Shown here: piece by piece, positions 1 through 64,000 of the stretch
How the letters are laid out: every line of letters begins with the position of its first letter
Position numbering within the stretch: the stretch's first letter is position 1
Source: Nitrosopumilaceae archaeon
GTDB lineage: Archaea; Thermoproteota; Nitrososphaeria; Nitrososphaerales; Nitrosopumilaceae
Reading direction: 5' to 3'
Assembly: GCA_965209085.1 (NCBI GenBank)
Contig: OZ242376.1
Coordinates: 1,152,001 to 1,216,000, forward strand
DNA: 64,000 bases
The notes under the pieces: generated by a model
Database searches by the model: none
What the model was told of the DNA's origin: nothing
The model's input: the letters and a program-made list of their open reading frames with translations, nothing else
Program-made: the position numbers and the translations under genes

Positions 1-3000
1 TTTAGTTGATCATAGCCGCCCATACCGTCTGTAATGAGCGATACGGGTTGGGGTGAGGATGGGTTTGTAACGTCTACGATTTGGACGCTGTGGTCATTGC
101 GGGCTGTTATCAGGGCATAGATAGATGCGTCGATTGTTACTGTTGTAACGCCATGCAGACGGTCTAGTTTTGGATAGTCTGTGCCGTTTTTAATGGTTAA
201 AATAACAAAAGGTGATTCAGGGTTGCTAATGTTGAGGATCCAAAAACGATCAAGTTCGTTGACGGCTATGGCATATGTGGTATCGTTTACTGTAAAGATG
301 GATGCATCATTTGCACTAAATGGAGCGGTACCATTGGTAAAAGAGGTATTTTCGTATACTAGGCTAGGTGATGCAGGATTTGTAATGTTTACAATAATTA
401 TACTGCCAGATTCACGATTAAGCATTAAAGCATATGGTACATTGTTTATTTTAAACGAGTTTACAGAGGTGTGACGTGCATTATTAGTGGTGTTTAAATC
501 AGTACCTCTGGTTAGTGTTCCACTCGGAGAGTGGATAAGTTTAGTTTCAAGCACCAATTGCGCCGCATTCAAAACATTCACAGTACGGGATATGGTATTT
601 CCAGTATTTCCCGCACTATCTGTAGGAGCTGCATAGGTTAGAGTATACGTGCCCAAAGTATCAACATTTACAGTATTACTTGAATATACAACAGTATCCT
701 CATATGAGATATCAGTTGCAACAGCACCTGAATCTGTAAAAGCGTCTCCCCGTACAATGTTTACAGTGTCAAGACCTAGCAGCGATATGGCAGGTTTTAT
801 TGTATCAATTGTAACGTACGAGCCATCTGTAATGTCATAATTTGATACATGCAGGAAATTCCCGCCGGTACTTTGTAATGTAATGAAAAATGTTGCATTA
901 CCGTTGAGACTTTGATCAGATACTTGGGTGTTAAAAGTGACCCTGTTGCCTGATATGACGGGTGAAACATTTACACCAAGCAGCATACCGCTTGCACTAG
1001 ATGGAGTAAATCCGGTTAAATCAAGTGTGACAAGTGTTGTCTGGCCAGTTTTTGCAAAATTATCGCTGCCGGAGCCAAGTATTGTTATACTCAAAGATGT
1101 GATTTCCGGTTGTGCCGCATCAGATACTGTAACTGTCCGTGTTACGCTGTTACCTAAATTTCCTGCCCCGTCAGTATCAGCAGTATACGTGTACAGGACA
1201 ACAGAGCCAGGTACACTAGTATTCAAAGTTGCATTTGCACTAGTAGTAAAAGTATTTTTGTAGTTTGGATCCCCATCACTTGTTAGTGCGCCTGGAATTA
1301 GCGGATTAGCAGTACCCATCGGTACGGTAAATGATGGCGAGCCTATGATGGATATTCCAGGTCCAATCGTATCGATGAATACATTGTTGCTCTGCGATAT
1401 GTCACTCTCTGTTACAAACAGGGTTATATCCTCAGCGTTTGTAACCTGTATTACAAAGGTTGCATTTGATTCTGTTTGTACAGGAGGTACAGTTATTGTT
1501 GCACTAAAATCTGCACCGCTTAATGATACGGCTGGGTTTAATCCCAGTATTTGGCTTGTATGAGAGGAGATTGTATCATTTATGGTAAATTGTACGGTAA
1601 GTGTATCACCTGTTTTGGCATATATGGGTTTTGCATTGTTGCTAGATATAACCAGTTGTGTTGATTCCAGTTTTATGATTTGTAGACCTTCATCATTTGC
1701 GGCTATAAATGCATATGTTGTGCCATTTATGGTTGCAGTAATGACACCACGTGATCTTTCCAGATTTACATAACCATCAGTATTATCCATGATGGAAGAT
1801 GCAGGTTTGGGGTTGTATGGGTCTGTAATGTCTATGATTTGGATGCCATCATCAAAATTGGATGCCACCAAGGCATAAACTGATGATCTTATAGTTACGG
1901 TGGTAATGCCATATGGACCATATAGTGTATCATAACCGTCCATTCCATCTGTTACGCTTGATGCATTTGATGGGTTGTATGGGTCTGTAATGTTTATGAT
2001 TTGGACGCCATTATCATGAAATGATGCCACCAAGGCATAAACTGATGATCCTACAGTTACGGTGGTGATGCTAATTGGATTACGTAGTGTATCATAGCCG
2101 CCTATTCCGTCTGTTACACTTGATGCAGGTAATGGGCTGTATGGGTCTGTAATGTCTATGATTTGGACGCCATCATCATTATTGGATGCCACCAAAGCAT
2201 AAACTGATGCACCGATTGTTACAGTGGTAATGTCAAATGCGCCTGCTAGTTCCAAATAACCATCCGTATCATCGGTAAGGTAGTATACATGTGAGGGGCT
2301 GTGGGGGTTTGTAACGTCTATGATTTGGACGCCGTTTGTAGGATGGGCCGATGCAAACAGTGCAAAAGTTGAGGCACCTATTGTTACGGTTGTAACGCTT
2401 TGTGCATTGTATAGTCGCGGATAGTCTGTGCCGTTTACAAGTGTTGCAATAATAGAGGGGGATGCAGGTGAGCTGATGTCGATTATACTAGTAGTACCGA
2501 TACCACCTGCAGCTATGACATATTGGGTATTATCTATTGTAAAGATGGATGTTTTTAATGCAGGTGTGAAAAAGGTATTATTATATACTATACTAGGTAA
2601 TGCAGGATTTGTAACGTCTGCAATAATCCATGCTCCAGCGGATACTTCCGCTATCAAGGCATATGTTTTACCACTTGTTTCAAACAGATTGATGGTATCA
2701 GAAAGTATCTCGGTTGAAAAATCAGTACCTCTTGTTAGTGTTCCACTAGGAGAGTGGATAAATTTAGCATCAAGTACCAACTGCGCCACATCCAAAACAT
2801 TCACAGTACGGGATACAGTATTACCTAAATTTCCTGCACCATCTGCCGGAGCTGCATAGTTTAGCGTGTACGTACCTGCAACATTTGTATTTACAGTACC
2901 TGTGCCATTTACTATAGTATCCTCATATGAGACATCAGTTGCAACAGCGCCCAGATCCGTAAATGTCGATCCCTTTGCAATGCTTACATTATCTGTACCG

Positions 3001-4980
3001 AACAGCGATATGGCAGGCCTTATTGTGTCAATTGTAACGTACGAGCCATCAGTAATGTCATAATTTGATACGTACAAAACATCACCGGCTGCATTCTCCA
3101 ATGTATAGTAAAATGTAGCATTACCGTTTGGACTTTGATCAGATACTCGGGTGTTGAGAGTAAACTTGCTGCCAGACGGTGTAATATTTTCACCAATCAG
3201 GCTGCCGCTTGCACTAACGGGGGTAAATCCGGTTAATTCAAGTGAGGTGTATACTCTATCGCCAGATTTTGCAAAAATACCACTGCTTTCTATGCCCAAT
3301 GATGCAATCTCTTGTTGCATAGTATTTGATACAATAACCGTACGTGTTACACTATTACCGGTATTTCCTGCCACATCAGAGCCGGCAGTATACGTGTACA
3401 GTACAGAGCCTAACACGCTAGTATCAAAAGTTGTATTTGTACTTATAATTATAGTACTTGCATAATTTGAATCTCCATCAGTTGCTATCGCACCGGGAAT
3501 AAACTGATCAGATGCACCAGGTGGTACAAGAAGTAATGATGGACCGGTGAGGGATATTGCAGGTGCGATTGTATCAACAAAGACGTTACTGTTTACTGGT
3601 ATGTCGTTTTCTGTTACAGTGCGGCTCAAACCGCCGTTGGTTGTAATATCTACTGCAAAGGTTGCATACGATTCAGTTTGTGTAGATGGTATGGTTATTG
3701 TTGCATTAAAATTAGTATCATGTATGGTTACAATAGGGGTTAATCCCAATATTTGGCTTGTATGGGAGGAGATTGTATCATTTATGGTAAATTGTACGGT
3801 GAGTGTATCGCCTGTCTTTGCATATTTGGGGTTTGAATTGTTGCTAGTTATGCCTATGGGTGATGATCCTAGTTTTATGATTTGGATGCCCTCATCGTAT
3901 GATGCTACCAAAATATATGTCAAGTCATCTATGGTTATAACAGATATTTCTCTTGGACTTTGCAAATTTGTATAACCGTTCTCATTGTCTACAATGGCAG
4001 ATGTCGGCAGAGGGTTGTATGGGTCTGTAATGTTTATGATTTGGACGCTGTTATCTTGAAAGGCTGCCACTAGGGCAAAAACTGATGTGCCGATTGTTGC
4101 AGTGGTGATGTGATATGCGCCGTTTAGTTTGTCATAACCGCCTTTGCCATCGGTAATGGTTGATGCCGGTTGTGGGTTGTATGGGTCTGTAATGTCTATG
4201 ATTTGGACGCTATCATCATTAATGGTTGCCGCTAGGGCAAAAGTTGATGATCCGATTGTGATGGCGGTAATTCTAAATGTGCCGTCTAGTTTATCATAAC
4301 CGCCTATGCCATTGGTAATGTTTGATGCCGGTTGTGGGTTGTATGGGTCTGTAATGTCTATGATTTGGACGCCGTCATCATTAACGGCTGCCACTAGGGC
4401 ATAGATGGATGATCCGATTTTTATGGCGGTAATGCCTAGTGCGCCATTTAGTTGATCATAGCCATCCTTACCGTCGGTAATGAGCGATACGGGTTGGGGT
4501 GAGGATGGGTTTGTAACGTCTACGATTTGGACGCTGTGGTCATTGCGGGCTGTTATCAGGGCATAAACGGATGCGTTGATTGTTACTGTTGTAACGCCCT
4601 GCAGATTGTCTAGTTTTGGATAGTCTGTGCCGTTTTTAATGGTTAAAATAACAAAAGGTGATTCAGGGTTGCTAATGTTGAGGATCCAAAAACGATCAAG
4701 ACTGTTGACGGCTATGGCATATGTGGCATCATTTACTGTAAAGATGGATGCATCATGTGCAAGGAATGCAGCGATACCATTGGTAAAAGAGGTATTTTCG
4801 TATACTGTGCTAGGTGATGCAGGATTTGTAATGTTTACAATAAGTATATTGCCAAATTCACGATCAAGCATTAAAGCATATGATACATTGTTTATTTTAA
4901 ACGAGTTTACAGAGGTGTAATATGCATTATTAATGGTGTTAAAATCAGTGCCTCTGTCCAGTGTTGCTACCGGAGAGTCA
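1..4980. repeat. Intragenic module duplications: 1-535 vs 4447-4980 (offset 4446); ~540-1650 vs ~2760-3880 (offset ~2220)
   Basis: Direct comparison; TTTAGTTGATCATAGCC occurs at 1 and 4447, and the shadow ORFs 181..474 and 4627..4920 are near-identical. Confidence 0.9.
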
Positions 4981-7900
4981 TTAAATATAGATACAAATTT
5001 AATCGGTGATGCAACCTGTACGCGTACAGTACGGGATATAGGGTTTTCTTGATTCCCTGCATAATCATCAGGTGCAGTATAGGTGAGCGTATAGGTTCCC
5101 ACACTAGTTGTGGTCACAGATCCTGTTGGCAGGATGGTTTTATAGCCGTATGAGAGATCATATGCTGTTGCATTTTTATCCGCATACGTACGATTCAGTA
5201 GGGATACGGTATTGTTTGCACCGTTGAGTGTTATGTTTGGCGCCGTTGTATCAATGATGATATTCTCACTAGTCAGGTCATCTTGTGTAACTCTGATTGC
5301 GTAATCGCTGGAATTTGTCACATATATGTCAAATGTGAGGTTGCCGTTTGTATCACTTTGTGTTACAGTCTTTGTTAAGGATATGCTGCCGCCGGATGCA
5401 GATGCTGTAAAGCTGTCTCCAAGTATGTCACCTGTTGCGTTTCCAATATCAGATCCGTCAGTTACAAGCGTGATTGTTATCACATCGCCAGACTTTACAT
5501 AACTAGAGTTTGAATTGTCACTGTTCACGATCAGTGATGTGAAGATAATTGGATCAAAATCGACCACCGTTACTGTGCGGTTGATGCTAGCTCCCAAGTT
5601 TCCTGCCGCATCAGCATTAGCTGTGTACGTATATGTGACAATATCTCCAATATTACTTGTATTAAGCGGGTCTGATGCTACAGTATAATTTGATACAGAA
5701 TAACCTGGACTCTCATCTAGTGCCTTGGCACCAGGAATGGTTGGGTTTTGTATGCCTACAAATACTGTATACTGTGCGGGTCCAATCAACTCTATTCTTG
5801 GAGGTATTGTATCAACAAACACGTTTTGGCCTATAATATCATCTTGTGTCAGATTGAGCTCTACTCCAAAAGAGTTTTCAAGTGAAACAGTATAGTTTGC
5901 ATATCCTTGTATGCTTACAGTTGGAATTGTAACTAGTGTGTTTATCGTGTTTATACCAGAGGTTGTAGTGGCAGATACTGACGGGTTTACAAATTGCACC
6001 GCATATGAGGATATGGTATCGTTTACGGCAAGTTGCATGGAAATTGTATCTCCTGCTTTGGCGTACGCATCATTTGAGTTGTTGCTAGCAATTGAAAATG
6101 CCGACGGTATTGATTCTATCGCATGTTCAAGTTTTATGATTTGCACGCCATCACTTGTACGTGAGGTTACAACAGCGTATGCATCGCCGTTTATCGTTAC
6201 AGTTTCAATAGCATATGGATCGTTAAGATATGATGTATCCGTATTTGATCCTATGGCAGATACTGGTTGCGGCAATTGGGGATTTGTAATATCGATGATT
6301 TGTACTGCATTGGCAGGTTTGGATGGTGCAAGGGCATATGTTGAATTTCCCACACGTATTGTTGCAATATCCTGCGCTAAGACAAGTGCCGGATATCCGT
6401 TTTCGTTTTGTACAGCTGAGACTGGGAATGGCAACTCCATATGCGTAATGTCTATGATTTGCACTCCGCTATCACCGCCTGTTGCCAGGGCGTATATGCG
6501 GCCATTTTGGTGGAGAATCTCAATTCTAATAACATGATATAGCTCCAAATCTACACCATTACTATCACTTATGACATGCACCTGGACCGGGGATGCCGGA
6601 TTGCTAATGTTGATTATTGCAATATTATTTCCATTACGTGACGCAGCTAGGACATACGTTGAGCCATCAATGTTTACTGTTGTAACGTATTGTACGCCAT
6701 TTAATGCATAGTCTGTGCCGTTTTTCATGACTCCCACGTGTATGGGGGATGCAGGATTTGTAATATCTAAAATTGCAACCCAGTTGTTTGGATACGAGGG
6801 TACCAGGGCATATGCGTTGTTATCTATATGGACTGTGGAGACTGAATACGGTACATTAAGGAACGGGTAATTTGTGCCGTTTACAATGCTAGATGTTACA
6901 ATAGGTGAGGCAGGGTTTGTAATATCCATCATTGTAACACTGTTGGAAAACAATGATGCTGTCACTGCATACGTTTTAGATTGTATTTGGATTACAGATA
7001 TGCCAATTACGCCATTTAGGTTTTCATAGTTTGCAGTGCTCGTATTTGCGCTAAATACCAGACTAGGTGATTGCGGATCACTAATGTCCAAGATTGTAAT
7101 GCTACTACCGCCATAACCTATTGCCAGTGCGTATGTAGTGCCGCCTATTTGGGCAATTTCAAGATTGCGCGGATCCTCTAGATGCGGATATGCTGCAGAT
7201 TTTGTTACATTTGATGTAGGGGATGCTAGGAAACTGTATATCTGATTTGTCAGTGAGATCTCTGGCAGTATTTCCACGCTGATGGTTCTTGTTATTTGCC
7301 TTTGGTTGCCTGCCCAATCCGATACGGCATATGTTATCACATATTCTGCAACACTGTTTGTATTAACTGCACCCGTACCTGATACATTCTGTTTGCCGTA
7401 TGATGTATCATACGAGTATGCTCCATCATCTGCGTATGGAACACCAAGGTGGGATACTGTATTGTTTGCACCATACAGGTATAACAGGGGCGGTATTGTA
7501 TCTATGATAAGGTTCTCGCCTGTAAGATCATCTTGTGTTATGCGGATTCCATGACCTGTGGAATTTGTCACATGGATACTAAATGTGAGCTCGCCGTTTG
7601 TATCATCATTTGTAATGGTTTTCTCGAAGAGTGTGTTGCCGCCAAATGGATTTGACGTAAAGTTGCCTCCAAGTATGCTACCTGTTGCTACTCCAATATC
7701 GGAGCCAACAGTTCGAAGCGTGATTCTTATCACATCGCCAGACTTTGCATAATTGCCACTAGCGTTTGAATTATCACTTGATACAGTCAGGGATGTAATG
7801 TTAATTGGTTCATAGTCTATTACACTTACTGTTCGATTGATGCTCATGCCTGAGTTTCCTGCCGCATCAGAGTCTGCAGTATATGTATAGATTACAGATC

Positions 7901-10760
7901 CCACAGTACTAGTATCCAAAGTGCCGATGATTGTGGTAGTAAAGGTATCAGGATAGTTTGGGTCCCCATCAGTTATGATTACACCAGGGATGAACGGATC
8001 AGTTGAATTCAAAGGTACATTAAAAGATGAGGCGCCGATGAGTGATATTCTAGGTCCAATTGTGTCGATGAATACGTTGGAGGCTAGTGGTACGTCGTTT
8101 TCTGTCACAGATAGGGTTGCGCCATCATTGTTTACAACCTCTGCTGCAAAGGTTGCATACGATTCAGTTTGTACAGGAGGTACGGTTATTGTTGCACTAA
8201 AATCTGCACCGCTTATGGATACGGCGGGGGTTAATCCCAGTATTTGGCTTGTATGAGATGAGATTGTATCATTTATGGCAAATTGTATGGTGAGTGTATC
8301 GCCTGTTTTGGCATATTTGGGGTTTGAATTGTTGCTAGTTATGCCTATGGGTGATACAATTTCAAGCGGTGATGCATCCTGTACGCGTACAGTACGGGAT
8401 ATAGTGTTTCCTTGATTCCCTGCATAATCATCAGGTGCAGTATAGGTGAGCGTATAGGTTCCCATACTAGTTGTGGTCACAGATCCTGTTGGCAGGATGG
8501 TTTTATAGCCGTATGAGAGATCATAGGCTGTTGCATTTTTATCCGCATACGTACGATTCAGTATGGATACGGTATTGTTTGCACCGTTGAGTGTTATGTT
8601 TGGCGCCGTTGTATCAATGATGATATTCCCACTAGTCAGGTCATCTTGTGTAACTCTGATTGCGTAACTGCTTGAATTTATCACATATATGTCAAATGTG
8701 AGGTTGCCGTTTGTGTCGCTTTGCTCGATGGTTTTGTTCAGGTGTATTATTCCACCATTACCGGAGATTTCATGTGTAAAGTTGCCGCCAAGTATGTTGC
8801 CTGTTATACTTGTAATATCGGTGCTGACCGTGTTAATCTGAATTCTCACAGTATCGCCTGCCTTTGCATAATTGGTACTGTTCACTGAATTATTACTGCT
8901 CACGGTCAGGGCTGTGATGTCAAGTGGTCCATGGTCTATCACTGTCACGGTTCGGCTGACGCTTGTTTCAGGGTTTCCTGCCTCATCCGAATCTGCCGTA
9001 TACGTGTAGAGAATTACAGAGCCAATTTTACTTGTGTTCAAAGTGCCGTTTCTGGTGGTGCTAACAATGCCAGAATATTTTGGATCCCCATCGCTTGCAG
9101 TGGCGCCTGGAATGAACGGGTTTGTGGTGTCTACAAATACCGTATAGTTTGCATCCCCGATCAGTGTTATGCTAGGGGATATGGTATCGACAAATACGTT
9201 TTGAGTAGCCATATCATTCTGTGTTACAACAAGGTTGGAAGTTTGATTATTTTCAACCACTGCCCTAAAGTTTGCATATCCTTCCCGTTCGGTGGCCGGT
9301 ACAGTTATGCTAGCGGTAAAGTTTTGATCAGCAAAGTTTGATGATGCATCCAGGTCCAGTATTGTGGCATAACCGTTATCAATTGTATCATTTACTGTAA
9401 ATTTGACGGTCAGCGTATCTCCTGCTTTTGCGTATACCGGGTTTATATTATTGCTGTTTATTGACAAGATTTTTTCTTTGTTTGCAAATTTTATTATTTG
9501 GACGCCATCATCACCAAGGGATGCGACCAGCGCGTATACGGTATCATTCAAAGTAACGGAGGTAATGATATTTGGATCGTATAGTGTATCAAAACCATCT
9601 ACATTATCACGTATGCCATATACGGCAGATGGAGATGAGGGATCTGTAATGTTGATTATTTGGATGCCGTTATCAAAACTAGCTGTAACTAGTGCGTATG
9701 TGGCGTTTTCCAAAGTAATGGTGGTGATGCTGCGCGGGTGATCCAATGTATCAAACTCACCTACACCATCACGTATGCCATATACGGCAGACGGAGATGT
9801 GGGGTCTGTAATGTTGATTATTTGAACGCCAGACTCAGCATATGCTGCGACCAGCGCGTATACTGTGCCATTCAAAGTAACGATGGTGATGCCGAATGGT
9901 TGATGTAGTGTATCAAAACCATCTACATTATCACGTATGCTGTATACAGCAGACGGTGATGAGGGGTCTGTAATGTTGATTATTTGGATGCCGGGGGTAT
10001 TACTATTATAAGATACAACTAGTGCGTATGTGGCATCTTCCAAAGTAACGGTGGCAATGTCGCGCGGTGAGTATAGTGTATCAAAATCACTATTAGGTTT
10101 TATATTAAATGTGGGAGATGGCAATGATGGGTCTGTAATGTTGATTATTTGAACGCCGCTATCACCATAGGATGTGACCAGCGCGTATACGGCGTCGTTC
10201 AAAGTAACGGTGGTAACGGCAGATGGTCGTTTTAGCGTATCAAAACCACCTACATTATCACGTATGCTAGATACGGCAGACGGTGATGAGGGGTCTGTAA
10301 TGTTGATTATCTGAACGCCGTTCTCACCATAGGATGTGACCAGCGCGTATACGGCATCGTTCAAAGTAACGGTGGTAACGGCGAATGGTATATCCAACGT
10401 ATCAAAACCATCTACATTATCACGTATGCTATATACGGCAGACGGTGATGAGGGGTCTGTAATGTTGATTATTTGAACGGCGTCATCAGTATAGGATGTG
10501 ACTAGCGCGTATACGGCGTTGTTCAAAGTAACGGTGGTAATGCCTTGTGGATCCGATAAAGGATATTCTGCGCTATGGATTATGTTCGATGTGGGGTATG
10601 CGAACAGACCTTGGACTGTGACAATTGATAGTATTTGCGCGGCATTATTTTCTACCCCATATGCACGATTTACTGAGATATCCTGATCATCGTATACAAA
10701 TGGTGAAGTAAATGGTAGAGGCGATAGTAATATTAATATGATTATGAGTGCAACGTACAT
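1..10760 (-). CDS. Giant secreted/surface protein with LVIVD-type beta-propeller repeats and Ig-like/DUF5011-like modules; 3' end lies outside the window (>3586 aa)
   Basis: Missing from the ORF track because there is no stop in the window. ATG at 10760 gives MYVALIIILILLSPLPF (signal peptide), then repeats such as YALVTSY..GVQIINITDPSSP and DTxxPxIxLxG...YxxxDxAGN...RTVxV. The frame at position 182 matches the frame at 10760, and most antisense shadow ORFs lie in one frame. Confidence 0.9.
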   Translation of the reverse strand, partial: MYVALIIILILLSPLPFTSPFVYDDQDISVNRAYGVENNAAQILSIVTVQGLFAYPTSNIIHSAEYPLSDPQGITTVTLNNAVYALVTSYTDDAVQIINITDPSSPSAVYSIRDNVDGFDTLDIPFAVTTVTLNDAVYALVTSYGENGVQIINITDPSSPSAVSSIRDNVGGFDTLKRPSAVTTVTLNDAVYALVTSYGDSGVQIINITDPSLPSPTFNIKPNSDFDTLYSPRDIATVTLEDATYALVVSYNSNTPGIQIINITDPSSPSAVYSIRDNVDGFDTLHQPFGITIVTLNGTVYALVAAYAESGVQIINITDPTSPSAVYGIRDGVGEFDTLDHPRSITTITLENATYALVTASFDNGIQIINITDPSSPSAVYGIRDNVDGFDTLYDPNIITSVTLNDTVYALVASLGDDGVQIIKFANKEKILSINSNNINPVYAKAGDTLTVKFTVNDTIDNGYATILDLDASSNFADQNFTASITVPATEREGYANFRAVVENNQTSNLVVTQNDMATQNVFVDTISPSITLIGDANYTVFVDTTNPFIPGATASDGDPKYSGIVSTTRNGTLNTSKIGSVILYTYTADSDEAGNPETSVSRTVTVIDHGPLDITALTVSSNNSVNSTNYAKAGDTVRIQINTVSTDITSITGNILGGNFTHEISGNGGIIHLNKTIEQSDTNGNLTFDIYVINSSSYAIRVTQDDLTSGNIIIDTTAPNITLNGANNTVSILNRTYADKNATAYDLSYGYKTILPTGSVTTTSMGTYTLTYTAPDDYAGNQGNTISRTVRVQDASPLEIVSPIGITSNNSNPKYAKTGDTLTIQFAINDTISSHTSQILGLTPAVSISGADFSATITVPPVQTESYATFAAEVVNNDGATLSVTENDVPLASNVFIDTIGPRISLIGASSFNVPLNSTDPFIPGVIITDGDPNYPDTFTTTIIGTLDTSTVGSVIYTYTADSDAAGNSGMSINRTVSVIDYEPINITSLTVSSDNSNASGNYAKSGDVIRITLRTVGSDIGVATGSILGGNFTSNPFGGNTLFEKTITNDDTNGELTFSIHVTNSTGHGIRITQDDLTGENLIIDTIPPLLYLYGANNTVSHLGVPYADDGAYSYDTSYGKQNVSGTGAVNTNSVAEYVITYAVSDWAGNQRQITRTISVEILPEISLTNQIYSFLASPTSNVTKSAAYPHLEDPRNLEIAQIGGTTYALAIGYGGSSITILDISDPQSPSLVFSANTSTANYENLNGVIGISVIQIQSKTYAVTASLFSNSVTMMDITNPASPIVTSSIVNGTNYPFLNVPYSVSTVHIDNNAYALVPSYPNNWVAILDITNPASPIHVGVMKNGTDYALNGVQYVTTVNIDGSTYVLAASRNGNNIAIINISNPASPVQVHVISDSNGVDLELYHVIRIEILHQNGRIYALATGGDSGVQIIDITHMELPFPVSAVQNENGYPALVLAQDIATIRVGNSTYALAPSKPANAVQIIDITNPQLPQPVSAIGSNTDTSYLNDPYAIETVTINGDAYAVVTSRTSDGVQIIKLEHAIESIPSAFSIASNNSNDAYAKAGDTISMQLAVNDTISSYAVQFVNPSVSATTTSGINTINTLVTIPTVSIQGYANYTVSLENSFGVELNLTQDDIIGQNVFVDTIPPRIELIGPAQYTVFVGIQNPTIPGAKALDESPGYSVSNYTVASDPLNTSNIGDIVTYTYTANADAAGNLGASINRTVTVVDFDPIIFTSLIVNSDNSNSSYVKSGDVITITLVTDGSDIGNATGDILGDSFTASASGGSISLTKTVTQSDTNGNLTFDIYVTNSSDYAIRVTQDDLTSENIIIDTTAPNITLNGANNTVSLLNRTYADKNATAYDLSYGYKTILPTGSVTTTSVGTYTLTYTAPDDYAGNQENPISRTVRVQVASPIKFVSIFNDSPVATLDRGTDFNTINNAYYTSVNSFKINNVSYALMLDREFGNILIVNITNPASPSTVYENTSFTNGIAAFLAHDASIFTVNDATYAIAVNSLDRFWILNISNPESPFVILTIKNGTDYPKLDNLQGVTTVTINASVYALITARNDHSVQIVDVTNPSSPQPVSLITDGKDGYDQLNGALGITAIKIGSSIYALVAAVNDDGVQIIDITDPYNPQPASNITNGIGGYDKLDGTFRITAITIGSSTFALAATINDDSVQIIDITDPYNPQPASTITDGKGGYDKLNGAYHITTATIGTSVFALVAAFQDNSVQIINITDPYNPLPTSAIVDNENGYTNLQSPREISVITIDDLTYILVASYDEGIQIIKLGSSPIGITSNNSNPKYAKTGDTLTVQFTINDTISSHTSQILGLTPIVTIHDTNFNATITIPSTQTESYATFAVDITTNGGLSRTVTENDIPVNSNVFVDTIAPAISLTGPSLLLVPPGASDQFIPGAIATDGDSNYASTIIISTNTTFDTSVLGSVLYTYTAGSDVAGNTGNSVTRTVIVSNTMQQEIASLGIESSGIFAKSGDRVYTSLELTGFTPVSASGSLIGENITPSGSKFTLNTRVSDQSPNGNATFYYTLENAAGDVLYVSNYDITDGSYVTIDTIRPAISLFGTDNVSIAKGSTFTDLGAVATDVSYEDTIVNGTGTVNTNVAGTYTLNYAAPADGAGNLGNTVSRTVNVLDVAQLVLDAKFIHSPSGTLTRGTDFSTEILSDTINLFETSGKTYALIAEVSAGAWIIADVTNPALPSIVYNNTFFTPALKTSIFTIDNTQYVIAAGGIGTTSIIDISSPASPSIIATLVNGTDYPRLYNAQSVTTVTIGASTFALFASAHPTNGVQIIDVTNPHSPSHVYYLTDDTDGYLELAGAFDITTVTIGASVYALVASNNDDGVQIIDITDPYSPLPASSVTDGIGGYDTLRNPISITTVTVGSSVYALVASFHDNGVQIINITDPYNPSNASSVTDGMDGYDTLYGPYGITTVTIRSSVYALVASNFDDGIQIIDITDPYNPKPASSIMDNTDGYVNLERSRGVITATINGTTYAFIAANDEGLQIIKLESTQLVISSNNAKPIYAKTGDTLTVQFTINDTISSHTSQILGLNPAVSLSGADFSATITVPPVQTESNATFVIQVTNAEDITLFVTESDISQSNNVFIDTIGPGISIIGSPSFTVPMGTANPLIPGALTSDGDPNYKNTFTTSANATLNTSVPGSVVLYTYTADTDGAGNLGNSVTRTVTVSDAAQPEITSLSITILGSGSDNFAKTGQTTLVTLDLTGFTPSSASGMLLGVNVSPVISGNRVTFNTQVSDQSLNGNATFFITLQSTGGNFLHVSNYDITDGSYVTIDTIKPAISLLGLDTVNIVRGDAFTDSGAVATDISYEDTVVYSSNTVNVDTLGTYTLTYAAPTDSAGNTGNTISRTVNVLNAAQLVLETKLIHSPSGTLTRGTDLNTTNNARHTSVNSFKINNVPYALMLNRESGSIIIVNITNPASPSLVYENTSFTNGTAPFSANDASIFTVNDTTYAIAVNELDRFWILNISNPESPFVILTIKNGTDYPKLDRLHGVTTVTIDASIYALITARNDHSVQIVDVTNPSSPQPVSLITDGMGGYDQL
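5004..8720. repeat. Near-identical duplicated Ig-like module: ~5004-5360 vs ~8367-8720
   Basis: Shared long stretches such as GATTCCCTGCATAATCATCAGGTGCAGTATAGGTGAGCGTATAGGTTCCC. Confidence 0.9.
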
Positions 10761-10799
10761 ATTGTACTGTCACATATAATTGTTACATATAATTGTACA

Positions 10800-10945
10800 G
10801 TAAATGGTAGCCCTACAAACCCCTCTCTGAGAGGATTTTAACCAATTCTGTGTGCGAATTGATCCCCCTCATACGCATAGTCTCATAAAAGGTCAGAATG
10901 ATGCCAAGCTTTCTCATGCCTTTTGCGTTTTTCAGTCCTCCCTTT
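10800..10945 (-). mobile_element. IS66-family right-end remnant
   Basis: GTAAATGG terminus at 10800; encodes GGLKNAKGMRKLGIILTFYET, homologous to 21688 and 29745-30114. Confidence 0.75.
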
Positions 10946-11788
10946 TGGTGCGGATCCATGTACAATGAGAACGATTTTTGCATTAAAAATGATAAGATCG
11001 GAGGGCTCATTTTATCATTGCCCTCCGTGCGGTGCCAAATTCTGATGGCATCGCACATCCTATTGCAGAGTGTACCCGGTTCGGATTATAGCCCTCAAGG
11101 CGTATGATACTGCATTCTCTGCGTCCTGGAACGTCTCAAAGTCACGCGGCCAGACATACTCTTTCTTGAGGCTCTCATGGTAGGATTCCACATGAGTATT
11201 TTGCTCTGGCGTATGGTAGTGGATGAATTCTGACCTCACACCGTATGCTTTTACAGCTTGTCAAACTGTAATGAAACATACTGGGAACCGTTATCTGTTC
11301 TTAGGGTAGGATTTGAGCAATCCGGTTTCTTGGAGGCTAAAGCTTCAGTTAATGCTGCAATGGCAGTCTGTGACCGCTCTTGGCTCAAACGCATATCCTA
11401 CCCATTCACGGGTAAATGCAAAGGATGTTGAATAGGTAACACCATTTGTCCGGACCGCACCAAATGTACGTCATGTCAGATTGCCTGAGCTGATCCGGTC
11501 TTTGGGTTTTGCAGGCGTATTCCAGCCCAGATAATTGTATATTTTCTTCATTTTTTTGCAGTTTACAGGTTTACATGTAATGCAAGATATGGCAGCATCC
11601 CTCCAACGACTGAACGTCATCGGACTAATATTGTGTCTGCAGTACAGCTGAGGTAATGCGTGTGTTTATTGACTCATGATGATACGCATCTTTTCATCTA
11701 GAGCATGATGTGGTCTTATTGGCAAATCCACTCGAGGGGGTAAAATTTGTAACACTTGGAGTGTTCTCATTTTATGGGGTCCACTCCG
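10946..11788 (-). mobile_element. IS3-family element, internally deleted and degenerate
   Basis: Both TIRs are recognisable (TGGTGCGGATCC..ATGAGAAC / GTTCTCATTTTATGGGGTCCACT); homologous to 33338-34580 with multiple frameshifts. Confidence 0.85.
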
Positions 11789-11841
11789 TTACGGATAATA
11801 AAGTAAATACTTGATCCATGATCAAGGTATAATCAAATGTT

Positions 11842-12918
11842 TCATCCACCGCATTTCTCACGCAATACATCCCTTGCCTTTTGCAACGCCTCATCATTTG
11901 GAGTAATCTTCAAAGCCATATCTGCACATTCAAGTGCCTTATCATTCATCCCAAGTTTTACATAACAAAATGATTTCTCACTCCATGCTGCAGCGTAATC
12001 TGGTTTGACTTTTAATACAGCATTATACGCATCTAATGCCTCATGATACTGTCCCATACGGGATAACGCATTTGATTTACCATGCAGTGCAAGCATATTT
12101 GTAGAATCCGTCTGCAGCACCACATTAAAGCACTCTAGTGCTTTTTTATAATTTCCATAGTGTGCTAGAACATTTCCCCTGCTTGCCAAAGCATTTGTGA
12201 AACTTGAATCAATCTCCAATGCCCGCTCATAGCAGGATAATGCCTGCTCGAATTCACCCATGCTGTAGTGTATGTCGCCTTTGGCGTGAATTTCAGCTGG
12301 ATTATTAGGTGCCATTTTCATTGCCAAATTATTGTATTTTATCGCATTTTCATGATCACCTGATCTTAGATATATCTGCGAGATAAACTCTAGTGCATCA
12401 AGATTATCCGGCGAACATTTTAGAATTTTTTGTACAGCATTTATGCTCTCCTTTGGCCTATCTAGCATATCTAACGCATATGCTTTGTTAAAAAGTGCCA
12501 TAACACTTTCAGGTTTTAATTTCAACTCCATCTCAGAGTATTCAATTGTTTTCTCATAATGCCCCAAATTCCGGCAGATTGTGGCAATTGAATGCATAAT
12601 GGCAGGATCCGGCCTTGTGGACAATGTTTTTTTATAAATCTCCAATGCCTCCTCAAAGTGCTCGCCCACAAGCAATATCGTGGCCTTGTTGCAAAGGGCC
12701 TCAAAACTATTCGGATCTATTTTTAGCGCATCATTTACGTATTTTAAGGCGTTTGTACTCTGTCCAATCTTATGGTATGCCGTAGAGGCGTTTATCAGTA
12801 CGGCAATGTTGTTTTTTTCAACCTCTAGTATTTTCTCATAGTATTCTATGGCCTTTTCATAATTGCCAGATAAAGCGTGATCATATGCTAAATCAATCCA
12901 TTCTTCCATCTCGCTCAT
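11842..12918 (-). CDS. TPR-repeat protein (about 10 repeats)
   Basis: Repeated G.YE.A..YY.K.L...P.....A motifs along the whole length; 4-bp overlap with the upstream ATPase gene. Confidence 0.9.
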   Translation of the reverse strand: MSEMEEWIDLAYDHALSGNYEKAIEYYEKILEVEKNNIAVLINASTAYHKIGQSTNALKYVNDALKIDPNSFEALCNKATILLVGEHFEEALEIYKKTLSTRPDPAIMHSIATICRNLGHYEKTIEYSEMELKLKPESVMALFNKAYALDMLDRPKESINAVQKILKCSPDNLDALEFISQIYLRSGDHENAIKYNNLAMKMAPNNPAEIHAKGDIHYSMGEFEQALSCYERALEIDSSFTNALASRGNVLAHYGNYKKALECFNVVLQTDSTNMLALHGKSNALSRMGQYHEALDAYNAVLKVKPDYAAAWSEKSFCYVKLGMNDKALECADMALKITPNDEALQKARDVLREKCGG

Positions 12919-15900
12919 GAATCATCACCTTTTAGATCCTCGCTCTTTGAGGCTGATTGTCCATGCTGTTTATTTGGGGATGCTTTGGGTTTATAGTCAT
13001 CGGGTAAATCCACTACAAACGTGCGTACCTTGTCATACCCATCATCCAATTCCTCGCGTATTTCCTCAATTTTCTTACTAGAAGACCAGACATGGCACAT
13101 ATCAAAACCAAGTTTTATCCATTTGCTCATGTTAAATTTGACGTGCTCTGGATGCGATTTAACCTCGGTCTTTGATTCAATCTCAACTGATACGGACAAA
13201 CCAGTTGAATAATCATATGCTACAAGGTCTGGCCTTAAATCCCCGCTTTGTATTGCAAAGCATACAAACCATCCTTTTTTTCTATAGTAATCGACTGCCT
13301 GCTGCGCTATAAGCGGCGTCTCCTCGGACCTGCCAATCAGATAATAATTCAAATCAATGTACGCATCAAGTGCTCTTTTACTTAGAGAATATATGGGACT
13401 GCGCTTTACCTTTGGGTTTGGCATCTTTTGCACATACTCTAAATCATTTAAAGATGCCAAGGATGCAGATACATCATCGCGTGTGGATGCATTTACACCC
13501 CGGGTTATCTCAATTAGAATGTGGGGTCCATCTTGCAGATACAGGATTATCCTCCATTCCATTTCATACGGTAATGTTTGTGTGCAAGATTCCATCCATT
13601 TTTTGGTGCTGCGGGCCATTTCATCAGAGTTTGATGAATCTTGTATATCCTCAGGCTTTATTCCATATCTCTCCTTTGATGTTGTAATTATCTGCTGCAC
13701 CTGCATATCGTCAAGTTTGGGAATGGGGGGAGGCAGGGAATTTGTATAAGCTGGCATTCCAGATTCGTGTCCATCCGGCGCTTTTTGCCGTATGAAAAAC
13801 GCATGATCTGCCAATCCTGCAAGTGAATCGCGAAGTTTTTCAGAGTATGCTGGATCCACCATTAGTGCAATTTTGGATGCATCAAAGCCGGATAATCTGC
13901 CAAATATCATAGTAGAGCAATTCCCCATTATTCCCTCTAGTATTTTTCTCTCAATTTGTGAGGCATTCTGGTGTGCCAATATGAGGCCAAGTCCGTACCC
14001 TCTTGCCTGTGCAAGCAAAGTTCCGATAAGACCCATGTGCCCTATGCGCTGAAACTCATCAAGTGCCAAAACTACCGGAGTACGCTTGGTTCTGTCAGTT
14101 TCTGCAGCCCGTTTTTTTACAGCATGCCAGATTTTTGAAACAAGGGACATTAGTAAGATCTTGTGTGCATCCTCGGGAGTATCAGTGTCACTTATGCGGA
14201 TTAAAACCACAGTGCCGGGTTTTAATATTTGGCTGAATTTTACCGTCGTTTTTCTAACTCCAAAATGGCGGCGCAGATATTTATCAATTACAAACGGCTC
14301 TACGCGGTTTAGTATCGGAGTCCATGCATCAAATCTCAAGGATGCAGCTGACTCTAATGCCTGGATGAATTCTTTATTTGGAATGCGGTATTGGCGTTTT
14401 ATGCGCTCCAGTGCCCCGTTTTTTTTAAACAACATTACAAGATTATGCAAATCAGCCATGGTTGGAGAGTCTATGTTGTGGTATAAGAGCTGCAAGACCA
14501 GCTTGAAGAGCCGCTCCATTTGCACAAATGTCTGCGTTTGAGAGTAAAATTCCTTGAACATTTCAAGTATATGATCCACCATGAAGGAGACTGTTACGTC
14601 TCTTTCACCGTTTTTGTGCTCTGGGAGCTCTAGCAGATTTATTCCAAAATCCGTCTTTTTTATGTCCAAAAGGACTACATTTATGCCAGGCGGGGTGCAT
14701 TTTATAAATTCAAACGTGTCATCATCTTTGTTATCTATGCCGATATACGTGCACGGCATATCTGATGCAATTGATGCTATGATATGCGAGTAGAGGTTTA
14801 AGAGCAGTGTTGTTTTACCGCATCCAGATGATCCTAGAACGTACGTATGCCGGATTAGATCCTGAGGATCATATACTGTAACTTTGGATGTGGCTTTGAG
14901 TATTTGCCCGTATTGTACATTTTCTGCATTTATTTTCTTGTCAGTTCCTAAAATCCAGCCGCTGCGTTCAGGCGTGAGTGACTCATGATGCGGCCTGTTG
15001 TATCTTAACGGGAGTGCCTCATCGTATGGCATGTGGCATACAGTGTCTGTTAACTCTTTGGCAGTAACGCAAAAGAACGGAACCATGTCGCGGCCTCTGC
15101 CCCATTTTCCATCTTGCCATATTTTCTCATTGCGATATAGTTGGTTTATTGCCTCATCATCATATAGGATTCTAGACTTTAGATACTGTTCAAAATATTG
15201 GTGGCTCGGATACTGCATTAGGATGCCGCTATCCTGTTTTGAGCGCAGCTGTTTAGCTAGGCTTTGCATGATTTTCAGGTTTGCATCATACTCGTCTGCT
15301 TCAAAGATTCCGCGTATTCCCATTACGCAAAGATTCTCCTGTTCTCTTTGGATGTAATCCGGATATGCTATGCGCATGAATTCGGGTATTTTTTTATCGC
15401 TTGGGATTTTCACCTGGCGGTAGTTTGGTTTGAAATTAGAGCCCAAAGATCCCTGCAATTCAACCTTATCTTTTGTAATGTCAGTTATTGCATCCTGTAG
15501 TGCACTCAAATGCCTGCTGCATGCAGTATCAATTCTCTCATCGCGTACAAATAAAATCTGAATCCATGCATAGTTCATCTTTGAGATAGCCGAGATGATT
15601 GACTCTAGAAAATCAGTACTGTCATCACGCATGGGTGAAAAACTAAACATGTGTGAGAGCTCTATATCAAATGGTATTGTTTTTTTAGGTTTGCCTGCAG
15701 GTTCTGTCTGCTCTAGTATTTCATAATTTACAACGTTTAGCGAATTTGCGAAAAATTTCATATCGCCTTTAGGAGCTCCCAAGATTATACGCACTTGCTC
15801 AGATTGTGGCTCTTTCCATAATTCATATGCCCTTATTCTGTCAGTTACGATAGTTCTAGTTGGCTCTAATTTTTTACCAAATGTCGGATAAGCTTCTGCC

Positions 15901-16073
15901 AATTGTATTTCATATGCTGTGTGATTTGGAGGTTTTCTCATATTGTGCATGCCGCCGCCAAAAAAGTCAGGATCTAGTACTTTGATGGTTTTGCCGTTTT
16001 CTTTGATTTTTATCCATTTTTCAATTTGTACTAATCTGCCCAGCCAGTCTCTTTTGTATTGATGCCAAATCAC
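12915..16073 (-). CDS. HerA/VirD4-like (DUF87) P-loop ATPase with C-terminal winged helix and putative PD-(D/E)xK-like domain
   Basis: Walker A GSSGCGKT, Walker B LALDEFQ, QARGYGLGLILAHQ (Arg-finger/sensor segment); C-terminal RPDLVAYD...VEIESK. Confidence 0.8.
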   Translation of the reverse strand: MIWHQYKRDWLGRLVQIEKWIKIKENGKTIKVLDPDFFGGGMHNMRKPPNHTAYEIQLAEAYPTFGKKLEPTRTIVTDRIRAYELWKEPQSEQVRIILGAPKGDMKFFANSLNVVNYEILEQTEPAGKPKKTIPFDIELSHMFSFSPMRDDSTDFLESIISAISKMNYAWIQILFVRDERIDTACSRHLSALQDAITDITKDKVELQGSLGSNFKPNYRQVKIPSDKKIPEFMRIAYPDYIQREQENLCVMGIRGIFEADEYDANLKIMQSLAKQLRSKQDSGILMQYPSHQYFEQYLKSRILYDDEAINQLYRNEKIWQDGKWGRGRDMVPFFCVTAKELTDTVCHMPYDEALPLRYNRPHHESLTPERSGWILGTDKKINAENVQYGQILKATSKVTVYDPQDLIRHTYVLGSSGCGKTTLLLNLYSHIIASIASDMPCTYIGIDNKDDDTFEFIKCTPPGINVVLLDIKKTDFGINLLELPEHKNGERDVTVSFMVDHILEMFKEFYSQTQTFVQMERLFKLVLQLLYHNIDSPTMADLHNLVMLFKKNGALERIKRQYRIPNKEFIQALESAASLRFDAWTPILNRVEPFVIDKYLRRHFGVRKTTVKFSQILKPGTVVLIRISDTDTPEDAHKILLMSLVSKIWHAVKKRAAETDRTKRTPVVLALDEFQRIGHMGLIGTLLAQARGYGLGLILAHQNASQIERKILEGIMGNCSTMIFGRLSGFDASKIALMVDPAYSEKLRDSLAGLADHAFFIRQKAPDGHESGMPAYTNSLPPPIPKLDDMQVQQIITTSKERYGIKPEDIQDSSNSDEMARSTKKWMESCTQTLPYEMEWRIILYLQDGPHILIEITRGVNASTRDDVSASLASLNDLEYVQKMPNPKVKRSPIYSLSKRALDAYIDLNYYLIGRSEETPLIAQQAVDYYRKKGWFVCFAIQSGDLRPDLVAYDYSTGLSVSVEIESKTEVKSHPEHVKFNMSKWIKLGFDMCHVWSSSKKIEEIREELDDGYDKVRTFVVDLPDDYKPKASPNKQHGQSASKSEDLKGDDS

Positions 16074-16326
16074 GCATTATAATGCACTTTGTAATAAAAA
16101 AGGTTATTGATCATTTAAGCGGTAATTATACATAAAGTATGCCTATTAATGCAAAAATTATACAGATATGTACGTGTAAGATGAAAATATGACACTGGGT
16201 CTATTTTAGTATAAAATATTCTTTTAAAAATCATATGAATATCATGATCGTATTAGATCATAAATATGAGATTAAAATTTTAAGTTCAGCATAATTTTTA
16301 AAATTTTGATAAAAATACAATAATTG

Positions 16327-16570
16327 GTACCTGTCTAGAGTTTTGAAGTTAAATTGGATAGATATTCTTCCAAATAATCATGAAAGTTCAGATTCCTCAA
16401 CCTGCACGTCCCCTTTATGCTCATCAATATCATGTGAGCTTTGGCTCCATCCTCTGAGCGGTGAGCATTTGTAATCTTGCGTATTACGACATTTGGTCAA
16501 ATCCCCTCTCTCGGCGGTATTGTTGTGTCAGTCAGTACCCGTTTTTTAGAAACGTAAAGGGCACATCTTT
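16327..16570 (-). mobile_element. IS66-family 3' remnant (different subtype)
   Basis: Minus strand reads HNNTAERGI.PNVVIRKITNAHRSEDGAKAHMILMSIKGTCRLRNLNF with lesions. Confidence 0.65.
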
Positions 16571-16573
16571 TTC

Positions 16574-16946
16574 TCGCACGTCCGATTTGCATCAGAGAGT
16601 AATATTTCTGAATTTTACCAACGTCTTGCAAAAAAAAGAGGATCATCCAAGGCCAAAGTTACAGCAGCTGCCAAGATGCTTGATATCATATTTCGTATGC
16701 TAAAGGATAGGAGTGAATTTGAAATACATCATAGTTAAAGCAACAAACCGCGGGTTAGACTTTGGGGATGTTACCCCGGCTGCATAACTGCGGTAAGCTT
16801 TAACATGTGGATAAAGATGGTTGTTGAATTAAATCCCGAATGGATAGATGTTTTTTCATCTTTTGGTTGGAAACAGACACATAGCGAAAGCCATGCCGCA
16901 TGACACAAAAAAGCAAGAAACCCTTAAAATGTATTCACATGGATAA
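16574..16946 (+). mobile_element. IS110-family (IS1111-like) 3' remnant: transposase C-terminus plus non-coding end
   Basis: Reads SHVRFASESNISEFYQRLAKKRGSSKAKVTAAAKMLDIIFRMLKDRSEFEIHHS* (stop 16736-16738), homologous to the 20320 ORF; same terminus CACATGGATAA. Confidence 0.85.
16739..16946 (+). ncRNA. Putative IS110 bridge/seek RNA (copy 1)
   Basis: Stem CCGCGG/CTGCGG enclosing two 10-nt loop strands and hairpin GGGG-ATGTTA-CCCC; second loop with ATGGTT and ATGGATA; conserved with 20112-20319. Confidence 0.7.
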
Positions 16947-17009
16947 GGTCTAATGATTTCACACCATTGAATCATTTTCAAACAAATAAACCTCGATTAT
17001 ATGTAAAAA

Positions 17010-17657
17010 TCAATCTTTGGGAATTATTGCATTTTTTATATCTGTGTCTACCTTATCTTTATTACTCACAATAATTTGTCTACAAATTGGTCCGGAAGTC
17101 CATGCGTCTCGAACTTCACGGTTCTCTTGATATATTTTAGCAATGTTATTAATTTGTTCATTAGTAAAATAAGAACAATCACTCAAAAATTTTGCATTAG
17201 CATTTGCTTCCCTATAACTTGTCGACGTTTTGAGTGTTTTTATCTGTTCATCTAATGCCAATACACCGTCATTTACATATCGTATCAATCCATGACTTAG
17301 TTCATTAATTTCGGAATTTTTTATTTCAGGAGATATTATTTTAGCATGATATTGTCGCATAAATCCATATGGTTCCAGGTCATCAATACGAACAGTATAA
17401 ATTCTCTTATTATTTGCTATGGCATATCCAACTTCATGATCAGTGTATTCTGCACTACGAAAATTATTTGATAGTAAAACCATAAATAATTCACATTTTT
17501 CTATTTGTGCTTTTAATTCATTTAACCAAATATCTGATATGATTAGATCCTTGGAAGATATGAAAACGTCTATGTTTTGTTCGCTGAGTTTATCGTGAAG
17601 TGTATTGGCCACTTCTTTATCCTTATCTGCATAACTAAGAAATACACTGACCATCAT
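17010..17657 (-). CDS. TIR-domain protein
   Basis: VFLSYADKDK, DVFIS..DL, FMVLLS.NF..AEYTDHEVGYA (catalytic Glu position). ATG at 17657 preferred over the TTG at 17702. Confidence 0.85.
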   Translation of the reverse strand: MMVSVFLSYADKDKEVANTLHDKLSEQNIDVFISSKDLIISDIWLNELKAQIEKCELFMVLLSNNFRSAEYTDHEVGYAIANNKRIYTVRIDDLEPYGFMRQYHAKIISPEIKNSEINELSHGLIRYVNDGVLALDEQIKTLKTSTSYREANANAKFLSDCSYFTNEQINNIAKIYQENREVRDAWTSGPICRQIIVSNKDKVDTDIKNAIIPKD

Positions 17658-17733
17658 AATTTGTATTAAATTATATGATATGTAAGTATAGTGATACGCC
17701 AAAGTTCATGAGCGTTTGACCGTTTATGTATAC

Positions 17734-18992
17734 TAGATGTCTTACGTAATAAAAAATTCGGCATAACAATATATTGTGCCTAATAATTAAAGTGTTATGT
17801 TAAAAAATCACATTCTGGAATATGATTTACAGTTAATCTAAGACAATACGCCACATGTCAATTATGTGATCACCGTTTGCAGTAATTCATGTTGGAACAA
17901 TGTAGGTTTGCAAACCCACGCGACAACATGTACATCTGGTCAATATCGGGCGTGCAGTATGATGTTATAATGAGCGTGCCCACTCATTTTTGTAATTTAT
18001 TAATCCGTTTACAACCTGCACGATTCCATCATATTTATCAAATCGTGATCGGAATACATCTCGGCGTATGTTGAATTTCTTAATTCTGCTGTAAACATGT
18101 TCTATCCGTACACGTACGCTTGAGAGTAATTTATTGTGAAATATTTGTTCGCGGGTTCTCTTTTTATTTTTATATTTTTTACAGGGTATGATCGAATTTG
18201 CTTGTGGAAACGCGTCATGTATTCCCTGATATGCACTATCATAGAGATTTGAAACAGAATTCAACAGATCCTGCGTAATTTTGTTTTCACACTGCAGTGG
18301 GTGGTTCTCTTTTACAATGGCATAATCGTGTACACTGCCAGGATATGACATTGAGCTATACAAGATCATTCCGTTTCCGTTTATGACTTCTGTTGTTTTT
18401 CTGGTATGTGTTTTGTGCTTGCCAGAATAGTTTTTCTTTTGTTCTTCCTTGTCACTTGGACGCCATACCCGTTGTTCGGTAGCATCTGTAACGCAATAAT
18501 TGTCAGGAAAATTCTTTTCAAGATCTTTGGAAGATTTTATTTCTAAAACTTGTTTGTGTAGTTTATGTGGAGTTGGAAGAATATCTGCCAATATCTTTAG
18601 AATCATGCCTATGTTTCGTTGTACATTACTTTGATCCAAGTCAAACATGTATCCTATTTTTTCATACGACTGGTATTCTCGTAAATAAACAAGCGTCATT
18701 ATTAACCGATCTGGCAGTGACAAGTGATGTTTCCTGCCTCCTCCTGGACTTCGTTGTCTTTCTGCTGCATCTGCAACATCCAGCTGGCATTCAAGATATT
18801 TTTTACGTATGCCAGGAATCAAGGAATCAAATTCTTCGACCGTAAGACCGGTAAACGCCTTGAATGCACGCGGTTTTTTGCGCATTGTCGTTTCTGAGAA
18901 CACAAAACACAGTAAACATGCATGAAAATAGATCGATGTGATCTAAAAGTTTGGACTGCATGATTGAATTTCTTTATTACGCAAGGCATCTA
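17734..18992 (-). mobile_element. IS5-family (ISL2-like) element, apparently intact
   Basis: TIRs TAGATGTCTTACGTAATAAA / TTTATTACGCAAGGCATCTA flank a full transposase ORF. Confidence 0.85.
17965..18903 (-). CDS. IS5-family transposase (HTH_Tnp_4 plus DDE_Tnp_4 type)
   Basis: FTGLTVEEF, DATEQRVWRP, YSGKHKTHT, GSVHD, YDSAYQG, RVRIEH. Confidence 0.9.
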   Translation of the reverse strand: MFSETTMRKKPRAFKAFTGLTVEEFDSLIPGIRKKYLECQLDVADAAERQRSPGGGRKHHLSLPDRLIMTLVYLREYQSYEKIGYMFDLDQSNVQRNIGMILKILADILPTPHKLHKQVLEIKSSKDLEKNFPDNYCVTDATEQRVWRPSDKEEQKKNYSGKHKTHTRKTTEVINGNGMILYSSMSYPGSVHDYAIVKENHPLQCENKITQDLLNSVSNLYDSAYQGIHDAFPQANSIIPCKKYKNKKRTREQIFHNKLLSSVRVRIEHVYSRIKKFNIRRDVFRSRFDKYDGIVQVVNGLINYKNEWARSL

Positions 18993-18994
18993 CT

Positions 18995-20113
18995 ATACTG
19001 ACACGCAAAAGTAACTGCAATTTATGACTCTAGGCACAATGTAACCGCAAGATATTTGGATCACCTCGTGTATGAATCAATCATGAACAAAGAACATCAG
19101 GAACTGTATAATGCAAGCAGGCATGTCAAAGATGTACGAGAAAACGAAAAAATACATTTTGTAAGCATGGTCAAATACCAAAACATATCCATAGCTAAAG
19201 CTTCTGAATTATTGATGAAAAGCTACAACTGGGGCAAAGAATGCATGCAACGATATGACGAGCTTGGATTAGACGGTCTTAAAATCCTGCCCAAATCGGG
19301 CAGGCCTTTATTATTATCAAATATACGATTTAAAAAAATTATTGACATGACAAGACGAGAGAACGGTTCAGTTGATCCAAAACAGGTAATGCACAACATT
19401 AAACGCAAAACCGGAGTAAAATATCACATATCAAATATCAAATATCAGAAAAAGACTCCACAAATTCTCATGTCAGCAAGGCTCCAAAAAGAATTCATGT
19501 CAATGCAGCGCCAGCATCAGTCTGCTACAACGGGTCACAAAACACTAGGCGTCAAATACGCCTACTTGAAGAGCGTGGATTTGCAGTAGGCGTTCAGGAT
19601 GAATGTATAATAAAATACGATTCATTATCCGGCAAGAAACTCTGGATTGAAATAAGCAAAAATTGTTACGTAAAATCCACAGGTTCTCACAAAAAAGTTG
19701 TTGTCTTTGGAGTACTCTTATAGGATGGCAGGCAGATGTTTGCAAGCTTTGATTTGTTTGATGCAAAACCATTTCTCAAATTTTTAAAAATGGCTCATCA
19801 AAAATTTGGAAAAATTTGCATGATTGTGAATAAAGCTGCACAACACAGAAAATCCAAAATTATTAAAAAATATATCTCCGAGCACAAAGATGAGGTAAAG
19901 CTTTTGTTTTTCCCAAGTTTACCGTTTCTGAGTGCCGTTGAAGAATGCTGGCATCAGGCCAAACGTGTGTTGGTCGTCTCTGAATATTATGAAACATTTG
20001 AGAATATGAAATACGCAATTTCAGAATATTTTAGAACTGTACGATTCAAAGTATCAATCATGGATTTTATTATGAGAAAAGCTGCAGAATGCAGTTACTT
20101 TTGATCCGCAGTT
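18995..20113 (+). mobile_element. IS630-family element, degenerate (ORF fragments 19056-19589 and 19736-20104)
   Basis: TIR core CAAAAGTAACTGCA at both ends; GLDGLKILPKSGRP, QDE, PFLSAVEECW. Confidence 0.85.
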
Positions 20114-20319
20114 ATCCATGTGCCTCTTTTTTAAGTATTTCATGCGTTTTTCCATATTTTTGTACAGTATCCACTAGGGGCTATTTTTCCAATTAAAGAA
20201 TGAGAGACATATATCCATTCGGGGCATTATCCCCACAACCATCTTCATCCACTTGTTAGAGCTTACCGCAGTTAGAATCTCGGAGCACTATCTCCATATA
20301 CTGCGCCGCGGCCGTGCAA
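20112..20319 (-). ncRNA. Putative IS110 bridge/seek RNA (copy 2)
   Basis: CCGCGG-CGCAGTATAT-GGAG ATAGTG CTCC-GAGATTCTAA-CTGCGG, then ATGGTT-GT-GGGG ATAATG CCCC-GA-ATGGATA. Confidence 0.75.
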
Positions 20320-21441
20320 CTAACTGTAATTTTGTTCAAAATCCCGATTCTCCTTTAGCAACCAGTAAATCACCTTTAGCATTTTTCCAGCTGCTGCAAC
20401 TGCAGCCTTAGAGTTTCCTCTCTTTCTTGCAAGCCGCTTGTAAAATATTGAAATGTCACTTTTTGGTGCATGCAGTACGTGCGAGCGTATTGCCTCAACT
20501 AGAACCCACCTGAGCATTCTGCTTCCTCTTTTTGTTATGTGTCCATGATGTACGAGATTGGCAGAATTGCGGACCGATGGTGCAAGTCCTGCGTATGATT
20601 TTAGCTTTTCAGGATCAGAGAATCTCTCAACATTATCAATCTCAGATGCAATCGTTAATGCCGTAAAATCTGCAATTCCGGGGACAGTTTTGAGTATATC
20701 GGCATACCGGCTTGTACGTGCACTCTTGTAGATCAGTACATTGGCTTTTTGTATCTGATTGTCATAAAGGCCAACGGATGCAAGAAAACCGTCTATTCGA
20801 TAGTCGTTTATGGCTTAAAGGCTTGCAATGTATTTGTACGAAAACGTACGTCCTGGAATTTTAATTCCTTTTTGGAGCAGTATTCCATGTATGGAATTTT
20901 TCATATTTGTTCTCGCCTGTACAAGTTTGTGCCTGTATCGGACCAGTTGTCTTTGCTCTACAATCTTTTTACCTGGAACATGGCACTCGTTGATATATCC
21001 TCCTCGCAGCAAATTTGCCAAAATTTGCGCATCAACTTTGTCTGTTTTTTTAGTGGATGCGGCAATGGCCTTTGTCTGATATGGGTTTGAGAGAATCACA
21101 TCAAGATTTAGTCTATCGGTCATGTATCGGAACAGTCCGTACCAGACAGATGATGACTCCATTACCATCTTTGAACCCTCTGGTATGCTTGTTTGGAAAA
21201 ACTTTCTAATGTCCGCGTGTCTGTTTTCAACACGCGTGTTTAAGATCAGTTTGCCTTTGCCGTCAATTGCTGCTATCTGGAGAAATTCTTTATGGGCGTC
21301 AATTCCAACAAACATGGATTTCCTATTAAATGCCCTAGTGTTTTTGTTTGCATTTTGGGCTTTGTTTTTGGGCTTGCGTTTGTTGACTAATACGGATTTA
21401 TCATTTAAGCAACCATCTGAATTCCTTGATTTCTTGGGCAC
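20320..21441 (-). pseudogene. IS110 DEDD transposase with one in-frame TAA (20815-20817)
   Basis: VGIDAHK, MESS, KTDKVDA; the same frame continues after the stop with LKTVPGI, SYAGLAPSVRNSA, GHITKRGS. Confidence 0.9.
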
Positions 21442-21687
21442 ATATGGTTAGGTATGCTACGTTGACATTTTAGTATTATTGCTATTGCATTAATTTCATT
21501 AATCATACCAGGCACACATTTAGCATATGTGTTTTATTCAGAATCAGATGATCTATACAATGGTGATCAATACAATACAGATCAGTTTAAAGATAAATTA
21601 TTAGCATTAGGCACATTTTTGCCATTTCTCAGAAATGATATTTTTCAAGTTGAATTAACATACGGTTATGATGCAGTGGGATTTTAT

Positions 21688-21925
21688 GTAAATGGCTAAT
21701 CCTACAAACCCCTCTCAGAGGATTTTAACCAATTCTGTGTGCGGATTGATACCCCTCATACGCATGGTCTCATAAAAGGCCAGAATAACACCAAACCTTC
21801 TCATGCCTTTTGCATTTTTCAGTCTTCCCTATTCCTTGCGGTACGGTGCGACAGGACATATTGCACGCTCGGCTGCATTGTTTGTCGGTGCCATTCCAGG
21901 ATGCTACAAAAACGTAAACAAATTG
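21688..21925 (-). mobile_element. IS66-family right-end remnant
   Basis: GTAAATGG terminus; homologous to 29860-30114. Confidence 0.75.
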
Positions 21926-22175
21926 GGTGGGAGGGATCAAAGCTAATTTGTCCTAACTGACTTGGTTTCCATGGCTTTACCCTTTGATTTTTTGCTTTCA
22001 TTATAATCGAGGTTAACATTTGGTGTGATCTGGCAAGATTTCCTCGTCGTTTGTGCTTTGTTGATTTCATTAAATTGACTCTGATCTACTGATTCAAAGC
22101 TTTTTCGGTCATTTACGTTCATGATCTAAAAGCTTTATGGTATGTTTTTGATTTTACTCATGGACAGAGCTACGT
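21926..22175 (-). mobile_element. 5' fragment of the IS5-family element found at ~41455
   Basis: Identical N-terminus MKSTKHKRRGNLARSHQMLTSIIMKAKNQ and matching upstream DNA. Confidence 0.8.
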
Positions 22176-22211
22176 TCTGCCTAAATCATAAATTGAAGTT
22201 ATTTTTGCGCG

Positions 22212-22407
22212 TTAGTAAAGTTTGCCCGCAAATCAAATAGCACGTTTTTGTGCACACGGCCACGTATAATATTCTGTTTTTTGCCATGTATGTGACATTT
22301 TGATTTATTTTGTTGTCTGTTTGAGAACATTATTCACTATGCGTTTTGATCATGACAACACCATAATCAAAATTGTATGTCACTGTGATTGATTATGCAT
22401 AAACTCT
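22212..22407 (+). mobile_element. 3' end and TIR of the IS5-family element found at 31844-33198
   Basis: KVCPQIK* followed by a 3' UTR alignable to the reverse complement of 31844-32030; ends ATTATGCATAAACTCT. Confidence 0.8.
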
Positions 22408-24056
22408 AATGGCATTATGAAACTGGTTCTTGTTGGAATATTTAATTTCAGAATATTCCATTTTTTCCAATCATCTAAATATGCACGTTGTAGGATAAGA
22501 GCTTGTTGTTTAACGTTGATGGCAATTGTATAATTAATATTACAGTCTAGCGCTTTATCAAAACAATTAATTGCATCATTAAAATTTAATTTTAATATAG
22601 AAAATAATCCTTTTTCTGTATATAATTGTGGATCACTTGGATTAATTTTAATCGCTGAATCATAAAATTTTAATGTATTTACATCATCATTCATTTGCAT
22701 ATACATTCTAGCTATTCCAATATAAGCATGTGATTGGTTTGGATTAATTTCTAAAACTTTTTTATGAAAATTGATTGCATTTTCAAATTCCATGATCCTA
22801 GATAATGCCATTGCATGCAGCATATATGCCTCCTCATATTTTGGATCTAGTTTTACCATTAATTTACAATATTTTATAACATCATGAAATTTATTTTGTC
22901 GATATAAAATATTACATTTTCCTGCATACGCAAATATTTCATTAGGATCTAACTTTAAAGCCTCATCGTAACATGCTAATGATGCATCGAATTCTTTGTG
23001 ATTTAGTAATAATGTGCCTTTTGCAATATGTGCTATTATGTAAGTTGGTTCTAAGTGGATTATTTTATCATAACATTCTAAAGATTCTTCTTTACGATTA
23101 AGTTGTTTTAAAGCTCGTGCTTTTCTTATATATGCAAATATGTATGTTGCATCTAATTCTATAGCTTTATCATAACATGCTAGTGATTCATCAAATTTAT
23201 TCATAGCTTGTAATGCATCTCCTTGATACACATACGCGTCTATTATCGATGAATCCATATCTATTATATTTGTGAAACATGTGTACGCCTCGGAATAATT
23301 TAATAAATCGTATAATGCATTTCCTTTATGCATATATGAAGATATGTCATTAGGTTTTAATTCTAACGATTTATCATAATACATTATAGCTATAGAATAT
23401 TTTTTATTTTTATAATATTCATTACCTTTTATTCTACATTTGTTATTATCTTTCATCATGTTAACTTCCTTCATAATAGATTCTAATACATCCTGTGGCT
23501 CTTTTAGATTTTGTGTTGTTTTAATATCTAATACATCTGATTTTATATTTTCAATACCAGACATCATATTAACTATTATTTCCTTATTATTATTATAATT
23601 ATAATGTGATGCCATAGAATATGATGCAGATTCAGGATTTTTTTCAGCATAAATTATATGATCTTTCAATAATTGTTTTTCGTTAACAAATGATTCTGAA
23701 TCCATATCTATAGATATTATTCTTATAGTTGTTATGTCAAATGGAATATTGGTCGACATATTTTTTCTTTTAACAATTATTGTTGGTTTAATTTGTGCAT
23801 GCCTAAGCCCTAATTCATACATGACATTAGGATTATTTCCCGAAATATCTGCAATAACTATATCTGACATGACTAATTTTTCCATAATTTGGTTTGGTAA
23901 CGATCCCGGTTGATTTATTTTATCAGATCTTAACACAACATCATAATTTAATTCTTGTAAAACTGGAGAAAATATTTTATTAAATATTATATCGGATGTT
24001 ATACGAATATTACTTTCTTCTTTATCTAACGGTGATATGACGAAACAAGATTTCAA
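22380..24056 (-). CDS. Nucleoside 2-deoxyribosyltransferase-like (TIR-like fold) domain fused to TPR repeats
   Basis: N-terminal CFVISP...RSDKI..PGS...SDIVIADISGNNPNVMYELGLRHA; about 9 TPRs follow; the last ~9 codons come from an IS end. Confidence 0.8.
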   Translation of the reverse strand: MKSCFVISPLDKEESNIRITSDIIFNKIFSPVLQELNYDVVLRSDKINQPGSLPNQIMEKLVMSDIVIADISGNNPNVMYELGLRHAQIKPTIIVKRKNMSTNIPFDITTIRIISIDMDSESFVNEKQLLKDHIIYAEKNPESASYSMASHYNYNNNKEIIVNMMSGIENIKSDVLDIKTTQNLKEPQDVLESIMKEVNMMKDNNKCRIKGNEYYKNKKYSIAIMYYDKSLELKPNDISSYMHKGNALYDLLNYSEAYTCFTNIIDMDSSIIDAYVYQGDALQAMNKFDESLACYDKAIELDATYIFAYIRKARALKQLNRKEESLECYDKIIHLEPTYIIAHIAKGTLLLNHKEFDASLACYDEALKLDPNEIFAYAGKCNILYRQNKFHDVIKYCKLMVKLDPKYEEAYMLHAMALSRIMEFENAINFHKKVLEINPNQSHAYIGIARMYMQMNDDVNTLKFYDSAIKINPSDPQLYTEKGLFSILKLNFNDAINCFDKALDCNINYTIAINVKQQALILQRAYLDDWKKWNILKLNIPTRTSFIMPLEFMHNQSQ

Positions 24057-24354
24057 TTATATTCTAAACCTCTATAGAATGGGAACATGATTTGCATCAA
24101 AAAAGACACGATCTAACACATCATTTGATTGTTACGATCGTATTATGTCATTTCACAACCGTTATTGATCTAATGTCATTCATTTCGAAGATTGTAAAAT
24201 ATATAAAATAAAAAAAGAAAGGGTTTGACAGCACCCCAATAGCATTCTACCTTACTGTACGTCTTTTTACGGTCAGAGCCCACTGTGGCTTCAGACCACA
24301 TCCGGTCCATTATCACTGGATTCAAATCCCACTTTTGCCACGTTTTTGTACGAC

Positions 24355-24435
24355 GACCATGGCAAGACAAAAATGAGCCCCCGATCCTTTCATTTTTAAT
24401 GCAAAAAACGTTCTCTTTCTACAAGGGCCACACCA
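24355..24435 (+). mobile_element. Isolated IS3-family right end
   Basis: AAAATGAGCCCCCGATCCTTTCATTTTTAATGCAAAAAACGTTCTC...CACCA resembles 34513-34580. Confidence 0.7.
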
Positions 24436-24464
24436 TTATACGGTCTATTGTAATTATGTTAGAT

Positions 24465-25310
24465 TTACCAATCATACTTACCTTTTCTATTTTCAAATTT
24501 ATCAATACTAAATTCTATTTCTGAAAAAGCTTTAGACACACCAACCTGCAGTATTGGAGAGCTGTACATATACATGCCACCAACATTACTAAAAAACCGT
24601 CCATTTGGATCGATCATTATATATGATTCAGTCATAGCATCATTATCTTCAGAGATAATTTGAAGTTGATCATTTTCCAGGCATTTATTTTTTGTAACAA
24701 AACTCTGGAATTTCTCAGAACTGACAAGTAATTTTTCAATTTTGCCGTCATTTTGGCCTTTTATTGGAAGTGCCTGAAATATCTTCCAACGTTTTGGATG
24801 AATTATTTTAATCAATTCTCTGAAATCTTCATTATAATTCCAATCAGTAACCACCGTGTTTAGTTTTACTTTAATCCCCATTTTGTGACATTTTTTAACT
24901 AGATGTATCGATTTTTTAATATAATCTCCTTTTCCACGACCTAATTTCTGCTGTACATCTTCATGGGTTGAATCTATACTAAAAGCAACCCAATCAAGGT
25001 ATTTGCCATAATTTTCCAATAATTTTTCAAGATGAGCACCATTAGTAACCAAACATGTAATCATACCAAGTTGCTTTGCATGAACTATTACATCACCAAG
25101 ATTTTTGAATAGAGTTGGCTCTCCACCTACGAAAGTAATTTTTTCAGTTCCAGCCATGTGCAATTGTGTTAAAATTTGTTGAATTTGATCTAAATTGAGT
25201 GGTATTCGGATGAGTTCATCATTAAATGTTGCAAAGCAATATTCACAGTGTTCATTACATATTTTGATTAAATGAAAATTTACTGAAAGTGGGATATTGG
25301 ATTTAAGCAA
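24465..25310 (-). CDS. pVip: Prokaryotic viperin (RSAD2-like radical SAM antiviral enzyme)
   Basis: SVNFHL..CNEHCEYCF, KITFVGGEP, KLNTVV, RWKIFQAL.IKGQND, EDNDAMTESYIMIDP.GRF are characteristic viperin motifs. Confidence 0.92.
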   Translation of the reverse strand: MLKSNIPLSVNFHLIKICNEHCEYCFATFNDELIRIPLNLDQIQQILTQLHMAGTEKITFVGGEPTLFKNLGDVIVHAKQLGMITCLVTNGAHLEKLLENYGKYLDWVAFSIDSTHEDVQQKLGRGKGDYIKKSIHLVKKCHKMGIKVKLNTVVTDWNYNEDFRELIKIIHPKRWKIFQALPIKGQNDGKIEKLLVSSEKFQSFVTKNKCLENDQLQIISEDNDAMTESYIMIDPNGRFFSNVGGMYMYSSPILQVGVSKAFSEIEFSIDKFENRKGKYDW

Positions 25311-25728
25311 GATTTTTCAGATCCTTTAATTTTTTTAGATCATAAGTTGCAATATTCTCTTGTTTGGAAGCCTTTAGCATATTATTATCAAATGTTACAA
25401 TAGTTGATTCATGAAATTTGGCTGCAGCTAGTATAAGACTATCTGGATAATGGCATATTTCATATTTGGATTCAATGATCTTGGCATATTTCTCCATTGT
25501 TTCGTTTGTTTGAAAAACTGATACTGAAGATCCAAAAAATATTACTTTTTCCACAATGTCAGTATATGATATGTTTTTCTTTTTTTTAGACCAATACACC
25601 TTTTTCACTTCTCCTAGAACAGTATCCATTAAAATGATTGTAGAATATCCACTATTGAATAATAAAGGAATATTCTTGGGGTTGAAACGAAGAACCTGGA
25701 TTACTATACACGAGTCTAAGACTATCAT
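25303..25728 (-). CDS. PIN-domain (VapC-like) ribonuclease
   Basis: IVLDSC, VLGEV, HYPDSLILAAA, TIVTFD: the conserved acidic residues are present; 8-bp overlap with viperin. Confidence 0.88.
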   Translation of the reverse strand: MIVLDSCIVIQVLRFNPKNIPLLFNSGYSTIILMDTVLGEVKKVYWSKKKKNISYTDIVEKVIFFGSSVSVFQTNETMEKYAKIIESKYEICHYPDSLILAAAKFHESTIVTFDNNMLKASKQENIATYDLKKLKDLKNLA

Positions 25729-25820
25729 GCATTATAATCATATGATGCTTAATTCATAACCTTGTTTACCATACAATACCATTCAAGTCTATGCCAATTG
25801 TGAATTTTTAAATAGAATTC

Positions 25821-27614
25821 ATGATTTTTCATATTATATATATGAAATTATCAGACAGGGAGATGAAAATATTAGAAACAATTGAAAAGAAACCCAGAAT
25901 ACAGCAAAATGATCTTTTAGACATAATCAACGCCAAGGCAAATGTTACAGTTTTGAAAGATATTGAAAAATTAATCTTGCAGGACATGATTTTTGGTTAT
26001 AAAATTGGTCAAAATAGATTTTATGAGTTAGAGCCACATCAAGCATTTTATAGAAATTTAGTAATACAAATAAAATATAGAATAACACAATTGATGAACA
26101 TAATAAAAAATATTGAAAAAAAAACTTCAAAATATGGATTGGCTGTGTTACATAACATACAAGAGAATTTTTCACTTTATAATTACAATCCAAGAGATTT
26201 TAAAAATGAAATTGATTGTATAATTCATGATAAACCATATGATGAAATGTCTGCATATCGTCAAAAGATTATCAAAAATATTTCCATGGTAAAAAATACA
26301 ATTAAAGATAATTTATTTGGAATGTCTAATAAATCCATAAATGATATACATATAGAATGTAATCATCTATGTAAAAAATATATAGCTTTAATGCATGATC
26401 GAAATAAAATGAATATATCAAAAGAACGATTTTTGTTAGATGACGAAATTAAAATAGTCGAACACAAATATGCGATACTACATAAGCAATTTTATATTTT
26501 GGAAAAACATTCTAAAATATATATAAAAAATAACCAAGACATAAATGAAATATATGATAGTGATGATTTACACAATAAAAATCATAATGTTATAAAAAAA
26601 AATATACCCGATTCAAATGATGATCAATACTGTAAACGATGTGAAGAAATTTTAGAAATAATATCATATCATGGTTCGCCGATACGTATGTTTATAACCA
26701 ATATTCTATATAATCAACGAAGTTCTATGACCCCCAATACCATTATTAAACACATTACAGATTTAATCAATGCAAAAAGAATTCACATTTTTACAAATGG
26801 TAAAAATACGGCATATTATTTAGCTGATGATGCAAGATATGTTAACTCAAAAAAACAAATTAATGAAAAAATTGAAGAGTGGTACGACATATTGTCCATG
26901 CTAGAACAAAAATCAGATATGTACGATATTGCCATACAAAGAAGTATCTTGAGTTGTTTAAATAAATCGTTTGGGTTGTTACAAGAATTTAACAAAAATA
27001 TGTTTGGAGAATATGCAAAACACGAAGAATCTCTTAGACATGAAACCAACATTCATGAAATGTTTATCACAATATGTCAAAAAATTGATATTGAAAAATT
27101 ACTCAAAAATGTATTAGACAAATGTAAACAAATAAGAGATATTCTATACTATATTAATAAAACATCTAAACATGTCTTTCAATCAGATCAACCTATCAAA
27201 TATTCAGATAATAGTTTAATTCAATTACAAAATGCTGAAAATGATTTGAAAAGATTATGTTATGAGAAAATAGGATATAATGATCCAAAGATTCAAAAAA
27301 TATTTGAAAAACTGTTTATAAATATAGATGGAATGATCGATATGTTATCTAAAAAATCTTTAAAAAATATAGATGAGTATTATAAATTATTTAGAAATAT
27401 AGACGAATTGCTAAGTGACATACATGCTGAAAATACAGATATTGCATCAATTGAAGTTAATTTAATTTTATTAAAAACAGATATGGTTAAAAATCGTACA
27501 ACCAAAAATGAAAATTATGATGAGTTAGTAGAACGTCTGATATCGCTTTTTAAATATTCATGCCATCACGAATTTATTAAAAAATTAATAATTGATTGTT
27601 GTAAGACATCATAA
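25821..27614 (+). CDS. Hypothetical protein with two winged-helix-like segments and helical/coiled-coil regions
   Basis: LSDREMKILETIEKKPRIQQNDLL...GQNRFYEL and a second EILEIISYHG...GKNTAYYL segment; very AT-rich. Confidence 0.7.
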   Translation: MIFHIIYMKLSDREMKILETIEKKPRIQQNDLLDIINAKANVTVLKDIEKLILQDMIFGYKIGQNRFYELEPHQAFYRNLVIQIKYRITQLMNIIKNIEKKTSKYGLAVLHNIQENFSLYNYNPRDFKNEIDCIIHDKPYDEMSAYRQKIIKNISMVKNTIKDNLFGMSNKSINDIHIECNHLCKKYIALMHDRNKMNISKERFLLDDEIKIVEHKYAILHKQFYILEKHSKIYIKNNQDINEIYDSDDLHNKNHNVIKKNIPDSNDDQYCKRCEEILEIISYHGSPIRMFITNILYNQRSSMTPNTIIKHITDLINAKRIHIFTNGKNTAYYLADDARYVNSKKQINEKIEEWYDILSMLEQKSDMYDIAIQRSILSCLNKSFGLLQEFNKNMFGEYAKHEESLRHETNIHEMFITICQKIDIEKLLKNVLDKCKQIRDILYYINKTSKHVFQSDQPIKYSDNSLIQLQNAENDLKRLCYEKIGYNDPKIQKIFEKLFINIDGMIDMLSKKSLKNIDEYYKLFRNIDELLSDIHAENTDIASIEVNLILLKTDMVKNRTTKNENYDELVERLISLFKYSCHHEFIKKLIIDCCKTS

Positions 27615-27635
27615 ATATCCATAGGGATTATTTAT

Positions 27636-28522
27636 TAGATGCCTTGCGTAATAAAGAAATTCGATCATGCAGTCCAAACTTTTAGATCACATCGATCTAT
27701 TTTCATGCATGTTTACGGTGTTTTATATTCTCAGAAACGATAATGCGCAAAAAACCACGTGCATTCAAGGCGTTTACCGTTCTTACGGTCGAAGAATTTG
27801 ATTCCTTGATTCCGGGCATACGTAAAAAATATCTTGAATGTCAGCTGGATGTTGCAGATACAGCAGAAAGACAACAAAGTCCAGGAGAGGCATGAAACAT
27901 CACTTGTCACTGCCAGATCGGTTAATAATGACGCTTGTTTATTTACGAGAATACCAGTCGTATGAAAAAATAGGATACATGTTTGACTTGGATCAAAGTA
28001 ATGTACAACGAAACATAGGCATGATTCTAAAGATATTGGCAGATATTCTTCCAACTCCACATAACCTACACAAACAAGTTTTAGAAATAAAATCTTCCAA
28101 AGATCTTGAAAAGAATTTTCCCGACAATTATTGCGTTACAGATGCTACCGAACAACGGGTATGGCGTCCAAGTGACAAGGATGAGTAAAAGAAAAACTAT
28201 TCTGGCAAGCACAAAACACATACTAGAAAAACAACAGAAGTCATAAACGGAAACGGAATGATCTTGTATAGCTCAACGTCATATCCTGGCAGTGTACACG
28301 ATTATGCCATTGTAAAAGAGAACCACCCACTGCAGTGTGAAAACAAAATTACGCAGGATCTGTTGAATTCTGTTTCAAATTTCTATGATAGCACATATCA
28401 TGGAATACATGACGCATTTCCACAAGCAAATTCGATCATATCCTGCAAAAAATATAAAAACAAAAAGAGAACCCATGAACAAATATTTCACAATAAATTA
28501 CTCTCAAGCGTACGTGTGCAGA
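27636..28522 (+). pseudogene. Truncated, frameshifted copy of the IS5 element at 17734-18992
   Basis: Near-identical DNA with the same left TIR; stops and frameshifts; cut by IS630 at 28523. Confidence 0.9.
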
Positions 28523-29744
28523 TATAGTATAAGAATTTATAATTTACATTTTATCACAAACACACCGAATACAATCTCCATAGTAACAATTACCCCACAT
28601 TATTGTTTCTAAAAAATTAGATAATCGTGCAGTTTGACAAGTTTCATCTGATTAGACAATATGACCCGGTCAATTTTCTTTTTCAGATGTCTGATCGATT
28701 CAAAATGCCCATTTGATATGCATTTTCGTAAAACACGCCACTGGATTTCTATTGGGTTCAGCTCTGGCGTATACGGTGGAAGATAAATTAAACTGATTCG
28801 TCCTTTTCTAGATTTGATGTATTCAAATACGTCACGGTGGCGATGATAAGATGCATTATCATGCACTATTGTCACACGGCCAAACTCTTTTTCCAGGATT
28901 TTTATAAAATCCAAATGACTGTCTTTGTTTGCTTTATCGTAAAACTCGAATATGAAAGAATCCTTGCTTAAAGCTCCAAACATGGTTATTCTGTGTCTGG
29001 TCGGATCTAATGGAACTTGGGGTTTGCTGCCTATGAGGTACCATGCGTTACGGATATTGGTTGTTGGGTAAAGATGAATCTCATCCATGGATACAGTTAC
29101 TGCTCCGTGTGCCTCTCTTTGTGCCAATATGTGCCTAGTTTTTTTTTAAAGCGTTCCTGTTCACTCTTTGATGCAGCTTTGGGATGGTACTGACGGGGTT
29201 TTTGAATTGTAAATCCAAGACGTTTGAGTAAATTTTGTACAGAACGTGGGACATATTGTACCTTGAATTTTTTCCAAATGTGATCCGTTACCATTACAGT
29301 AGACCATGCGGACTGACTATATCCGCATTTTTCAGGTCCGGCAATCAGATCCTTTGTTAGTTTTTCAAGCTGTTTTTCTGAAAGATGGCATTCCCTGCCA
29401 AGACGTTTTATGTTGTATCTTGAGGCTAGTCCATCCTCCATTACCCGTATGAGCCATTTGCATACTGTTGTCTCTTTTACGCCAAGCTCCTCGCCAATCT
29501 TCTCCATTGTTTTGTCCTGTTTTCTTTTAATCCATGAGAGAATACGCTGTTTTGCAACTGGAATCTTTTCTTTTGCATAACAATTTCTAAGATATGTGAT
29601 GCTCATGTTTGGCATGAACTTGATGCCTGCCGGAATTCTGTTCTGTCGCGTCATATTTGCTCTTAAATCTGGTGCGATCTAAACGTAGCGATTAAATTTT
29701 TGTTACAGAGTGGTTAAACGTAATTAATAACTTCTTATACTATA
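28523..29744 (-). mobile_element. IS630-family element, two ORFs (29097-29654, 28609-29127) probably joined by a -1 frameshift
   Basis: Terminal TATAGTATAAGAA / TTCTTATACTATA; MDE, HDNASYH, LPPYTPELNPIE; slippery TTTAAAAAAAAA in the ORF junction region. Confidence 0.9.
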
Positions 29745-30114
29745 TTTTGATGCAAAAGCTAGGAAAAAAGCAAAACCGGAAGAATGTGATCTGCCGGTAC
29801 AGGATGTCTTGACAATCGCAGAATCCTACAAAAATGCCGGAAAACAGTTTGGAGTAAAACTTGCCAATGCCACACCCAATTTGTTTACGTTCTTGCAGCA
29901 TCCTGGAATGGCACCGACAAACAATGCCGCCGAGCGTGCAATACGTCCTGTCGCACCGTACCGCAAGGAAAAGGGAGGGCTGAAAAACGCAAAAGGCATG
30001 AGAAGGCTTGGTGTCATTCTGACCTTTTATGAGACCACGCGTATGAGGGGTATCAATCCGCACACAGAATTGGTTAAAATCCTCTGAGAGAGGTTTGGAG
30101 GGTTAGTCATTTAC
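29745..30114 (+). mobile_element. IS66-family 3' remnant
   Basis: LFTFLQHPGMAPTNNAAERAIRP; ends CATTTAC (GTAA TIR). Confidence 0.85.
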
Positions 30115-31653
30115 CGCCCTTACATACCAATCCTTTATAATACTAGTCGCCACACAATCGTCTTTGTTATAATCAATCACTCTATCAAGTAGTTCTTTGT
30201 GTGTCTCTGGATCATGTGCGTATTGGAGGTATAGATCAATCGATGACATAGCACCTACATCTGTATGTTTCCACTGGTAGCCCATCCATTTGGCTATTGG
30301 TTTAAGACCAGTACCTGGAATTGGAAAAATGTATGAAGAGGTTACTATTGGATGTAGATCATAGAGAATATCCTTTGAAAGAACAAGTTGTTGATCATCA
30401 CTAGATATATCATATTTTTCCATCATTTTGACCATATGTGTTTTTTCATAAGGTGCCCAATGATATAACACATAGTCTTTCTGCGTTCCCAGAAACTCTA
30501 CAAATTCTTTTACCATGTCTTCCTCCGAATCAATATTTTTTGCTACAAATGAGACATATTCCTCCTTGCCATCTTTGCGTATTATAGCACCAATCAAATA
30601 GTCTGTCATGTCTAATTCGTGTGCAGTTTGAGTTGCAAAATCAATGCCTTCTAAATCAAAGAATATTTCCGTAGTCTTCTCTGACAAGGGTTTAGGGGGT
30701 TTGATTTGTACCACTTTATTTTTCAAGATAGCATTTGCATGATGCGTCATTTTGTTTGCATTTATCGCCCCTATTCCATCAATATTCATAAGATTCTGTT
30801 TGCCCGTATTAACAACATCATCAAGTTTTTGGTATCCTGCTTCAACGAGTTTATTTTTCATTTTTAATCCCACGCCATGAAGCAACGATACATCCCGTTC
30901 TTCCAATGCCATTTTGTTACAATAATCATTCCACGGGTACATACATGAACCAAATGTGGGCGATGGTCGCTCCCCATCTTTGATCTTGAACACGCCTTCT
31001 ATTTTATCAAATAACTCGCCCTCATATTCTGCAAATTTATACGGAATCTCATGCTTTTCCATGTTTATTAGATAAAACGTATCTGGAGTATAACCTTGTA
31101 TTTTACCGATTATGTGATTGTATAAAGCTGCCTGAAGTATGTGGCCTTTTTTGATATTTTTGGCAATTTTAATCTCTTTTATGGCATAGTGATGTTTTCC
31201 AAAGATGGATCTACCATCTTCTTTTACAATCTGATCTGCAGTGCCATAAAGTCCTTCAGGTAGGTAATATAATGGAGCATTTAGTATGGCCATAGTTTTA
31301 GATGCCATACTGTCTAGTACTTTACGAAATCCATCTTCAGGAGTATCAAATATCATTGGTTCAGAATTTGGAAATTCTTCTTGATTTACCTTTTCTTCAT
31401 GCTCGTTTCCCATCTTGCCGAGTTCAACAAGGTATGCGTCTGGGATTTTGTCCATTTCTGATCTATCTACAAAATTATTACAGTAAAGATAGAATGGTGC
31501 ATCTACGTATTGACGTATGTCCGTTGCGGTCAGCCTATGTTTTGTTTTATGATTCATGTATATCTCAAATAGATCTTCACAATTGACGCTTTTGGAATCC
31601 CTATTTGTTCTAGATTTGAATATATCCATTTTCAATATGGGCATATGAAACAT
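30103..31653 (-). CDS. TM0106-family RecB-like nuclease (PD-(D/E)xK, HhH and RNase H-like domains)
   Basis: GTADQI..EIK..LQAALY; LHGVG and IDGIG HhH motifs; FFDLEG, YHWAPYE, LKPIA..MG..W, YNKDDC.AT. Confidence 0.88.
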   Translation of the reverse strand: MFHMPILKMDIFKSRTNRDSKSVNCEDLFEIYMNHKTKHRLTATDIRQYVDAPFYLYCNNFVDRSEMDKIPDAYLVELGKMGNEHEEKVNQEEFPNSEPMIFDTPEDGFRKVLDSMASKTMAILNAPLYYLPEGLYGTADQIVKEDGRSIFGKHHYAIKEIKIAKNIKKGHILQAALYNHIIGKIQGYTPDTFYLINMEKHEIPYKFAEYEGELFDKIEGVFKIKDGERPSPTFGSCMYPWNDYCNKMALEERDVSLLHGVGLKMKNKLVEAGYQKLDDVVNTGKQNLMNIDGIGAINANKMTHHANAILKNKVVQIKPPKPLSEKTTEIFFDLEGIDFATQTAHELDMTDYLIGAIIRKDGKEEYVSFVAKNIDSEEDMVKEFVEFLGTQKDYVLYHWAPYEKTHMVKMMEKYDISSDDQQLVLSKDILYDLHPIVTSSYIFPIPGTGLKPIAKWMGYQWKHTDVGAMSSIDLYLQYAHDPETHKELLDRVIDYNKDDCVATSIIKDWYVRAVND

Positions 31654-31843
31654 GTATTTATTTGTATGAGGTCAGCTATTAAACGACACTGAACATATCT
31701 TCAAAGACGCTTTTACCGTGTGCATTCCACATCAAAACGCACGTTAAAAAGTTTAACATTCTTCTCATGGATTCAGATCCTCTGATCTGTCCGCTTATCT
31801 TACGGCGAACCACGACATCTCGTAATGCCCGCTCGGCTGCATT

Positions 31844-33198
31844 AGGCCTTATGCATAATCAATCACTGAGACATACGGTTCCGACTATGACGCTGTCATG
31901 ATCAAAGTACACATGGCCTAAAACCTTCAAGCAGACAACAAAATAAATCAAAATATCATATGCATGACAAAAAGCAGAATATTATGCGTGACCGTATGCA
32001 CAAAGATGTGCTACTTGATTTGAGGGCAAACTTTTTCCAACGGTTCGATATACTTGCGATCCTTTAACATGATGTGCAGATTGGTCAGTCCTGTAACCAC
32101 TTGGATTTCTGTATAAAACGCATCCATTGTGTCATCATATATGGCACTCATTCTGCGGAACCATTTGAGCCGGTTTATGGCATGCTCTACTTTTATGCGC
32201 TTACGACTGATCCTCTTGCTATATTCGCGTTCTGTCTCTGTCAATCCCCTACCCTTTGGTTTTTTGTATGGCTGCTTTGAGATAATGCCCCGATAGTCTT
32301 TTTCCACGGACAGATATCCCTTGTCAGTATATAGCATAATTTGGCGCTCTTTTTTTGTATCAGAGTTTTTCATGCCATCGGTCCATTTGCCAAAATTTGG
32401 CGGATTACGCCGCAGTACCTCCATGTCATGTACTGAGCCATCTTCAGGTCCGCCAATGTCAAGTACCAACCCGTCTTTGTTTGAGGTTATCTGTACGTTG
32501 TAGACGTGCCTCTTGCGCTTTCCAGAGTATACTACCTCTTGGTTTTCCTGCGGTCTTTGAACCTGTACAAACGTGGCATCAAGATACAGCTCGCCGCCGC
32601 CTCTGCCGGGTACGAATTTTTTAAACAACTCGCTTGTACGTATTGTCCGTATTGCAGCACCAATATTCTTAGCCGTTGGAAGAATATTCATCAACAATTC
32701 ATCAGAAAAGGTCAGATATCTGCTGATGGTGCTCTGATCAACGCCTGCAATGGCCGCAAGCAATTCCTGTTTAGGATTGTTGCGTTTGCGGCACAGTGTG
32801 ACAAACAAAATTTGAGATGCAGTGAGAATACAGGTGTTTCCAGGATCGTCGACATAATCTGAAAAGCGGGGGACCTTGGGCGAATATTCGATAACTTTTT
32901 CAAACCGTTCCTGAATCCATTCAAACTCTTCACGGTTCATTCCAGTCGTCCCGTACAAATAATTGTCATCATCAATTATGTGGTTCAAATATTCGTAGGC
33001 AGATTGTTGCTTTTCGACCTCATTATCATGTATCGTTTTTTTGTAGTGTTGAATTTCTGCTTCAAGCTTGGAGATCATCTCTGTTTGCTGGGCGATTATA
33101 CGCTTGTCTGGGGCACACATGCTGTACGAATGTGATACTAGATCATAGATCTTTCGATTTGTCAAAATTGATTTTTTGGTTAATTATGCATAAGGTCT
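31844..33198 (-). mobile_element. IS5-family element with 3-bp ATT target duplication
   Basis: TIRs AGGCCTTATGCATAAT / ATTATGCATAAGGTCT; ATT at 31841-31843 and 33199-33201. Confidence 0.92.
32011..33165 (-). CDS. IS5-family transposase (DDE_Tnp_4 type)
   Basis: LDATFVQVQRP, YSGKRKRH, GSVHD, TDKGY, RIKVEHAI. Confidence 0.9.
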   Translation of the reverse strand: MTNRKIYDLVSHSYSMCAPDKRIIAQQTEMISKLEAEIQHYKKTIHDNEVEKQQSAYEYLNHIIDDDNYLYGTTGMNREEFEWIQERFEKVIEYSPKVPRFSDYVDDPGNTCILTASQILFVTLCRKRNNPKQELLAAIAGVDQSTISRYLTFSDELLMNILPTAKNIGAAIRTIRTSELFKKFVPGRGGGELYLDATFVQVQRPQENQEVVYSGKRKRHVYNVQITSNKDGLVLDIGGPEDGSVHDMEVLRRNPPNFGKWTDGMKNSDTKKERQIMLYTDKGYLSVEKDYRGIISKQPYKKPKGRGLTETEREYSKRISRKRIKVEHAINRLKWFRRMSAIYDDTMDAFYTEIQVVTGLTNLHIMLKDRKYIEPLEKVCPQIK

Positions 33199-33337
33199 AT
33201 TGTTTGTAGGTGGGATGTTTTCATGCTCTATAAAGGTAAACAGATTCATCGTCGCATCCTCCAACCGTTTGATCAAACTCTGCATTTCGGACATTTCTGT
33301 ACTGCGGTATTTATCTAACATGACATCAAGTGTGTAT

Positions 33338-34580
33338 TGAAGTGGATCCCATAAAATGAGAACACCCAAAATGAAACAAATTTTACCCAGTCATGAATGT
33401 ATCCATCAATGAAAAGACCACATCATGCTCCAGACGAAAAGGTGCGTATCGTCATGGAGTCAATAAACACACACATCACTCCTGCAGACTGTGCCGCAAA
33501 CATAACATAAATCCGGCATCCTTTACCCAGTGGAGTGACATATTCTTTGAATGTGGCAAGGCAGGCATAAAAAAACCGTATAATCGTAATGAGAGTAAAA
33601 AGCACGATCACGAGATGGACAAGTTGAAGAGAATCATTGGAGATCTAACCATAGCCAATGATGCTTTAAAAAAAACGTTAGAGTAGAGCACAAAATGAAA
33701 GCATTGACTCTCATGCAAAAACAAGGTTTTAATGTCCGCAAATCCATACGTTATACCAGAATATCCAACAATATGCTGTACGCTCCGAAAAAATCACGCA
33801 TTATTCAAATCAACAAGGAAATCTCAAAGATGGTGCAACAGGTTGGTCAGAGCAGACCAACATATGGAACACGAAGAATGGCTACCACCATGTCTCGTAT
33901 TACAGTCAAACCCGTAAACCGCAAAAAGATTAAGAAAATATACCATTATCTAGGCTAGAGTGTGCCTGCAAAACCCAAAAAAGAGATCATTCGCTCAAGG
34001 AAGCGCCCAAAACCTGCAGGACCTGATCAGCTCTGGCAAGCTGACATGACGTACATTTGGTGCGGTCAGGACAGATGGTGTTACCTATTCAACGTCCTTG
34101 ATGCATTTACCCGTGAATGGGTCGGATATGCGTTTGAGTCAAGAGCTATTACCGACGGTGCAATTGCAGCATTAACTGAAGCTTTAGCCTCAAAGAACCA
34201 GGACTGCTCAAACCTTGTTTTAAGAACTGACAACGGCTCCCAGTATATTTTAGCGCAATTTGACAAAGCTGTAAAAGCATACGGTGTGAAGCAGGAATTC
34301 ATCCACCATCACACGCTAGAGCAAAATGCTCATGTGGAATCCTATCCTAAGAGCCTCAAGAAAGAATATCTCTGGCCGCGCGACTTTGAGACGTTCCAGG
34401 ACGCTAAGGCTGCAATATCATACGCCTTTGAGGATTACAATCAGAACCGAGTACACTTTGCAATAGGATGTGCGACACCATCAGAATTTGGCACCGCATG
34501 GAGGGCAATGATAAAATGAGTCCTCTGATCCTATCATTTTTAATGCAAAAATCGTTCTCATTGTACAGGGGTCCGCACCA
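33338..34580 (+). mobile_element. IS3-family element; orfA 33393-33686, orfB 33695-34519 broken by an in-frame TAG at 33956-33958
   Basis: TG...CA ends with TIR (TGAAGTGGATCCC..ATGAGAAC / GTTCTCAT..GGGTCCGCACCA); WQADMTY, TDNGSQY, NAHVES; the copy near 52980 has TGG at the stop position. Confidence 0.92.
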
Positions 34581-34610
34581 ATGATCGTATGTTATTGACT
34601 AATTTGTTAG

Positions 34611-34874
34611 TCATGAGCTGACCTCATACTTTGGATTTGTTTTGTCATTTATTACTGCAGATGTGGTATTATGAATTTCAATTTTATTCACTCTACCGAC
34701 TTTACCATCTGTCAATTCTACTTTTATTCCATACGGATGATCGTGTGACTTTGTCAATATTTTTTTAATAATACCTTTTGTGGTTTTACCACTTTTTTGA
34801 TCATTTTTGCAAATTATATGTACTGATGAGCCTATGTTTATGTCATCTCTAGTTGGAATATCCGCCATGATCAT
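34611..34874 (-). CDS. YwbE/DUF2196-family protein
   Basis: K.DQKSGK.TKG.IK.ILTKS..HPYGIKV.L.DG.VGRV. Confidence 0.85.
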   Translation of the reverse strand: MIMADIPTRDDINIGSSVHIICKNDQKSGKTTKGIIKKILTKSHDHPYGIKVELTDGKVGRVNKIEIHNTTSAVINDKTNPKYEVSS

Positions 34875-34955
34875 ATCAAAACATGGGTCATAATAAAATG
34901 TTGAATGTTAAATTCTGCAGATCATGTCTAATCGTCAGGCATTCTATGGAGATAA

Positions 34956-35081
34956 GCGGACCCGAGGGGGTCGGAACCCCCCGGGGCTTGGAACCTTGGG
35001 TGTTTAGGCGTGGTTCAAAAGTGATCGCAGTACGTTCAACTGTATAAGGCCTATTGGGGAGCCTACTAATCCCCTACATCC
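34956..35081. ncRNA. GC-rich structured intergenic element (candidate ncRNA or tRNA 3'-half-like remnant)
   Basis: Hairpins GGGGG-TCGGAA-CCCCC and GGGGA-GCCTACTAA-TCCCC in AT-rich surroundings; T-tract downstream on the + strand. Confidence 0.4.
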
Positions 35082-35378
35082 ATTTTTTTTATTTATATAA
35101 AATATATACATTATGTGTAATTTATTCATGATTTTTGCTTTATTATCACATATATTTTAGATAAAATGTTCAATACTCTTAAATAATTTGTAGTGTATTA
35201 TACAATCATGGAGGTTTTGAAAATAACTAATCAAGATGATTTAGACAATCATTCAGATCAATGCAATGAAAACAATGATGAATACGAGCACAGCAGAGAA
35301 GATTAACTAATCTCTGCCATCATATTGTTAGACGGCGATTCGTCGTTAATACAAAAAGAATAGTTTTTAAATTCATGG

Positions 35379-35400
35379 CTAGACCGGTTAGTCGGTCTAG
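35379..35400. promoter_or_regulatory. Inverted repeat CTAGACCG-N6-CGGTCTAG
   Basis: Perfect 8-bp arms in the intergenic region upstream of the NurA-like gene. Confidence 0.4.
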
Positions 35401-35508
35401 ACCATTATTAATAAAATAAATCCAATTATACATCGGATCATATCTAGCAGTCATATCATTACAACCTATACACGTTAAATTTATATTAGATTACAACCTA
35501 TACATTAT

Positions 35509-36309
35509 ATGAATAAAGACGCGATCAATTCAAAAGAGGTAAAAAAATCCCAGGATTGCAAGTGGTTTTCATACAATCCTAGGCACATTGATTCAGAAAT
35601 CATCGGGATCAGTAGTAATTACAGATGCTTTGAATACAAGGGCGTAAAACTATGGGTCGGCACTGCTTCTGCTACTAATACAACTGATAGCATACCCAAA
35701 TGGCACAGTGAATGCGGTCAAAATCGGCATGAGGTAAATACTGTGTTATTATGGACCATAACCAAAGAAGCAGAACTGTGCAAGGAAATGTCTTCAAAAT
35801 CAGATTTTGTGCTAATAGATGGATCCATTCATTCTAGATTAGCTGAGCTAGGCAGGATAAATAAACGAAATATTCGTTCAAAAAATGATTATGATTTATT
35901 AAAATTTCTATATGGTTCAAAAAATGTTATTTTTGTCTCAACTATACCTAATTCAAAAACAACTTTTGGATACACTGATTTTGACATTGCAACACGTTAT
36001 GCTAGTTGTAGAAATACGGGATTTAGTATGATGTGCAAAGATGACAGATATGGCAGTGATTCAGTTGTTACCACCATGTATGCCCATTTGGAAGATTGGT
36101 CACCATTGTTAAGGATGGAAATGTTTGGTGATGATTATGATGAATCTAGAACAAAAGGAATCATAGATTGTCTGACCACCACGGATTTAACCGGCTATCC
36201 CCATGCATTATGGTTAGCACAAAGCATGTGCAAGATAGACAAATCAGACATCATGCGTCTAACTCGATCACAAAGTAAAGAGATCAGAACAAAACAGGTG
36301 CTTGCATAA
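35509..36309 (+). CDS. NurA-like nuclease domain protein, divergent
   Basis: FVLIDGSI, LLRMEM, GYPHALWLAQSMCKI; the first catalytic DGS motif appears degenerate. Confidence 0.7.
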   Translation: MNKDAINSKEVKKSQDCKWFSYNPRHIDSEIIGISSNYRCFEYKGVKLWVGTASATNTTDSIPKWHSECGQNRHEVNTVLLWTITKEAELCKEMSSKSDFVLIDGSIHSRLAELGRINKRNIRSKNDYDLLKFLYGSKNVIFVSTIPNSKTTFGYTDFDIATRYASCRNTGFSMMCKDDRYGSDSVVTTMYAHLEDWSPLLRMEMFGDDYDESRTKGIIDCLTTTDLTGYPHALWLAQSMCKIDKSDIMRLTRSQSKEIRTKQVLA

Positions 36310-36509
36310 ATGGATATGATACCAGAGATTGTTTTGGCAGCATATTTGATAACACGCGCTCTGGCAAATATTTTCCCTGGGAAATGGAATTTTAGACGTT
36401 TGTATTGTTCCTGGAGGCATTATCCAAAGCTACTCAAAAATCAAAATATCATAACTTTGGAAATTCTGGCGTTGTTCAATCAGATTTAATGTAGCATAAT
36501 CACGCCATT

Positions 36510-36589
36510 AGACTTTTTATACATAATGGGCAAAATTCACAATTTTTACGAGTAAAAATGACAGATTTGAACGATTATGCATAAAGTCT
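36510..36589. mobile_element. 80-bp MITE-like element with IS5-type TIRs
   Basis: AGACTTTTTATACATAAT ... ATTATGCATAAAGTCT resemble the TIRs of 31844-33198. Confidence 0.6.
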
Positions 36590-36618
36590 AATAAATAATA
36601 TATCCCACATATAACAAT

Positions 36619-39192
36619 ATGAGAAATCTATACTTTGAAAATTCAAATGACAATAATGCTTCACACCGTGAAGATGATATAAATTTTGGGGCCAGACCGT
36701 TTTACAAATATTTATCAAGTTTAAGATATCTATTAAAAAAAGAAAAGAAAACAATTGGGTTCGATCTCGTATCAAAAAAATATAAACAAAAAATGAAAAT
36801 GAAAAAAAATGGCATTTTTATTCGTTTAAAAAATTTAAATCAATCAAAATCATATATGAATGACTTTTTAGATGGAGAATTGAGCGAAATTACAGAAAAT
36901 ATTTCAAATGATGATGACAGAAATAATTTAACTGTAATATCAATATTAGATCGAGATTTTGATAAAAAAATACTAGTACTTGATCGACAGCCTAGAACTA
37001 AAGAAATATCAATACAGCCTAATACATATGCCATAAAAAAACAAGTGGAAGCTATTAAAACAATAATGATCAACCCATTAAAATCCCACGAACCAATTTT
37101 AAAATTGTTTTATTCATATATAAATACAGACTGGCCAAATATTCGTGAAGAATATATCGATAAATGGTTTATACTCAAAGATGATAAAAGAAAAGGAATA
37201 GATGAACAACGTAAATTTGTAAAAATTGCGTTAAACACAGAAGATTTTGCATTTTTGGAAGGACCTCCAGGCTCTGGCAAAACAACTGTTTTGTGTGAAT
37301 TGATAGCACAATTGATTTCTAAAAAAAAGAAAATACTGTTGTGTGCATCAACACATGTAGCCATAGATAACGTGTTAGAAAAAATCTCAAACGAGAAAGA
37401 AGAAATGCGGATGGAAGAAGTAATGCCAATACGATTTGGAAATAAAGAATCCATATCAGACCGAATAAAACACTGGCAATATGAACAGCTGTATGAAACT
37501 AAAAGACAAGAGTTTATAGATCATTTATCAAAATCAAAATCTGATAAAAAATCTCACAAGATTTTTTCTACAGTCTTAAATCAGAATGATGATGGTTTTA
37601 AACGAATTATAATTGATTCTGCAAATCTCATATGTGGCACACCTATTGGAATAATTAAGCATTTAGAAGACAATCAACAATTTGATGTGTTGATAGTGGA
37701 TGAGGCTTCAAAGACACTTTTTACCGAATTTTTGGTTCCAGCATTGCATGCAAAACGCTGGATAATAGTTGGAGATATACGACAACTGCCACCGTATATA
37801 GATGACGAAGAAAGTGTGGCAAAAATCATTGAGGATAAAATGAAAGAATACATTTGTTATAAAAATGCGTGTATCGATGTTTTTTGTGCAATTAAATACA
37901 AAGAGAAATCTATCGTATGTATAGATGAAAATTATAATGAAAGTATTGAAATTTATGAAAAACAATGTAAAATGCACAATATAAAAATTATTAATATCGA
38001 TAATATCAATAATCATTCAATACAGATTTTAGAAAAACATGACATTATAATTGGCTCAATAAAATCCATACAGAAATTGGGAAAAATTCCACAGAATGTT
38101 TCAATGATCAGATGTGAAAAAAATAATTTAGGAAAATTAAAAATGCAAATTTCCAATAAAATAGCTAAAAAAAGAAGTGATCGCACATGGGGTAATGAAA
38201 TCTCATGGAGAATAAAACGATATCATGAAATGAATCTTGTTAAAAATACAGAATATGCAGGAAATTCCGATAAAATTATGGAAGAAATAGAATCGCTTTT
38301 ACCATATGATGACGAAATACGAGACAGATTACAAAAACATATTCATGATGTGGAATTAGCAGCATTACCATCATTTTTAGAATTTATTCAACACGGTTTT
38401 AAAAGTAATAAAAAAGATTATTATCAAACGGTCATTACAAACGGAATGCTGGATGAAGATTTTTCCAAGAGACATATAAAACTTCAATGGCAGCATAGAA
38501 TGCATAAAGAAATAGCTGATTTTTCACACAAACATATCTATAATAGCGAATCATTATTTACTCCAGAATCCATATCCAAAGAACGTAATTGGAATTATTC
38601 AAAATATAAATTTAGAATGATTTGGCTGGATGTTGCATACAAACATGAAGATCCTGAAATATTTAAAAAAAGAAATATCCATAATAAAAATATCTCATTA
38701 AACAAACTTGATGAAATAAATATGAATGAAGCTAAAGCAATAATAAACGAATTAAAGGAATTTGTTACAAAAATAACTACAAGATCCGATCATAAACCAT
38801 GGGAAATAGCAATATTGACATTTTATAGAGGTCAAGAAGCCATAATACGTGAATTATTACGTGAATATACAAAAAATACTGAGGCGACCAGGTATTTCAA
38901 TATTAAATTAAAAAATATTAAAATTGAATTATGTACGGTGGATAGATTTCAAGGTCATGAAGCAGATTTAGTATTTTTAAGTATGGTGAAAAAACATCCA
39001 ACCGGATTTGTTAAGATTGTAAACCGTCTAAATGTGGCATTGACTAGAGCACGCTATCAATGTGTTATAGTTGGAAATAATAAAGGATATGTTAAAGATG
39101 ATGAAAAGTACAAATCAATAACTAGTATATTAGCGAAAGAAATCAGTACAAATAAAAAAATGTGGGGTGATGTAATTGATTCAGGTTTGTGA
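36619..39192 (+). CDS. SF1 (UPF1/DNA2-like, AAA_11/AAA_12) helicase
   Basis: GPPGSGKT, ASTHVAIDN, DEAS, VGD..QLPP, QHRM, TFYRGQ, TVDRFQGHEAD, RLNVALTRAR. Confidence 0.92.
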   Translation: MRNLYFENSNDNNASHREDDINFGARPFYKYLSSLRYLLKKEKKTIGFDLVSKKYKQKMKMKKNGIFIRLKNLNQSKSYMNDFLDGELSEITENISNDDDRNNLTVISILDRDFDKKILVLDRQPRTKEISIQPNTYAIKKQVEAIKTIMINPLKSHEPILKLFYSYINTDWPNIREEYIDKWFILKDDKRKGIDEQRKFVKIALNTEDFAFLEGPPGSGKTTVLCELIAQLISKKKKILLCASTHVAIDNVLEKISNEKEEMRMEEVMPIRFGNKESISDRIKHWQYEQLYETKRQEFIDHLSKSKSDKKSHKIFSTVLNQNDDGFKRIIIDSANLICGTPIGIIKHLEDNQQFDVLIVDEASKTLFTEFLVPALHAKRWIIVGDIRQLPPYIDDEESVAKIIEDKMKEYICYKNACIDVFCAIKYKEKSIVCIDENYNESIEIYEKQCKMHNIKIINIDNINNHSIQILEKHDIIIGSIKSIQKLGKIPQNVSMIRCEKNNLGKLKMQISNKIAKKRSDRTWGNEISWRIKRYHEMNLVKNTEYAGNSDKIMEEIESLLPYDDEIRDRLQKHIHDVELAALPSFLEFIQHGFKSNKKDYYQTVITNGMLDEDFSKRHIKLQWQHRMHKEIADFSHKHIYNSESLFTPESISKERNWNYSKYKFRMIWLDVAYKHEDPEIFKKRNIHNKNISLNKLDEINMNEAKAIINELKEFVTKITTRSDHKPWEIAILTFYRGQEAIIRELLREYTKNTEATRYFNIKLKNIKIELCTVDRFQGHEADLVFLSMVKKHPTGFVKIVNRLNVALTRARYQCVIVGNNKGYVKDDEKYKSITSILAKEISTNKKMWGDVIDSGL

Positions 39193-40303
39193 GTTATTCA
39201 ACATAATATTGAAAAAGAAAATTCAAATAAAATCTTGGAATATACGGGCAATGATTGCATTTCCGGAAAAAATTGATTATATTTTAGCAATTCTTTATCA
39301 TGTTATGGAAATGAAATCGCAAGCAAGTGCAAAATCATTATCTAATGAATTGTTGGGATCCTGGAACGTATCAATTGCAAAGGCATTATTAACAAAATGT
39401 ACTGATTTGGGATTAATCAATGAAAAAAATGGATTATATTCTATCACATATAATGGGAAGGATTCTATAAAACAAGAATTAATTTTTATGCCGATAGAGG
39501 GCACATGGAATATTAAATATGTAGAAGATACGATCATGTTCGAAAAACCAAAAATATTGGAATTAAATTTAACATATTCAGAATTCACTAGAGATGCAGA
39601 TGACAGAGTTGTTGAATTTAAATCAAGAAAGGATCGTGCGTCAGTAAATAATGTATCCAATGTTCCAGCATTCATTGACAATTTGTCAGGCACACATGTA
39701 AAACCTATAGAAGGTAAAGATTTTCGTATTGAAAATTATGAAGATATGGCAGAAGAATTACCACATAATGCAGAATATTTGTCGTGGAATATACAAAAGA
39801 ATCATTTAGAGATTTCAGTATCTAAAAGATTTAAAAAAATTAAAAGAGCATTGCATCCTCCAAACGCATCATTTGAAAGTATTTGGGAAGCAATGTTAAA
39901 ATTCAAAAATATTTCTAAAGAGTGGGATCGTGATAAAAGAAAACTTTTAGTTCAATTTGATAATGATGACATTACAGATCGAATTAACATGCAACATGTT
40001 TTGGAATTTATCAATCCAGTAATTTTAGATTACGGAACGTTTGAAAATGTAAGTGTATTAGTAGATGTTTATCCTAAAACAAAAAATGACGCACAAAAAT
40101 GGGCAGAGTTTTTATTTTTAAGTAACATAACAGAATATATGACAAAAGAAAGATATAATAAATTAAGAAATAAAATCCTAGATAAATTTTCAGAATATGA
40201 TATTCATATTGAAGAACGAACAATGTTATGTAATGGTGAAAAAATTTCAAAGCATACTTCACAATACTGGTATCTAAAATCAATGGAAGATTGGGATTTA
40301 TGA
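39176..40303 (+). CDS. Hypothetical protein, possible N-terminal winged helix
   Basis: 375-aa ORF overlapping both neighbours; LLTKCTDLGLINEKNGLYSITYNGK looks like a wHTH wing. Confidence 0.7.
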   Translation: MIQVCELFNIILKKKIQIKSWNIRAMIAFPEKIDYILAILYHVMEMKSQASAKSLSNELLGSWNVSIAKALLTKCTDLGLINEKNGLYSITYNGKDSIKQELIFMPIEGTWNIKYVEDTIMFEKPKILELNLTYSEFTRDADDRVVEFKSRKDRASVNNVSNVPAFIDNLSGTHVKPIEGKDFRIENYEDMAEELPHNAEYLSWNIQKNHLEISVSKRFKKIKRALHPPNASFESIWEAMLKFKNISKEWDRDKRKLLVQFDNDDITDRINMQHVLEFINPVILDYGTFENVSVLVDVYPKTKNDAQKWAEFLFLSNITEYMTKERYNKLRNKILDKFSEYDIHIEERTMLCNGEKISKHTSQYWYLKSMEDWDL

Positions 40304-41379
40304 AAAATAAACAATTTAAACATAAAAATCGAACCAAACAGAAAAAAACAAAAAAAATACAAAATCAATTATCAAATTGGAAATATAATGAAAAATACAT
40401 ATCAAATAGGACTTCAATTATGATTGAGGATGTGATAAAATTGATAAATGGTGCAAAATCATTTATTGTGATATCCAGTTTCTTTTTAGCGCATACTAGC
40501 GTTGAAAATGCACTGTCTGAAGCTAGTAAACGTAATGTGAGATGTTATCTTATGTTTGCATCAAATATACGACTTCAACAAGAGCAATCTGATGATGAAT
40601 TTGATAAAAAAACATATAATCGCCATATTGAAACACTCAAGAAACTTTCAGGAAAAACGTTAATTCATTCATCAATTAATTTTCATGCAAAAATAATACT
40701 TTGCGATCCCAATACAAATTCCAAAGGTATGCTACTAACAGCAAATTTTACAGAAGAGGCTCTTGGGCATAATCAAGAACTAGCAGTTAATCTTACAAAA
40801 GAAGAAATTGAAGAGAGTATGAAAATTATCAAATGGGCATTTTGGGAATATGCAGATAATGAAATTGTGGATAATAAAGGCAATTTTCTAGCATACAAGC
40901 CCATAAAAAAAATTAGTGAGTATAAAGGTGTAAAAAATATACTGCAGACCACACCCACTCATAAAACAATAAAAAATGAGTTAATGGATGCCATAAACGA
41001 CAATTCAAGATCGATGATCATATCAAGCTATGGTTGGGAAGATAATTTTATAGTAGACAAGCTTTGCGATATGTCAAAACATGGCACAGTCATAACAGTT
41101 TTAGCTAGACCAAGACCTCAATATATTGCACTTTTTACAAAAATGAAAAAATCTGGCATTCGTATTTTAGGATACAAATGGTTACATGCCAAAGCAATTG
41201 TTACAGATAAACATGTGATTGTCATGTCGTCAAATATTGAAAAATTTGGCCTGGACAGGGGTTTTGAAATGGGGATAAAGATTGATGGGGAAAGAGCAGA
41301 TACCATAAGAAATATTTTAGAACAGTGGTGTACAGGATTTCAGTACGAATTTTTAATATCTAATAATAAAAATGGTTAA
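40291..41379 (+). CDS. Phospholipase D-family protein with two HKD motifs (putative nuclease)
   Basis: FHAKIILCD...TANF and LHAKAIVTD...SSNI. Confidence 0.88.
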   Translation: MGFMKNKQFKHKNRTKQKKTKKIQNQLSNWKYNEKYISNRTSIMIEDVIKLINGAKSFIVISSFFLAHTSVENALSEASKRNVRCYLMFASNIRLQQEQSDDEFDKKTYNRHIETLKKLSGKTLIHSSINFHAKIILCDPNTNSKGMLLTANFTEEALGHNQELAVNLTKEEIEESMKIIKWAFWEYADNEIVDNKGNFLAYKPIKKISEYKGVKNILQTTPTHKTIKNELMDAINDNSRSMIISSYGWEDNFIVDKLCDMSKHGTVITVLARPRPQYIALFTKMKKSGIRILGYKWLHAKAIVTDKHVIVMSSNIEKFGLDRGFEMGIKIDGERADTIRNILEQWCTGFQYEFLISNNKNG

Positions 41380-41454
41380 ACGTCAGTATTTCTAGCATAT
41401 GTTTTAGCATATATCGATTATGTTCATACCATCTTGCAAACACCACCACATATC

Positions 41455-42495
41455 TCGGTCCATGAATAAAATCAAAAACATACCATAAAGCTTTTAGATC
41501 ATGAACGTAAACAACCGAAAAAGCTTTGGATCAGTAGATCAGAGCCAATTTAATGAAATCAACAAAGCACAAACGACGAGGAAATCTTGCCAGATCACAC
41601 CAAATGTTAACCTCGATTATAATGAAAGCAAAAAATCAAGGGGTAAATCCATGGAAACCAAGTCCGTTAGGACAAACCGGCTTTGACCTCCTGGGAATGA
41701 CTGTGTGTATTGCCCTAAAAACAATGCAACAACTGTCATACGATGAACTCGTAGATTATCTTGAAGATTCACCACGTTTACTATCAATACCGGATTTGAA
41801 AAGAGTCCCGTCAAGGTCAGCGTTGCAGGTAGCATCTACTAGAATTGATGTACATTTCATCACATGGATGATAAATTCTGCAGGCAGACCTGGAATGAAA
41901 GGTACATTGTATGGAGATTCTACAGGAATTGCAATAAACGGGCATAACCCATGGCTTGATGCAAAAAATGGATCAAGGTTCAGACGGGATTATCGCAAAT
42001 TGTATATTGTAACTGCTGAAAACGGCATAATCCTATCATATCATATCATATTACACATGCATGATGCCATGATGCACCAATATTTGAGCAAATATGTGAC
42101 ACACTGCCGCACGGTTCCGGTCATGTGATGCTTGATGCAGCATACATTTCACGTAACATATGCACGCTCATAGAAAAGACCGGACAAATTCCTGTAATAA
42201 TGCCAAGAAAAGGTGTTCGCGTACGTGGATTTGACGCAATGGGAAAAGATGCTTCGATGGCATTGTGATAATCCTGATGAATTTCTATCCACATACCACA
42301 AACGCAGCAACATAGAGGCCACGTTTTCATCCATGAAGAGAAGGTTTTCATCCACTCTGAGTGCCCGCAAATTTGCAACACAGAAAATTGAATTGGGCTT
42401 CTTTGTCGTGCCATAATATTCACATTCTAGATGCTGCAGTCTAGATTCTGACACTTTGTATCAGATACGATCCTAGCGTATGCTATACTCTAAAA
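41455..42495 (+). mobile_element. IS5-family (DDE_Tnp_1) element, frameshifted; ends approximate
   Basis: GDSTG, YRKL.I, LDAAY, YHKRSNIEATFSSMKRRF spread over different frames. Confidence 0.8.
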
Positions 42496-42574
42496 CCCAA
42501 TATTTGCAATACTGGCAAGATGAGCAGGGCTTGATGATATTGATGTGGTTTTACTACTAGATGATGTGTTATCT

Positions 42575-45500
42575 TTAACCCCTTTTTAAGACGTTCAGGC
42601 TTGTTCCTCTTTCTGCGATATTGCCAGAAAAGTCCTGTATGTTTGAGTGGGGGGTGATCTGAACTATTGCAGTAGTGAACGGGCTTACAGATATTAACAC
42701 AGTATTTGAGCCGATCTTTGTAACGTCCAGGATATATGCTCCTGATATTGCATAGTTTATCGCATTACCAGATTGCTCAGTTATCGGTTCGCTAAACGTG
42801 AGGATTATTTCAGTTGTGGTTGTTGAAACGGCAGATACTAGTACAGGAGGTGCCAAATCCTGCGTACTAGTGCGAGCTAGATTTACACTATATCCATTAA
42901 CGTTAAGAATATCGCCGGATTGTTCTATAAATAGGGTTGCGCCGGTTCCAAATGGAGCTGTCATTGTGAGTGTAACTGTAGTGTCGCCATTTGAGAGTGC
43001 AATCGAATCGATGGTTGCATCCACGATCAAACCATATGATACTGTATAATCAGAAATGTCCAATGTTGCAGGATTTATGGTCATATTATACTGTATGACT
43101 ATTGTCCTATCGGTGGAAATGTACGGACCCATAGAGTGAGTATTGTTTGTCAAAATAGAGCTAGCTGTAAAGCTGTTTCCGCTTGTATCTTCGATATTGG
43201 GGCTAGTTCCTATAAAACTAATGTTCAATACTGCATCAGGAAACGACGTTAGGAATGAGGATATGCTCAGGGTGTTTCCAGAGATGCTACTAGAGATGAG
43301 GTTTGTAGATCCGTCGATATCAAGTAATTGGAGAGGTGCTGTTCCGGGTATAAATTGAACATTCTCGTCAAAATATACCTCTATTAGATTAGAGGATACT
43401 ACAGTGGCGCTTTTCATCGACGGTTTTATTCCATCAGATGCGGTAATGGTTGTAAATGATAGACTGTTTCCTGCAAGATCTGTAAGCTCGCCAAAGTTTG
43501 AAGAGATGTCAAATTGGATCTCTGGCTGAGAATTTGATTCAAACGGGGTTGAAGGAGCAATTGTAATTTCAAGTATACTCTTTGGTATTGCAGACCCGTC
43601 TTTTACGTTAAATGATGTCAGGGAATATCCCGTAATTTCCAGAGCCGTGTCTATATTCGCAGTAATTGCAATGGATTCATCAAATGCGACAGAAACCAGA
43701 TACGGGGTGAGGGTTGTAGACGAGATTATGGTAGGCGGTGCCGTATCTATAAGAATATTATTCTGCAGATCGTTTTCGGTTGCAATCATGCTAGATCCCT
43801 GATCTTGTATCAGGATGGTAAAGGTGGCGTTGCCGTTATCGCCTGCGTTTACTCGTTGAGTTACATACAGGGTTTGATTATACACTGTAATGTTGGCCTG
43901 CCTGCCAAGTACGGTTGCAGATATGGATGCGTTTGTAATGCTCATATTTGATTCCAGACTGATTACAAGCGTATCACCGGTCTTTGCATATGCTGGATTT
44001 GGATTTGTGGTGTTTATTGCAACATTGTAAATTTCAAGCGGCAGGGATACGATTACAGTTCTTGTGGCGTTTTCTGCCTTGTTACCTGCCGGATCCGGTG
44101 GTGCTGAATATACGACTGTATATGTCCCCTCAGATGTGCCAACCTGTGTGACATTTGATGTGATAGAGCCGGAATATTTTGGATCGTTGTCCTGAACAGT
44201 TACGTTTGTATCAGTGTATGAGTTTCCCGGATGCACTAGTATGATATCTGAGCCGTCCAGGTCTATTACAGGCGGCGTATTGTCTATGAATATGTTTGAT
44301 GAATTCAGATTGGATTCAGTTACAGCCAATGCATTCATCAGCGAATCATACGCGGTTATGGCAAATGTGGCATTATCTGAATCATCATACTCCACGGTAA
44401 TGTTTGCGTATATGGTGTTGTTTTGTATCCAATATGTGGCATTTCTGCCAAGAATGTAAACTGTTGCATCAGATATTGGTTCATCTGTTTGAAGGGTAAT
44501 GTTTAGCACATCGCCTGCCTTTGCTCTTGATGCATCAGAATTATTACTTTGTATTGCAAGGTTTGATTTTACAGGCATTGCAGTGTCAACTAGGACGTTC
44601 AAAGAGTCCAGCATTGTCTCATTAGAGGTGAAACTGTTGTTAAAATTATCATATGCTGTGATGGAAAATGTGACGTTACCGTTTGCATCACCTTGCGTGA
44701 TTATAGTGTATGCGTATATTGTGTCATTTTGTATGTCAGTTTCTGCCACTCTTCCCATAATGACAGCTGTAACATTAGATATTGATTTGGTTGCAGTTAG
44801 GGTAATGTTCAAGGTATCGCCGGCTCTGCCATACATTGGATTAGCATTGCTGCTCTTTATGCTTGCAGATATCTGAGATGGAATAGTATACAATACTGTT
44901 ACGGTGCGTGTTATTGTAGGACCTGGATTTCCTGCCGGATCATCTGGCGCCTTGTATGTTAATATGTAGATTCCAGTAGCCATATCCACAGTTTCAGGCG
45001 AGTGCACTGTAAGATTTCCTCCGTATGATGCATCCGTTGCCACAGCTCCTGGATCCTCATATGTCTGGCCCAGCTCCAATATGGTATTGTTTTCACCTAA
45101 AAGTGATATTATGGGGTTTATCGTATCTACGATTAGATTGCTGCTTGTGATATTTTCCTGCGTCACTCGTACCTTGTTACCGCTGGAATTTGTCACGGTA
45201 ATCTCAAATGTGACATTGCCGTTTGTATCGTTTGTTTGGATTGTTTTTTCTAAAAGTGCCATTAAGGAGATTCTTTGGAATGTATAGTTACTGCTACCTA
45301 GTACGTGCCCTGTTGCATTTGCCGGAGCACTGTCCGTAGAAATTATAACCCTCAAGGTTTCTCCTGCACGGATATGACCGTTATTGCTGCCTGATATGGT
45401 CAAATTAGTCACTGTAAGTGGGGGTGGATCTTGTACTGTAACAGTCCGAGTCGTACTGTATCCTGTATTTCCTGCCGCATCAGCATGTGCTGTATATGTA

Positions 45501-48500
45501 TACAAAACAACAGAGCTGACAATACTAGTATCCAGTGTTGCGTTTGTAGTTATATTGTAATTGTTGGCAGCGTATCCTGGGCTGCCATCGCTTGCAATAG
45601 CTTCTGGAATGAACGGGTTTGTGCTGTTTGTTCGTACAGTATAGTTTGCAAGTCCTGATAGGGATATTGTCGGGGGTATGGTATCTATGAATATGTTGCC
45701 GTTTTGTATCAGATCGTTTTGCGTGATCGTCTGTGAGACATTATTGGTGTTTATGGCGGTGATTGTAAATTCCGCATATTGTTCAATCAGATCGTCAGGT
45801 ATTATGATTGCAGAAACTAGTATGGTATCGTTTACAATGTTTGAGGTAATGTTTCCAGTTGAATTTAGAATCTGAACATTATATGAATTGATAACATATG
45901 TCACCTCCAACGTTGCCGTAATCTTATCCCCTGCCTTTGCGTGTGATGCGTTGTTTGTGTTGCTGCTTGCAAGGGATATGCCTAACAATGTTTCCTGTAT
46001 GGTCACCATTCTGGTCGCGTTTTCAGGTATGTTACCTGCAGCATCGTTTGTCGCCTGGTAGGATATGGTGTACGTTCCGAGAATACTGGTGTCAAGATTT
46101 GTGGCATTTGATGAGATTGTACCATTGTATGCTGGATCGTTGTCTGTAACGTTTGCACCCAAATCCGTGTACAATGTACCCAGATCTATAGTGACGCTGG
46201 CGTTTCCAAGTAATCTCAGACTTGGAGCTATGTTATCAACTAGGACGTTTGTAGAGTCTAGATCAGATTCGGTCACTGTAAGATTATTGCCCGAAGGATC
46301 TGATACAGTTAGTGAGAATGTGACATTGCCGGTATCGTCGTTTTGAATCTGTATTGTTGCAAAAGTTGTGGCGCCGGATGTATTGATGGTTGCATTTTTG
46401 CCCAATATTACAGCATGTGCGTCCGGAGTGTCCATGTTTGCTGTGAGTGTTACAGTTATTGTATCTCCGGTTCTTGCACGATCAGAATTGGTGTTGGTGC
46501 TCGATATTGCCAGGTTTAGTTTTGATGGTGCGATGGTGTCAATGACCGTTACGGTACGTGTAATGTTTGCAGGTATGTTTCCTGCCCCGTCAGCTGGCGC
46601 AGAATATACTATTAGGTATGAGCCGATCGTATTTGTATCCACGCTGCTTGCATTGGATGATACGATACCGTTGTATGACGGATCATTGTCGGATAATAAT
46701 GCTCCTGGGTCTACATATTCTTGTCCTATCTCCATATGAACAATTGGCATGCCAATTAGGGTCAGATTGGGCGCGATTGTATCAACGTAGACGTTTGTAT
46801 CTGTCAGATCGTGTTCTGATATTTTGAGTCTAGAGAGTATGTCTATTAGTGAAATCGCAAATGTGAGATTACCGTTTGTATGATTTTCATGTATGGTAAA
46901 AGTTGCAGTCAATGTGTTGTTGTTTATGATCGGCAGGATGGTTTTATTCAAAACGGTCATTTCTGCACCGTGTATGAGTCTGTTTGTTTGCAGTTCAAGT
47001 GTAACGTCATCTCCAGTTTTGGCATATGAGTGATTTTGCCCGTTGGATGTGGCACTAAACAAAGTTATCGCATACGGGACTGGATCAAATACTGTTACGG
47101 TTCGTGTTTTATTTTCAGGTATATTTCCTGCCTGATCTGCATCAGCTGAACATTGTATGGTTTGATTTCCCAGTTTGGAGGTATCAATCAGTGTGTGATT
47201 TGAGGTTACATTACGGGCATAGGATGGATTGTTTGCATCAGATACTGAACATCCCAGATCAAAGTAAAAGCTGTTATGCGCTTGAGTTACGGGGTTGTCT
47301 CCCATTATGTCGATGATTGGTTTTACCGTGTCCACTATGATATTGGCGGATGTTAAGTTGTCATGAGTTGCAAGCAATATTTTATTTCCTGGTACATTTG
47401 CCATGATTGTAAATGATACAGGACCGTTTGTATCCTCAGCCATTACAGTCTGTACTGCACTTATTGAATCATTTTGTATTAGAATTATGGCGTTGCGATC
47501 CAACATTATAGCCGTAACGTTTGATATTGATTCTGTAATGTTCAAAGTTACGGTAATGATGTCACCTGCTTTTGCATAAAGATTGTTAGTATTGGAGCTT
47601 GATATGTATGGGATTGGTGGCACGTACGATGTTTTTATATCCCCATAGATGCGTATGTCGTTTAGATATACGTATTTGGCAGGATGGTTGTTTATTACCG
47701 TAAAACGCATTTTAAAATTTTCATCAGAGGTGTAATTGTCCAGATTAAAGGTTGTGGTGTCCCACAATACGCTTTGAGACAAGTGCTCTTTAGAATAAAA
47801 TGCCAGTTGATTCCAAGTACCATTATCACCAATAGCCTCTATTTTGAGACCTTCATTTAAGCCAATTCCAGTAAATCTATATGAAAATGTGACATTTACC
47901 CTCTCATAAGGAGTCATGTTTAGTCCATTCTTTAGCGTAATCACACATTCCGTTACGGATAAAACATGACAATTGTTTGCACCAAAAACGTCTTGGCTGA
48001 AAAAATCAGCATCAAAGGTGTTGACCACATTCCAAGGCGTTTTGGTAAGATTCCAATTATCAAATGTACTTGCATCATCACTGAAAATCGTCAAATTTGT
48101 GGTTTTTGAAATTCCCATTATATTTGCATCATTTATACGGATAATTTCATTGGATTTACTACTAATGGCAGTCATGCGGACATTAAAGTTATCGCTATCA
48201 GTATAACTGTCCAAATTTATGTTCATCTCGTGCCATGTATTCGATGGTGTTTGCTGATCATCCAAAAATGCAACAGTTGACCAAGAATTTGGCACATTTG
48301 ATACATCTACTCGGAGACCTTCGTTTTGATACGCATCTATATCATCGGATATGTAATACCAAAAATTCAGGCTAGCGTTATCATACATTGTCAAATCTAT
48401 ATTCTGCATGGTAACTAGGTCGCATTCATCATCACAATCACTTGCCTGCAATACCTGTTCTGATACGCCATATTGGTTTATGGCTTGCGTTTGTACCCAA

Positions 48501-51172
48501 AGTGAATTAAGATAATCCCAAAACAGCTCTAAAATACTACCATCATTATTATCATCATTACCACTATTACCACTATTACCACTATTACCACTATTACCAC
48601 TATTACCACTATTACCACCATCATCATGATACAAATAGATTAAATCTTGGGCTCTATTCCCTTGTGCATCTTCTGCTATTACAGTGACCGTATTGCTAGA
48701 ACGTGGTAATGATATTGTGGTAGACCAGATGTGCAAATTATTTGTCAGATTGGAATTGAGCACATCATTAACAAAAATCGTTATAGAAGTGACATTAATA
48801 TTATCCGATGATATTCCATTAATGTCAATGTTTCTACTTTGGAATGTAGATCTATTTGAAGGATAGGTGATTTCAATTTGGGGATTGGTTTTGTCCACAT
48901 AATATCGGATGTTATTATGATGAAAGTTTAATCCTAGTGAGGGATATCCCAAATCGTTCCAATTTTTTTCAAAGTCAAAGATTGTTGTTGAATTATCATG
49001 ATTAAATGCGCGCCATAACTGGGATTCAGTAGAAAGAGTGTCGTTGATTTCATTGACATCATCATATATGTCCCATAAAGAGGCTGCCACCCATGATTCA
49101 TATTTGCTGCCATTAGTGTTAAATCGATCAGAAAAAGGATATTCTGCAGTAGTACTAGTATTGAAAGTTGCATGTTCAAAATCAACTGGATCAACGCCCA
49201 AATCAGTATTCAATATTGGATTATCTCTCATCCATATTGCAAAAAACCAAGCCCAACCTTCAAGCCATGCACATTCAGAATGTGAACTTCTAATAATATT
49301 ATGACCTGATCCATGACATGATGGTATTTCTGAATTTAAATTTATATAAACTTGATCTTGAATATGATGGCCGTATTCATGTGGGAGTACAGAAGTAATG
49401 GAAAAATTCAGCACATATGGAATATAGATTGCATCATTTACATAGTACGGACCCTCCGTTGGATCTAATATTATGTTAACGATAGGTGCATCATACGACA
49501 CCTTTGAGTATAATAAATCATGCATGGATGTCACATCAGCATACATTTGATGTGTAATTGGATAATTTATCGGATATTGGTTTACGATACCTACATTAAT
49601 TATTCTATCTTGTATGTCATAACGTATATTTGCAACTGATTCATAAAATTTTATAGATTCGTTATCGTGCGTAATTTCAACTGCATCATTTACTAATAAT
49701 GCGCCAATTAGTAAATCCATGTATCCTCCACTAGGATTTGGATCCTCATTTGTTCCTATTAATCTAAAGTAGCCATCAGAATTTGATCGAGTACAAACAT
49801 CACTGTAGCCACTTTTTAATATAGTTTTATCAGCATTATTGTGTATATTAACATCGAATGCACATATGAGATAATCATCTGCTGGAACATGATTTAGATC
49901 CTCATTTATGGTATTATAATACCCATGTACAAAAAATTGAAGCGGAGCAGCTGCTGTCACCTTGGGTAAAAAAAAATCATTAAATATTATATTTTGTGTT
50001 GAAAATTCCGGATATGCGTTAAAAAAATCATCTACAAAATCTTCTGAAAGATTTTCATCCATCAGCCAATTTTTAGTAATTTGAATACCTTCATTTTTTT
50101 CCACTGATCTTAGAAATTCGGCAAGGCCTTCCCAACCTGGTTGAGGCACATATCCGGGTTCTTTAACTACATTTGGCGGCGGAGTAAATTGTTGGACAGG
50201 TTGAGGTTTTGGTATGTAATCAGGCAGACCACTTGGCAATGTTTCAAATTCCCGATCGCCACTAAACCATTTTTGTGTTGTATGATTAAAGGACAATCCG
50301 AAATATTGTGTGGAATCGTGATAACCAGATCTGGTAAATCCCGGGTCTGAACGTGATATAGCATTTACTCCATGTTCAGTAGGGGTCAGTTGTAAATTCA
50401 ATCCAGTATTATGCACCCATACATTAAAACCACTATCTGTATGCACTAGTGGTCTTGTTAATTGAAACTTTATGGAACCGTGGACAGTCTCATTAGTAAA
50501 AAATATGGGCTCCCCATGATAAACTACTTTCAGATATTTTATACGAGGACTTGCGTCGATTGCTTTAGGTTTGAATGAATCAGTAAGCATGATAAATTCA
50601 GAGTGTAATATAATCTTAGGAACAACCATCACATCGTTTCCATGTATATCGAGATATCGAATATCTCCATTTTCATCAATACGATGAGGTCTACCATCAG
50701 GTACAAGATATCGAGGAGTGCCATCCTCACTAAGCCAATCCACGGTATAATTTATTATAGATGTTTCATTAATTTTGATATCTCGTGAAACTTCTAATGA
50801 AACAATTGGACTCACAAGAGTTACATAAGATTGATGTGATCCGCTAGTGATGGTAATTTTTCCATCATTGGCATTTGTTTCTCTAGTTGTATTTACGGCA
50901 GGATATTTTATCTCAGTATGTTGCGTATTGGTTAATACTGACCATCCGAGTTTTTGAGCGGTTTTTTCTGATACGCATGCAATTTTATCCATTCCTCGAT
51001 CAACGAGTAAAAGATCGTCTCTGCATACTATATTATGCAGCATCGTTCCACTATCAAGCTGTTTTTTTGGACTTTGAACATAATCTGAGGGTTGCGCGTA
51101 TGTGGTAGAGATTGTGACAGTTGATGATATTATAATTAATGTGAAAATGAATAAAATTTGATGGTTTGACAT
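42575..51172 (-). CDS. Giant secreted protein (2865 aa): signal peptide, HExxH metallopeptidase domain, jelly-roll-like and many Ig-like/DUF5011-like modules
   Basis: LPHEYGHHIQD...WLEGWA; repeated YAK.GD and DT..P.I.L.G...D.AGN...RTVTV modules; N-terminal SPKKQ..G...IVC...LLL.....IACV...TAQKLGW motif typical of thaumarchaeal exported proteins. Confidence 0.9.
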   Translation of the reverse strand: MSNHQILFIFTLIIISSTVTISTTYAQPSDYVQSPKKQLDSGTMLHNIVCRDDLLLVDRGMDKIACVSEKTAQKLGWSVLTNTQHTEIKYPAVNTTRETNANDGKITITSGSHQSYVTLVSPIVSLEVSRDIKINETSIINYTVDWLSEDGTPRYLVPDGRPHRIDENGDIRYLDIHGNDVMVVPKIILHSEFIMLTDSFKPKAIDASPRIKYLKVVYHGEPIFFTNETVHGSIKFQLTRPLVHTDSGFNVWVHNTGLNLQLTPTEHGVNAISRSDPGFTRSGYHDSTQYFGLSFNHTTQKWFSGDREFETLPSGLPDYIPKPQPVQQFTPPPNVVKEPGYVPQPGWEGLAEFLRSVEKNEGIQITKNWLMDENLSEDFVDDFFNAYPEFSTQNIIFNDFFLPKVTAAAPLQFFVHGYYNTINEDLNHVPADDYLICAFDVNIHNNADKTILKSGYSDVCTRSNSDGYFRLIGTNEDPNPSGGYMDLLIGALLVNDAVEITHDNESIKFYESVANIRYDIQDRIINVGIVNQYPINYPITHQMYADVTSMHDLLYSKVSYDAPIVNIILDPTEGPYYVNDAIYIPYVLNFSITSVLPHEYGHHIQDQVYINLNSEIPSCHGSGHNIIRSSHSECAWLEGWAWFFAIWMRDNPILNTDLGVDPVDFEHATFNTSTTAEYPFSDRFNTNGSKYESWVAASLWDIYDDVNEINDTLSTESQLWRAFNHDNSTTIFDFEKNWNDLGYPSLGLNFHHNNIRYYVDKTNPQIEITYPSNRSTFQSRNIDINGISSDNINVTSITIFVNDVLNSNLTNNLHIWSTTISLPRSSNTVTVIAEDAQGNRAQDLIYLYHDDGGNSGNSGNSGNSGNSGNSGNDDNNDGSILELFWDYLNSLWVQTQAINQYGVSEQVLQASDCDDECDLVTMQNIDLTMYDNASLNFWYYISDDIDAYQNEGLRVDVSNVPNSWSTVAFLDDQQTPSNTWHEMNINLDSYTDSDNFNVRMTAISSKSNEIIRINDANIMGISKTTNLTIFSDDASTFDNWNLTKTPWNVVNTFDADFFSQDVFGANNCHVLSVTECVITLKNGLNMTPYERVNVTFSYRFTGIGLNEGLKIEAIGDNGTWNQLAFYSKEHLSQSVLWDTTTFNLDNYTSDENFKMRFTVINNHPAKYVYLNDIRIYGDIKTSYVPPIPYISSSNTNNLYAKAGDIITVTLNITESISNVTAIMLDRNAIILIQNDSISAVQTVMAEDTNGPVSFTIMANVPGNKILLATHDNLTSANIIVDTVKPIIDIMGDNPVTQAHNSFYFDLGCSVSDANNPSYARNVTSNHTLIDTSKLGNQTIQCSADADQAGNIPENKTRTVTVFDPVPYAITLFSATSNGQNHSYAKTGDDVTLELQTNRLIHGAEMTVLNKTILPIINNNTLTATFTIHENHTNGNLTFAISLIDILSRLKISEHDLTDTNVYVDTIAPNLTLIGMPIVHMEIGQEYVDPGALLSDNDPSYNGIVSSNASSVDTNTIGSYLIVYSAPADGAGNIPANITRTVTVIDTIAPSKLNLAISSTNTNSDRARTGDTITVTLTANMDTPDAHAVILGKNATINTSGATTFATIQIQNDDTGNVTFSLTVSDPSGNNLTVTESDLDSTNVLVDNIAPSLRLLGNASVTIDLGTLYTDLGANVTDNDPAYNGTISSNATNLDTSILGTYTISYQATNDAAGNIPENATRMVTIQETLLGISLASSNTNNASHAKAGDKITATLEVTYVINSYNVQILNSTGNITSNIVNDTILVSAIIIPDDLIEQYAEFTITAINTNNVSQTITQNDLIQNGNIFIDTIPPTISLSGLANYTVRTNSTNPFIPEAIASDGSPGYAANNYNITTNATLDTSIVSSVVLYTYTAHADAAGNTGYSTTRTVTVQDPPPLTVTNLTISGSNNGHIRAGETLRVIISTDSAPANATGHVLGSSNYTFQRISLMALLEKTIQTNDTNGNVTFEITVTNSSGNKVRVTQENITSSNLIVDTINPIISLLGENNTILELGQTYEDPGAVATDASYGGNLTVHSPETVDMATGIYILTYKAPDDPAGNPGPTITRTVTVLYTIPSQISASIKSSNANPMYGRAGDTLNITLTATKSISNVTAVIMGRVAETDIQNDTIYAYTIITQGDANGNVTFSITAYDNFNNSFTSNETMLDSLNVLVDTAMPVKSNLAIQSNNSDASRAKAGDVLNITLQTDEPISDATVYILGRNATYWIQNNTIYANITVEYDDSDNATFAITAYDSLMNALAVTESNLNSSNIFIDNTPPVIDLDGSDIILVHPGNSYTDTNVTVQDNDPKYSGSITSNVTQVGTSEGTYTVVYSAPPDPAGNKAENATRTVIVSLPLEIYNVAINTTNPNPAYAKTGDTLVISLESNMSITNASISATVLGRQANITVYNQTLYVTQRVNAGDNGNATFTILIQDQGSSMIATENDLQNNILIDTAPPTIISSTTLTPYLVSVAFDESIAITANIDTALEITGYSLTSFNVKDGSAIPKSILEITIAPSTPFESNSQPEIQFDISSNFGELTDLAGNSLSFTTITASDGIKPSMKSATVVSSNLIEVYFDENVQFIPGTAPLQLLDIDGSTNLISSSISGNTLSISSFLTSFPDAVLNISFIGTSPNIEDTSGNSFTASSILTNNTHSMGPYISTDRTIVIQYNMTINPATLDISDYTVSYGLIVDATIDSIALSNGDTTVTLTMTAPFGTGATLFIEQSGDILNVNGYSVNLARTSTQDLAPPVLVSAVSTTTTEIILTFSEPITEQSGNAINYAISGAYILDVTKIGSNTVLISVSPFTTAIVQITPHSNIQDFSGNIAERGTSLNVLKRG
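48557..48619. repeat. 9-bp tandem repeat (ATTACCACT)x6 plus one variant, encoding a GNS linker
   Basis: Seen directly; the protein reads GGNSGNSGNSGNSGNSGNSGND. Confidence 0.95.
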
Positions 51173-51215
51173 AATTCTATATATGTTTCATAGTATTAAT
51201 ATGTATCAGTTGTTT

Positions 51216-52652
51216 TAGGTCATGTCACAACTATTGAAAATTCTATTGGAAATTCCATCAAAAATGACAGTAAATCTTCCAAAAACACACACCTGTCATC
51301 GATATCCGGACCCATTTGTTATCAAACCGTAATTTTACACAAAAATCTTCCAAAATTCACACATCTGCATACAGCGTCCGCTAGGCTTATTGCAGTTTGT
51401 GTCAGTGTACGGCACATATTAACAAATTGTACACTAGGATTTTCATGCCAATTTCTTGCTTTATGTTTTTCATGTCTTGATCGTACATGTTCTCCAAACC
51501 TTTCTTTGAATATTGCAAAAACAATTTCAGAGTGCCATCTTTTTCCATACTCTATATCTTTTTTCCATTTTTTCAGATTTTCCTTTCGTTTTTGTATTGA
51601 AACATCATTCATTGTACGCTTGCTTGCATCTCCTCCAAGCTGATCTTGCACCGCCGTATTGCGTTCATGACTGCCGCCTGACAGTGCTGAATTGATACGC
51701 ACCTTTAACAGACCAGACATGCAAAGTTTGTCACACACGTTGTAATTTTCTTTTGTACCGTATGCCCCATCGCCAAGAATTTTCATCATTGTGTTTTTGT
51801 ATTTGGCAGTCTCTTCAGTTGAATCCATCTCAGATATCATGTGCGCGAGCTGCCATCTGATCTTTTTGCGTGCCTTTCTTATCATCTGTGGAAACTGTGA
51901 TGCATCACTCTTGTTGCTTTTTGTTATCTTAAAATCGAGTATTTCAAGCGTTTCTACGTTTATGACAAGATGCAGTTTTAGAAACGGACTTGATATGCCC
52001 CATTTTTCTTTTATCCATGATCCAAGTTTTGATAGTTTCAGTCCGCTTGAATCAATAGAGATGAGCATCGTAGGCTGTCCGTTCATGCGCCTTGTCGGAT
52101 CAAGTGTTTTTAAAGACAGACCACACATGCGGGCCATCTTTTCCAATCCGTTATCAGAAATGTCCAATCTCTGTATGCGTTTGTATATCGTACTGCTAGA
52201 TGGAGATGCATCATCCATTACTTTTCTAACCATCCCTTCAATAGTGCAGCTTGAGTAACTTGTGCACGCTTGGATTACCGATAATACCCAAAAAAGCTTG
52301 TCCGGATACATGTAACGTCTGCCGTTCTTACATTTGTTCATGCATTTGAGTTCTTTTTTGTATTCTTTTGGGACTGCAAACTGGCTCAGATGGCCAAACA
52401 GCATGGATGCAGCACGGCTTTTCAGGTTTTTCTCGGCAATTCTTTTTTTATCCGCCTCTTTGGTTTCTGCATTCGATATTTTTATTACACAGTGCTTTCT
52501 ACTCATAGTGGATCATCTCCGTGGGTGTTTCTCATAATTCGTCCACTTTGTGGGATGATCTAAATCTATGGAATCAAAATTGTCGCCAACTTGGATATTT
52601 TAATATCGTTTTAGTCAAAATGTCAGAATTAGGCAGGTTGTGATATGACCTA
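51216..52652 (-). mobile_element. IS5-family (IS903-like) element with 8-bp target duplication AGTTGTTT; transposase 51322-52506 (3' end may be frameshifted)
   Basis: TIRs TAGGTCATGTCACAAC / GTTGTGATATGACCTA; IDSSGLK, FLKLHL, LGDGAY, YGKRWHSEIVF..FK.RFGE. Confidence 0.9.
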
Positions 52653-52659
52653 AGTTGTT

Positions 52660-52868
52660 TACTCGGGTAATTTTTAGATCTTTTTGCTGGGTTCGAATCT
52701 GCTGTTAAATTAGGTATTTTTTCTGTCAAGTATGGCAGGTACAAAAAACTGATATTTTACGCCCGTATGACGACTGAATATAATATTCTCCACATTCATA
52801 ATTAAACAAAAACATCCCTAAATTAACAACAAGTAAATCACAAAAAAGACCTAAGAATTACCAGAGTA
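52660..52868. mobile_element. ~210-bp MITE-like element
   Basis: TACTCGGGTAATTTTTTAGATCTTTTT vs the reverse complement of AAAAAGACCTAAGAATTACCAGAGTA; no ORF inside. Confidence 0.65.
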
Positions 52869-52869
52869 G

Positions 52870-53604
52870 ATTGCTCAGAGCAGACCCACGTATGGAACAC
52901 GAAGAATGAGCCACCATGTCCCGTATTACGGGCAAGCCTGTAAACTGCAAAAAAGTGAAGAAAATATACCATTATCTGGGCTGGAACGTGCCTGCAAAAC
53001 CCAAAAAAGAGATCATTCGCTCAAGAAAGCGCCCAAAACCTGCAGGACCGGATCAGCTCTGGCAAGCTGACATGACGTACATTTGGTGCGGTCAGGACAG
53101 ATGGTGTTATCTGTTTAACGTCCTTGATGCATTCACACGCGAATGGGTCAGATATGCGTTTGAGTCAAGAGCTATTACCGATGGTGCAATTGCAGCATTA
53201 ACTGAAGCTTTGGCATCCAAGAAACCGGATTGCTCAAAGCTTGTTTTAAGAACCGACAACGGCTCCCAGTATATTTTAGCGCAATTTGGCAAGGCTGTAA
53301 AAGCATACGGTGTGAGGCAGGAATTCATCCACTACCATACGCCAGAGCAAAATGCTCATGTGGAATCCTTCCACAAGAGTCTCAAGAAAGAGTATATCTG
53401 GCCGCGCGACTTTGAGACATTCCAGGATGCAGAGGCTACAATATCATACGCCTTTGAGGATTACAATCAGAACTGGGTACACTACAATATGATGTGTGAT
53501 GCCATTAGAATTTGGCACCGCACGGAGGGCAATGATAAAAATGAGCCATCTAATCCTATCATTTTTAATGCAAAAATCGTTCTCATTGTACAGGGGTCCG
53601 CACC
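52870..53604 (+). mobile_element. IS3-family element, 5'-truncated
   Basis: orfB homologous to 33845-34580, with the same right TIR. Confidence 0.88.
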
Positions 53605-54559
53605 AATAGCATGTGCATAATGCAAATACGCGATTGCGGCATACAAGAAACTACAGATCTCGTATTTCGAACATACCAGTTTGTGCATAAATGGCACGAT
53701 CGATACGAAAAATACGGACTCAAGGGCCTGGAGGAAGTATCCAGATGCGGACAACCGCCAAAAATTCCGCCAGATGCCATGATGCAAATAGAAGAAAAAG
53801 TTTACAAAAATCAAAACTACTACGCTTCCAAAACAGGTCCGCGATTACATTAAAACTGTAACAGGAATCGTATATCACATTACGCACGTATGCAGGCTGA
53901 TGCGTGAATGGAAGCTAAAATCAAGTGCCGCAAAAAATGCACACCAACGCCGCATCATATGATGAATGTCATGCATGGTATAGGCGCATAATGTGCATTA
54001 TTACGCACGAAATGGCACGTGGGACAAAGATCTTTGTCCATGATGAGACCATAGTGAGCAGTGATTGTAAACTGACCAAAAAATACTGGTGTAATGGAGA
54101 TGAGCGCCCCATCTACATGGAAAGGAGATCACAGAAAATTCATAGCATACAGAATGGTTTCAGTTTCAGGAGAGCGGTTCTTTAGATCGTATGACAAGCT
54201 TGATGGTCTGACGTTTTTAAGATACATCAAAGATGTAATAGCAAAATACGATAGAATACTGATAATCGCAGGCAGAGCCGCCAGCATAGAACGATAAAGC
54301 TTGAAGAATACATCAAAGAGAACAGAAATAAGATCAGAATAGAATATCTCCCAAAAGCGTCGCCTCAACACAACATCATGGAGACGATCTGACTTGTCGC
54401 CAAGCATAATGTAGATCATTCAGAATATTATCCTCAACCTGAGGGGAAGAGAATTGGATTTATGGAATATCTGCGGACAAAAAAACTGTCAAATAATGTC
54501 GTTGATTATTTTAAACTAAAGATAGTGAATTTTTAAACGAATTTATGATCTCGGATATA
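53605..54559 (+). mobile_element. IS630-family degenerate copy of 55986-57098, 5'-truncated
   Basis: Alignable DNA, multiple frameshifts, same right end TTTTAAACGAATTTATGATCT. Confidence 0.85.
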
Positions 54560-54582
54560 GAAGTTAATCTGGAGATGAATGA

Positions 54583-54747
54583 GTGTTAGGAACATTAATT
54601 GTGATTATTATATTTTATATTCCATTAATGGTAGTTGTTATTGCATTTATTTTTAGTTGGATAATTGGATTAGTTTTATTGATTCTATGGATTGTAGTAA
54701 TGATGGCGTTAGGTGGCATAATATGGGCAATACAAGAAAGTAAATAA
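54583..54747 (+). CDS. Small membrane protein or fragment (54 aa, about 2 TM segments)
   Basis: GTG-started, almost entirely hydrophobic ORF (LGTLIVIIIFYIPLMVVVIAFIFSWIIGLVLLILWIVVMMALGGIIWAIQESK); below the ORF-track cutoff. Confidence 0.4.
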   Translation: MLGTLIVIIIFYIPLMVVVIAFIFSWIIGLVLLILWIVVMMALGGIIWAIQESK

Positions 54748-54995
54748 TATTCTGATCGATATTCGCGAATAGATCCCCCCCAAACTGTTACAGGTGGGAT
54801 GAATGAAAAATGCAAAAAACAAGATTAAGTCAGAGCTAGCAAAACGATGGCTTGGCATAAAGGCACTGCAATCAACAGTCTCCGATATTGGTTCTAGTGT
54901 ATATACGGGAGTTTTTTGAAATCGTGTTATATGTCGCATGTCGGGTTAATAATAAGTTTAAATACTTAGCTATGTAATTTGTACATAGTATTGTC

Positions 54996-55247
54996 ATGAC
55001 TGAAGAAACTAACATGATAGAAGGTTTAGCAAATGGAGCTTATACAGTGGCAATATATTTTGGTAGTGTTAATCTGAATCAAAAATGTGAAATGTTTTCA
55101 AAGATATTTGATAAAAATATAGAAATGTCGAATACATTCTTTAAAGATCATGATGAAATACTGTTTTCAAAAGATAATGTTCAAGAGATAAAATCGAAAT
55201 ATATAAAAATGATCGATGATTATAAACCAAATTCCGCCAATCAATAA
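54996..55247 (+). CDS. Small hypothetical protein
   Basis: 83-aa ATG ORF with TTTAAATA about 35 bp upstream. Confidence 0.5.
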   Translation: MTEETNMIEGLANGAYTVAIYFGSVNLNQKCEMFSKIFDKNIEMSNTFFKDHDEILFSKDNVQEIKSKYIKMIDDYKPNSANQ

Positions 55248-55254
55248 TACATTA

Positions 55255-55920
55255 GTTAATCACATGCGCGATTTTTCAAGCAGATAATCCACCAAAATAT
55301 TGAATCTGTTCTTGTTCCTGTTGTTATATCATCATTCCATTTCTTTGATGTATAGTGGAAACTTGTCAGATTTCATTCCATGATGTTTTGCCAAATTTTG
55401 TTTTGCATAGCTCCAAAAACTTTCCAAACCGTTTATGTGGACTCTTCCCTGGGCAAAGATTTTACTGTGATCGACAGTCAGATGTGTATATCCAGAGAAC
55501 ATCAGCGCATCATATCCTTTCCACTTGTCAGTATACCTGATGCTTCCTCGTTTCACTTTTTTCAGAGTGTTTTTTAGCAACGTTTTGGCCTTGACATTTT
55601 TTACAATTTTAACTCGGACCGTTCTTTTTCTTTCAAGTATGCCAAAAACTATGGTCTTGTTTTTTGCTACACGACCGTGATTTCCCTTACGTTTTCAACC
55701 AAAATATGCCTCATCCAGCTCAAACTTGCCCTTGATGGTTTTCTCCGTTTTCATAGTTGTGCAGTATTGCATAGCACATGCAATCAAATGTGGCCAATGC
55801 GGTTGGATAACTAATCCCAATTTCGATTGAAGCCCGTCTAGCACTTGTTCCGATCTCAAAAGTTTTATCATAGCAATCCACTTTGCCACATCTATTCGTA
55901 TTTCATAAATCCTTGGACCA
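55255..55920 (-). mobile_element. IS1595-family transposase remnant
   Basis: ELDEAYFG, YTDKWKGY, VDHS, HINGLESFWS; broken frame. Confidence 0.85.
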
Positions 55921-57163
55921 TATACCGCAGATCATTAATTCGTTTAAATTCTGAATGACGTTCATAAATGATTCATGTTTTTACATATACCCGCAAGCAT
56001 AAATTCGTTTAAAAATCCACCATTACACAGTAGCAACGTTTTTTGATCACGACATCGGAACCAATTCATGCAAGTTAGCAATGAGGATCTCCTCCAGGCT
56101 TATAATGACTGCAAAGATTCTCGCGTAGAAACAAGACTGCATGCGATGTGTCTGGTGCAAATACGCGGCTACGACATACAAGAAACCGCGGATCTCGTAT
56201 TCCGAACGTACCAGTTTGTACACAAATGGCACGTTCGATACGAAAAATACGGACTCATAGGCCTGGAGGAAGGGTCCTGATGCGGACGACCGCCAAAGAT
56301 TTCACCAAACATCATGATGCAGATAGAAAAAAAGTTTACAAAAATCGGAACCATTACGCTTCCAAAGCAGGTCCGTGATTACATTAAAAATATGACAGGA
56401 ATAACATATCATATTACGCACATATGCAGACTGATGCGGGAATGGAAACTAAAATCAAAGGTACCGCAAAAAGTACACGCTAATGCTGCATCATACGATG
56501 AGTGTTATGCATGGTATAGGCGTATAATGTGCATTATTGCCCACGAAATGGCAAGAGGGACAAAGATCTTTGTCCAGGATGAGACCATAGTGAGCAGTGA
56601 TGGTAAACTGACTAAAAAATACTGGTGCAATGAGAATGAACGCCCCATCTATACATGGAAGGGGGATCGCAGAAAATTCATAACATACGGAATGATTTCA
56701 GTTTCAGGGGAGAAATTTTTTAGATCATACGACAAGTTTGATGGTCTGACGTTTTTAAGATACATAAAAGATGCAGCAGCAAAATACGGCAGAATACTGG
56801 TAATCGTAGACAGAGCCCGGCAACATAAAACGATAAAGCTTGAAGAATACATCAAAGAGAACAAGGATAAGATTCGGATAGAATACCTCCCAAGAGCATC
56901 ACCACAACACAACATCATGGAGACGATCTGGCTTGTCGCCAAGCAGGATATGGATCATTCAGAATATTATCCCCAACTTGAAGAGAAGAGGGTTAGGTTT
57001 ATGGAATATCTGCGTACGAGAAAACTGCCGGGTAATGTCATGGATTATTTTAAACCAGAGTTGGTGAATTTTTAAACGAATTTATGATCTGGGGTATAGA
57101 TAACTTTGTCATATTATGATAATAATGATGGTTTTTTTAAACGAATTAATGCTTTGGGGTATA
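55921..57163. mobile_element. IS630-type MITE (~130 bp) interrupted by a full IS630 with related TIRs
   Basis: Outer ends TATACCGCAGATCATTAATTCGTTTAAA / TTTAAACGAATTAATGCTTTGGGGTATA. Confidence 0.7.
55986..57098 (+). mobile_element. IS630-family element; transposase 56068-57075 with one in-frame TGA (56278-56280)
   Basis: TIRs TATACCCGCAAGCATAAATTCGTTTAAAA / TTTTAAACGAATTTATGATCTGGGGTATA; QDE, VDRARQH, LPRASPQHNIME. Confidence 0.9.
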
Positions 57164-57409
57164 CATTGGAATTTTCTTTTTGCAGTAAATGAATAGTTTA
57201 TAGATATTAATCACAACACATGCTTATAAATTTTAGTTCATATGATTTTTAATTATATAATTAGAGATCATGGCATGCAAAATTAATTTTACATAATCAA
57301 AAATTCTATGATATATGCAACACATATGTTACGGTATTTTCAGTGTTAGTCAATACCACATGTAATAATTATCAAAAGCTATATTTTGTGTCGAATGATC
57401 TAATTTAAT

Positions 57410-58393
57410 ATGCCAATAAATAATGAAAAAGAGCAAATAAAAAAGCCTCATGTTGTTATATTAGGTGCAGGGGCTAGTAAAGCAGCTTGTGAATTTGGAG
57501 ATATTAACAATAAAAAATTACCGTTAATGAACGATTTAATTGTCACTATTGGTCTTGATTCTGATTTTAAAAAATGGAAAATTGATCCAAATCAAAATTT
57601 TGAATTGATTTATGGTCAACTATATAAAAAAAGAGATTATGAAAAAATCGAAAAAATTGAAAGTAAAATTTATGAATATTTTTCAAATTTAAAACTGCCA
57701 GATAAACCTACAATTTATGACCACTTAGTATTATCATTAACCGATGCAGATATTATTGCAACATTCAATTGGGATCCATTATTAACTCAAGCATATATAA
57801 GAAATAGTAACACAGGCTTAAAATTACCTCAAATTTATTCCTTACATGGAAATGTTTGTTTAGGTTATTGTGAAGATCATATAAGAAAAGGACCTCCTGA
57901 AGATTATTGTCCAGAATGTAGAAAAAAATTTAAACCAACTCCAATACTTTTTCCAATAAAAGAAAAAAATTATTCGGAAAATTCCTTAATACGTAATGAA
58001 TGGACAGGAATAAAACATGGATTAAAACATGGATTCATGATAACAATTTTTGGGTATAGTGCACCAATAAATGATAAAAACGCAATATCAATCATGAAAG
58101 ATGCGTGGGGGAAAACTTCTGATCGAATTATGGAACAAACAGAATTTATTACAATAGAAAGTTCAGATCATGTGTATAACCACTGGGGAAAATTCATACA
58201 TGGTTCACATTTTGAAGTACATGATAATTTTTATGAATCAATTATAGCAAAACACCCACGTCGTACCGGTGAAGCATACCATGAGAGATTTTTAATGGCG
58301 AATTTTTTAGAACCTAATCCAATTCCTAAGGATTATGATTTTGATAAACTTTGGGAGTGGCTAAAATATTCCAACGATGTAAAAATGTACTAA
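57410..58393 (+). CDS. SIR2-like domain protein
   Basis: VVILGAGAS...PLM, TFNWDPLL, LHGNV, CEDH..CPEC, IFGYS.P..D. Confidence 0.82.
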   Translation: MPINNEKEQIKKPHVVILGAGASKAACEFGDINNKKLPLMNDLIVTIGLDSDFKKWKIDPNQNFELIYGQLYKKRDYEKIEKIESKIYEYFSNLKLPDKPTIYDHLVLSLTDADIIATFNWDPLLTQAYIRNSNTGLKLPQIYSLHGNVCLGYCEDHIRKGPPEDYCPECRKKFKPTPILFPIKEKNYSENSLIRNEWTGIKHGLKHGFMITIFGYSAPINDKNAISIMKDAWGKTSDRIMEQTEFITIESSDHVYNHWGKFIHGSHFEVHDNFYESIIAKHPRRTGEAYHERFLMANFLEPNPIPKDYDFDKLWEWLKYSNDVKMY

Positions 58394-58496
58394 ATATTAT
58401 AAAAATTCATGTTTAATATAAACATGTTATTTTTTAAATATAAAATTGAGTTATAGATATGTAAACACAAATAATATACCACGATTAAATTAACGT

Positions 58497-60221
58497 ATGG
58501 AAAATGAAATATTTGAATCATTATGGTCTAAATATGATACAGATCGGCATGAGGATTTTATCAATATAGACTCCATGGCGTTGTTAAAAAAACTTGAGAA
58601 ATACGCCAAAACTGATGAACAGAAAAAAAATATTATGTTAGAACAACAAATAGTATCAATTATGCAGGATGTTTATATGATGTATATAAGATTAGAACTT
58701 AATAAAAGCGAGGATGGAATTATTGGGCAAAAAATAAGTAAATTTGTTAAAGAGTGTAAGTCATCATCACATTACTTTGAGCATCGTAAAAAATCAACAA
58801 CAAATTTTTGGCTACAATGTACATATCATATTGGATGTTATTTAATATCTCATTCGCATGAGAATATAATCCACATAATGAAAGTAATGTTTATAGAATG
58901 TGAAAAATTCATATCAAATGGAAATTATAATCAATGTCAACATATGTTAATTTTTTTGTATAACATTAATAAAAAATATAATTTAGATCAAACTAAAAAA
59001 ATTATTTCTAGTATAATTTCTTTTGCACATATTGGCTGTGAACGTATTGTATTTTTATTAAATTTATGCAAGTTAGCATCAAAAATTAAAGAGATTAATT
59101 ATGAAGAATTGTTACAAGTGATAAAATTACTTATTAAACAATCAGATAATGAAAAAGATCCTTATACGTATAAAGATGTAGTTTATACTGTAATATCAAT
59201 ATTAAAACCAAATACGCGAAATGAATCATTCATACAATCATTAAAAGAAAAATTTGCTAAACGCCTAGAAAGATTTGCAGACATTATTCCAGAACCTATG
59301 TTAGCAATAGAATTTTTAAGTCATGCAAATGAAATATACAATCAAATAAGATCTGGATCAAATAAAAATCATGTTGAAAATAGGATTTCAAATATCAATA
59401 TTAAAATATCTGAAAAAAACAAAAAATTACAGTTTAAAAAAATTGAACATAGATACAGCGTTAAAAAATTAGACATTCCTGGAGATACAGGTTTAGAACG
59501 TATAGAATCAATCATCATGTTTTTTAATGAAATAGTTCCTTCGACAAATAAAATTTATGAAATGACTGATAAAAATGCCAGAGCTTTTCCACTGCAAGCA
59601 ATGTTTCAAACTATACGTATGGGCGAAGATTACCCAATTTCTATTTCAACTACAGATGAAGGTATACGTGAATCAAAATTTATCGATAATTATTTGTCTC
59701 ATGTTCGACACTATGAAAATATATTATCAATTTCAATAAGAGAATTAGAAAAATCATGTTTGATCACGCCAAAAAATTATTATGATTATGTAGAAATATC
59801 TGCAATTTACGATCAAGCCAATAACCAAGATAATACGACATTAAAAATTATGCAAGCAGGGTTTAATCATCATTGTAACGGTAAATATATGGAATCAATG
59901 CATTTGTTAATGCCACAAATTGAAGATATCCTTAGAAGATTATTAATAAAATATGGAATGCCATCCACACGTATAGATAACAAATCCTATACATTGAATC
60001 ACACCCTGGGTAATTTAATTTCAAATTCTACATCAATATTCAGAAATGACATAATAAAATATATGTATATGAAATTATTAAAAGAGGGTATGAATCAAAG
60101 AAACAAATTGTGTCACGGCATGTCCACACCAGATTTATTCACGCATAGTACATCATTATCAATAATTTGTATAATATTATTTTTAGTGCATTCATATAAT
60201 TATACTCAAAATCATAAATAA
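58497..60221 (+). CDS. DUF4209-like protein with C-terminal HEPN-type RxxxxH motif
   Basis: MHLLMPQIE.ILR, TLG.L, GMNQRNKLCHG. Confidence 0.78.
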   Translation: MENEIFESLWSKYDTDRHEDFINIDSMALLKKLEKYAKTDEQKKNIMLEQQIVSIMQDVYMMYIRLELNKSEDGIIGQKISKFVKECKSSSHYFEHRKKSTTNFWLQCTYHIGCYLISHSHENIIHIMKVMFIECEKFISNGNYNQCQHMLIFLYNINKKYNLDQTKKIISSIISFAHIGCERIVFLLNLCKLASKIKEINYEELLQVIKLLIKQSDNEKDPYTYKDVVYTVISILKPNTRNESFIQSLKEKFAKRLERFADIIPEPMLAIEFLSHANEIYNQIRSGSNKNHVENRISNINIKISEKNKKLQFKKIEHRYSVKKLDIPGDTGLERIESIIMFFNEIVPSTNKIYEMTDKNARAFPLQAMFQTIRMGEDYPISISTTDEGIRESKFIDNYLSHVRHYENILSISIRELEKSCLITPKNYYDYVEISAIYDQANNQDNTTLKIMQAGFNHHCNGKYMESMHLLMPQIEDILRRLLIKYGMPSTRIDNKSYTLNHTLGNLISNSTSIFRNDIIKYMYMKLLKEGMNQRNKLCHGMSTPDLFTHSTSLSIICIILFLVHSYNYTQNHK

Positions 60222-60354
60222 ATATTATTAAACGAATTATATTAAAAAAAATACATTTAATTTATTAAATAATTCGTCAAAAATCCAATATGATAAATTT
60301 GTATCATATGTGATCCTCATATAGGTTTAAAAATCCCATAATCAATTTCACCGT

Positions 60355-60531
60355 ATGAAAGATAAAATTGGCGAAAGACCTGTCGAAATAACAGAATTAG
60401 GAGGAAACCTTGTTTTAAAGTTCTACCCGATGACGAAAAACGCAAAAAACCCAAACAAGGTACTATTCTGCCTCACCATGGATTCTGAAGCCCGCAACAA
60501 ATTGGAAAAAATCTGCAAAGGTAAAAAATAA
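60355..60531 (+). CDS. Small hypothetical protein (58 aa)
   Basis: MKDKIGERPVEITELGGNLVLKFYP...; TTTAAAAA about 29 bp upstream; below the ORF-track cutoff. Confidence 0.55.
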   Translation: MKDKIGERPVEITELGGNLVLKFYPMTKNAKNPNKVLFCLTMDSEARNKLEKICKGKK

Positions 60532-60544
60532 TCAAATCATACAT

Positions 60545-61543
60545 TTATTTTTTTACTTTGCGGATTCGTTCCGAGTGCCTGCCCGGTATCTCTACGACGT
60601 ACAGACCATCGCCTAGGTCCACAAACCAGTTTAACAACACATCAACATTCTCGGTCAGCTCACGCCTAGTTGGTACAGGCACATCCACACAATTATCTTG
60701 TATCCATGCCTTTATGGCTCCAAAATGCTCGCCATTTTCAATAAACCCATCAATTTCAACTATAAACGGATGTGCAAAAAATGCACCCTGTAATTTTTTC
60801 CTAAATTCTTCATCAGACATACCTTTTTTTAACGAGTAGTTTGCAATATCATGAAACGCACAATTTCGTTTTTCAGTATTATCAATTACCACGTTATTTT
60901 CCATATCATGATAACACTGCAGCAAGTTACCGACTGAACTGCTCATGGGAAGTGCGGATATAAGAAACGCCTGTTTCTTGTACAGATAGTCTGTAATCTC
61001 ATTTTCTTCTGCAAGCGGTGGCATTTTTTGCTGTTTATTTTTCCAAATTTTTGCCCAAGCGTATACGTCATCATCCACTAGTATTGAATTTTTTTGAATT
61101 GATGCAAGATACAATCTATCATTATCCGTCAGATCATATATCAGCGTAGCGCATTCTATGCTAGGCTTGTCCGTATCAACGCCAAGACCGCGACCGGAAA
61201 CATTGGCAGTAGAAAGTATGACATCATCAAAATCCACAGAGTATACCTTGAGATGTATGCTGTTATTCACGTACAATCGTGCATCAAGTTTTTCACATAT
61301 GCGATATGATTCAATATCCGAGGCGCCAGATGCAATATCCCTAGGCTTCCAGGATGTAATCACTACGATTTCAGCATCAATGCCATCCAAAAGCCGCTCA
61401 AGTACTGTAGATTGGATATACGGTGCGATCACGTATACTATCCCATACGTTCCAGACGCACTCATCAGATACTCCCGAATTTGTCCAAAAAGCGGGTTTT
61501 GTAAAAGACGGTTTTTAGACTGATCGGGCATATTATTAGCCAT
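60545..61543 (-). CDS. Single-HKD PLD-family nuclease-like protein
   Basis: IAPYI, IHLKVYSVD...STANVS.RGL; C-terminal IKAWIQDNC.DVPVP.R.EL. Confidence 0.8.
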   Translation of the reverse strand: MANNMPDQSKNRLLQNPLFGQIREYLMSASGTYGIVYVIAPYIQSTVLERLLDGIDAEIVVITSWKPRDIASGASDIESYRICEKLDARLYVNNSIHLKVYSVDFDDVILSTANVSGRGLGVDTDKPSIECATLIYDLTDNDRLYLASIQKNSILVDDDVYAWAKIWKNKQQKMPPLAEENEITDYLYKKQAFLISALPMSSSVGNLLQCYHDMENNVVIDNTEKRNCAFHDIANYSLKKGMSDEEFRKKLQGAFFAHPFIVEIDGFIENGEHFGAIKAWIQDNCVDVPVPTRRELTENVDVLLNWFVDLGDGLYVVEIPGRHSERIRKVKK

Positions 61544-61610
61544 GTGTGTCTATACTATATCTTACGTGTATAGCTGATCTATGGTTGATCGCTATGCTAT
61601 CTGAATATTT

Positions 61611-62861
61611 ATGAAAGGCATAAAAATGCTAAAAATGAGAAATATGGAAAAACCCATCTATTTGGATTACAACTCGACCTCTCCGGTGGACGATCGTATT
61701 CTAAAGAAAATGCTCCCCATATTCACAGAAACGTATGGAAATCCATCAAACCAAAACCATGCCCACGGAGAGCAGGCGCGCACCATAATATCGGGAGCTA
61801 GAGAGCAGGTGGCCAAACTCGTAAACATGTCTCCATCAGATGTCATATTCACATCTGGGGCAACTGAGGCGAATAATCTTGCCTTGCAGGGTATGGCATC
61901 TCCGTCAGATGTTCCGTTAATTCTAGTGGGTGCAACAGAGCACAAATCCATCTTAGAGGTGGCAGACGTATTGCATAATAACAAAACTGCCGTCGTGAAG
62001 AAAATCCCAGTTACTTCAGATGGGACAATAGATCCTCCCATATTGCATGAAATGTTAAAGGATGTAAAATGTAAGATCCTAGTATCCGTCATGGCTGTAA
62101 ACAGCGAGACAGGGGTTTTGCATCCCATAGGCGAGATTGCAGATATTGTACATAGTTATGGAGGATTGGTTCACTGTGATGCAACACAGATAGTATGCCA
62201 TATGAAATTTGACAGTGAATATTATGGATTGGATATGATATCGCTGAGCAGTCATAAAATATACGGACCAAAAGGTGCAGGAGCCCTAGTGGCAACAAGA
62301 GAGGCACGAAAGATGCTGCATCCGATATTGTATGGCGGAGGGCAAGAGGATAATCTTAGAAGTGGAACGTTAAACGTTCCAAGTATTGCAGGATTTGGCA
62401 TGGCATGTGAAATGGTATCCAATGAAATAGATTCAAGTGGCATATTAGAGGATGGTGTATTGGATCAGATAAAACTTCGAGACTATTTGGAAAAAAAATT
62501 GCTCTCACTATTACCGGATACGCGCGTAAATGGATCCACCTCTAGGCGTATTCCAAATACTACCAATATTCATTTTGCCGGCGCTGATGCAGATGCAGTA
62601 ATGTCAAATATGCCGAATCTTTCCGTATCATCTGGCAGTGCTTGTGCATCATCCACTATTGAACCATCCCACGTATTGACCGCCATGGGAATGACTTTTG
62701 AGGAAGCAAATCAGTCCATACGGTTTTCGCTGGGATGGGCAACTACAAAAGAAGAGATAGACCGGGCAATAGACATGATAGTATATGCGGTGGAATTTGT
62801 TCGAGATATGGAAGGATACATAGAGAAAGCAGAGATTGGAGGGATAAAACATGCGAATTGA
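61611..62861 (+). CDS. Cysteine desulfurase (IscS/DndA/SspA-like)
   Basis: IYLDYNST, FTSGATEANN, HCDATQ, SSHKIYGPKG.GAL, RSGT.N, SSGSAC; the true start may be a downstream ATG. Confidence 0.93.
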   Translation: MKGIKMLKMRNMEKPIYLDYNSTSPVDDRILKKMLPIFTETYGNPSNQNHAHGEQARTIISGAREQVAKLVNMSPSDVIFTSGATEANNLALQGMASPSDVPLILVGATEHKSILEVADVLHNNKTAVVKKIPVTSDGTIDPPILHEMLKDVKCKILVSVMAVNSETGVLHPIGEIADIVHSYGGLVHCDATQIVCHMKFDSEYYGLDMISLSSHKIYGPKGAGALVATREARKMLHPILYGGGQEDNLRSGTLNVPSIAGFGMACEMVSNEIDSSGILEDGVLDQIKLRDYLEKKLLSLLPDTRVNGSTSRRIPNTTNIHFAGADADAVMSNMPNLSVSSGSACASSTIEPSHVLTAMGMTFEEANQSIRFSLGWATTKEEIDRAIDMIVYAVEFVRDMEGYIEKAEIGGIKHAN

Positions 62862-63804
62862 GGATGCAGTAACAAAGCCCGGATTTGCCCGCCATGAGAC
62901 ATTTCACTTACGGTATGGCTGGCTCAAGAAATGCTATAATTTTGTAAAGGAGAGAAACTCCTTTCAAGATGAGAGTGCACCAGTCAAGATGGGAGTTGGT
63001 AAAAACATGGCAAAATCAATCAGATTTTGGGGATTGGCAACTAAGATCATAGAGTATGATACGGATGGGAAGAGAAAATCAGAATCCCTCACTCCTACAG
63101 AATTTGGAGATTTCATATTTGATGAAAATGGATGCGATCCATATTTGGAAAAATCAGATACGGCTTGGCTATTACATTGGAATTTGTTTGCCCCACCCAC
63201 AATGCTGCCAGTATGGTGGATTTTAATGAATGAATTTGACGTGGTTCGCAGTACACCTGAGGACATGCTTAAATTTGCACATGATAAAATATCTCAAATT
63301 GCAGACTGGAAACAACCCAACATAAACTCGATAAAAAAAGATGTAGATGTATTCATACACACATACACGACAGGTCGCAACAAAAAAACCACAATGGAGG
63401 ATTATTTGGATTCGCCATTTCGTAGCATGAATATAATAAAACGTAGTAGTGTTGATTCCTCATTACATTTCACCTTGGGTAAAAAACTTGGCATGTCTGC
63501 AAATACTGCTGCATACATTTGCTTTGATTTTCTTAGCAAACGTGGAACTGGGTCTAAAACAATTGCGATAACCACACTTGCTACAGAACCTGGAGGACCT
63601 GGAAACGCATTAAAATTGGATGAGGGAAACCTTTTATCATTGTTGCATGAATCTGCAACCGAGCATTCTAATCTGTTTCACATACAAGAGGTAAATGGCA
63701 TGGCACATCTTTCATTTGAAAAATCTACCCAAATGTGCAAAGAAAAACTACAAAAAAGCATCTATGATGTAAACCCAATTTTGGAGGCTCGAGTTAAGGC
63801 ATGA
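62851..63804 (+). CDS. DUF4007 protein (SspB-like nickase)
   Basis: FARHETF.LRYGWLKK, GVGKNM..SIRFW, DPYLE...T.WLLHW.L. Confidence 0.9.
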   Translation: MRIEDAVTKPGFARHETFHLRYGWLKKCYNFVKERNSFQDESAPVKMGVGKNMAKSIRFWGLATKIIEYDTDGKRKSESLTPTEFGDFIFDENGCDPYLEKSDTAWLLHWNLFAPPTMLPVWWILMNEFDVVRSTPEDMLKFAHDKISQIADWKQPNINSIKKDVDVFIHTYTTGRNKKTTMEDYLDSPFRSMNIIKRSSVDSSLHFTLGKKLGMSANTAAYICFDFLSKRGTGSKTIAITTLATEPGGPGNALKLDEGNLLSLLHESATEHSNLFHIQEVNGMAHLSFEKSTQMCKEKLQKSIYDVNPILEARVKA

Positions 63805-64000
63805 AAATCAAATCTACTAAAACACACAAGGCCACCCCTCTAACTAGCATAGTTCAGCCAAAATCAGAATATGTCCGATCCGCCAATGTGGAACGTGATA
63901 CGTTTACATTAGATGCGTTTGCTCATTATGTTTCCGATTCTACAATAGTGGATGTAATTAGACGTGTGGTCGTATCCATGAACAAAAGTAAATCTGGTCG
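63801..64000 (+). CDS. Partial N-terminus of a probable SspC-like ATPase (runs off the window)
   Basis: ATGA overlap with DUF4007; MKIKSTK...YVRSANVERD, resembling the RS.N.ERD start of DUF4007-associated ATPases; Walker A not reached. Confidence 0.6.
   Translation, partial: MKIKSTKTHKATPLTSIVQPKSEYVRSANVERDTFTLDAFAHYVSDSTIVDVIRRVVVSMNKSKSG

Follow-up and report, generated by a model that had tools for sequence, protein, structure and literature searches.

Insertion sequences that home into the ends of other mobile elements are already known from bacteria, and the case described here is a clear natural example of this behaviour. IS4321 and IS5075, two IS1111-type elements, insert at one position, always the same way round, within the terminal repeats of other transposons (Partridge & Hall 2003, as cited in PMC11187229). 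For the seekRNAs of IS1111 elements, PMC11187229 describes a top-strand match that lies 5' of the bottom-strand match, the two overlapping at the crossover. The same source gives 11–13 bp as the usual length of subterminal repeats in IS1111 elements, and PMC11208160 reports lengths of 7–17 bp. In the library that we searched, no paper describes IS110/IS1111 elements inserted at the ends of IS5-like elements or MITEs in an ammonia-oxidising archaeon; PMC13343696 contains a single passing mention of IS110. Archaeal IS1111 members and their targets may be listed in the supplementary tables of PMC11187229 and PMC11208160.

We analysed a window of 64,000 nt (positions 1152001–1216000) from an archaeal genome that consists of a single contig of 1.69 Mb with 41% G+C. 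Since this genome carries an archaeal amoA gene, and since the closest named relatives of the transposase studied here belong to Nitrososphaeraceae and Nitrosopolaris MAGs (~50% identity), the host is an ammonia-oxidising archaeon. The window contains a relic of an IS110-family element, copy 1 of subtype A, and we consider it highly probable that this relic is what remains of an IS1111-type element homing in an RNA-guided manner into ATGCATA^A(A/G)GTCTA of IS5-like/MITE repeats. The family assignment, the site-specific insertions, a clean empty site, a conserved fold and the covariation of guides with target and donor are all legible in the sequence and argue for this reading. Copy 1 and its immediate surroundings comprise the following features.

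16578..16945, + strand: copy 1, IS110-family subtype A relic, approximately the last 370 nt of the 1335-nt element (BLAST against the genome, 94–95% identity to positions ~968–1335 of full copies; 16 further copies in the right-end alignment)
16578..16738, + strand: C-terminal ~53 codons of the transposase plus TAA stop (16736–16738), residues 320–372 of the intact 373-aa transposase at 94% identity
16748..16793, + strand: predicted target-binding module (single-sequence fold, consensus fold and pair counts; guide pairs 9/9 with its own flank)
16809..16853, + strand: predicted donor-binding module, alignment columns 65–111, with AAUGGAUAGA as the 3' strand of its loop, a repeat of the right end CATGGATA
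16923..16945, + strand: right terminus, with an A/T-rich octamer (mutated CTTAAAAT in copy 1), the subterminal repeat TTCACAT (16934–16940) and terminal GGATA (16941–16945)
16946..16954, + strand: right flank, AGGTCTA-AT; its first 7 nt are the outermost bases of an IS5-like/MITE inverted repeat, and unique DNA comes next
16320..16577, + strand: fragment of a different repeated element (its first ~258 nt), joined to copy 1 on the truncated 5' side (7 other copies, 91–95% identity)

The strings on which the initial annotation was built (the loop, the flank, ATTATGCATAAGGTCT at 33183–33198 and TGCATAAAGTCTAA at 36578–36591) all lie where it had placed them, and it had rightly described the left end of copy 1 as deleted. 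IS110 homology begins at 16577/16578, at about position 968 of the 1335-nt element, and the sequence upstream is the 258-nt fragment, all 7 other copies of which extend past the point where the window copy turns into IS110 sequence. The stretch matching transposase residues 320–372 corresponds to genome positions 1168574–1168732. It is followed 3' of the stop by a 200-nt non-coding end terminating in ...TTCACATGGATA, and the IS itself terminates ...CACATGGATA at 16945. Judging from its sequence, copy 1 is a dead 3' remnant of an IS1111-type IS110-family element and is incapable of moving, because ~967 nt are missing and the donor loop is damaged, two substitutions disrupting two of its inner-hairpin pairs.

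Subtype A is represented at ~19 loci in the genome (BLAST), which provide 17 right ends and 12 left ends. An open transposase frame (373–375 codons) is present in only two of the seven full-length copies examined; most copies are thus broken, and much of the insertion pattern is therefore historical. The intact 373-aa transposase matches PF01548 (97.7 bits, cut-off 29), PF02371 (77.1 bits, cut-off 21.3) and the NCBIfam model NF033542, 'IS110 family RNA-guided transposase' (218.6 bits, cut-off 140), and its relatives include two bridge recombinases with solved structures, ISCro4 (E 2e-8) and IS621 (E 6.6e-6). When it is aligned with ISCro4, GMDVHK, VMESS, KTDKRD and the S of GLAPSVRNSA lie opposite GIDVSK, CMEAT, KTDAVD and the S of ESG, positions that we take to be the catalytic DEDD residues and the C-terminal serine; the N-terminal stretch of the alignment by itself is weak (i-Evalue 3.9). 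We place subtype A in the IS1111 subgroup of the IS110 family on the sequence features that characterise that subgroup (PMC11187229, PMC11208160), because 7 nt separate the left end of the 1335-nt element from its GTG start, because it has 7-bp subterminal inverted repeats and because its long non-coding sequence is entirely downstream of the gene. These repeats, ATGTGAA/TTCACAT in A and ATGTGCC/GGCACAT in a second lineage, subtype B, covary between the subtypes, and their length is the lower bound of the range reported in PMC11208160. The two terminal extensions sum to 10 nt, matching the published 7+3 geometry, and ~200 nt separate the outer stem of the RNA from the right terminus in all lineages compared.

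Subtype A inserts into the inverted-repeat tip shared by a resident IS of the DDE_Tnp_4 (IS5-like) type and its 80-nt MITEs. Three features of this target family lie in the window.

31843..33199, − strand: intact IS5-like (DDE_Tnp_4) element, 1357 nt, 390-codon open frame, with unoccupied target sites at 33186–33199 (+) and 31843–31856 (−)
36506..36590, + strand: MITE of the IS5-like family, whose right end holds the sole perfect genomic 14-mer TGCATAAAGTCTAA (36578–36591)
22395..22408, + strand: further unoccupied repeat tip ATGCATAAACTCTA, on a fragment of an IS5-like element

The right end of the 1357-nt element carries ATTATGCATAAGGTCT (33183–33198), and the inverted repeats of the IS5-like element are ~17 nt long. 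The target had been called an IS5 family. Its transposase passes the Pfam cut-offs for DDE_Tnp_4 (76 bits) and HTH_Tnp_4 (27.7 bits) but scores under the cut-offs of the NCBIfam IS5 models (62.9 and 38.4 bits, cut-offs 140 and 110), so that 'IS5-like' is the accurate name.

Mapping of all genomic copies of the subtype, as the initial annotation had proposed, placed nearly all of them in the IS5-like/MITE repeat tip, in agreement with its claim that this IS110 homes into the ends of another IS family. On the left side, 11 of 12 junctions read ...TATGCATAA followed directly by CCATATG, and these left flanks are either end of the 80-nt MITE (8 cases) or either end of the 1.35-kb element (3 cases). 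On the right side, 14/17 junctions read GGATA followed in register by NNNTCTA (ATA-NNNTCTA exactly), and the remaining three each depart from this by a single change, either a substitution (AGGTCCA, AACTTTA) or the loss of 1 nt. The same loop at an unrelated sequence, which had been named as the outcome contrary to homing, occurs in at most one case, the single atypical left junction (1/12), which reads CAGTTATAA; its right flank is nonetheless AGGTCCA. Beyond the repeat tip, the DNA differs in 16 of the 17 right junctions, the exception being a duplicated pair (728323/959195).

Empty-site reconstruction gave an exact result. When the flanks of the intact copy at genome 157646–156313 are rejoined, they are identical at 80/80 positions to the uninterrupted MITE at 1111176–1111255. 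The occupied site reads ATGCATA[A CCATATG...GGATA]CGGTCTA and the intact MITE ATGCATACGGTCTA, and the event can be written as ATGCATA^CGGTCTA becoming the occupied form, 7 nt from the repeat tip and without target duplication. The sole ambiguity in the crossover position is the ATA common to both partners. Of the 17 runs listed in the sequence index that we searched, none is of RNA, and no circle junction was seen. Contigs of four sequencing runs (X1–X4), aligned to a locus holding the IS and a MITE, break at repeats. We considered an X4 contig that skips 1416 nt (IS plus MITE) as a further empty site and rejected it, as its depth is 4.4 with 36 at the side and its likeness 90%, and it may come from another organism.

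These counts bear on the possibility that the resemblance between loop, flank and IS5-like repeat in copy 1 is a chance likeness of short A/T-rich words. A single flank match spans only 8–9 nt in a genome of 41% G+C, and an 8-nt match is by itself not significant. However, the 14-mer TGCATAAAGTCTAA occurs once on both strands of the 1.69-Mb genome, with ~0.03 expected from base composition, and it is located in a MITE end. The genome-wide junction counts (12 left and 17 right ends) are decisive in excluding chance, which is refuted also by the 80/80 empty site, and we regard its probability as negligible.

Alternatively, a few insertion events may have been followed by copying of the composite MITE::IS110, whether it was duplicated or the IS5-like transposase used the split repeat, with no repeated independent homing. 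The copies at genome 260080, 157646 and 694890 are 98–99% identical over ~1420 nt including the MITE, as this scenario would predict, and the identical flanks of the right-junction pair 728323/959195 do represent a duplication. High MITE identity, however, does not require co-mobilisation, because MITEs of this subfamily that carry no insertion resemble one another just as closely, one of them matching the reconstructed site at 80/80 positions. Moreover, the IS110 is found in at least four contexts (two MITE ends and two full-IS ends), five tip variants follow it on the 3' side (CGGTCTA, AGGTCTA, AACTCTA, ACCTCTA and TGGTCTA), and a sister lineage in another species targets the same repeat at a shifted position with matching guides. 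We looked for target duplications around MITE::IS110 composites and plain MITEs and recognised none beyond the TA within the repeat, which does not tell the two readings apart. Composite copying as the main source of the pattern is improbable, and repeated independent homing remains our preferred reading.

Ten 3'-end sequences, representing five lineages, were aligned (three of subtype A, two of subtype B, three from the congeneric genome G001, one from G002 and one from G015). RNAalifold predicted two modules alike in construction, each with an outer stem, an internal loop of ~10+10 nt, an inner stem of 4–5 bp and a small apical loop. Pairing was found in 94.9% of cells on the consensus structure and in 37–50% when the 3' partners were slid by 1–3 columns. 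Six pairs changed on both sides, and none of 500 shuffles matched the observed covariation score, the shuffles ignoring the relatedness of the sequences. Single-sequence folds recovered the first module in A and B with unremarkable z values (−1.6 for A, +1.1 for B). Rfam gave no match at gathering thresholds over the window, and an E-value search of 16600–17000 gave two chance-level matches only, mir-586 (E 1.4) and a lncRNA (E 9.9). A bacterial promoter and terminator scan of 16300–17100, ill-suited to an archaeon, found sites no commoner than in shuffles.

The predicted target module of copy 1 reads, in order, CCGCGG (16748–16753), GTTAGACTTT (16754–16763), GGGG (16764–16767), a hexaloop (16768–16773), CCCC (16774–16777), GGCTGCATAA (16778–16787) and CTGCGG (16788–16793). 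The outer stem is formed by 16748–16753 and 16788–16793 and the inner hairpin by 16764–16777, which leaves 16754–16763 as the 5' loop strand, or right-target guide, and 16778–16787 as the 3' loop strand, or left-target guide. Against its own right flank AAGGTCTAA, the 5' strand UUAGACUUU forms 9/9 pairs (eight Watson–Crick and one G–U), and the 3' strand UGCAUAA has the sense of the expected left flank. The two guides overlap on AA, within the ATA(A) common to target and donor. In the donor module, the G or A of the 3' strand (AUGGAUA or AUAGAUA; column 100) tracks the G or A of the right end (CACATGGATA or CACATAGATA; CACAT(G/A)GATA) in 10/10 rows, as a putative donor-reading loop should behave.

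Covariation between guide and target was found within the host genome, in the congeneric genome and in more distant relatives. All four copies with the guide UUAGAGUUU (GAG) lie at (A)ACTCTA tips, with CTC flanks, and the nine distinct copies with UUAGACUUU (GAC) lie at GGTCTA-type (GTC) tips in six cases and at CTCTA tips in three (Fisher's exact test, two-sided p = 0.07, one-sided p = 0.049, on few and related copies). An imperfect association is expected, because the site of each copy was picked by its parent's RNA. Across eight lineages, the pairing runs of each guide with its own flank were 6, 10, 8, 8, 10, 10, 7 and 4, and those with unrelated flanks were mostly 1–4.

The sister lineage in the congeneric species provides a shifted version of the same arrangement. 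Ten of its copies, drawn from 28 matches, were parsed, and 10/10 interrupt the homologous repeat at a point 6 nt deeper (GTCAATA^TGCATAAGGTCTA), 13 nt from the tip. Their 5' strands UCUUGUGCAU, UCUUAUGCAU, UCGUAUGCAU and UUUUAUGCAU face ATGCATAAGG, ATGCATAAGA, ATGCATACGG and ATGCATAAAG, respectively, and the contiguous pairing runs between guide and flank are 10, 7, 2, 10, 10, 10, 10, 8, 8 and 8. In this lineage the same scaffold has in effect been 'reprogrammed' naturally, with a shift of 6 nt.

Other IS110 lineages in the host genome are associated with other elements.

20113..21448, − strand: copy 2, IS110-family subtype B, 1336 nt, with an in-frame TAA in the transposase
18994..20112, + strand: IS630-like element, whose right tip (...GATCCGCAGT) adjoins the right end of subtype B
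Genome 1299995–1301207: IS110 subtype C

Subtype B has the same RNA scaffold as A with different loop strands. The reverse complement of its 5' strand, the 10-nt guide match ATATACTGCG, is the exact right flank in three of four copies, the flank of the window copy departing from it by a 2-nt deletion. This right flank is the terminal TATACTGCGG... of the IS630-like element, so that copy 2, from its sequence, appears to have been guided to the tip of that element. Right ends of the IS630-like element are occupied in 4/7 cases, but subtype B is not expected to disable it, because B abuts the tip without splitting the repeat. A third IS110 lineage is flanked by a MITE end and by an IS3-like end.

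Recognition of the repeat tip by the transposase protein alone, with RNA complementarity being incidental or serving another role, is a further alternative. In its favour, the link between RNA and targeting is here known from sequence alone, and the left-side guide match is just 3–4 nt in some lineages. Against it, guides shift with targets across lineages whose transposases are 50–60% identical, and the stems stay paired; subtype B combines the same scaffold and a different loop with a different target element, its 10-nt guide being exact in 3/4 copies; and RNA guidance has been demonstrated experimentally for members of IS1111 and IS110, as reported in PMC11187229 and PMC11208160. Protein-only recognition is in our view very unlikely, and we favour selection of the site by RNA.

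IS1111-type elements move as excised circles. In the mechanism that we propose, an RNA made from the 3' non-coding end of the element itself would direct the DEDD/serine recombinase when it inserts such a circle. Within the first loop, the 5' strand (GUUAGACUUU) would pair rightward of the crossover with the top strand (AAAGTCTAA, or AAGGTCTAA with one G–U) and the 3' strand, UGCAUAA, leftward of it with the bottom strand, and the second loop would read the element's own joined ends. The site so specified would be ATGCATA^A(A/G)GTCTA, 7 nt inside the repeat tip; insertion is orientation-specific and free of target duplication. We infer that the RNA is made and bound and that the choice of site depends on it and not just on the protein. 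Expression of the transposase probably relies on promoter elements brought together where the ends of the circle meet: the predicted junction ...CACATGGATA-ACCATATGTG... would contain a TTTAAAAA box, with the GTG ~26 nt downstream.

Regarding the consequences for the target, it is a reasonable inference from geometry that insertion may immobilise the IS5-like family, as had been suggested at the outset, because the outer 7 nt of the repeat are parted from the rest by 1.3 kb. Set beside this are two young IS5-like subfamilies with intact genes and no IS110, one of which has fully susceptible ATA-type ends. The susceptible ATA-type subfamily comprises six copies that are at least 98% identical, intact, with 390-codon frames and with no IS110 inside, and the ATG-type subfamily comprises six copies that are 99–100% identical, intact and unoccupied. 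The three occupied full-length IS5-like elements belong to an older, diverged group, and two of them have open frames. With one search pattern we found 87 unoccupied tips, 45 with the ATA core and 42 reading ATG, the latter (ATGCATG) being a repeat variant that alters the shared ATA core. Fifteen occupied right junctions keep ATA, and none requires a G-type origin. We tested the idea that the ATG core marks a thriving subfamily and the ATA core a suppressed one; both subfamilies look young and intact, so that we retain the idea solely within the speculative picture given below. The pattern of occupancy neither supports nor excludes suppression or escape. A broader picture, in which IS1111-type elements form a 'hyperparasite' layer in these archaea, each programmed against the ends of a different DDE transposon family, with guides and tips co-evolving, ATG variants acting as escape alleles and the IS110 layer lowering the activity of other transposons, is speculative and seems to us unlikely.

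Our results do not change the current understanding of how such elements work. They provide an unusually complete, purely genomic demonstration of programmable targeting in one 1.69-Mb archaeal genome, where the guide can be read alongside dozens of targets, some occupied and some not, together with an exact empty site and guides that vary in step with their targets. For work on bridge RNAs and seekRNAs, they offer archaeal IS1111-type scaffolds with 10+10-nt loops, a predicted RNA of ~200 nt and conserved length, and clear guide registers. They also raise a question of transposon ecology, namely whether an IS family is restrained when another inserts into its ends.

In behaviour, subtype A is the archaeal counterpart of IS4321/IS5075 in Tn21-family repeats, and by analogy its mechanism would be that of the seekRNA or bridge RNA, as described in PMC11187229 and PMC11208160. 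With IS4321/IS5075, as they are portrayed in the sources cited above, it shares subterminal inverted repeats, non-coding sequence at the 3' end and an insertion site fixed in position and orientation within a terminal repeat that belongs to another transposon. In contrast to them, its host is an ammonia-oxidising archaeon, its target is a DDE_Tnp_4 IS with MITEs and not a Tn3-family transposon, its subterminal repeat is only 7 bp, and a single genome holds several lineages with different IS families as targets. Like ISEc11, ISKpn4 and ISPa11, as described by Siddiquee et al. 2024 (PMC11187229), subtype A has its non-coding region downstream of the transposase gene, overlapping matches to both target strands in the same guide order, and the GL-P----S motif (GLAPSVRNSA). 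Those elements target attC or REP-like sites, whereas subtype A targets transposon ends; their motif ends in SG or TG and that of subtype A, which is known from sequence alone, in SA. Features shared with IS621 and ISCro4, following the account of Durrant et al. 2024 (PMC11208160), are a probable DEDD and serine recombinase, a predicted two-loop RNA with target and donor loops, and a short core common to target and donor without target duplication. The RNA, however, lies at the right end in subtype A and at the left in IS621/ISCro4, the guide order is reversed, and the core falls within ATA(A), read by loops of 10+10 nt, and not CT. Finally, ISPpu9 and ISPpu10, which PMC12288879 describes as IS110-family elements inserting into REP, likewise use a dispersed genomic repeat as landing site, but the repeat targeted by subtype A is the working end of another mobile element.

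The copy 1 relic, a 3' remnant of the IS1111-type IS110-family element IS110-A (subtype A), is flanked by two genes whose presence suggests that an integrated island, conjugative or defensive, may extend over this stretch:

12915-16073, minus strand, TraG/VirD4-like coupling ATPase of 1052 aa (TraG-D_C and T4SS-DNA_transf domains)
17010-17702, minus strand, TIR-domain protein of 230 aa (TIR_2; weak ThsB_TIR match)

Copy 1 is joined at its truncated side to a repeated element (window 16320-16577), and this element also splits a different copy of IS110-A, after which nucleotide 165 of that copy marks the interruption (genome 1622673-1623087). Beyond the window, at genome 558905-561651, IS110-A is reciprocally nested with the IS5-like element, the DDE_Tnp_4 element whose ends it targets. 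There, a young IS5-like copy of the ATG type (559668-561061) lies within an IS110-A copy, which in its turn sits in one end of an IS5-like copy that is older and is enclosed by yet another IS5-like element. Insertion sequences or MITEs, the latter being 80-nt relatives of the IS5-like element, account for about one third of window 16000-37000. The window also holds a second DDE_Tnp_4 element and two very large open frames:

17965-18995 and 27633-28524, inverted pair, second DDE_Tnp_4 element with a 312-aa transposase
3-10760, minus strand, giant open frame of more than 3586 aa
42575-51172, minus strand, giant open frame of 2865 aa

The two DDE_Tnp_4 copies, about 9 kb apart, share 95-97% identity, and the one at 27633-28524 carries a frameshift. 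The frame at 3-10760 is composed of tandem 162-nt (54-aa) units plus larger 2.2-kb repeats.

Two further IS110-family lineages carry a TAA. In subtype B, with guides different from those of subtype A, all four transposase genes contain an in-frame TAA at the identical codon, where subtype A encodes lysine:

20815-20817, minus strand, in-frame TAA of the subtype-B copy in the window (other genome copies at 856654, 730183 and 666549)

Therefore, either subtype B spread after the stop arose, or its copies are mobilised in trans, or the stop is read through. A third lineage, beyond the window at genome 1299995-1301207, shows 33% identity to subtype A and contains one TAA. It is exactly bounded by a MITE tip and an IS3-like terminal repeat, and two partial relatives have different flanks.

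Finally, inspection by eye showed an A/T-rich octamer at a constant position of the right end, the 3' non-coding end of the element, in 8/8 IS110 lineages; a regular expression caught it in six, and the remaining ones were recognised by eye. The variants were TTTAAAAA, CTTAAAAA, TTTATAAA and TTTATTAA, and the right ends concerned are:

16923-16945 and 20113-20135, right ends with the octamer in the window (loci compared: L001, L004, L011, L012, L013, L019, L025, L026)

In the reconstructed junction of right and left ends, the GTG start codon lies 29-30 nt downstream of the octamer's first base. The octamer is thus a candidate TATA box, from which a leaderless transposase mRNA would arise only in the excised circle, because this distance matches the spacing of archaeal TATA boxes for leaderless mRNAs.

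Follow-up and report, generated by a model that had tools for sequence, protein, structure and literature searches.

The window analysed here, a stretch of 64,000 nucleotides, holds at positions 20112-20319 (minus strand) the 3' non-coding end of an IS1111-type IS110-family element in an archaeal genome. The host is an archaeon related to Nitrosopumilus, and the best Rfam models for its rRNA are the archaeal SSU and LSU. The body of the element, copy A of subgroup g1, spans 1334 bp (20115..21448, minus strand) between two TA cores, one on each side (21449-21450 and 20113-20114), with a left end reading TA-ACCATATGTG and a right end reading CACATGGA-TA, as described in an earlier note on this DNA. 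These limits are given by the four g1 copies, which diverge exactly beyond 20115 and 21448, and by the junction logic of occupied and free targets. The transposase reading frame (20320..21441, minus strand) is open from a GTG at 21439-21441 and closes with a TAG stop codon at 20320-20322; the conserved MFVG start ATG lies at 21313-21315. The upstream non-coding segment therefore measures 133 nt if counted from the MFVG ATG, or 7 nt if the GTG of the left repeat is the start, and 205 nt separate the stop codon from the right end, so that the longer non-coding region lies downstream of the transposase gene as in the IS1111 group. Beyond the right end stands an IS630-like element (18998..20111, plus strand), recognised by Pfam HTH_32 and DDE_3. 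A second copy of the IS110 element, copy B of subgroup g2b (16731..16945, plus strand), was delimited by alignment, junction and the R1 model as a 3' relic; its RNA module (16731-16867, plus strand) has an R1 score of 92.1 bits, and its element end at 16943 is followed by the core TA at 16944-16945 and the flank AGGTCTAAT. An Rfam scan of window positions 16000-22000 at E <= 1 found no relevant family and a single, chance snoRNA-like match.

The transposase of copy A is interrupted by an in-frame TAA at 20815-20817, found at the identical codon in all four g1 copies, and copy A would consequently be unable to act alone. Its two halves match PF01548 (DEDD_Tnp_IS110, 2.4e-26), the N-terminal RuvC-like domain, and PF02371 (Transposase_20, 7e-23), the C-terminal domain. 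The intact g2 protein reaches 224.5 bits against NCBIfam NF033542 ('IS110 family RNA-guided transposase'), for which the cut-off is 140. Among solved recombinases, ISCro4 (8e-9) and IS621 (2e-6) are matched, a remote similarity that lies mainly in the C-terminal domain. In the alignment with ISCro4, GMDV pairs with GIDV, VMES with CMEA, TDKRDA with TDAVDA and NSA with SGS, a pairing by motif and not residue by residue. The catalytic D, E, D and D and the SG/SA serine that characterise the IS110 family are thus present at motif level, their catalytic status resting on the IS621 numbering of the structural report (PMC11208158). The sequence GLAPSVRNSA in the C-terminal domain of the protein P0001 fits the motif GL-P----S(T)G/A, given as an IS1111 feature in the seekRNA study (PMC11187229). 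A single-protein search of the genome contigs gave one locus, and homologues were then collected by a wider genome search.

The earlier note had proposed that the two window copies share a 3' region of bridge-RNA architecture. Its alignment of some 200 nt is borne out, positions 20112-20319 (minus strand) and 16739-16946 (plus strand) sharing 146 identical bases in 214 columns (68%), against an alignment identity of 63% over the final 201 nt of coding sequence. Both copies contain the stem CCGCGG/CTGCGG and a constant second loop with ATGGTT and ATGGATA; they differ in the target-loop strands, which are CGCAGTATAT and GAGATTCTAA in the 20112-20319 copy and GTTAGACTTT and GGCTGCATAA in the 16739-16946 copy, and in an inner hairpin that reads GGAG/CTCC in the former and GGGG/CCCC in the latter. 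The suggestion that they form a reprogrammed, RNA-guided recombinase pair is supported, each of the computational tests put forward with it having turned out in its favour; the 16739-16946 copy, however, is a relic without an intact transposase, and copy A carries the TAA.

The fold consists of two modules, each made of a stem, an internal loop and a hairpin, inside an outer stem. The target-binding module (20255..20324, minus strand), recognised from single-sequence folds and the covariation of helices 1-3, comprises P1 (20320-20324 with 20255-20259), which includes the transposase stop codon, P2 (20306-20312 with 20265-20271) and the hairpin P3 (20282-20295). The donor-binding module (20205..20250, minus strand), given by RNAalifold, comprises P4 (20246-20250 with 20205-20209) and the hairpin P5 (20220-20235), and both helices covary. 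Its two loop strands are AAGATGGTTG on the 5' side (20236-20245, minus strand) and AATGGATATA on the 3' side (20210-20219). A conserved small tail hairpin follows (20165..20177, minus strand), reading CTAGTGGATACTG in copy A and CTAGCGAAAGCTA in most relatives, with weak support (85% paired against 81% in shuffled alignments, 4 of 500 shuffles being as high). When 23 homologues were folded individually, the order P1, P2, internal loop and P3 was recovered in every one. The covariation of the stems that had been called for is found in all five helices across the homologues. In an alignment of 50 rows, 94.2% of the cells were paired, compared with 83.6% after shuffling and 30-49% in slid controls, and 20 of 26 pairs changed on both sides, a level reached by 0 of 500 shuffles. 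The 32 de-replicated rows gave 92.9% against 80.8%, again with 20 of 26 pairs changing on both sides and 0 of 500 shuffles as high; these alignments were fitted to the model and hence lean to the structure, and many of their rows are kin. Folding energy compared with shuffled sequences (z = +0.98 and -0.18) lends no support by itself. With MAFFT and RNAalifold by themselves, misalignment of the loops hid P2 and P3. Automatic parsing of these two helices did not succeed, or put the loops in the wrong place, in several elements, and a looser rule was used to place the loops of six (L035, L036, L037, L040, L042 and L044).

[quoted passage not shown] The 5' strand CGCAGTATAT (20296..20305, minus strand), which would contain the right-target guide and the handshake bases, complements the top strand at the right junction: in three of the four g1 copies the junction, GG|ATATACTGCG|GATC, agrees at 10 of 10 positions with the reverse complement of this strand, ATATACTGCG. 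The right junction of copy A is one base shorter than that of its three g1 sisters (GGATAACTGCGG vs GGATATACTGCGG). The 3' strand GAGATTCTAA (20272..20281, minus strand), the putative left-target guide, has the same sense as the left flank followed by TA and the first base of the element; with the four g1 left flanks it shares no more than 5-8 of 10 positions, for the most part those of the constant CTAA. Across homologues the variable strands track the insertion flanks, as the earlier note had proposed to test: in 26 elements the right guide has 7.42 matches to its own flank and 5.23 to those of others (5.92 vs 4.28 when only the flank is counted). The left guide of 25 elements has 6.76 own matches vs 4.56 (flank-only 3.96 vs 2.46), and in each of these four tests 0 of 20000 permutations were as high. 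Single flanks may match poorly, as in L035 (5/11) and in L032, L051, L053, L036, L037 and L042 (6 each). An unbiased scan of the target module for the best 10-mer was noisy, with a chance level of 6-8/10; even so, the right flank was matched best by the 5' loop strand in about half of 27 elements, and the left flank by the 3' loop strand in 15 of the 26 elements whose left end had been mapped. Both the flank and the donor-loop counts leave out L025 (the host's own g2 copy), L031 (identical to L024), L043 (truncated target loop), L047 and L048 (unparsable ends or loops) and L052 and L054 (different context or contig end); L049 was left out of the flank test only, and L053 of the donor-loop and left-side tests.

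The bridge-RNA architecture occurs at 20 places in the host genome, where three sublineages (g1, g2a and g2b) keep the donor module, differ in the target module and occupy correspondingly different sites. The target of copy A is the right inverted repeat of the IS630-like element (CTGCGGATCAAAAGTAACTGC, minus strand from 20111). In a census of such repeats, four of five were occupied by g1 and one was free; the left flanks of the four g1 copies all differ, and the right flank is always the same IS630-like inverted repeat in the same orientation. The other sublineages sit at the repeat ends TGCA-TA-(A/C)GGTCTA or TGCA-TA-AACTCTA, and the genome contains 33 free sites of this g2 type in six variants. 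The g2a guide AAACTCTAAC is found with AACTCTA sites in 4/4 copies. With the g2b guide, 4 of 10 copies lie at (A/C)CTCTA sites instead of GGTCTA, and a perfect AAGTCTA target underlies none of the 10. The left junctions are TAA without exception and the right junctions TAA or TAC according to the target, which places the crossover within TA; of the TA(A) core put forward earlier, the TA is thus retained and the following A is assigned to the element. In the contigs of three sequencing runs, nothing but further copies and unoccupied IS630-like ends was seen, apart from an inverted joint in one contig each of runs X1 and X2, which connects positions near 21284/21289 to 21419/21424.

The second loop relates to the ends of the element itself. 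The donor-loop 3' strand has the form ATAGATA in 13 elements, exactly the 13 that have CACATAGATA as their right end, and ATGGATA in nine of the ten elements of relatives that end in CACATGGATA; the latter form is also that of the host g1 and g2 copies, except for one mutated g2 copy (L017). L050 and L047 have unique variants in which donor strand and right end are matched (L047 by eye). The match of the constant loop to the element ends, as claimed before, is thus clear on the right, where none of 20000 permutations was as high. At the left terminus it is weak: the donor 5' strand scores 4.81 vs 4.54 (21 of 20000 permutations as high), and only four bases pair in L027-type elements. A few bases inside the ends lie inverted repeats, CCATATGTGCC on the left (21437-21447) and GGCACATGG on the right (20116-20124), which differ by one indel and agree with the subterminal inverted repeats of 7-17 bp attributed to the IS1111 group in the bridge RNA report (PMC11208160). 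The right-end features (20116..20135, minus strand) further include a TATA-like A/T-rich box, CTTAAAAAAG (20126-20135); such a box recurs at a set distance, 21-24 nt before the end, by regular expression in 20 of 29 elements and by eye in the other 8, and one more regular-expression match, in L051, lies 36 nt away.

The left-end features (21410..21447, minus strand) include an internal motif, CAGATGGTTG (21410-21419), about 33 nt inside the left end and early in the transposase reading frame, which is a same-sense copy of the donor-loop 5' strand and covaries with it (0 of 20000 permutations as high). Tentatively, and with odds rather against it, we suggest that the donor 5' strand may have, besides the left terminus, a second partner in the bottom strand at this internal site. 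A contact at this site would provide the RNA-recombinase complex with a subterminal place for docking or self-repression. Taken together with a putative outward TATA-box promoter of the right end and a start codon in the left repeat, it would amount to an archaeal rewiring of the way in which circle formation turns the element on. No description of the internal copy, or of such a docking or self-repression step, was found in the available portions of the bridge- and seekRNA literature. The internal copy of a donor-loop strand raises the question of how IS1111-type elements recognise their left end. Elsewhere in the element, no site complementary to the donor 5' strand was detected in 16 of 16 elements, apart from one 8/9 match in L033. 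A role of the last bases of the donor 5' strand as left-target handshake guides was set aside on account of their misfit in g2 and L027.

Taken from sequence comparison, the region 20112-20319 is, with a probability that we put at about 85%, the non-coding RNA gene of an IS1111-type IS110 element, encoding a putative bridge RNA or seekRNA. The fold, its covariation, the matches of guides to flanks and to element ends, and the free and occupied targets support this. The RNA would start inside the last transposase codons and is probably a cleavage product of the transcript of that gene, from its 3' end. In the first module, the 5' loop strand would pair on the right of the insertion point with the top strand, and the 3' loop strand on the left of it with the bottom strand. 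In the second, the 3' loop strand would pair with the bottom strand of the right end of the element and the 5' loop strand with the bases at the start of the left end. Strand exchange at the TA core by the DEDD/serine recombinase would then join a circular element (predicted junction CACATGGA-TA-ACCATATG) to the target. We infer the production of the RNA, its binding to the protein, the circular intermediate and the exact positions of cleavage.

An alternative that we regard as improbable is that only the first module guides, as a short seekRNA; the protein would recognise the donor ends by their subterminal inverted repeats, and the second module would serve, for instance, in protein binding, processing or regulation. 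An 82-nt ISEc11 RNA with target matches sufficed for the movement of a mini-IS, according to the seekRNA study (PMC11187229), the second-loop 5' strand agrees with the left terminus barely above chance, and its variable bases mirror the internal left-end motif instead. However, the second-loop 3' strand and the right end covary in independent changes (G/A in 13 elements, L050 and L047), the second module shares with the target module the geometry of stem, 10-nt loop and hairpin, and donor loops are reported in IS1111 members by Durrant et al. (PMC11208160).

It is far less probable still that the 3' region works at the DNA level or is simply a 3' UTR, with transposase-binding sites, a terminator or an mRNA stabiliser. 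The loop-flank matches would then arise from mis-set ends or from neighbouring elements inserting alongside, and in copy A a TA-using IS630-like element would have landed beside the IS110 end. Such an origin is compatible with the TA flanks of all IS630-like ends, the IS110 right end supplying a TA, and with the unremarkable folding energy, and no RNA run was among the sequencing runs found with the sequence. Against this, compensatory changes in five helices are a signal at the level of RNA, and the guide match is 10/10 at g1 junctions and shifts with the flank in 26 elements from many genomes. The four differing g1 left flanks opposite a constant IS630-like repeat, and g2 targets unrelated to the IS630-like element, likewise speak against it.

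The mechanism itself is the published bridge/seekRNA one, known from bacteria, of which the archaeal locus is a clear new example. It resembles the IS1111 seekRNAs of ISEc11, ISXne4, ISPa11 and ISKpn4 (Siddiquee et al. 2024, PMC11187229) in the position of the RNA downstream of the transposase gene, the subterminal inverted repeats, the top-strand match 5' of the bottom-strand match, the C-terminal GL-P----S(G/A), the use of ends of other repeated elements as targets, and the existence of conserved-stem relatives with different target matches. The last corresponds to natural retargeting, which the same account already reports for bacteria. Unlike these systems, the present one has an archaeal host, a right end with a TATA-like box and not half a bacterial promoter, and the internal left-end copy of a donor-loop strand. 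With the bridge RNA of IS621 and ISCro4 (Durrant et al. 2024, PMC11208160; Hiraizumi et al. 2024, PMC11208158) it shares the target and donor internal loops, the assignment in each loop of one strand to the top and one to the bottom DNA strand, the DEDD plus serine recombinase, and handshake-like guide bases that reach across the junction; the right-target guide of g1 covers A, TA and TACTGCG of the product junction. It differs from them in that the RNA lies 3' and not 5' of the gene, the strand order in each loop is reversed, the core is TA and not CT, and the subterminal repeats are longer.

Archaeal members of the IS110/IS1111 family, such as the haloarchaeal ISHvo9 and ISHvo10 (ISfinder; PMC11187229), already figure in published surveys, and no analysis of their RNA or targets was found in the part of PMC11187229 at hand. 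The nearest plasmid-borne relative of the transposase is also haloarchaeal (Halorubrum, 36.6% identity). The R1 model gave no match on the two nearest plasmid-borne relatives (Halorubrum and Rhizobium; best E for Halorubrum 0.67), and in a sample of the phylum it matched 0 of 131 genomes from 33 families other than that of the host. Our literature searches listed no paper on bridge or seekRNAs of Nitrosopumilaceae; published supplementary catalogues may include the clade, as may the data of a 2026 preprint which mined IS110-adjacent RNAs in all bacterial and archaeal genomes (10.64898/2026.10.21.760802).

The element offers a natural experiment within a single genome: three target modules accompany the same donor module, the RNA occurs in 20 copies, and the targets, occupied or free, number in the dozens. 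In bacteria, recombinases of the RNA-guided IS110/IS1111 kind are well established, and their development into genome-writing tools is under way; the locus described here adds a well-documented archaeal clade to them. We know of no genetic system for the ammonia-oxidising archaea of the Nitrosopumilaceae, and a native programmable recombinase with known guide rules could seed one.

The flagged stretch, 20112-20319 on the minus strand, corresponds to the interval from the transposase stop codon (TAG, 20320-20322) to the right end of an insertion sequence, copy A, which occupies 21448-20115 (minus) with TA on either side. Its reading frame, also on the minus strand, carries the Pfam domains DEDD_Tnp_IS110 and Transposase_20, and is broken by an in-frame TAA at 20815-20817. 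Copy B (16731-16945, plus) is what remains of the 3' end of a diverged relative. The earlier note had reported that the two non-coding regions are conserved despite coding divergence, an observation that is confirmed: 146 of 214 aligned positions are identical, no less than the 63% over the final 201 coding nt, and every motif that it listed was found. A TIR-domain protein of 230 aa (TIR_2, 4.8e-18; 17010-17702, minus) is encoded between the two IS110 copies, and a DDE_Tnp_4/HTH_Tnp_4 transposase of 312 aa (17965-18903, minus) belongs to another insertion sequence.

The host genome is one contig of 1.69 Mb with 41% G+C (the window being G000:C1:1152001-1216000), and its rRNA genes match archaeal SSU and LSU models; among named relatives, the closest to the transposase lies on a contig labelled 'MAG: Nitrosopumilus sp. 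D6' (54% identity). A 219-nt query matched this genome at 22 places, and R1, the covariance model built on the predicted RNA, at 20, which fall into three subgroups. Subgroup g1 comprises four copies that share ~98% identity with copy A and of which one is interrupted. Subgroup g2, with ~65% nucleotide identity to g1, includes relics as well as two copies with an intact frame, and is divided into g2a and g2b by one target-loop base; the third type is a lone relic (genome 329539-329668). P0001 denotes the 331-aa protein of an intact g2 copy, counted from MFVG. Of 401 genomes sampled in the host family, 61 contain relatives of it, a tally that counts the unpublished genome G227, and a single locus from each genome, at 41-62% identity, was taken for analysis.

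When 23 sequences were folded one at a time, all adopted the same design, namely stem P1 on the outside, with the transposase stop codon in its 5' strand, stem P2, an internal loop with about 10 nt on either side, and hairpin P3, and a second module (P4, loop, P5) was seen by RNAalifold. After realignment of the hits to R1 (137 positions, 26 pairs), the stems covary across homologs, as the bridge-RNA proposal predicted. In alignments that were fitted to the model and whose rows are kin, 94.2% of cells are paired with 50 rows (83.6% shuffled) and 92.9% with 32 rows, three at most from the host genome (80.8% shuffled); both sets show double-sided changes in 20 of the 26 pairs, and 0 of 500 shuffles attained any of five measures with 50 rows, or the observed values with 32. 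Sliding the partners by 1-3 columns left 30-49% paired (50 rows), and P3 is the weakest helix (84-86% paired). The folding energy of the region is not unusual, and no Rfam model was found for the RNA. A tail mini-hairpin, CTAGCGAAAGCTA-like, with weak covariation, lies between donor module and right end at 20165-20177 and in relatives.

The first internal loop, or target loop, tracks the insertion flanks. In three g1 copies the right junction reads GG/ATATACTGCG/GATC and contains the reverse complement of the loop's 5' strand, ATATACTGCG; copy A has one T fewer there. The right flank comes from an IS630-like element, namely its inverted repeat. The genome has five such repeat ends, of which g1 occupies four and one is free (GTATA/CTGCGG). 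The left flanks of the four copies are all unlike one another, so these insertions occurred separately at one kind of site. One IS630-like element, TA-flanked at 18998-20111, is probably broken, since its HTH_32 and DDE_3 pieces fall in two frames, and thirteen related repeat ends were counted genome-wide. The g2a guide complement is AAACTCTAAC and its site is ...TGCA-TA-AACTCTA(A/T)T in all four copies, one without an A. For g2b the complement is AAAGTCTAAC and the sites are (A/C/T)GGTC(T/C)A in 6 of 10 copies and (A/C)CTCTA in the other 4, mostly with one to two mismatches to the guide; the perfect AAGTCTA site is found in none of the ten. Free sites of the form TGCATA-N(A/G)(C/G)TCTA number 33 and lie at the termini of short repeats from several families. 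Such repeat ends, reading ATTATGCATA(A/C)(G/A)(G/C)TCTA, are the g2 landing sites genome-wide (for example G000:C1:290528, 568879-568934 and 694952, and about 22396 in the window, genome 1174396), and one of the families consists of a palindrome of about 75 nt.

In the 26 elements compared, 23 from relatives and three from the host genome, the target 5' strand matches its own right junction at a mean of 7.42 positions and those of others at 5.23 (flank only, 5.92 vs 4.28), and in 25 elements the 3' strand matches the left junction at 6.76 vs 4.56 (flank only, 3.96 vs 2.46). None of 20000 permutations attained the observed value in any of the four tests; single elements are uneven, with 5 of 11 matches in locus L035 and 6 in six others. 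Left junctions are TAA without exception and right junctions TAA or TAC, following the free-site variant, so the crossover lies within TA, the core proposed earlier, and the adjoining A is the element's. Guide matches extend at least one base beyond the core, into the element, like the handshake guides of IS621 after strand exchange (PMC11208158). In one relative (L034:2526-2910) an element is inserted within the target loop of a sister copy, just past GTAA/CTGCAG; the RNA gene itself has a near-target there because its 3' loop strand carries the left-target sense.

The second, or donor, loop had been proposed to match both element ends, and this held for the right end. Its 3' strand (AATGGATATA) repeats that end: ATAGATA occurs in exactly the 13 elements ending in CACATAGATA, ATGGATA in 9 of 10 relatives ending in CACATGGATA and in the host genome's copies bar one mutated g2 copy, and ATGAGTA in L050, which ends in CACATGAGTA (7.23 vs 6.38; 0 of 20000 permutations). 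In g1 and g2 the left terminus, (T)AACCAT, has its complement in the 5' strand (AAGATGGTTG); family-wide the match is weak (4.81 vs 4.54; 21 of 20000 permutations as high), with covariation at only four or five core-adjacent bases (ATGG/CCAT, ATAG/CTAT, ACGG/CCGT). L024:2400-2470 and L051:2740-2770 each show a right-end segment duplicated in tandem, the CCACATGGATA end region being present twice.

The donor 5' strand recurs, in unchanged sense, 29-41 nt in from the left end of nearly all elements, and covaries there. In copy A this internal motif is CAGATGGTTG (21410-21419, minus), at the same position in loci L024-L051, in the part of the open frame that precedes the MFVG start. In 10 of 26 elements it agrees with the donor strand at all 8 positions compared, with a mean match over the elements of 7.08 vs 5.76 (0 of 20000 permutations that high), and nine five-base endings are identical at both places (GGTTG, AGCAT, GGTAC, GATAC, GGTAG, GGTAA, GGTGC, GGTAT and GGCAA). 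Among 16 elements no site complementary to the donor 5' strand was found elsewhere in the element, bar an 8-of-9 match in L033, which leaves the bottom DNA strand at the internal site as the sole possible pairing partner. We offer as a reading, rather than as a finding, that the donor 5' strand would pair with it; alternatively, motif and loop strand may both answer to a further partner. One contig in each of sequencing runs X1 and X2 joins 21284-21289 to 21419-21424 on opposite strands, the second place being the internal motif; this joint may be an assembly artefact, since its sides are only 31-36 letters.

All 29 elements carry an outward-facing A/T-rich box (TTTAAAA, TTATAAA and the like) near the right end, called by regular expression at 21-24 nt in 20 and by eye in eight, the match in L051 lying at 36 nt; in copy A a TATA-like box is at 20126-20135. 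In most relatives the transposase frame is open upstream of MFVG up to a GTG inside the left repeat (21439-21441 in copy A), giving 362-375 aa compared with the 331-aa query. In archaeal promoters the TATA box lies some 26 nt before the start, and leaderless mRNAs are common. Joining of the ends would place the box in front of the transposase gene, and its fixed distance, together with the frame open to the GTG, suggests a promoter serving the gene only once the ends are joined. A box so placed would correspond, in archaea, to the junction promoter reported for bacterial elements (PMC11187229).

The identical in-frame TAA is found in all four g1 copies (the others at genome 666533, 730156 and 857782), at four different places, so either the mutation came before the spread of g1 or g1 was assisted in trans. 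The intact g2 transposase belongs to elements whose ends and donor loop are near-identical to those of g1, one base apart in the loop's 3' strand, which makes mobilisation of g1 in trans possible. Of the recombinase pair proposed in the earlier note, copy B is a relic and copy A has a broken frame.

Five features agree with the IS1111 group: inverted repeats in subterminal position, a predicted RNA at the 3' side, the motif GL-P----SA, a protein some 331 aa long and the guide-strand order. Every test run supported the RNA-guided interpretation, and the mechanism is the published bridge/seekRNA one, for which we infer RNA expression and activity. For 93% of the IS1111 elements in ISfinder, bridge RNAs were predicted in the right end (Durrant et al., PMC11208160), seekRNAs and natural retargeting were shown for a family described as abundant in bacteria and archaea (Siddiquee et al., PMC11187229), and archaeal IS110 recombinases were catalogued (n=662; bioRxiv 10.1101/2024.06.21.599552). 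R1 matched 4 of 151 genomes of a phylum sample and none of the 131 from 33 other families, nor the nearest haloarchaeal and rhizobial relatives, and within the genomes searched it is confined to the host's family. Novelty is limited to what is new here: an archaeal example of a known mechanism and one unexplained covarying motif.
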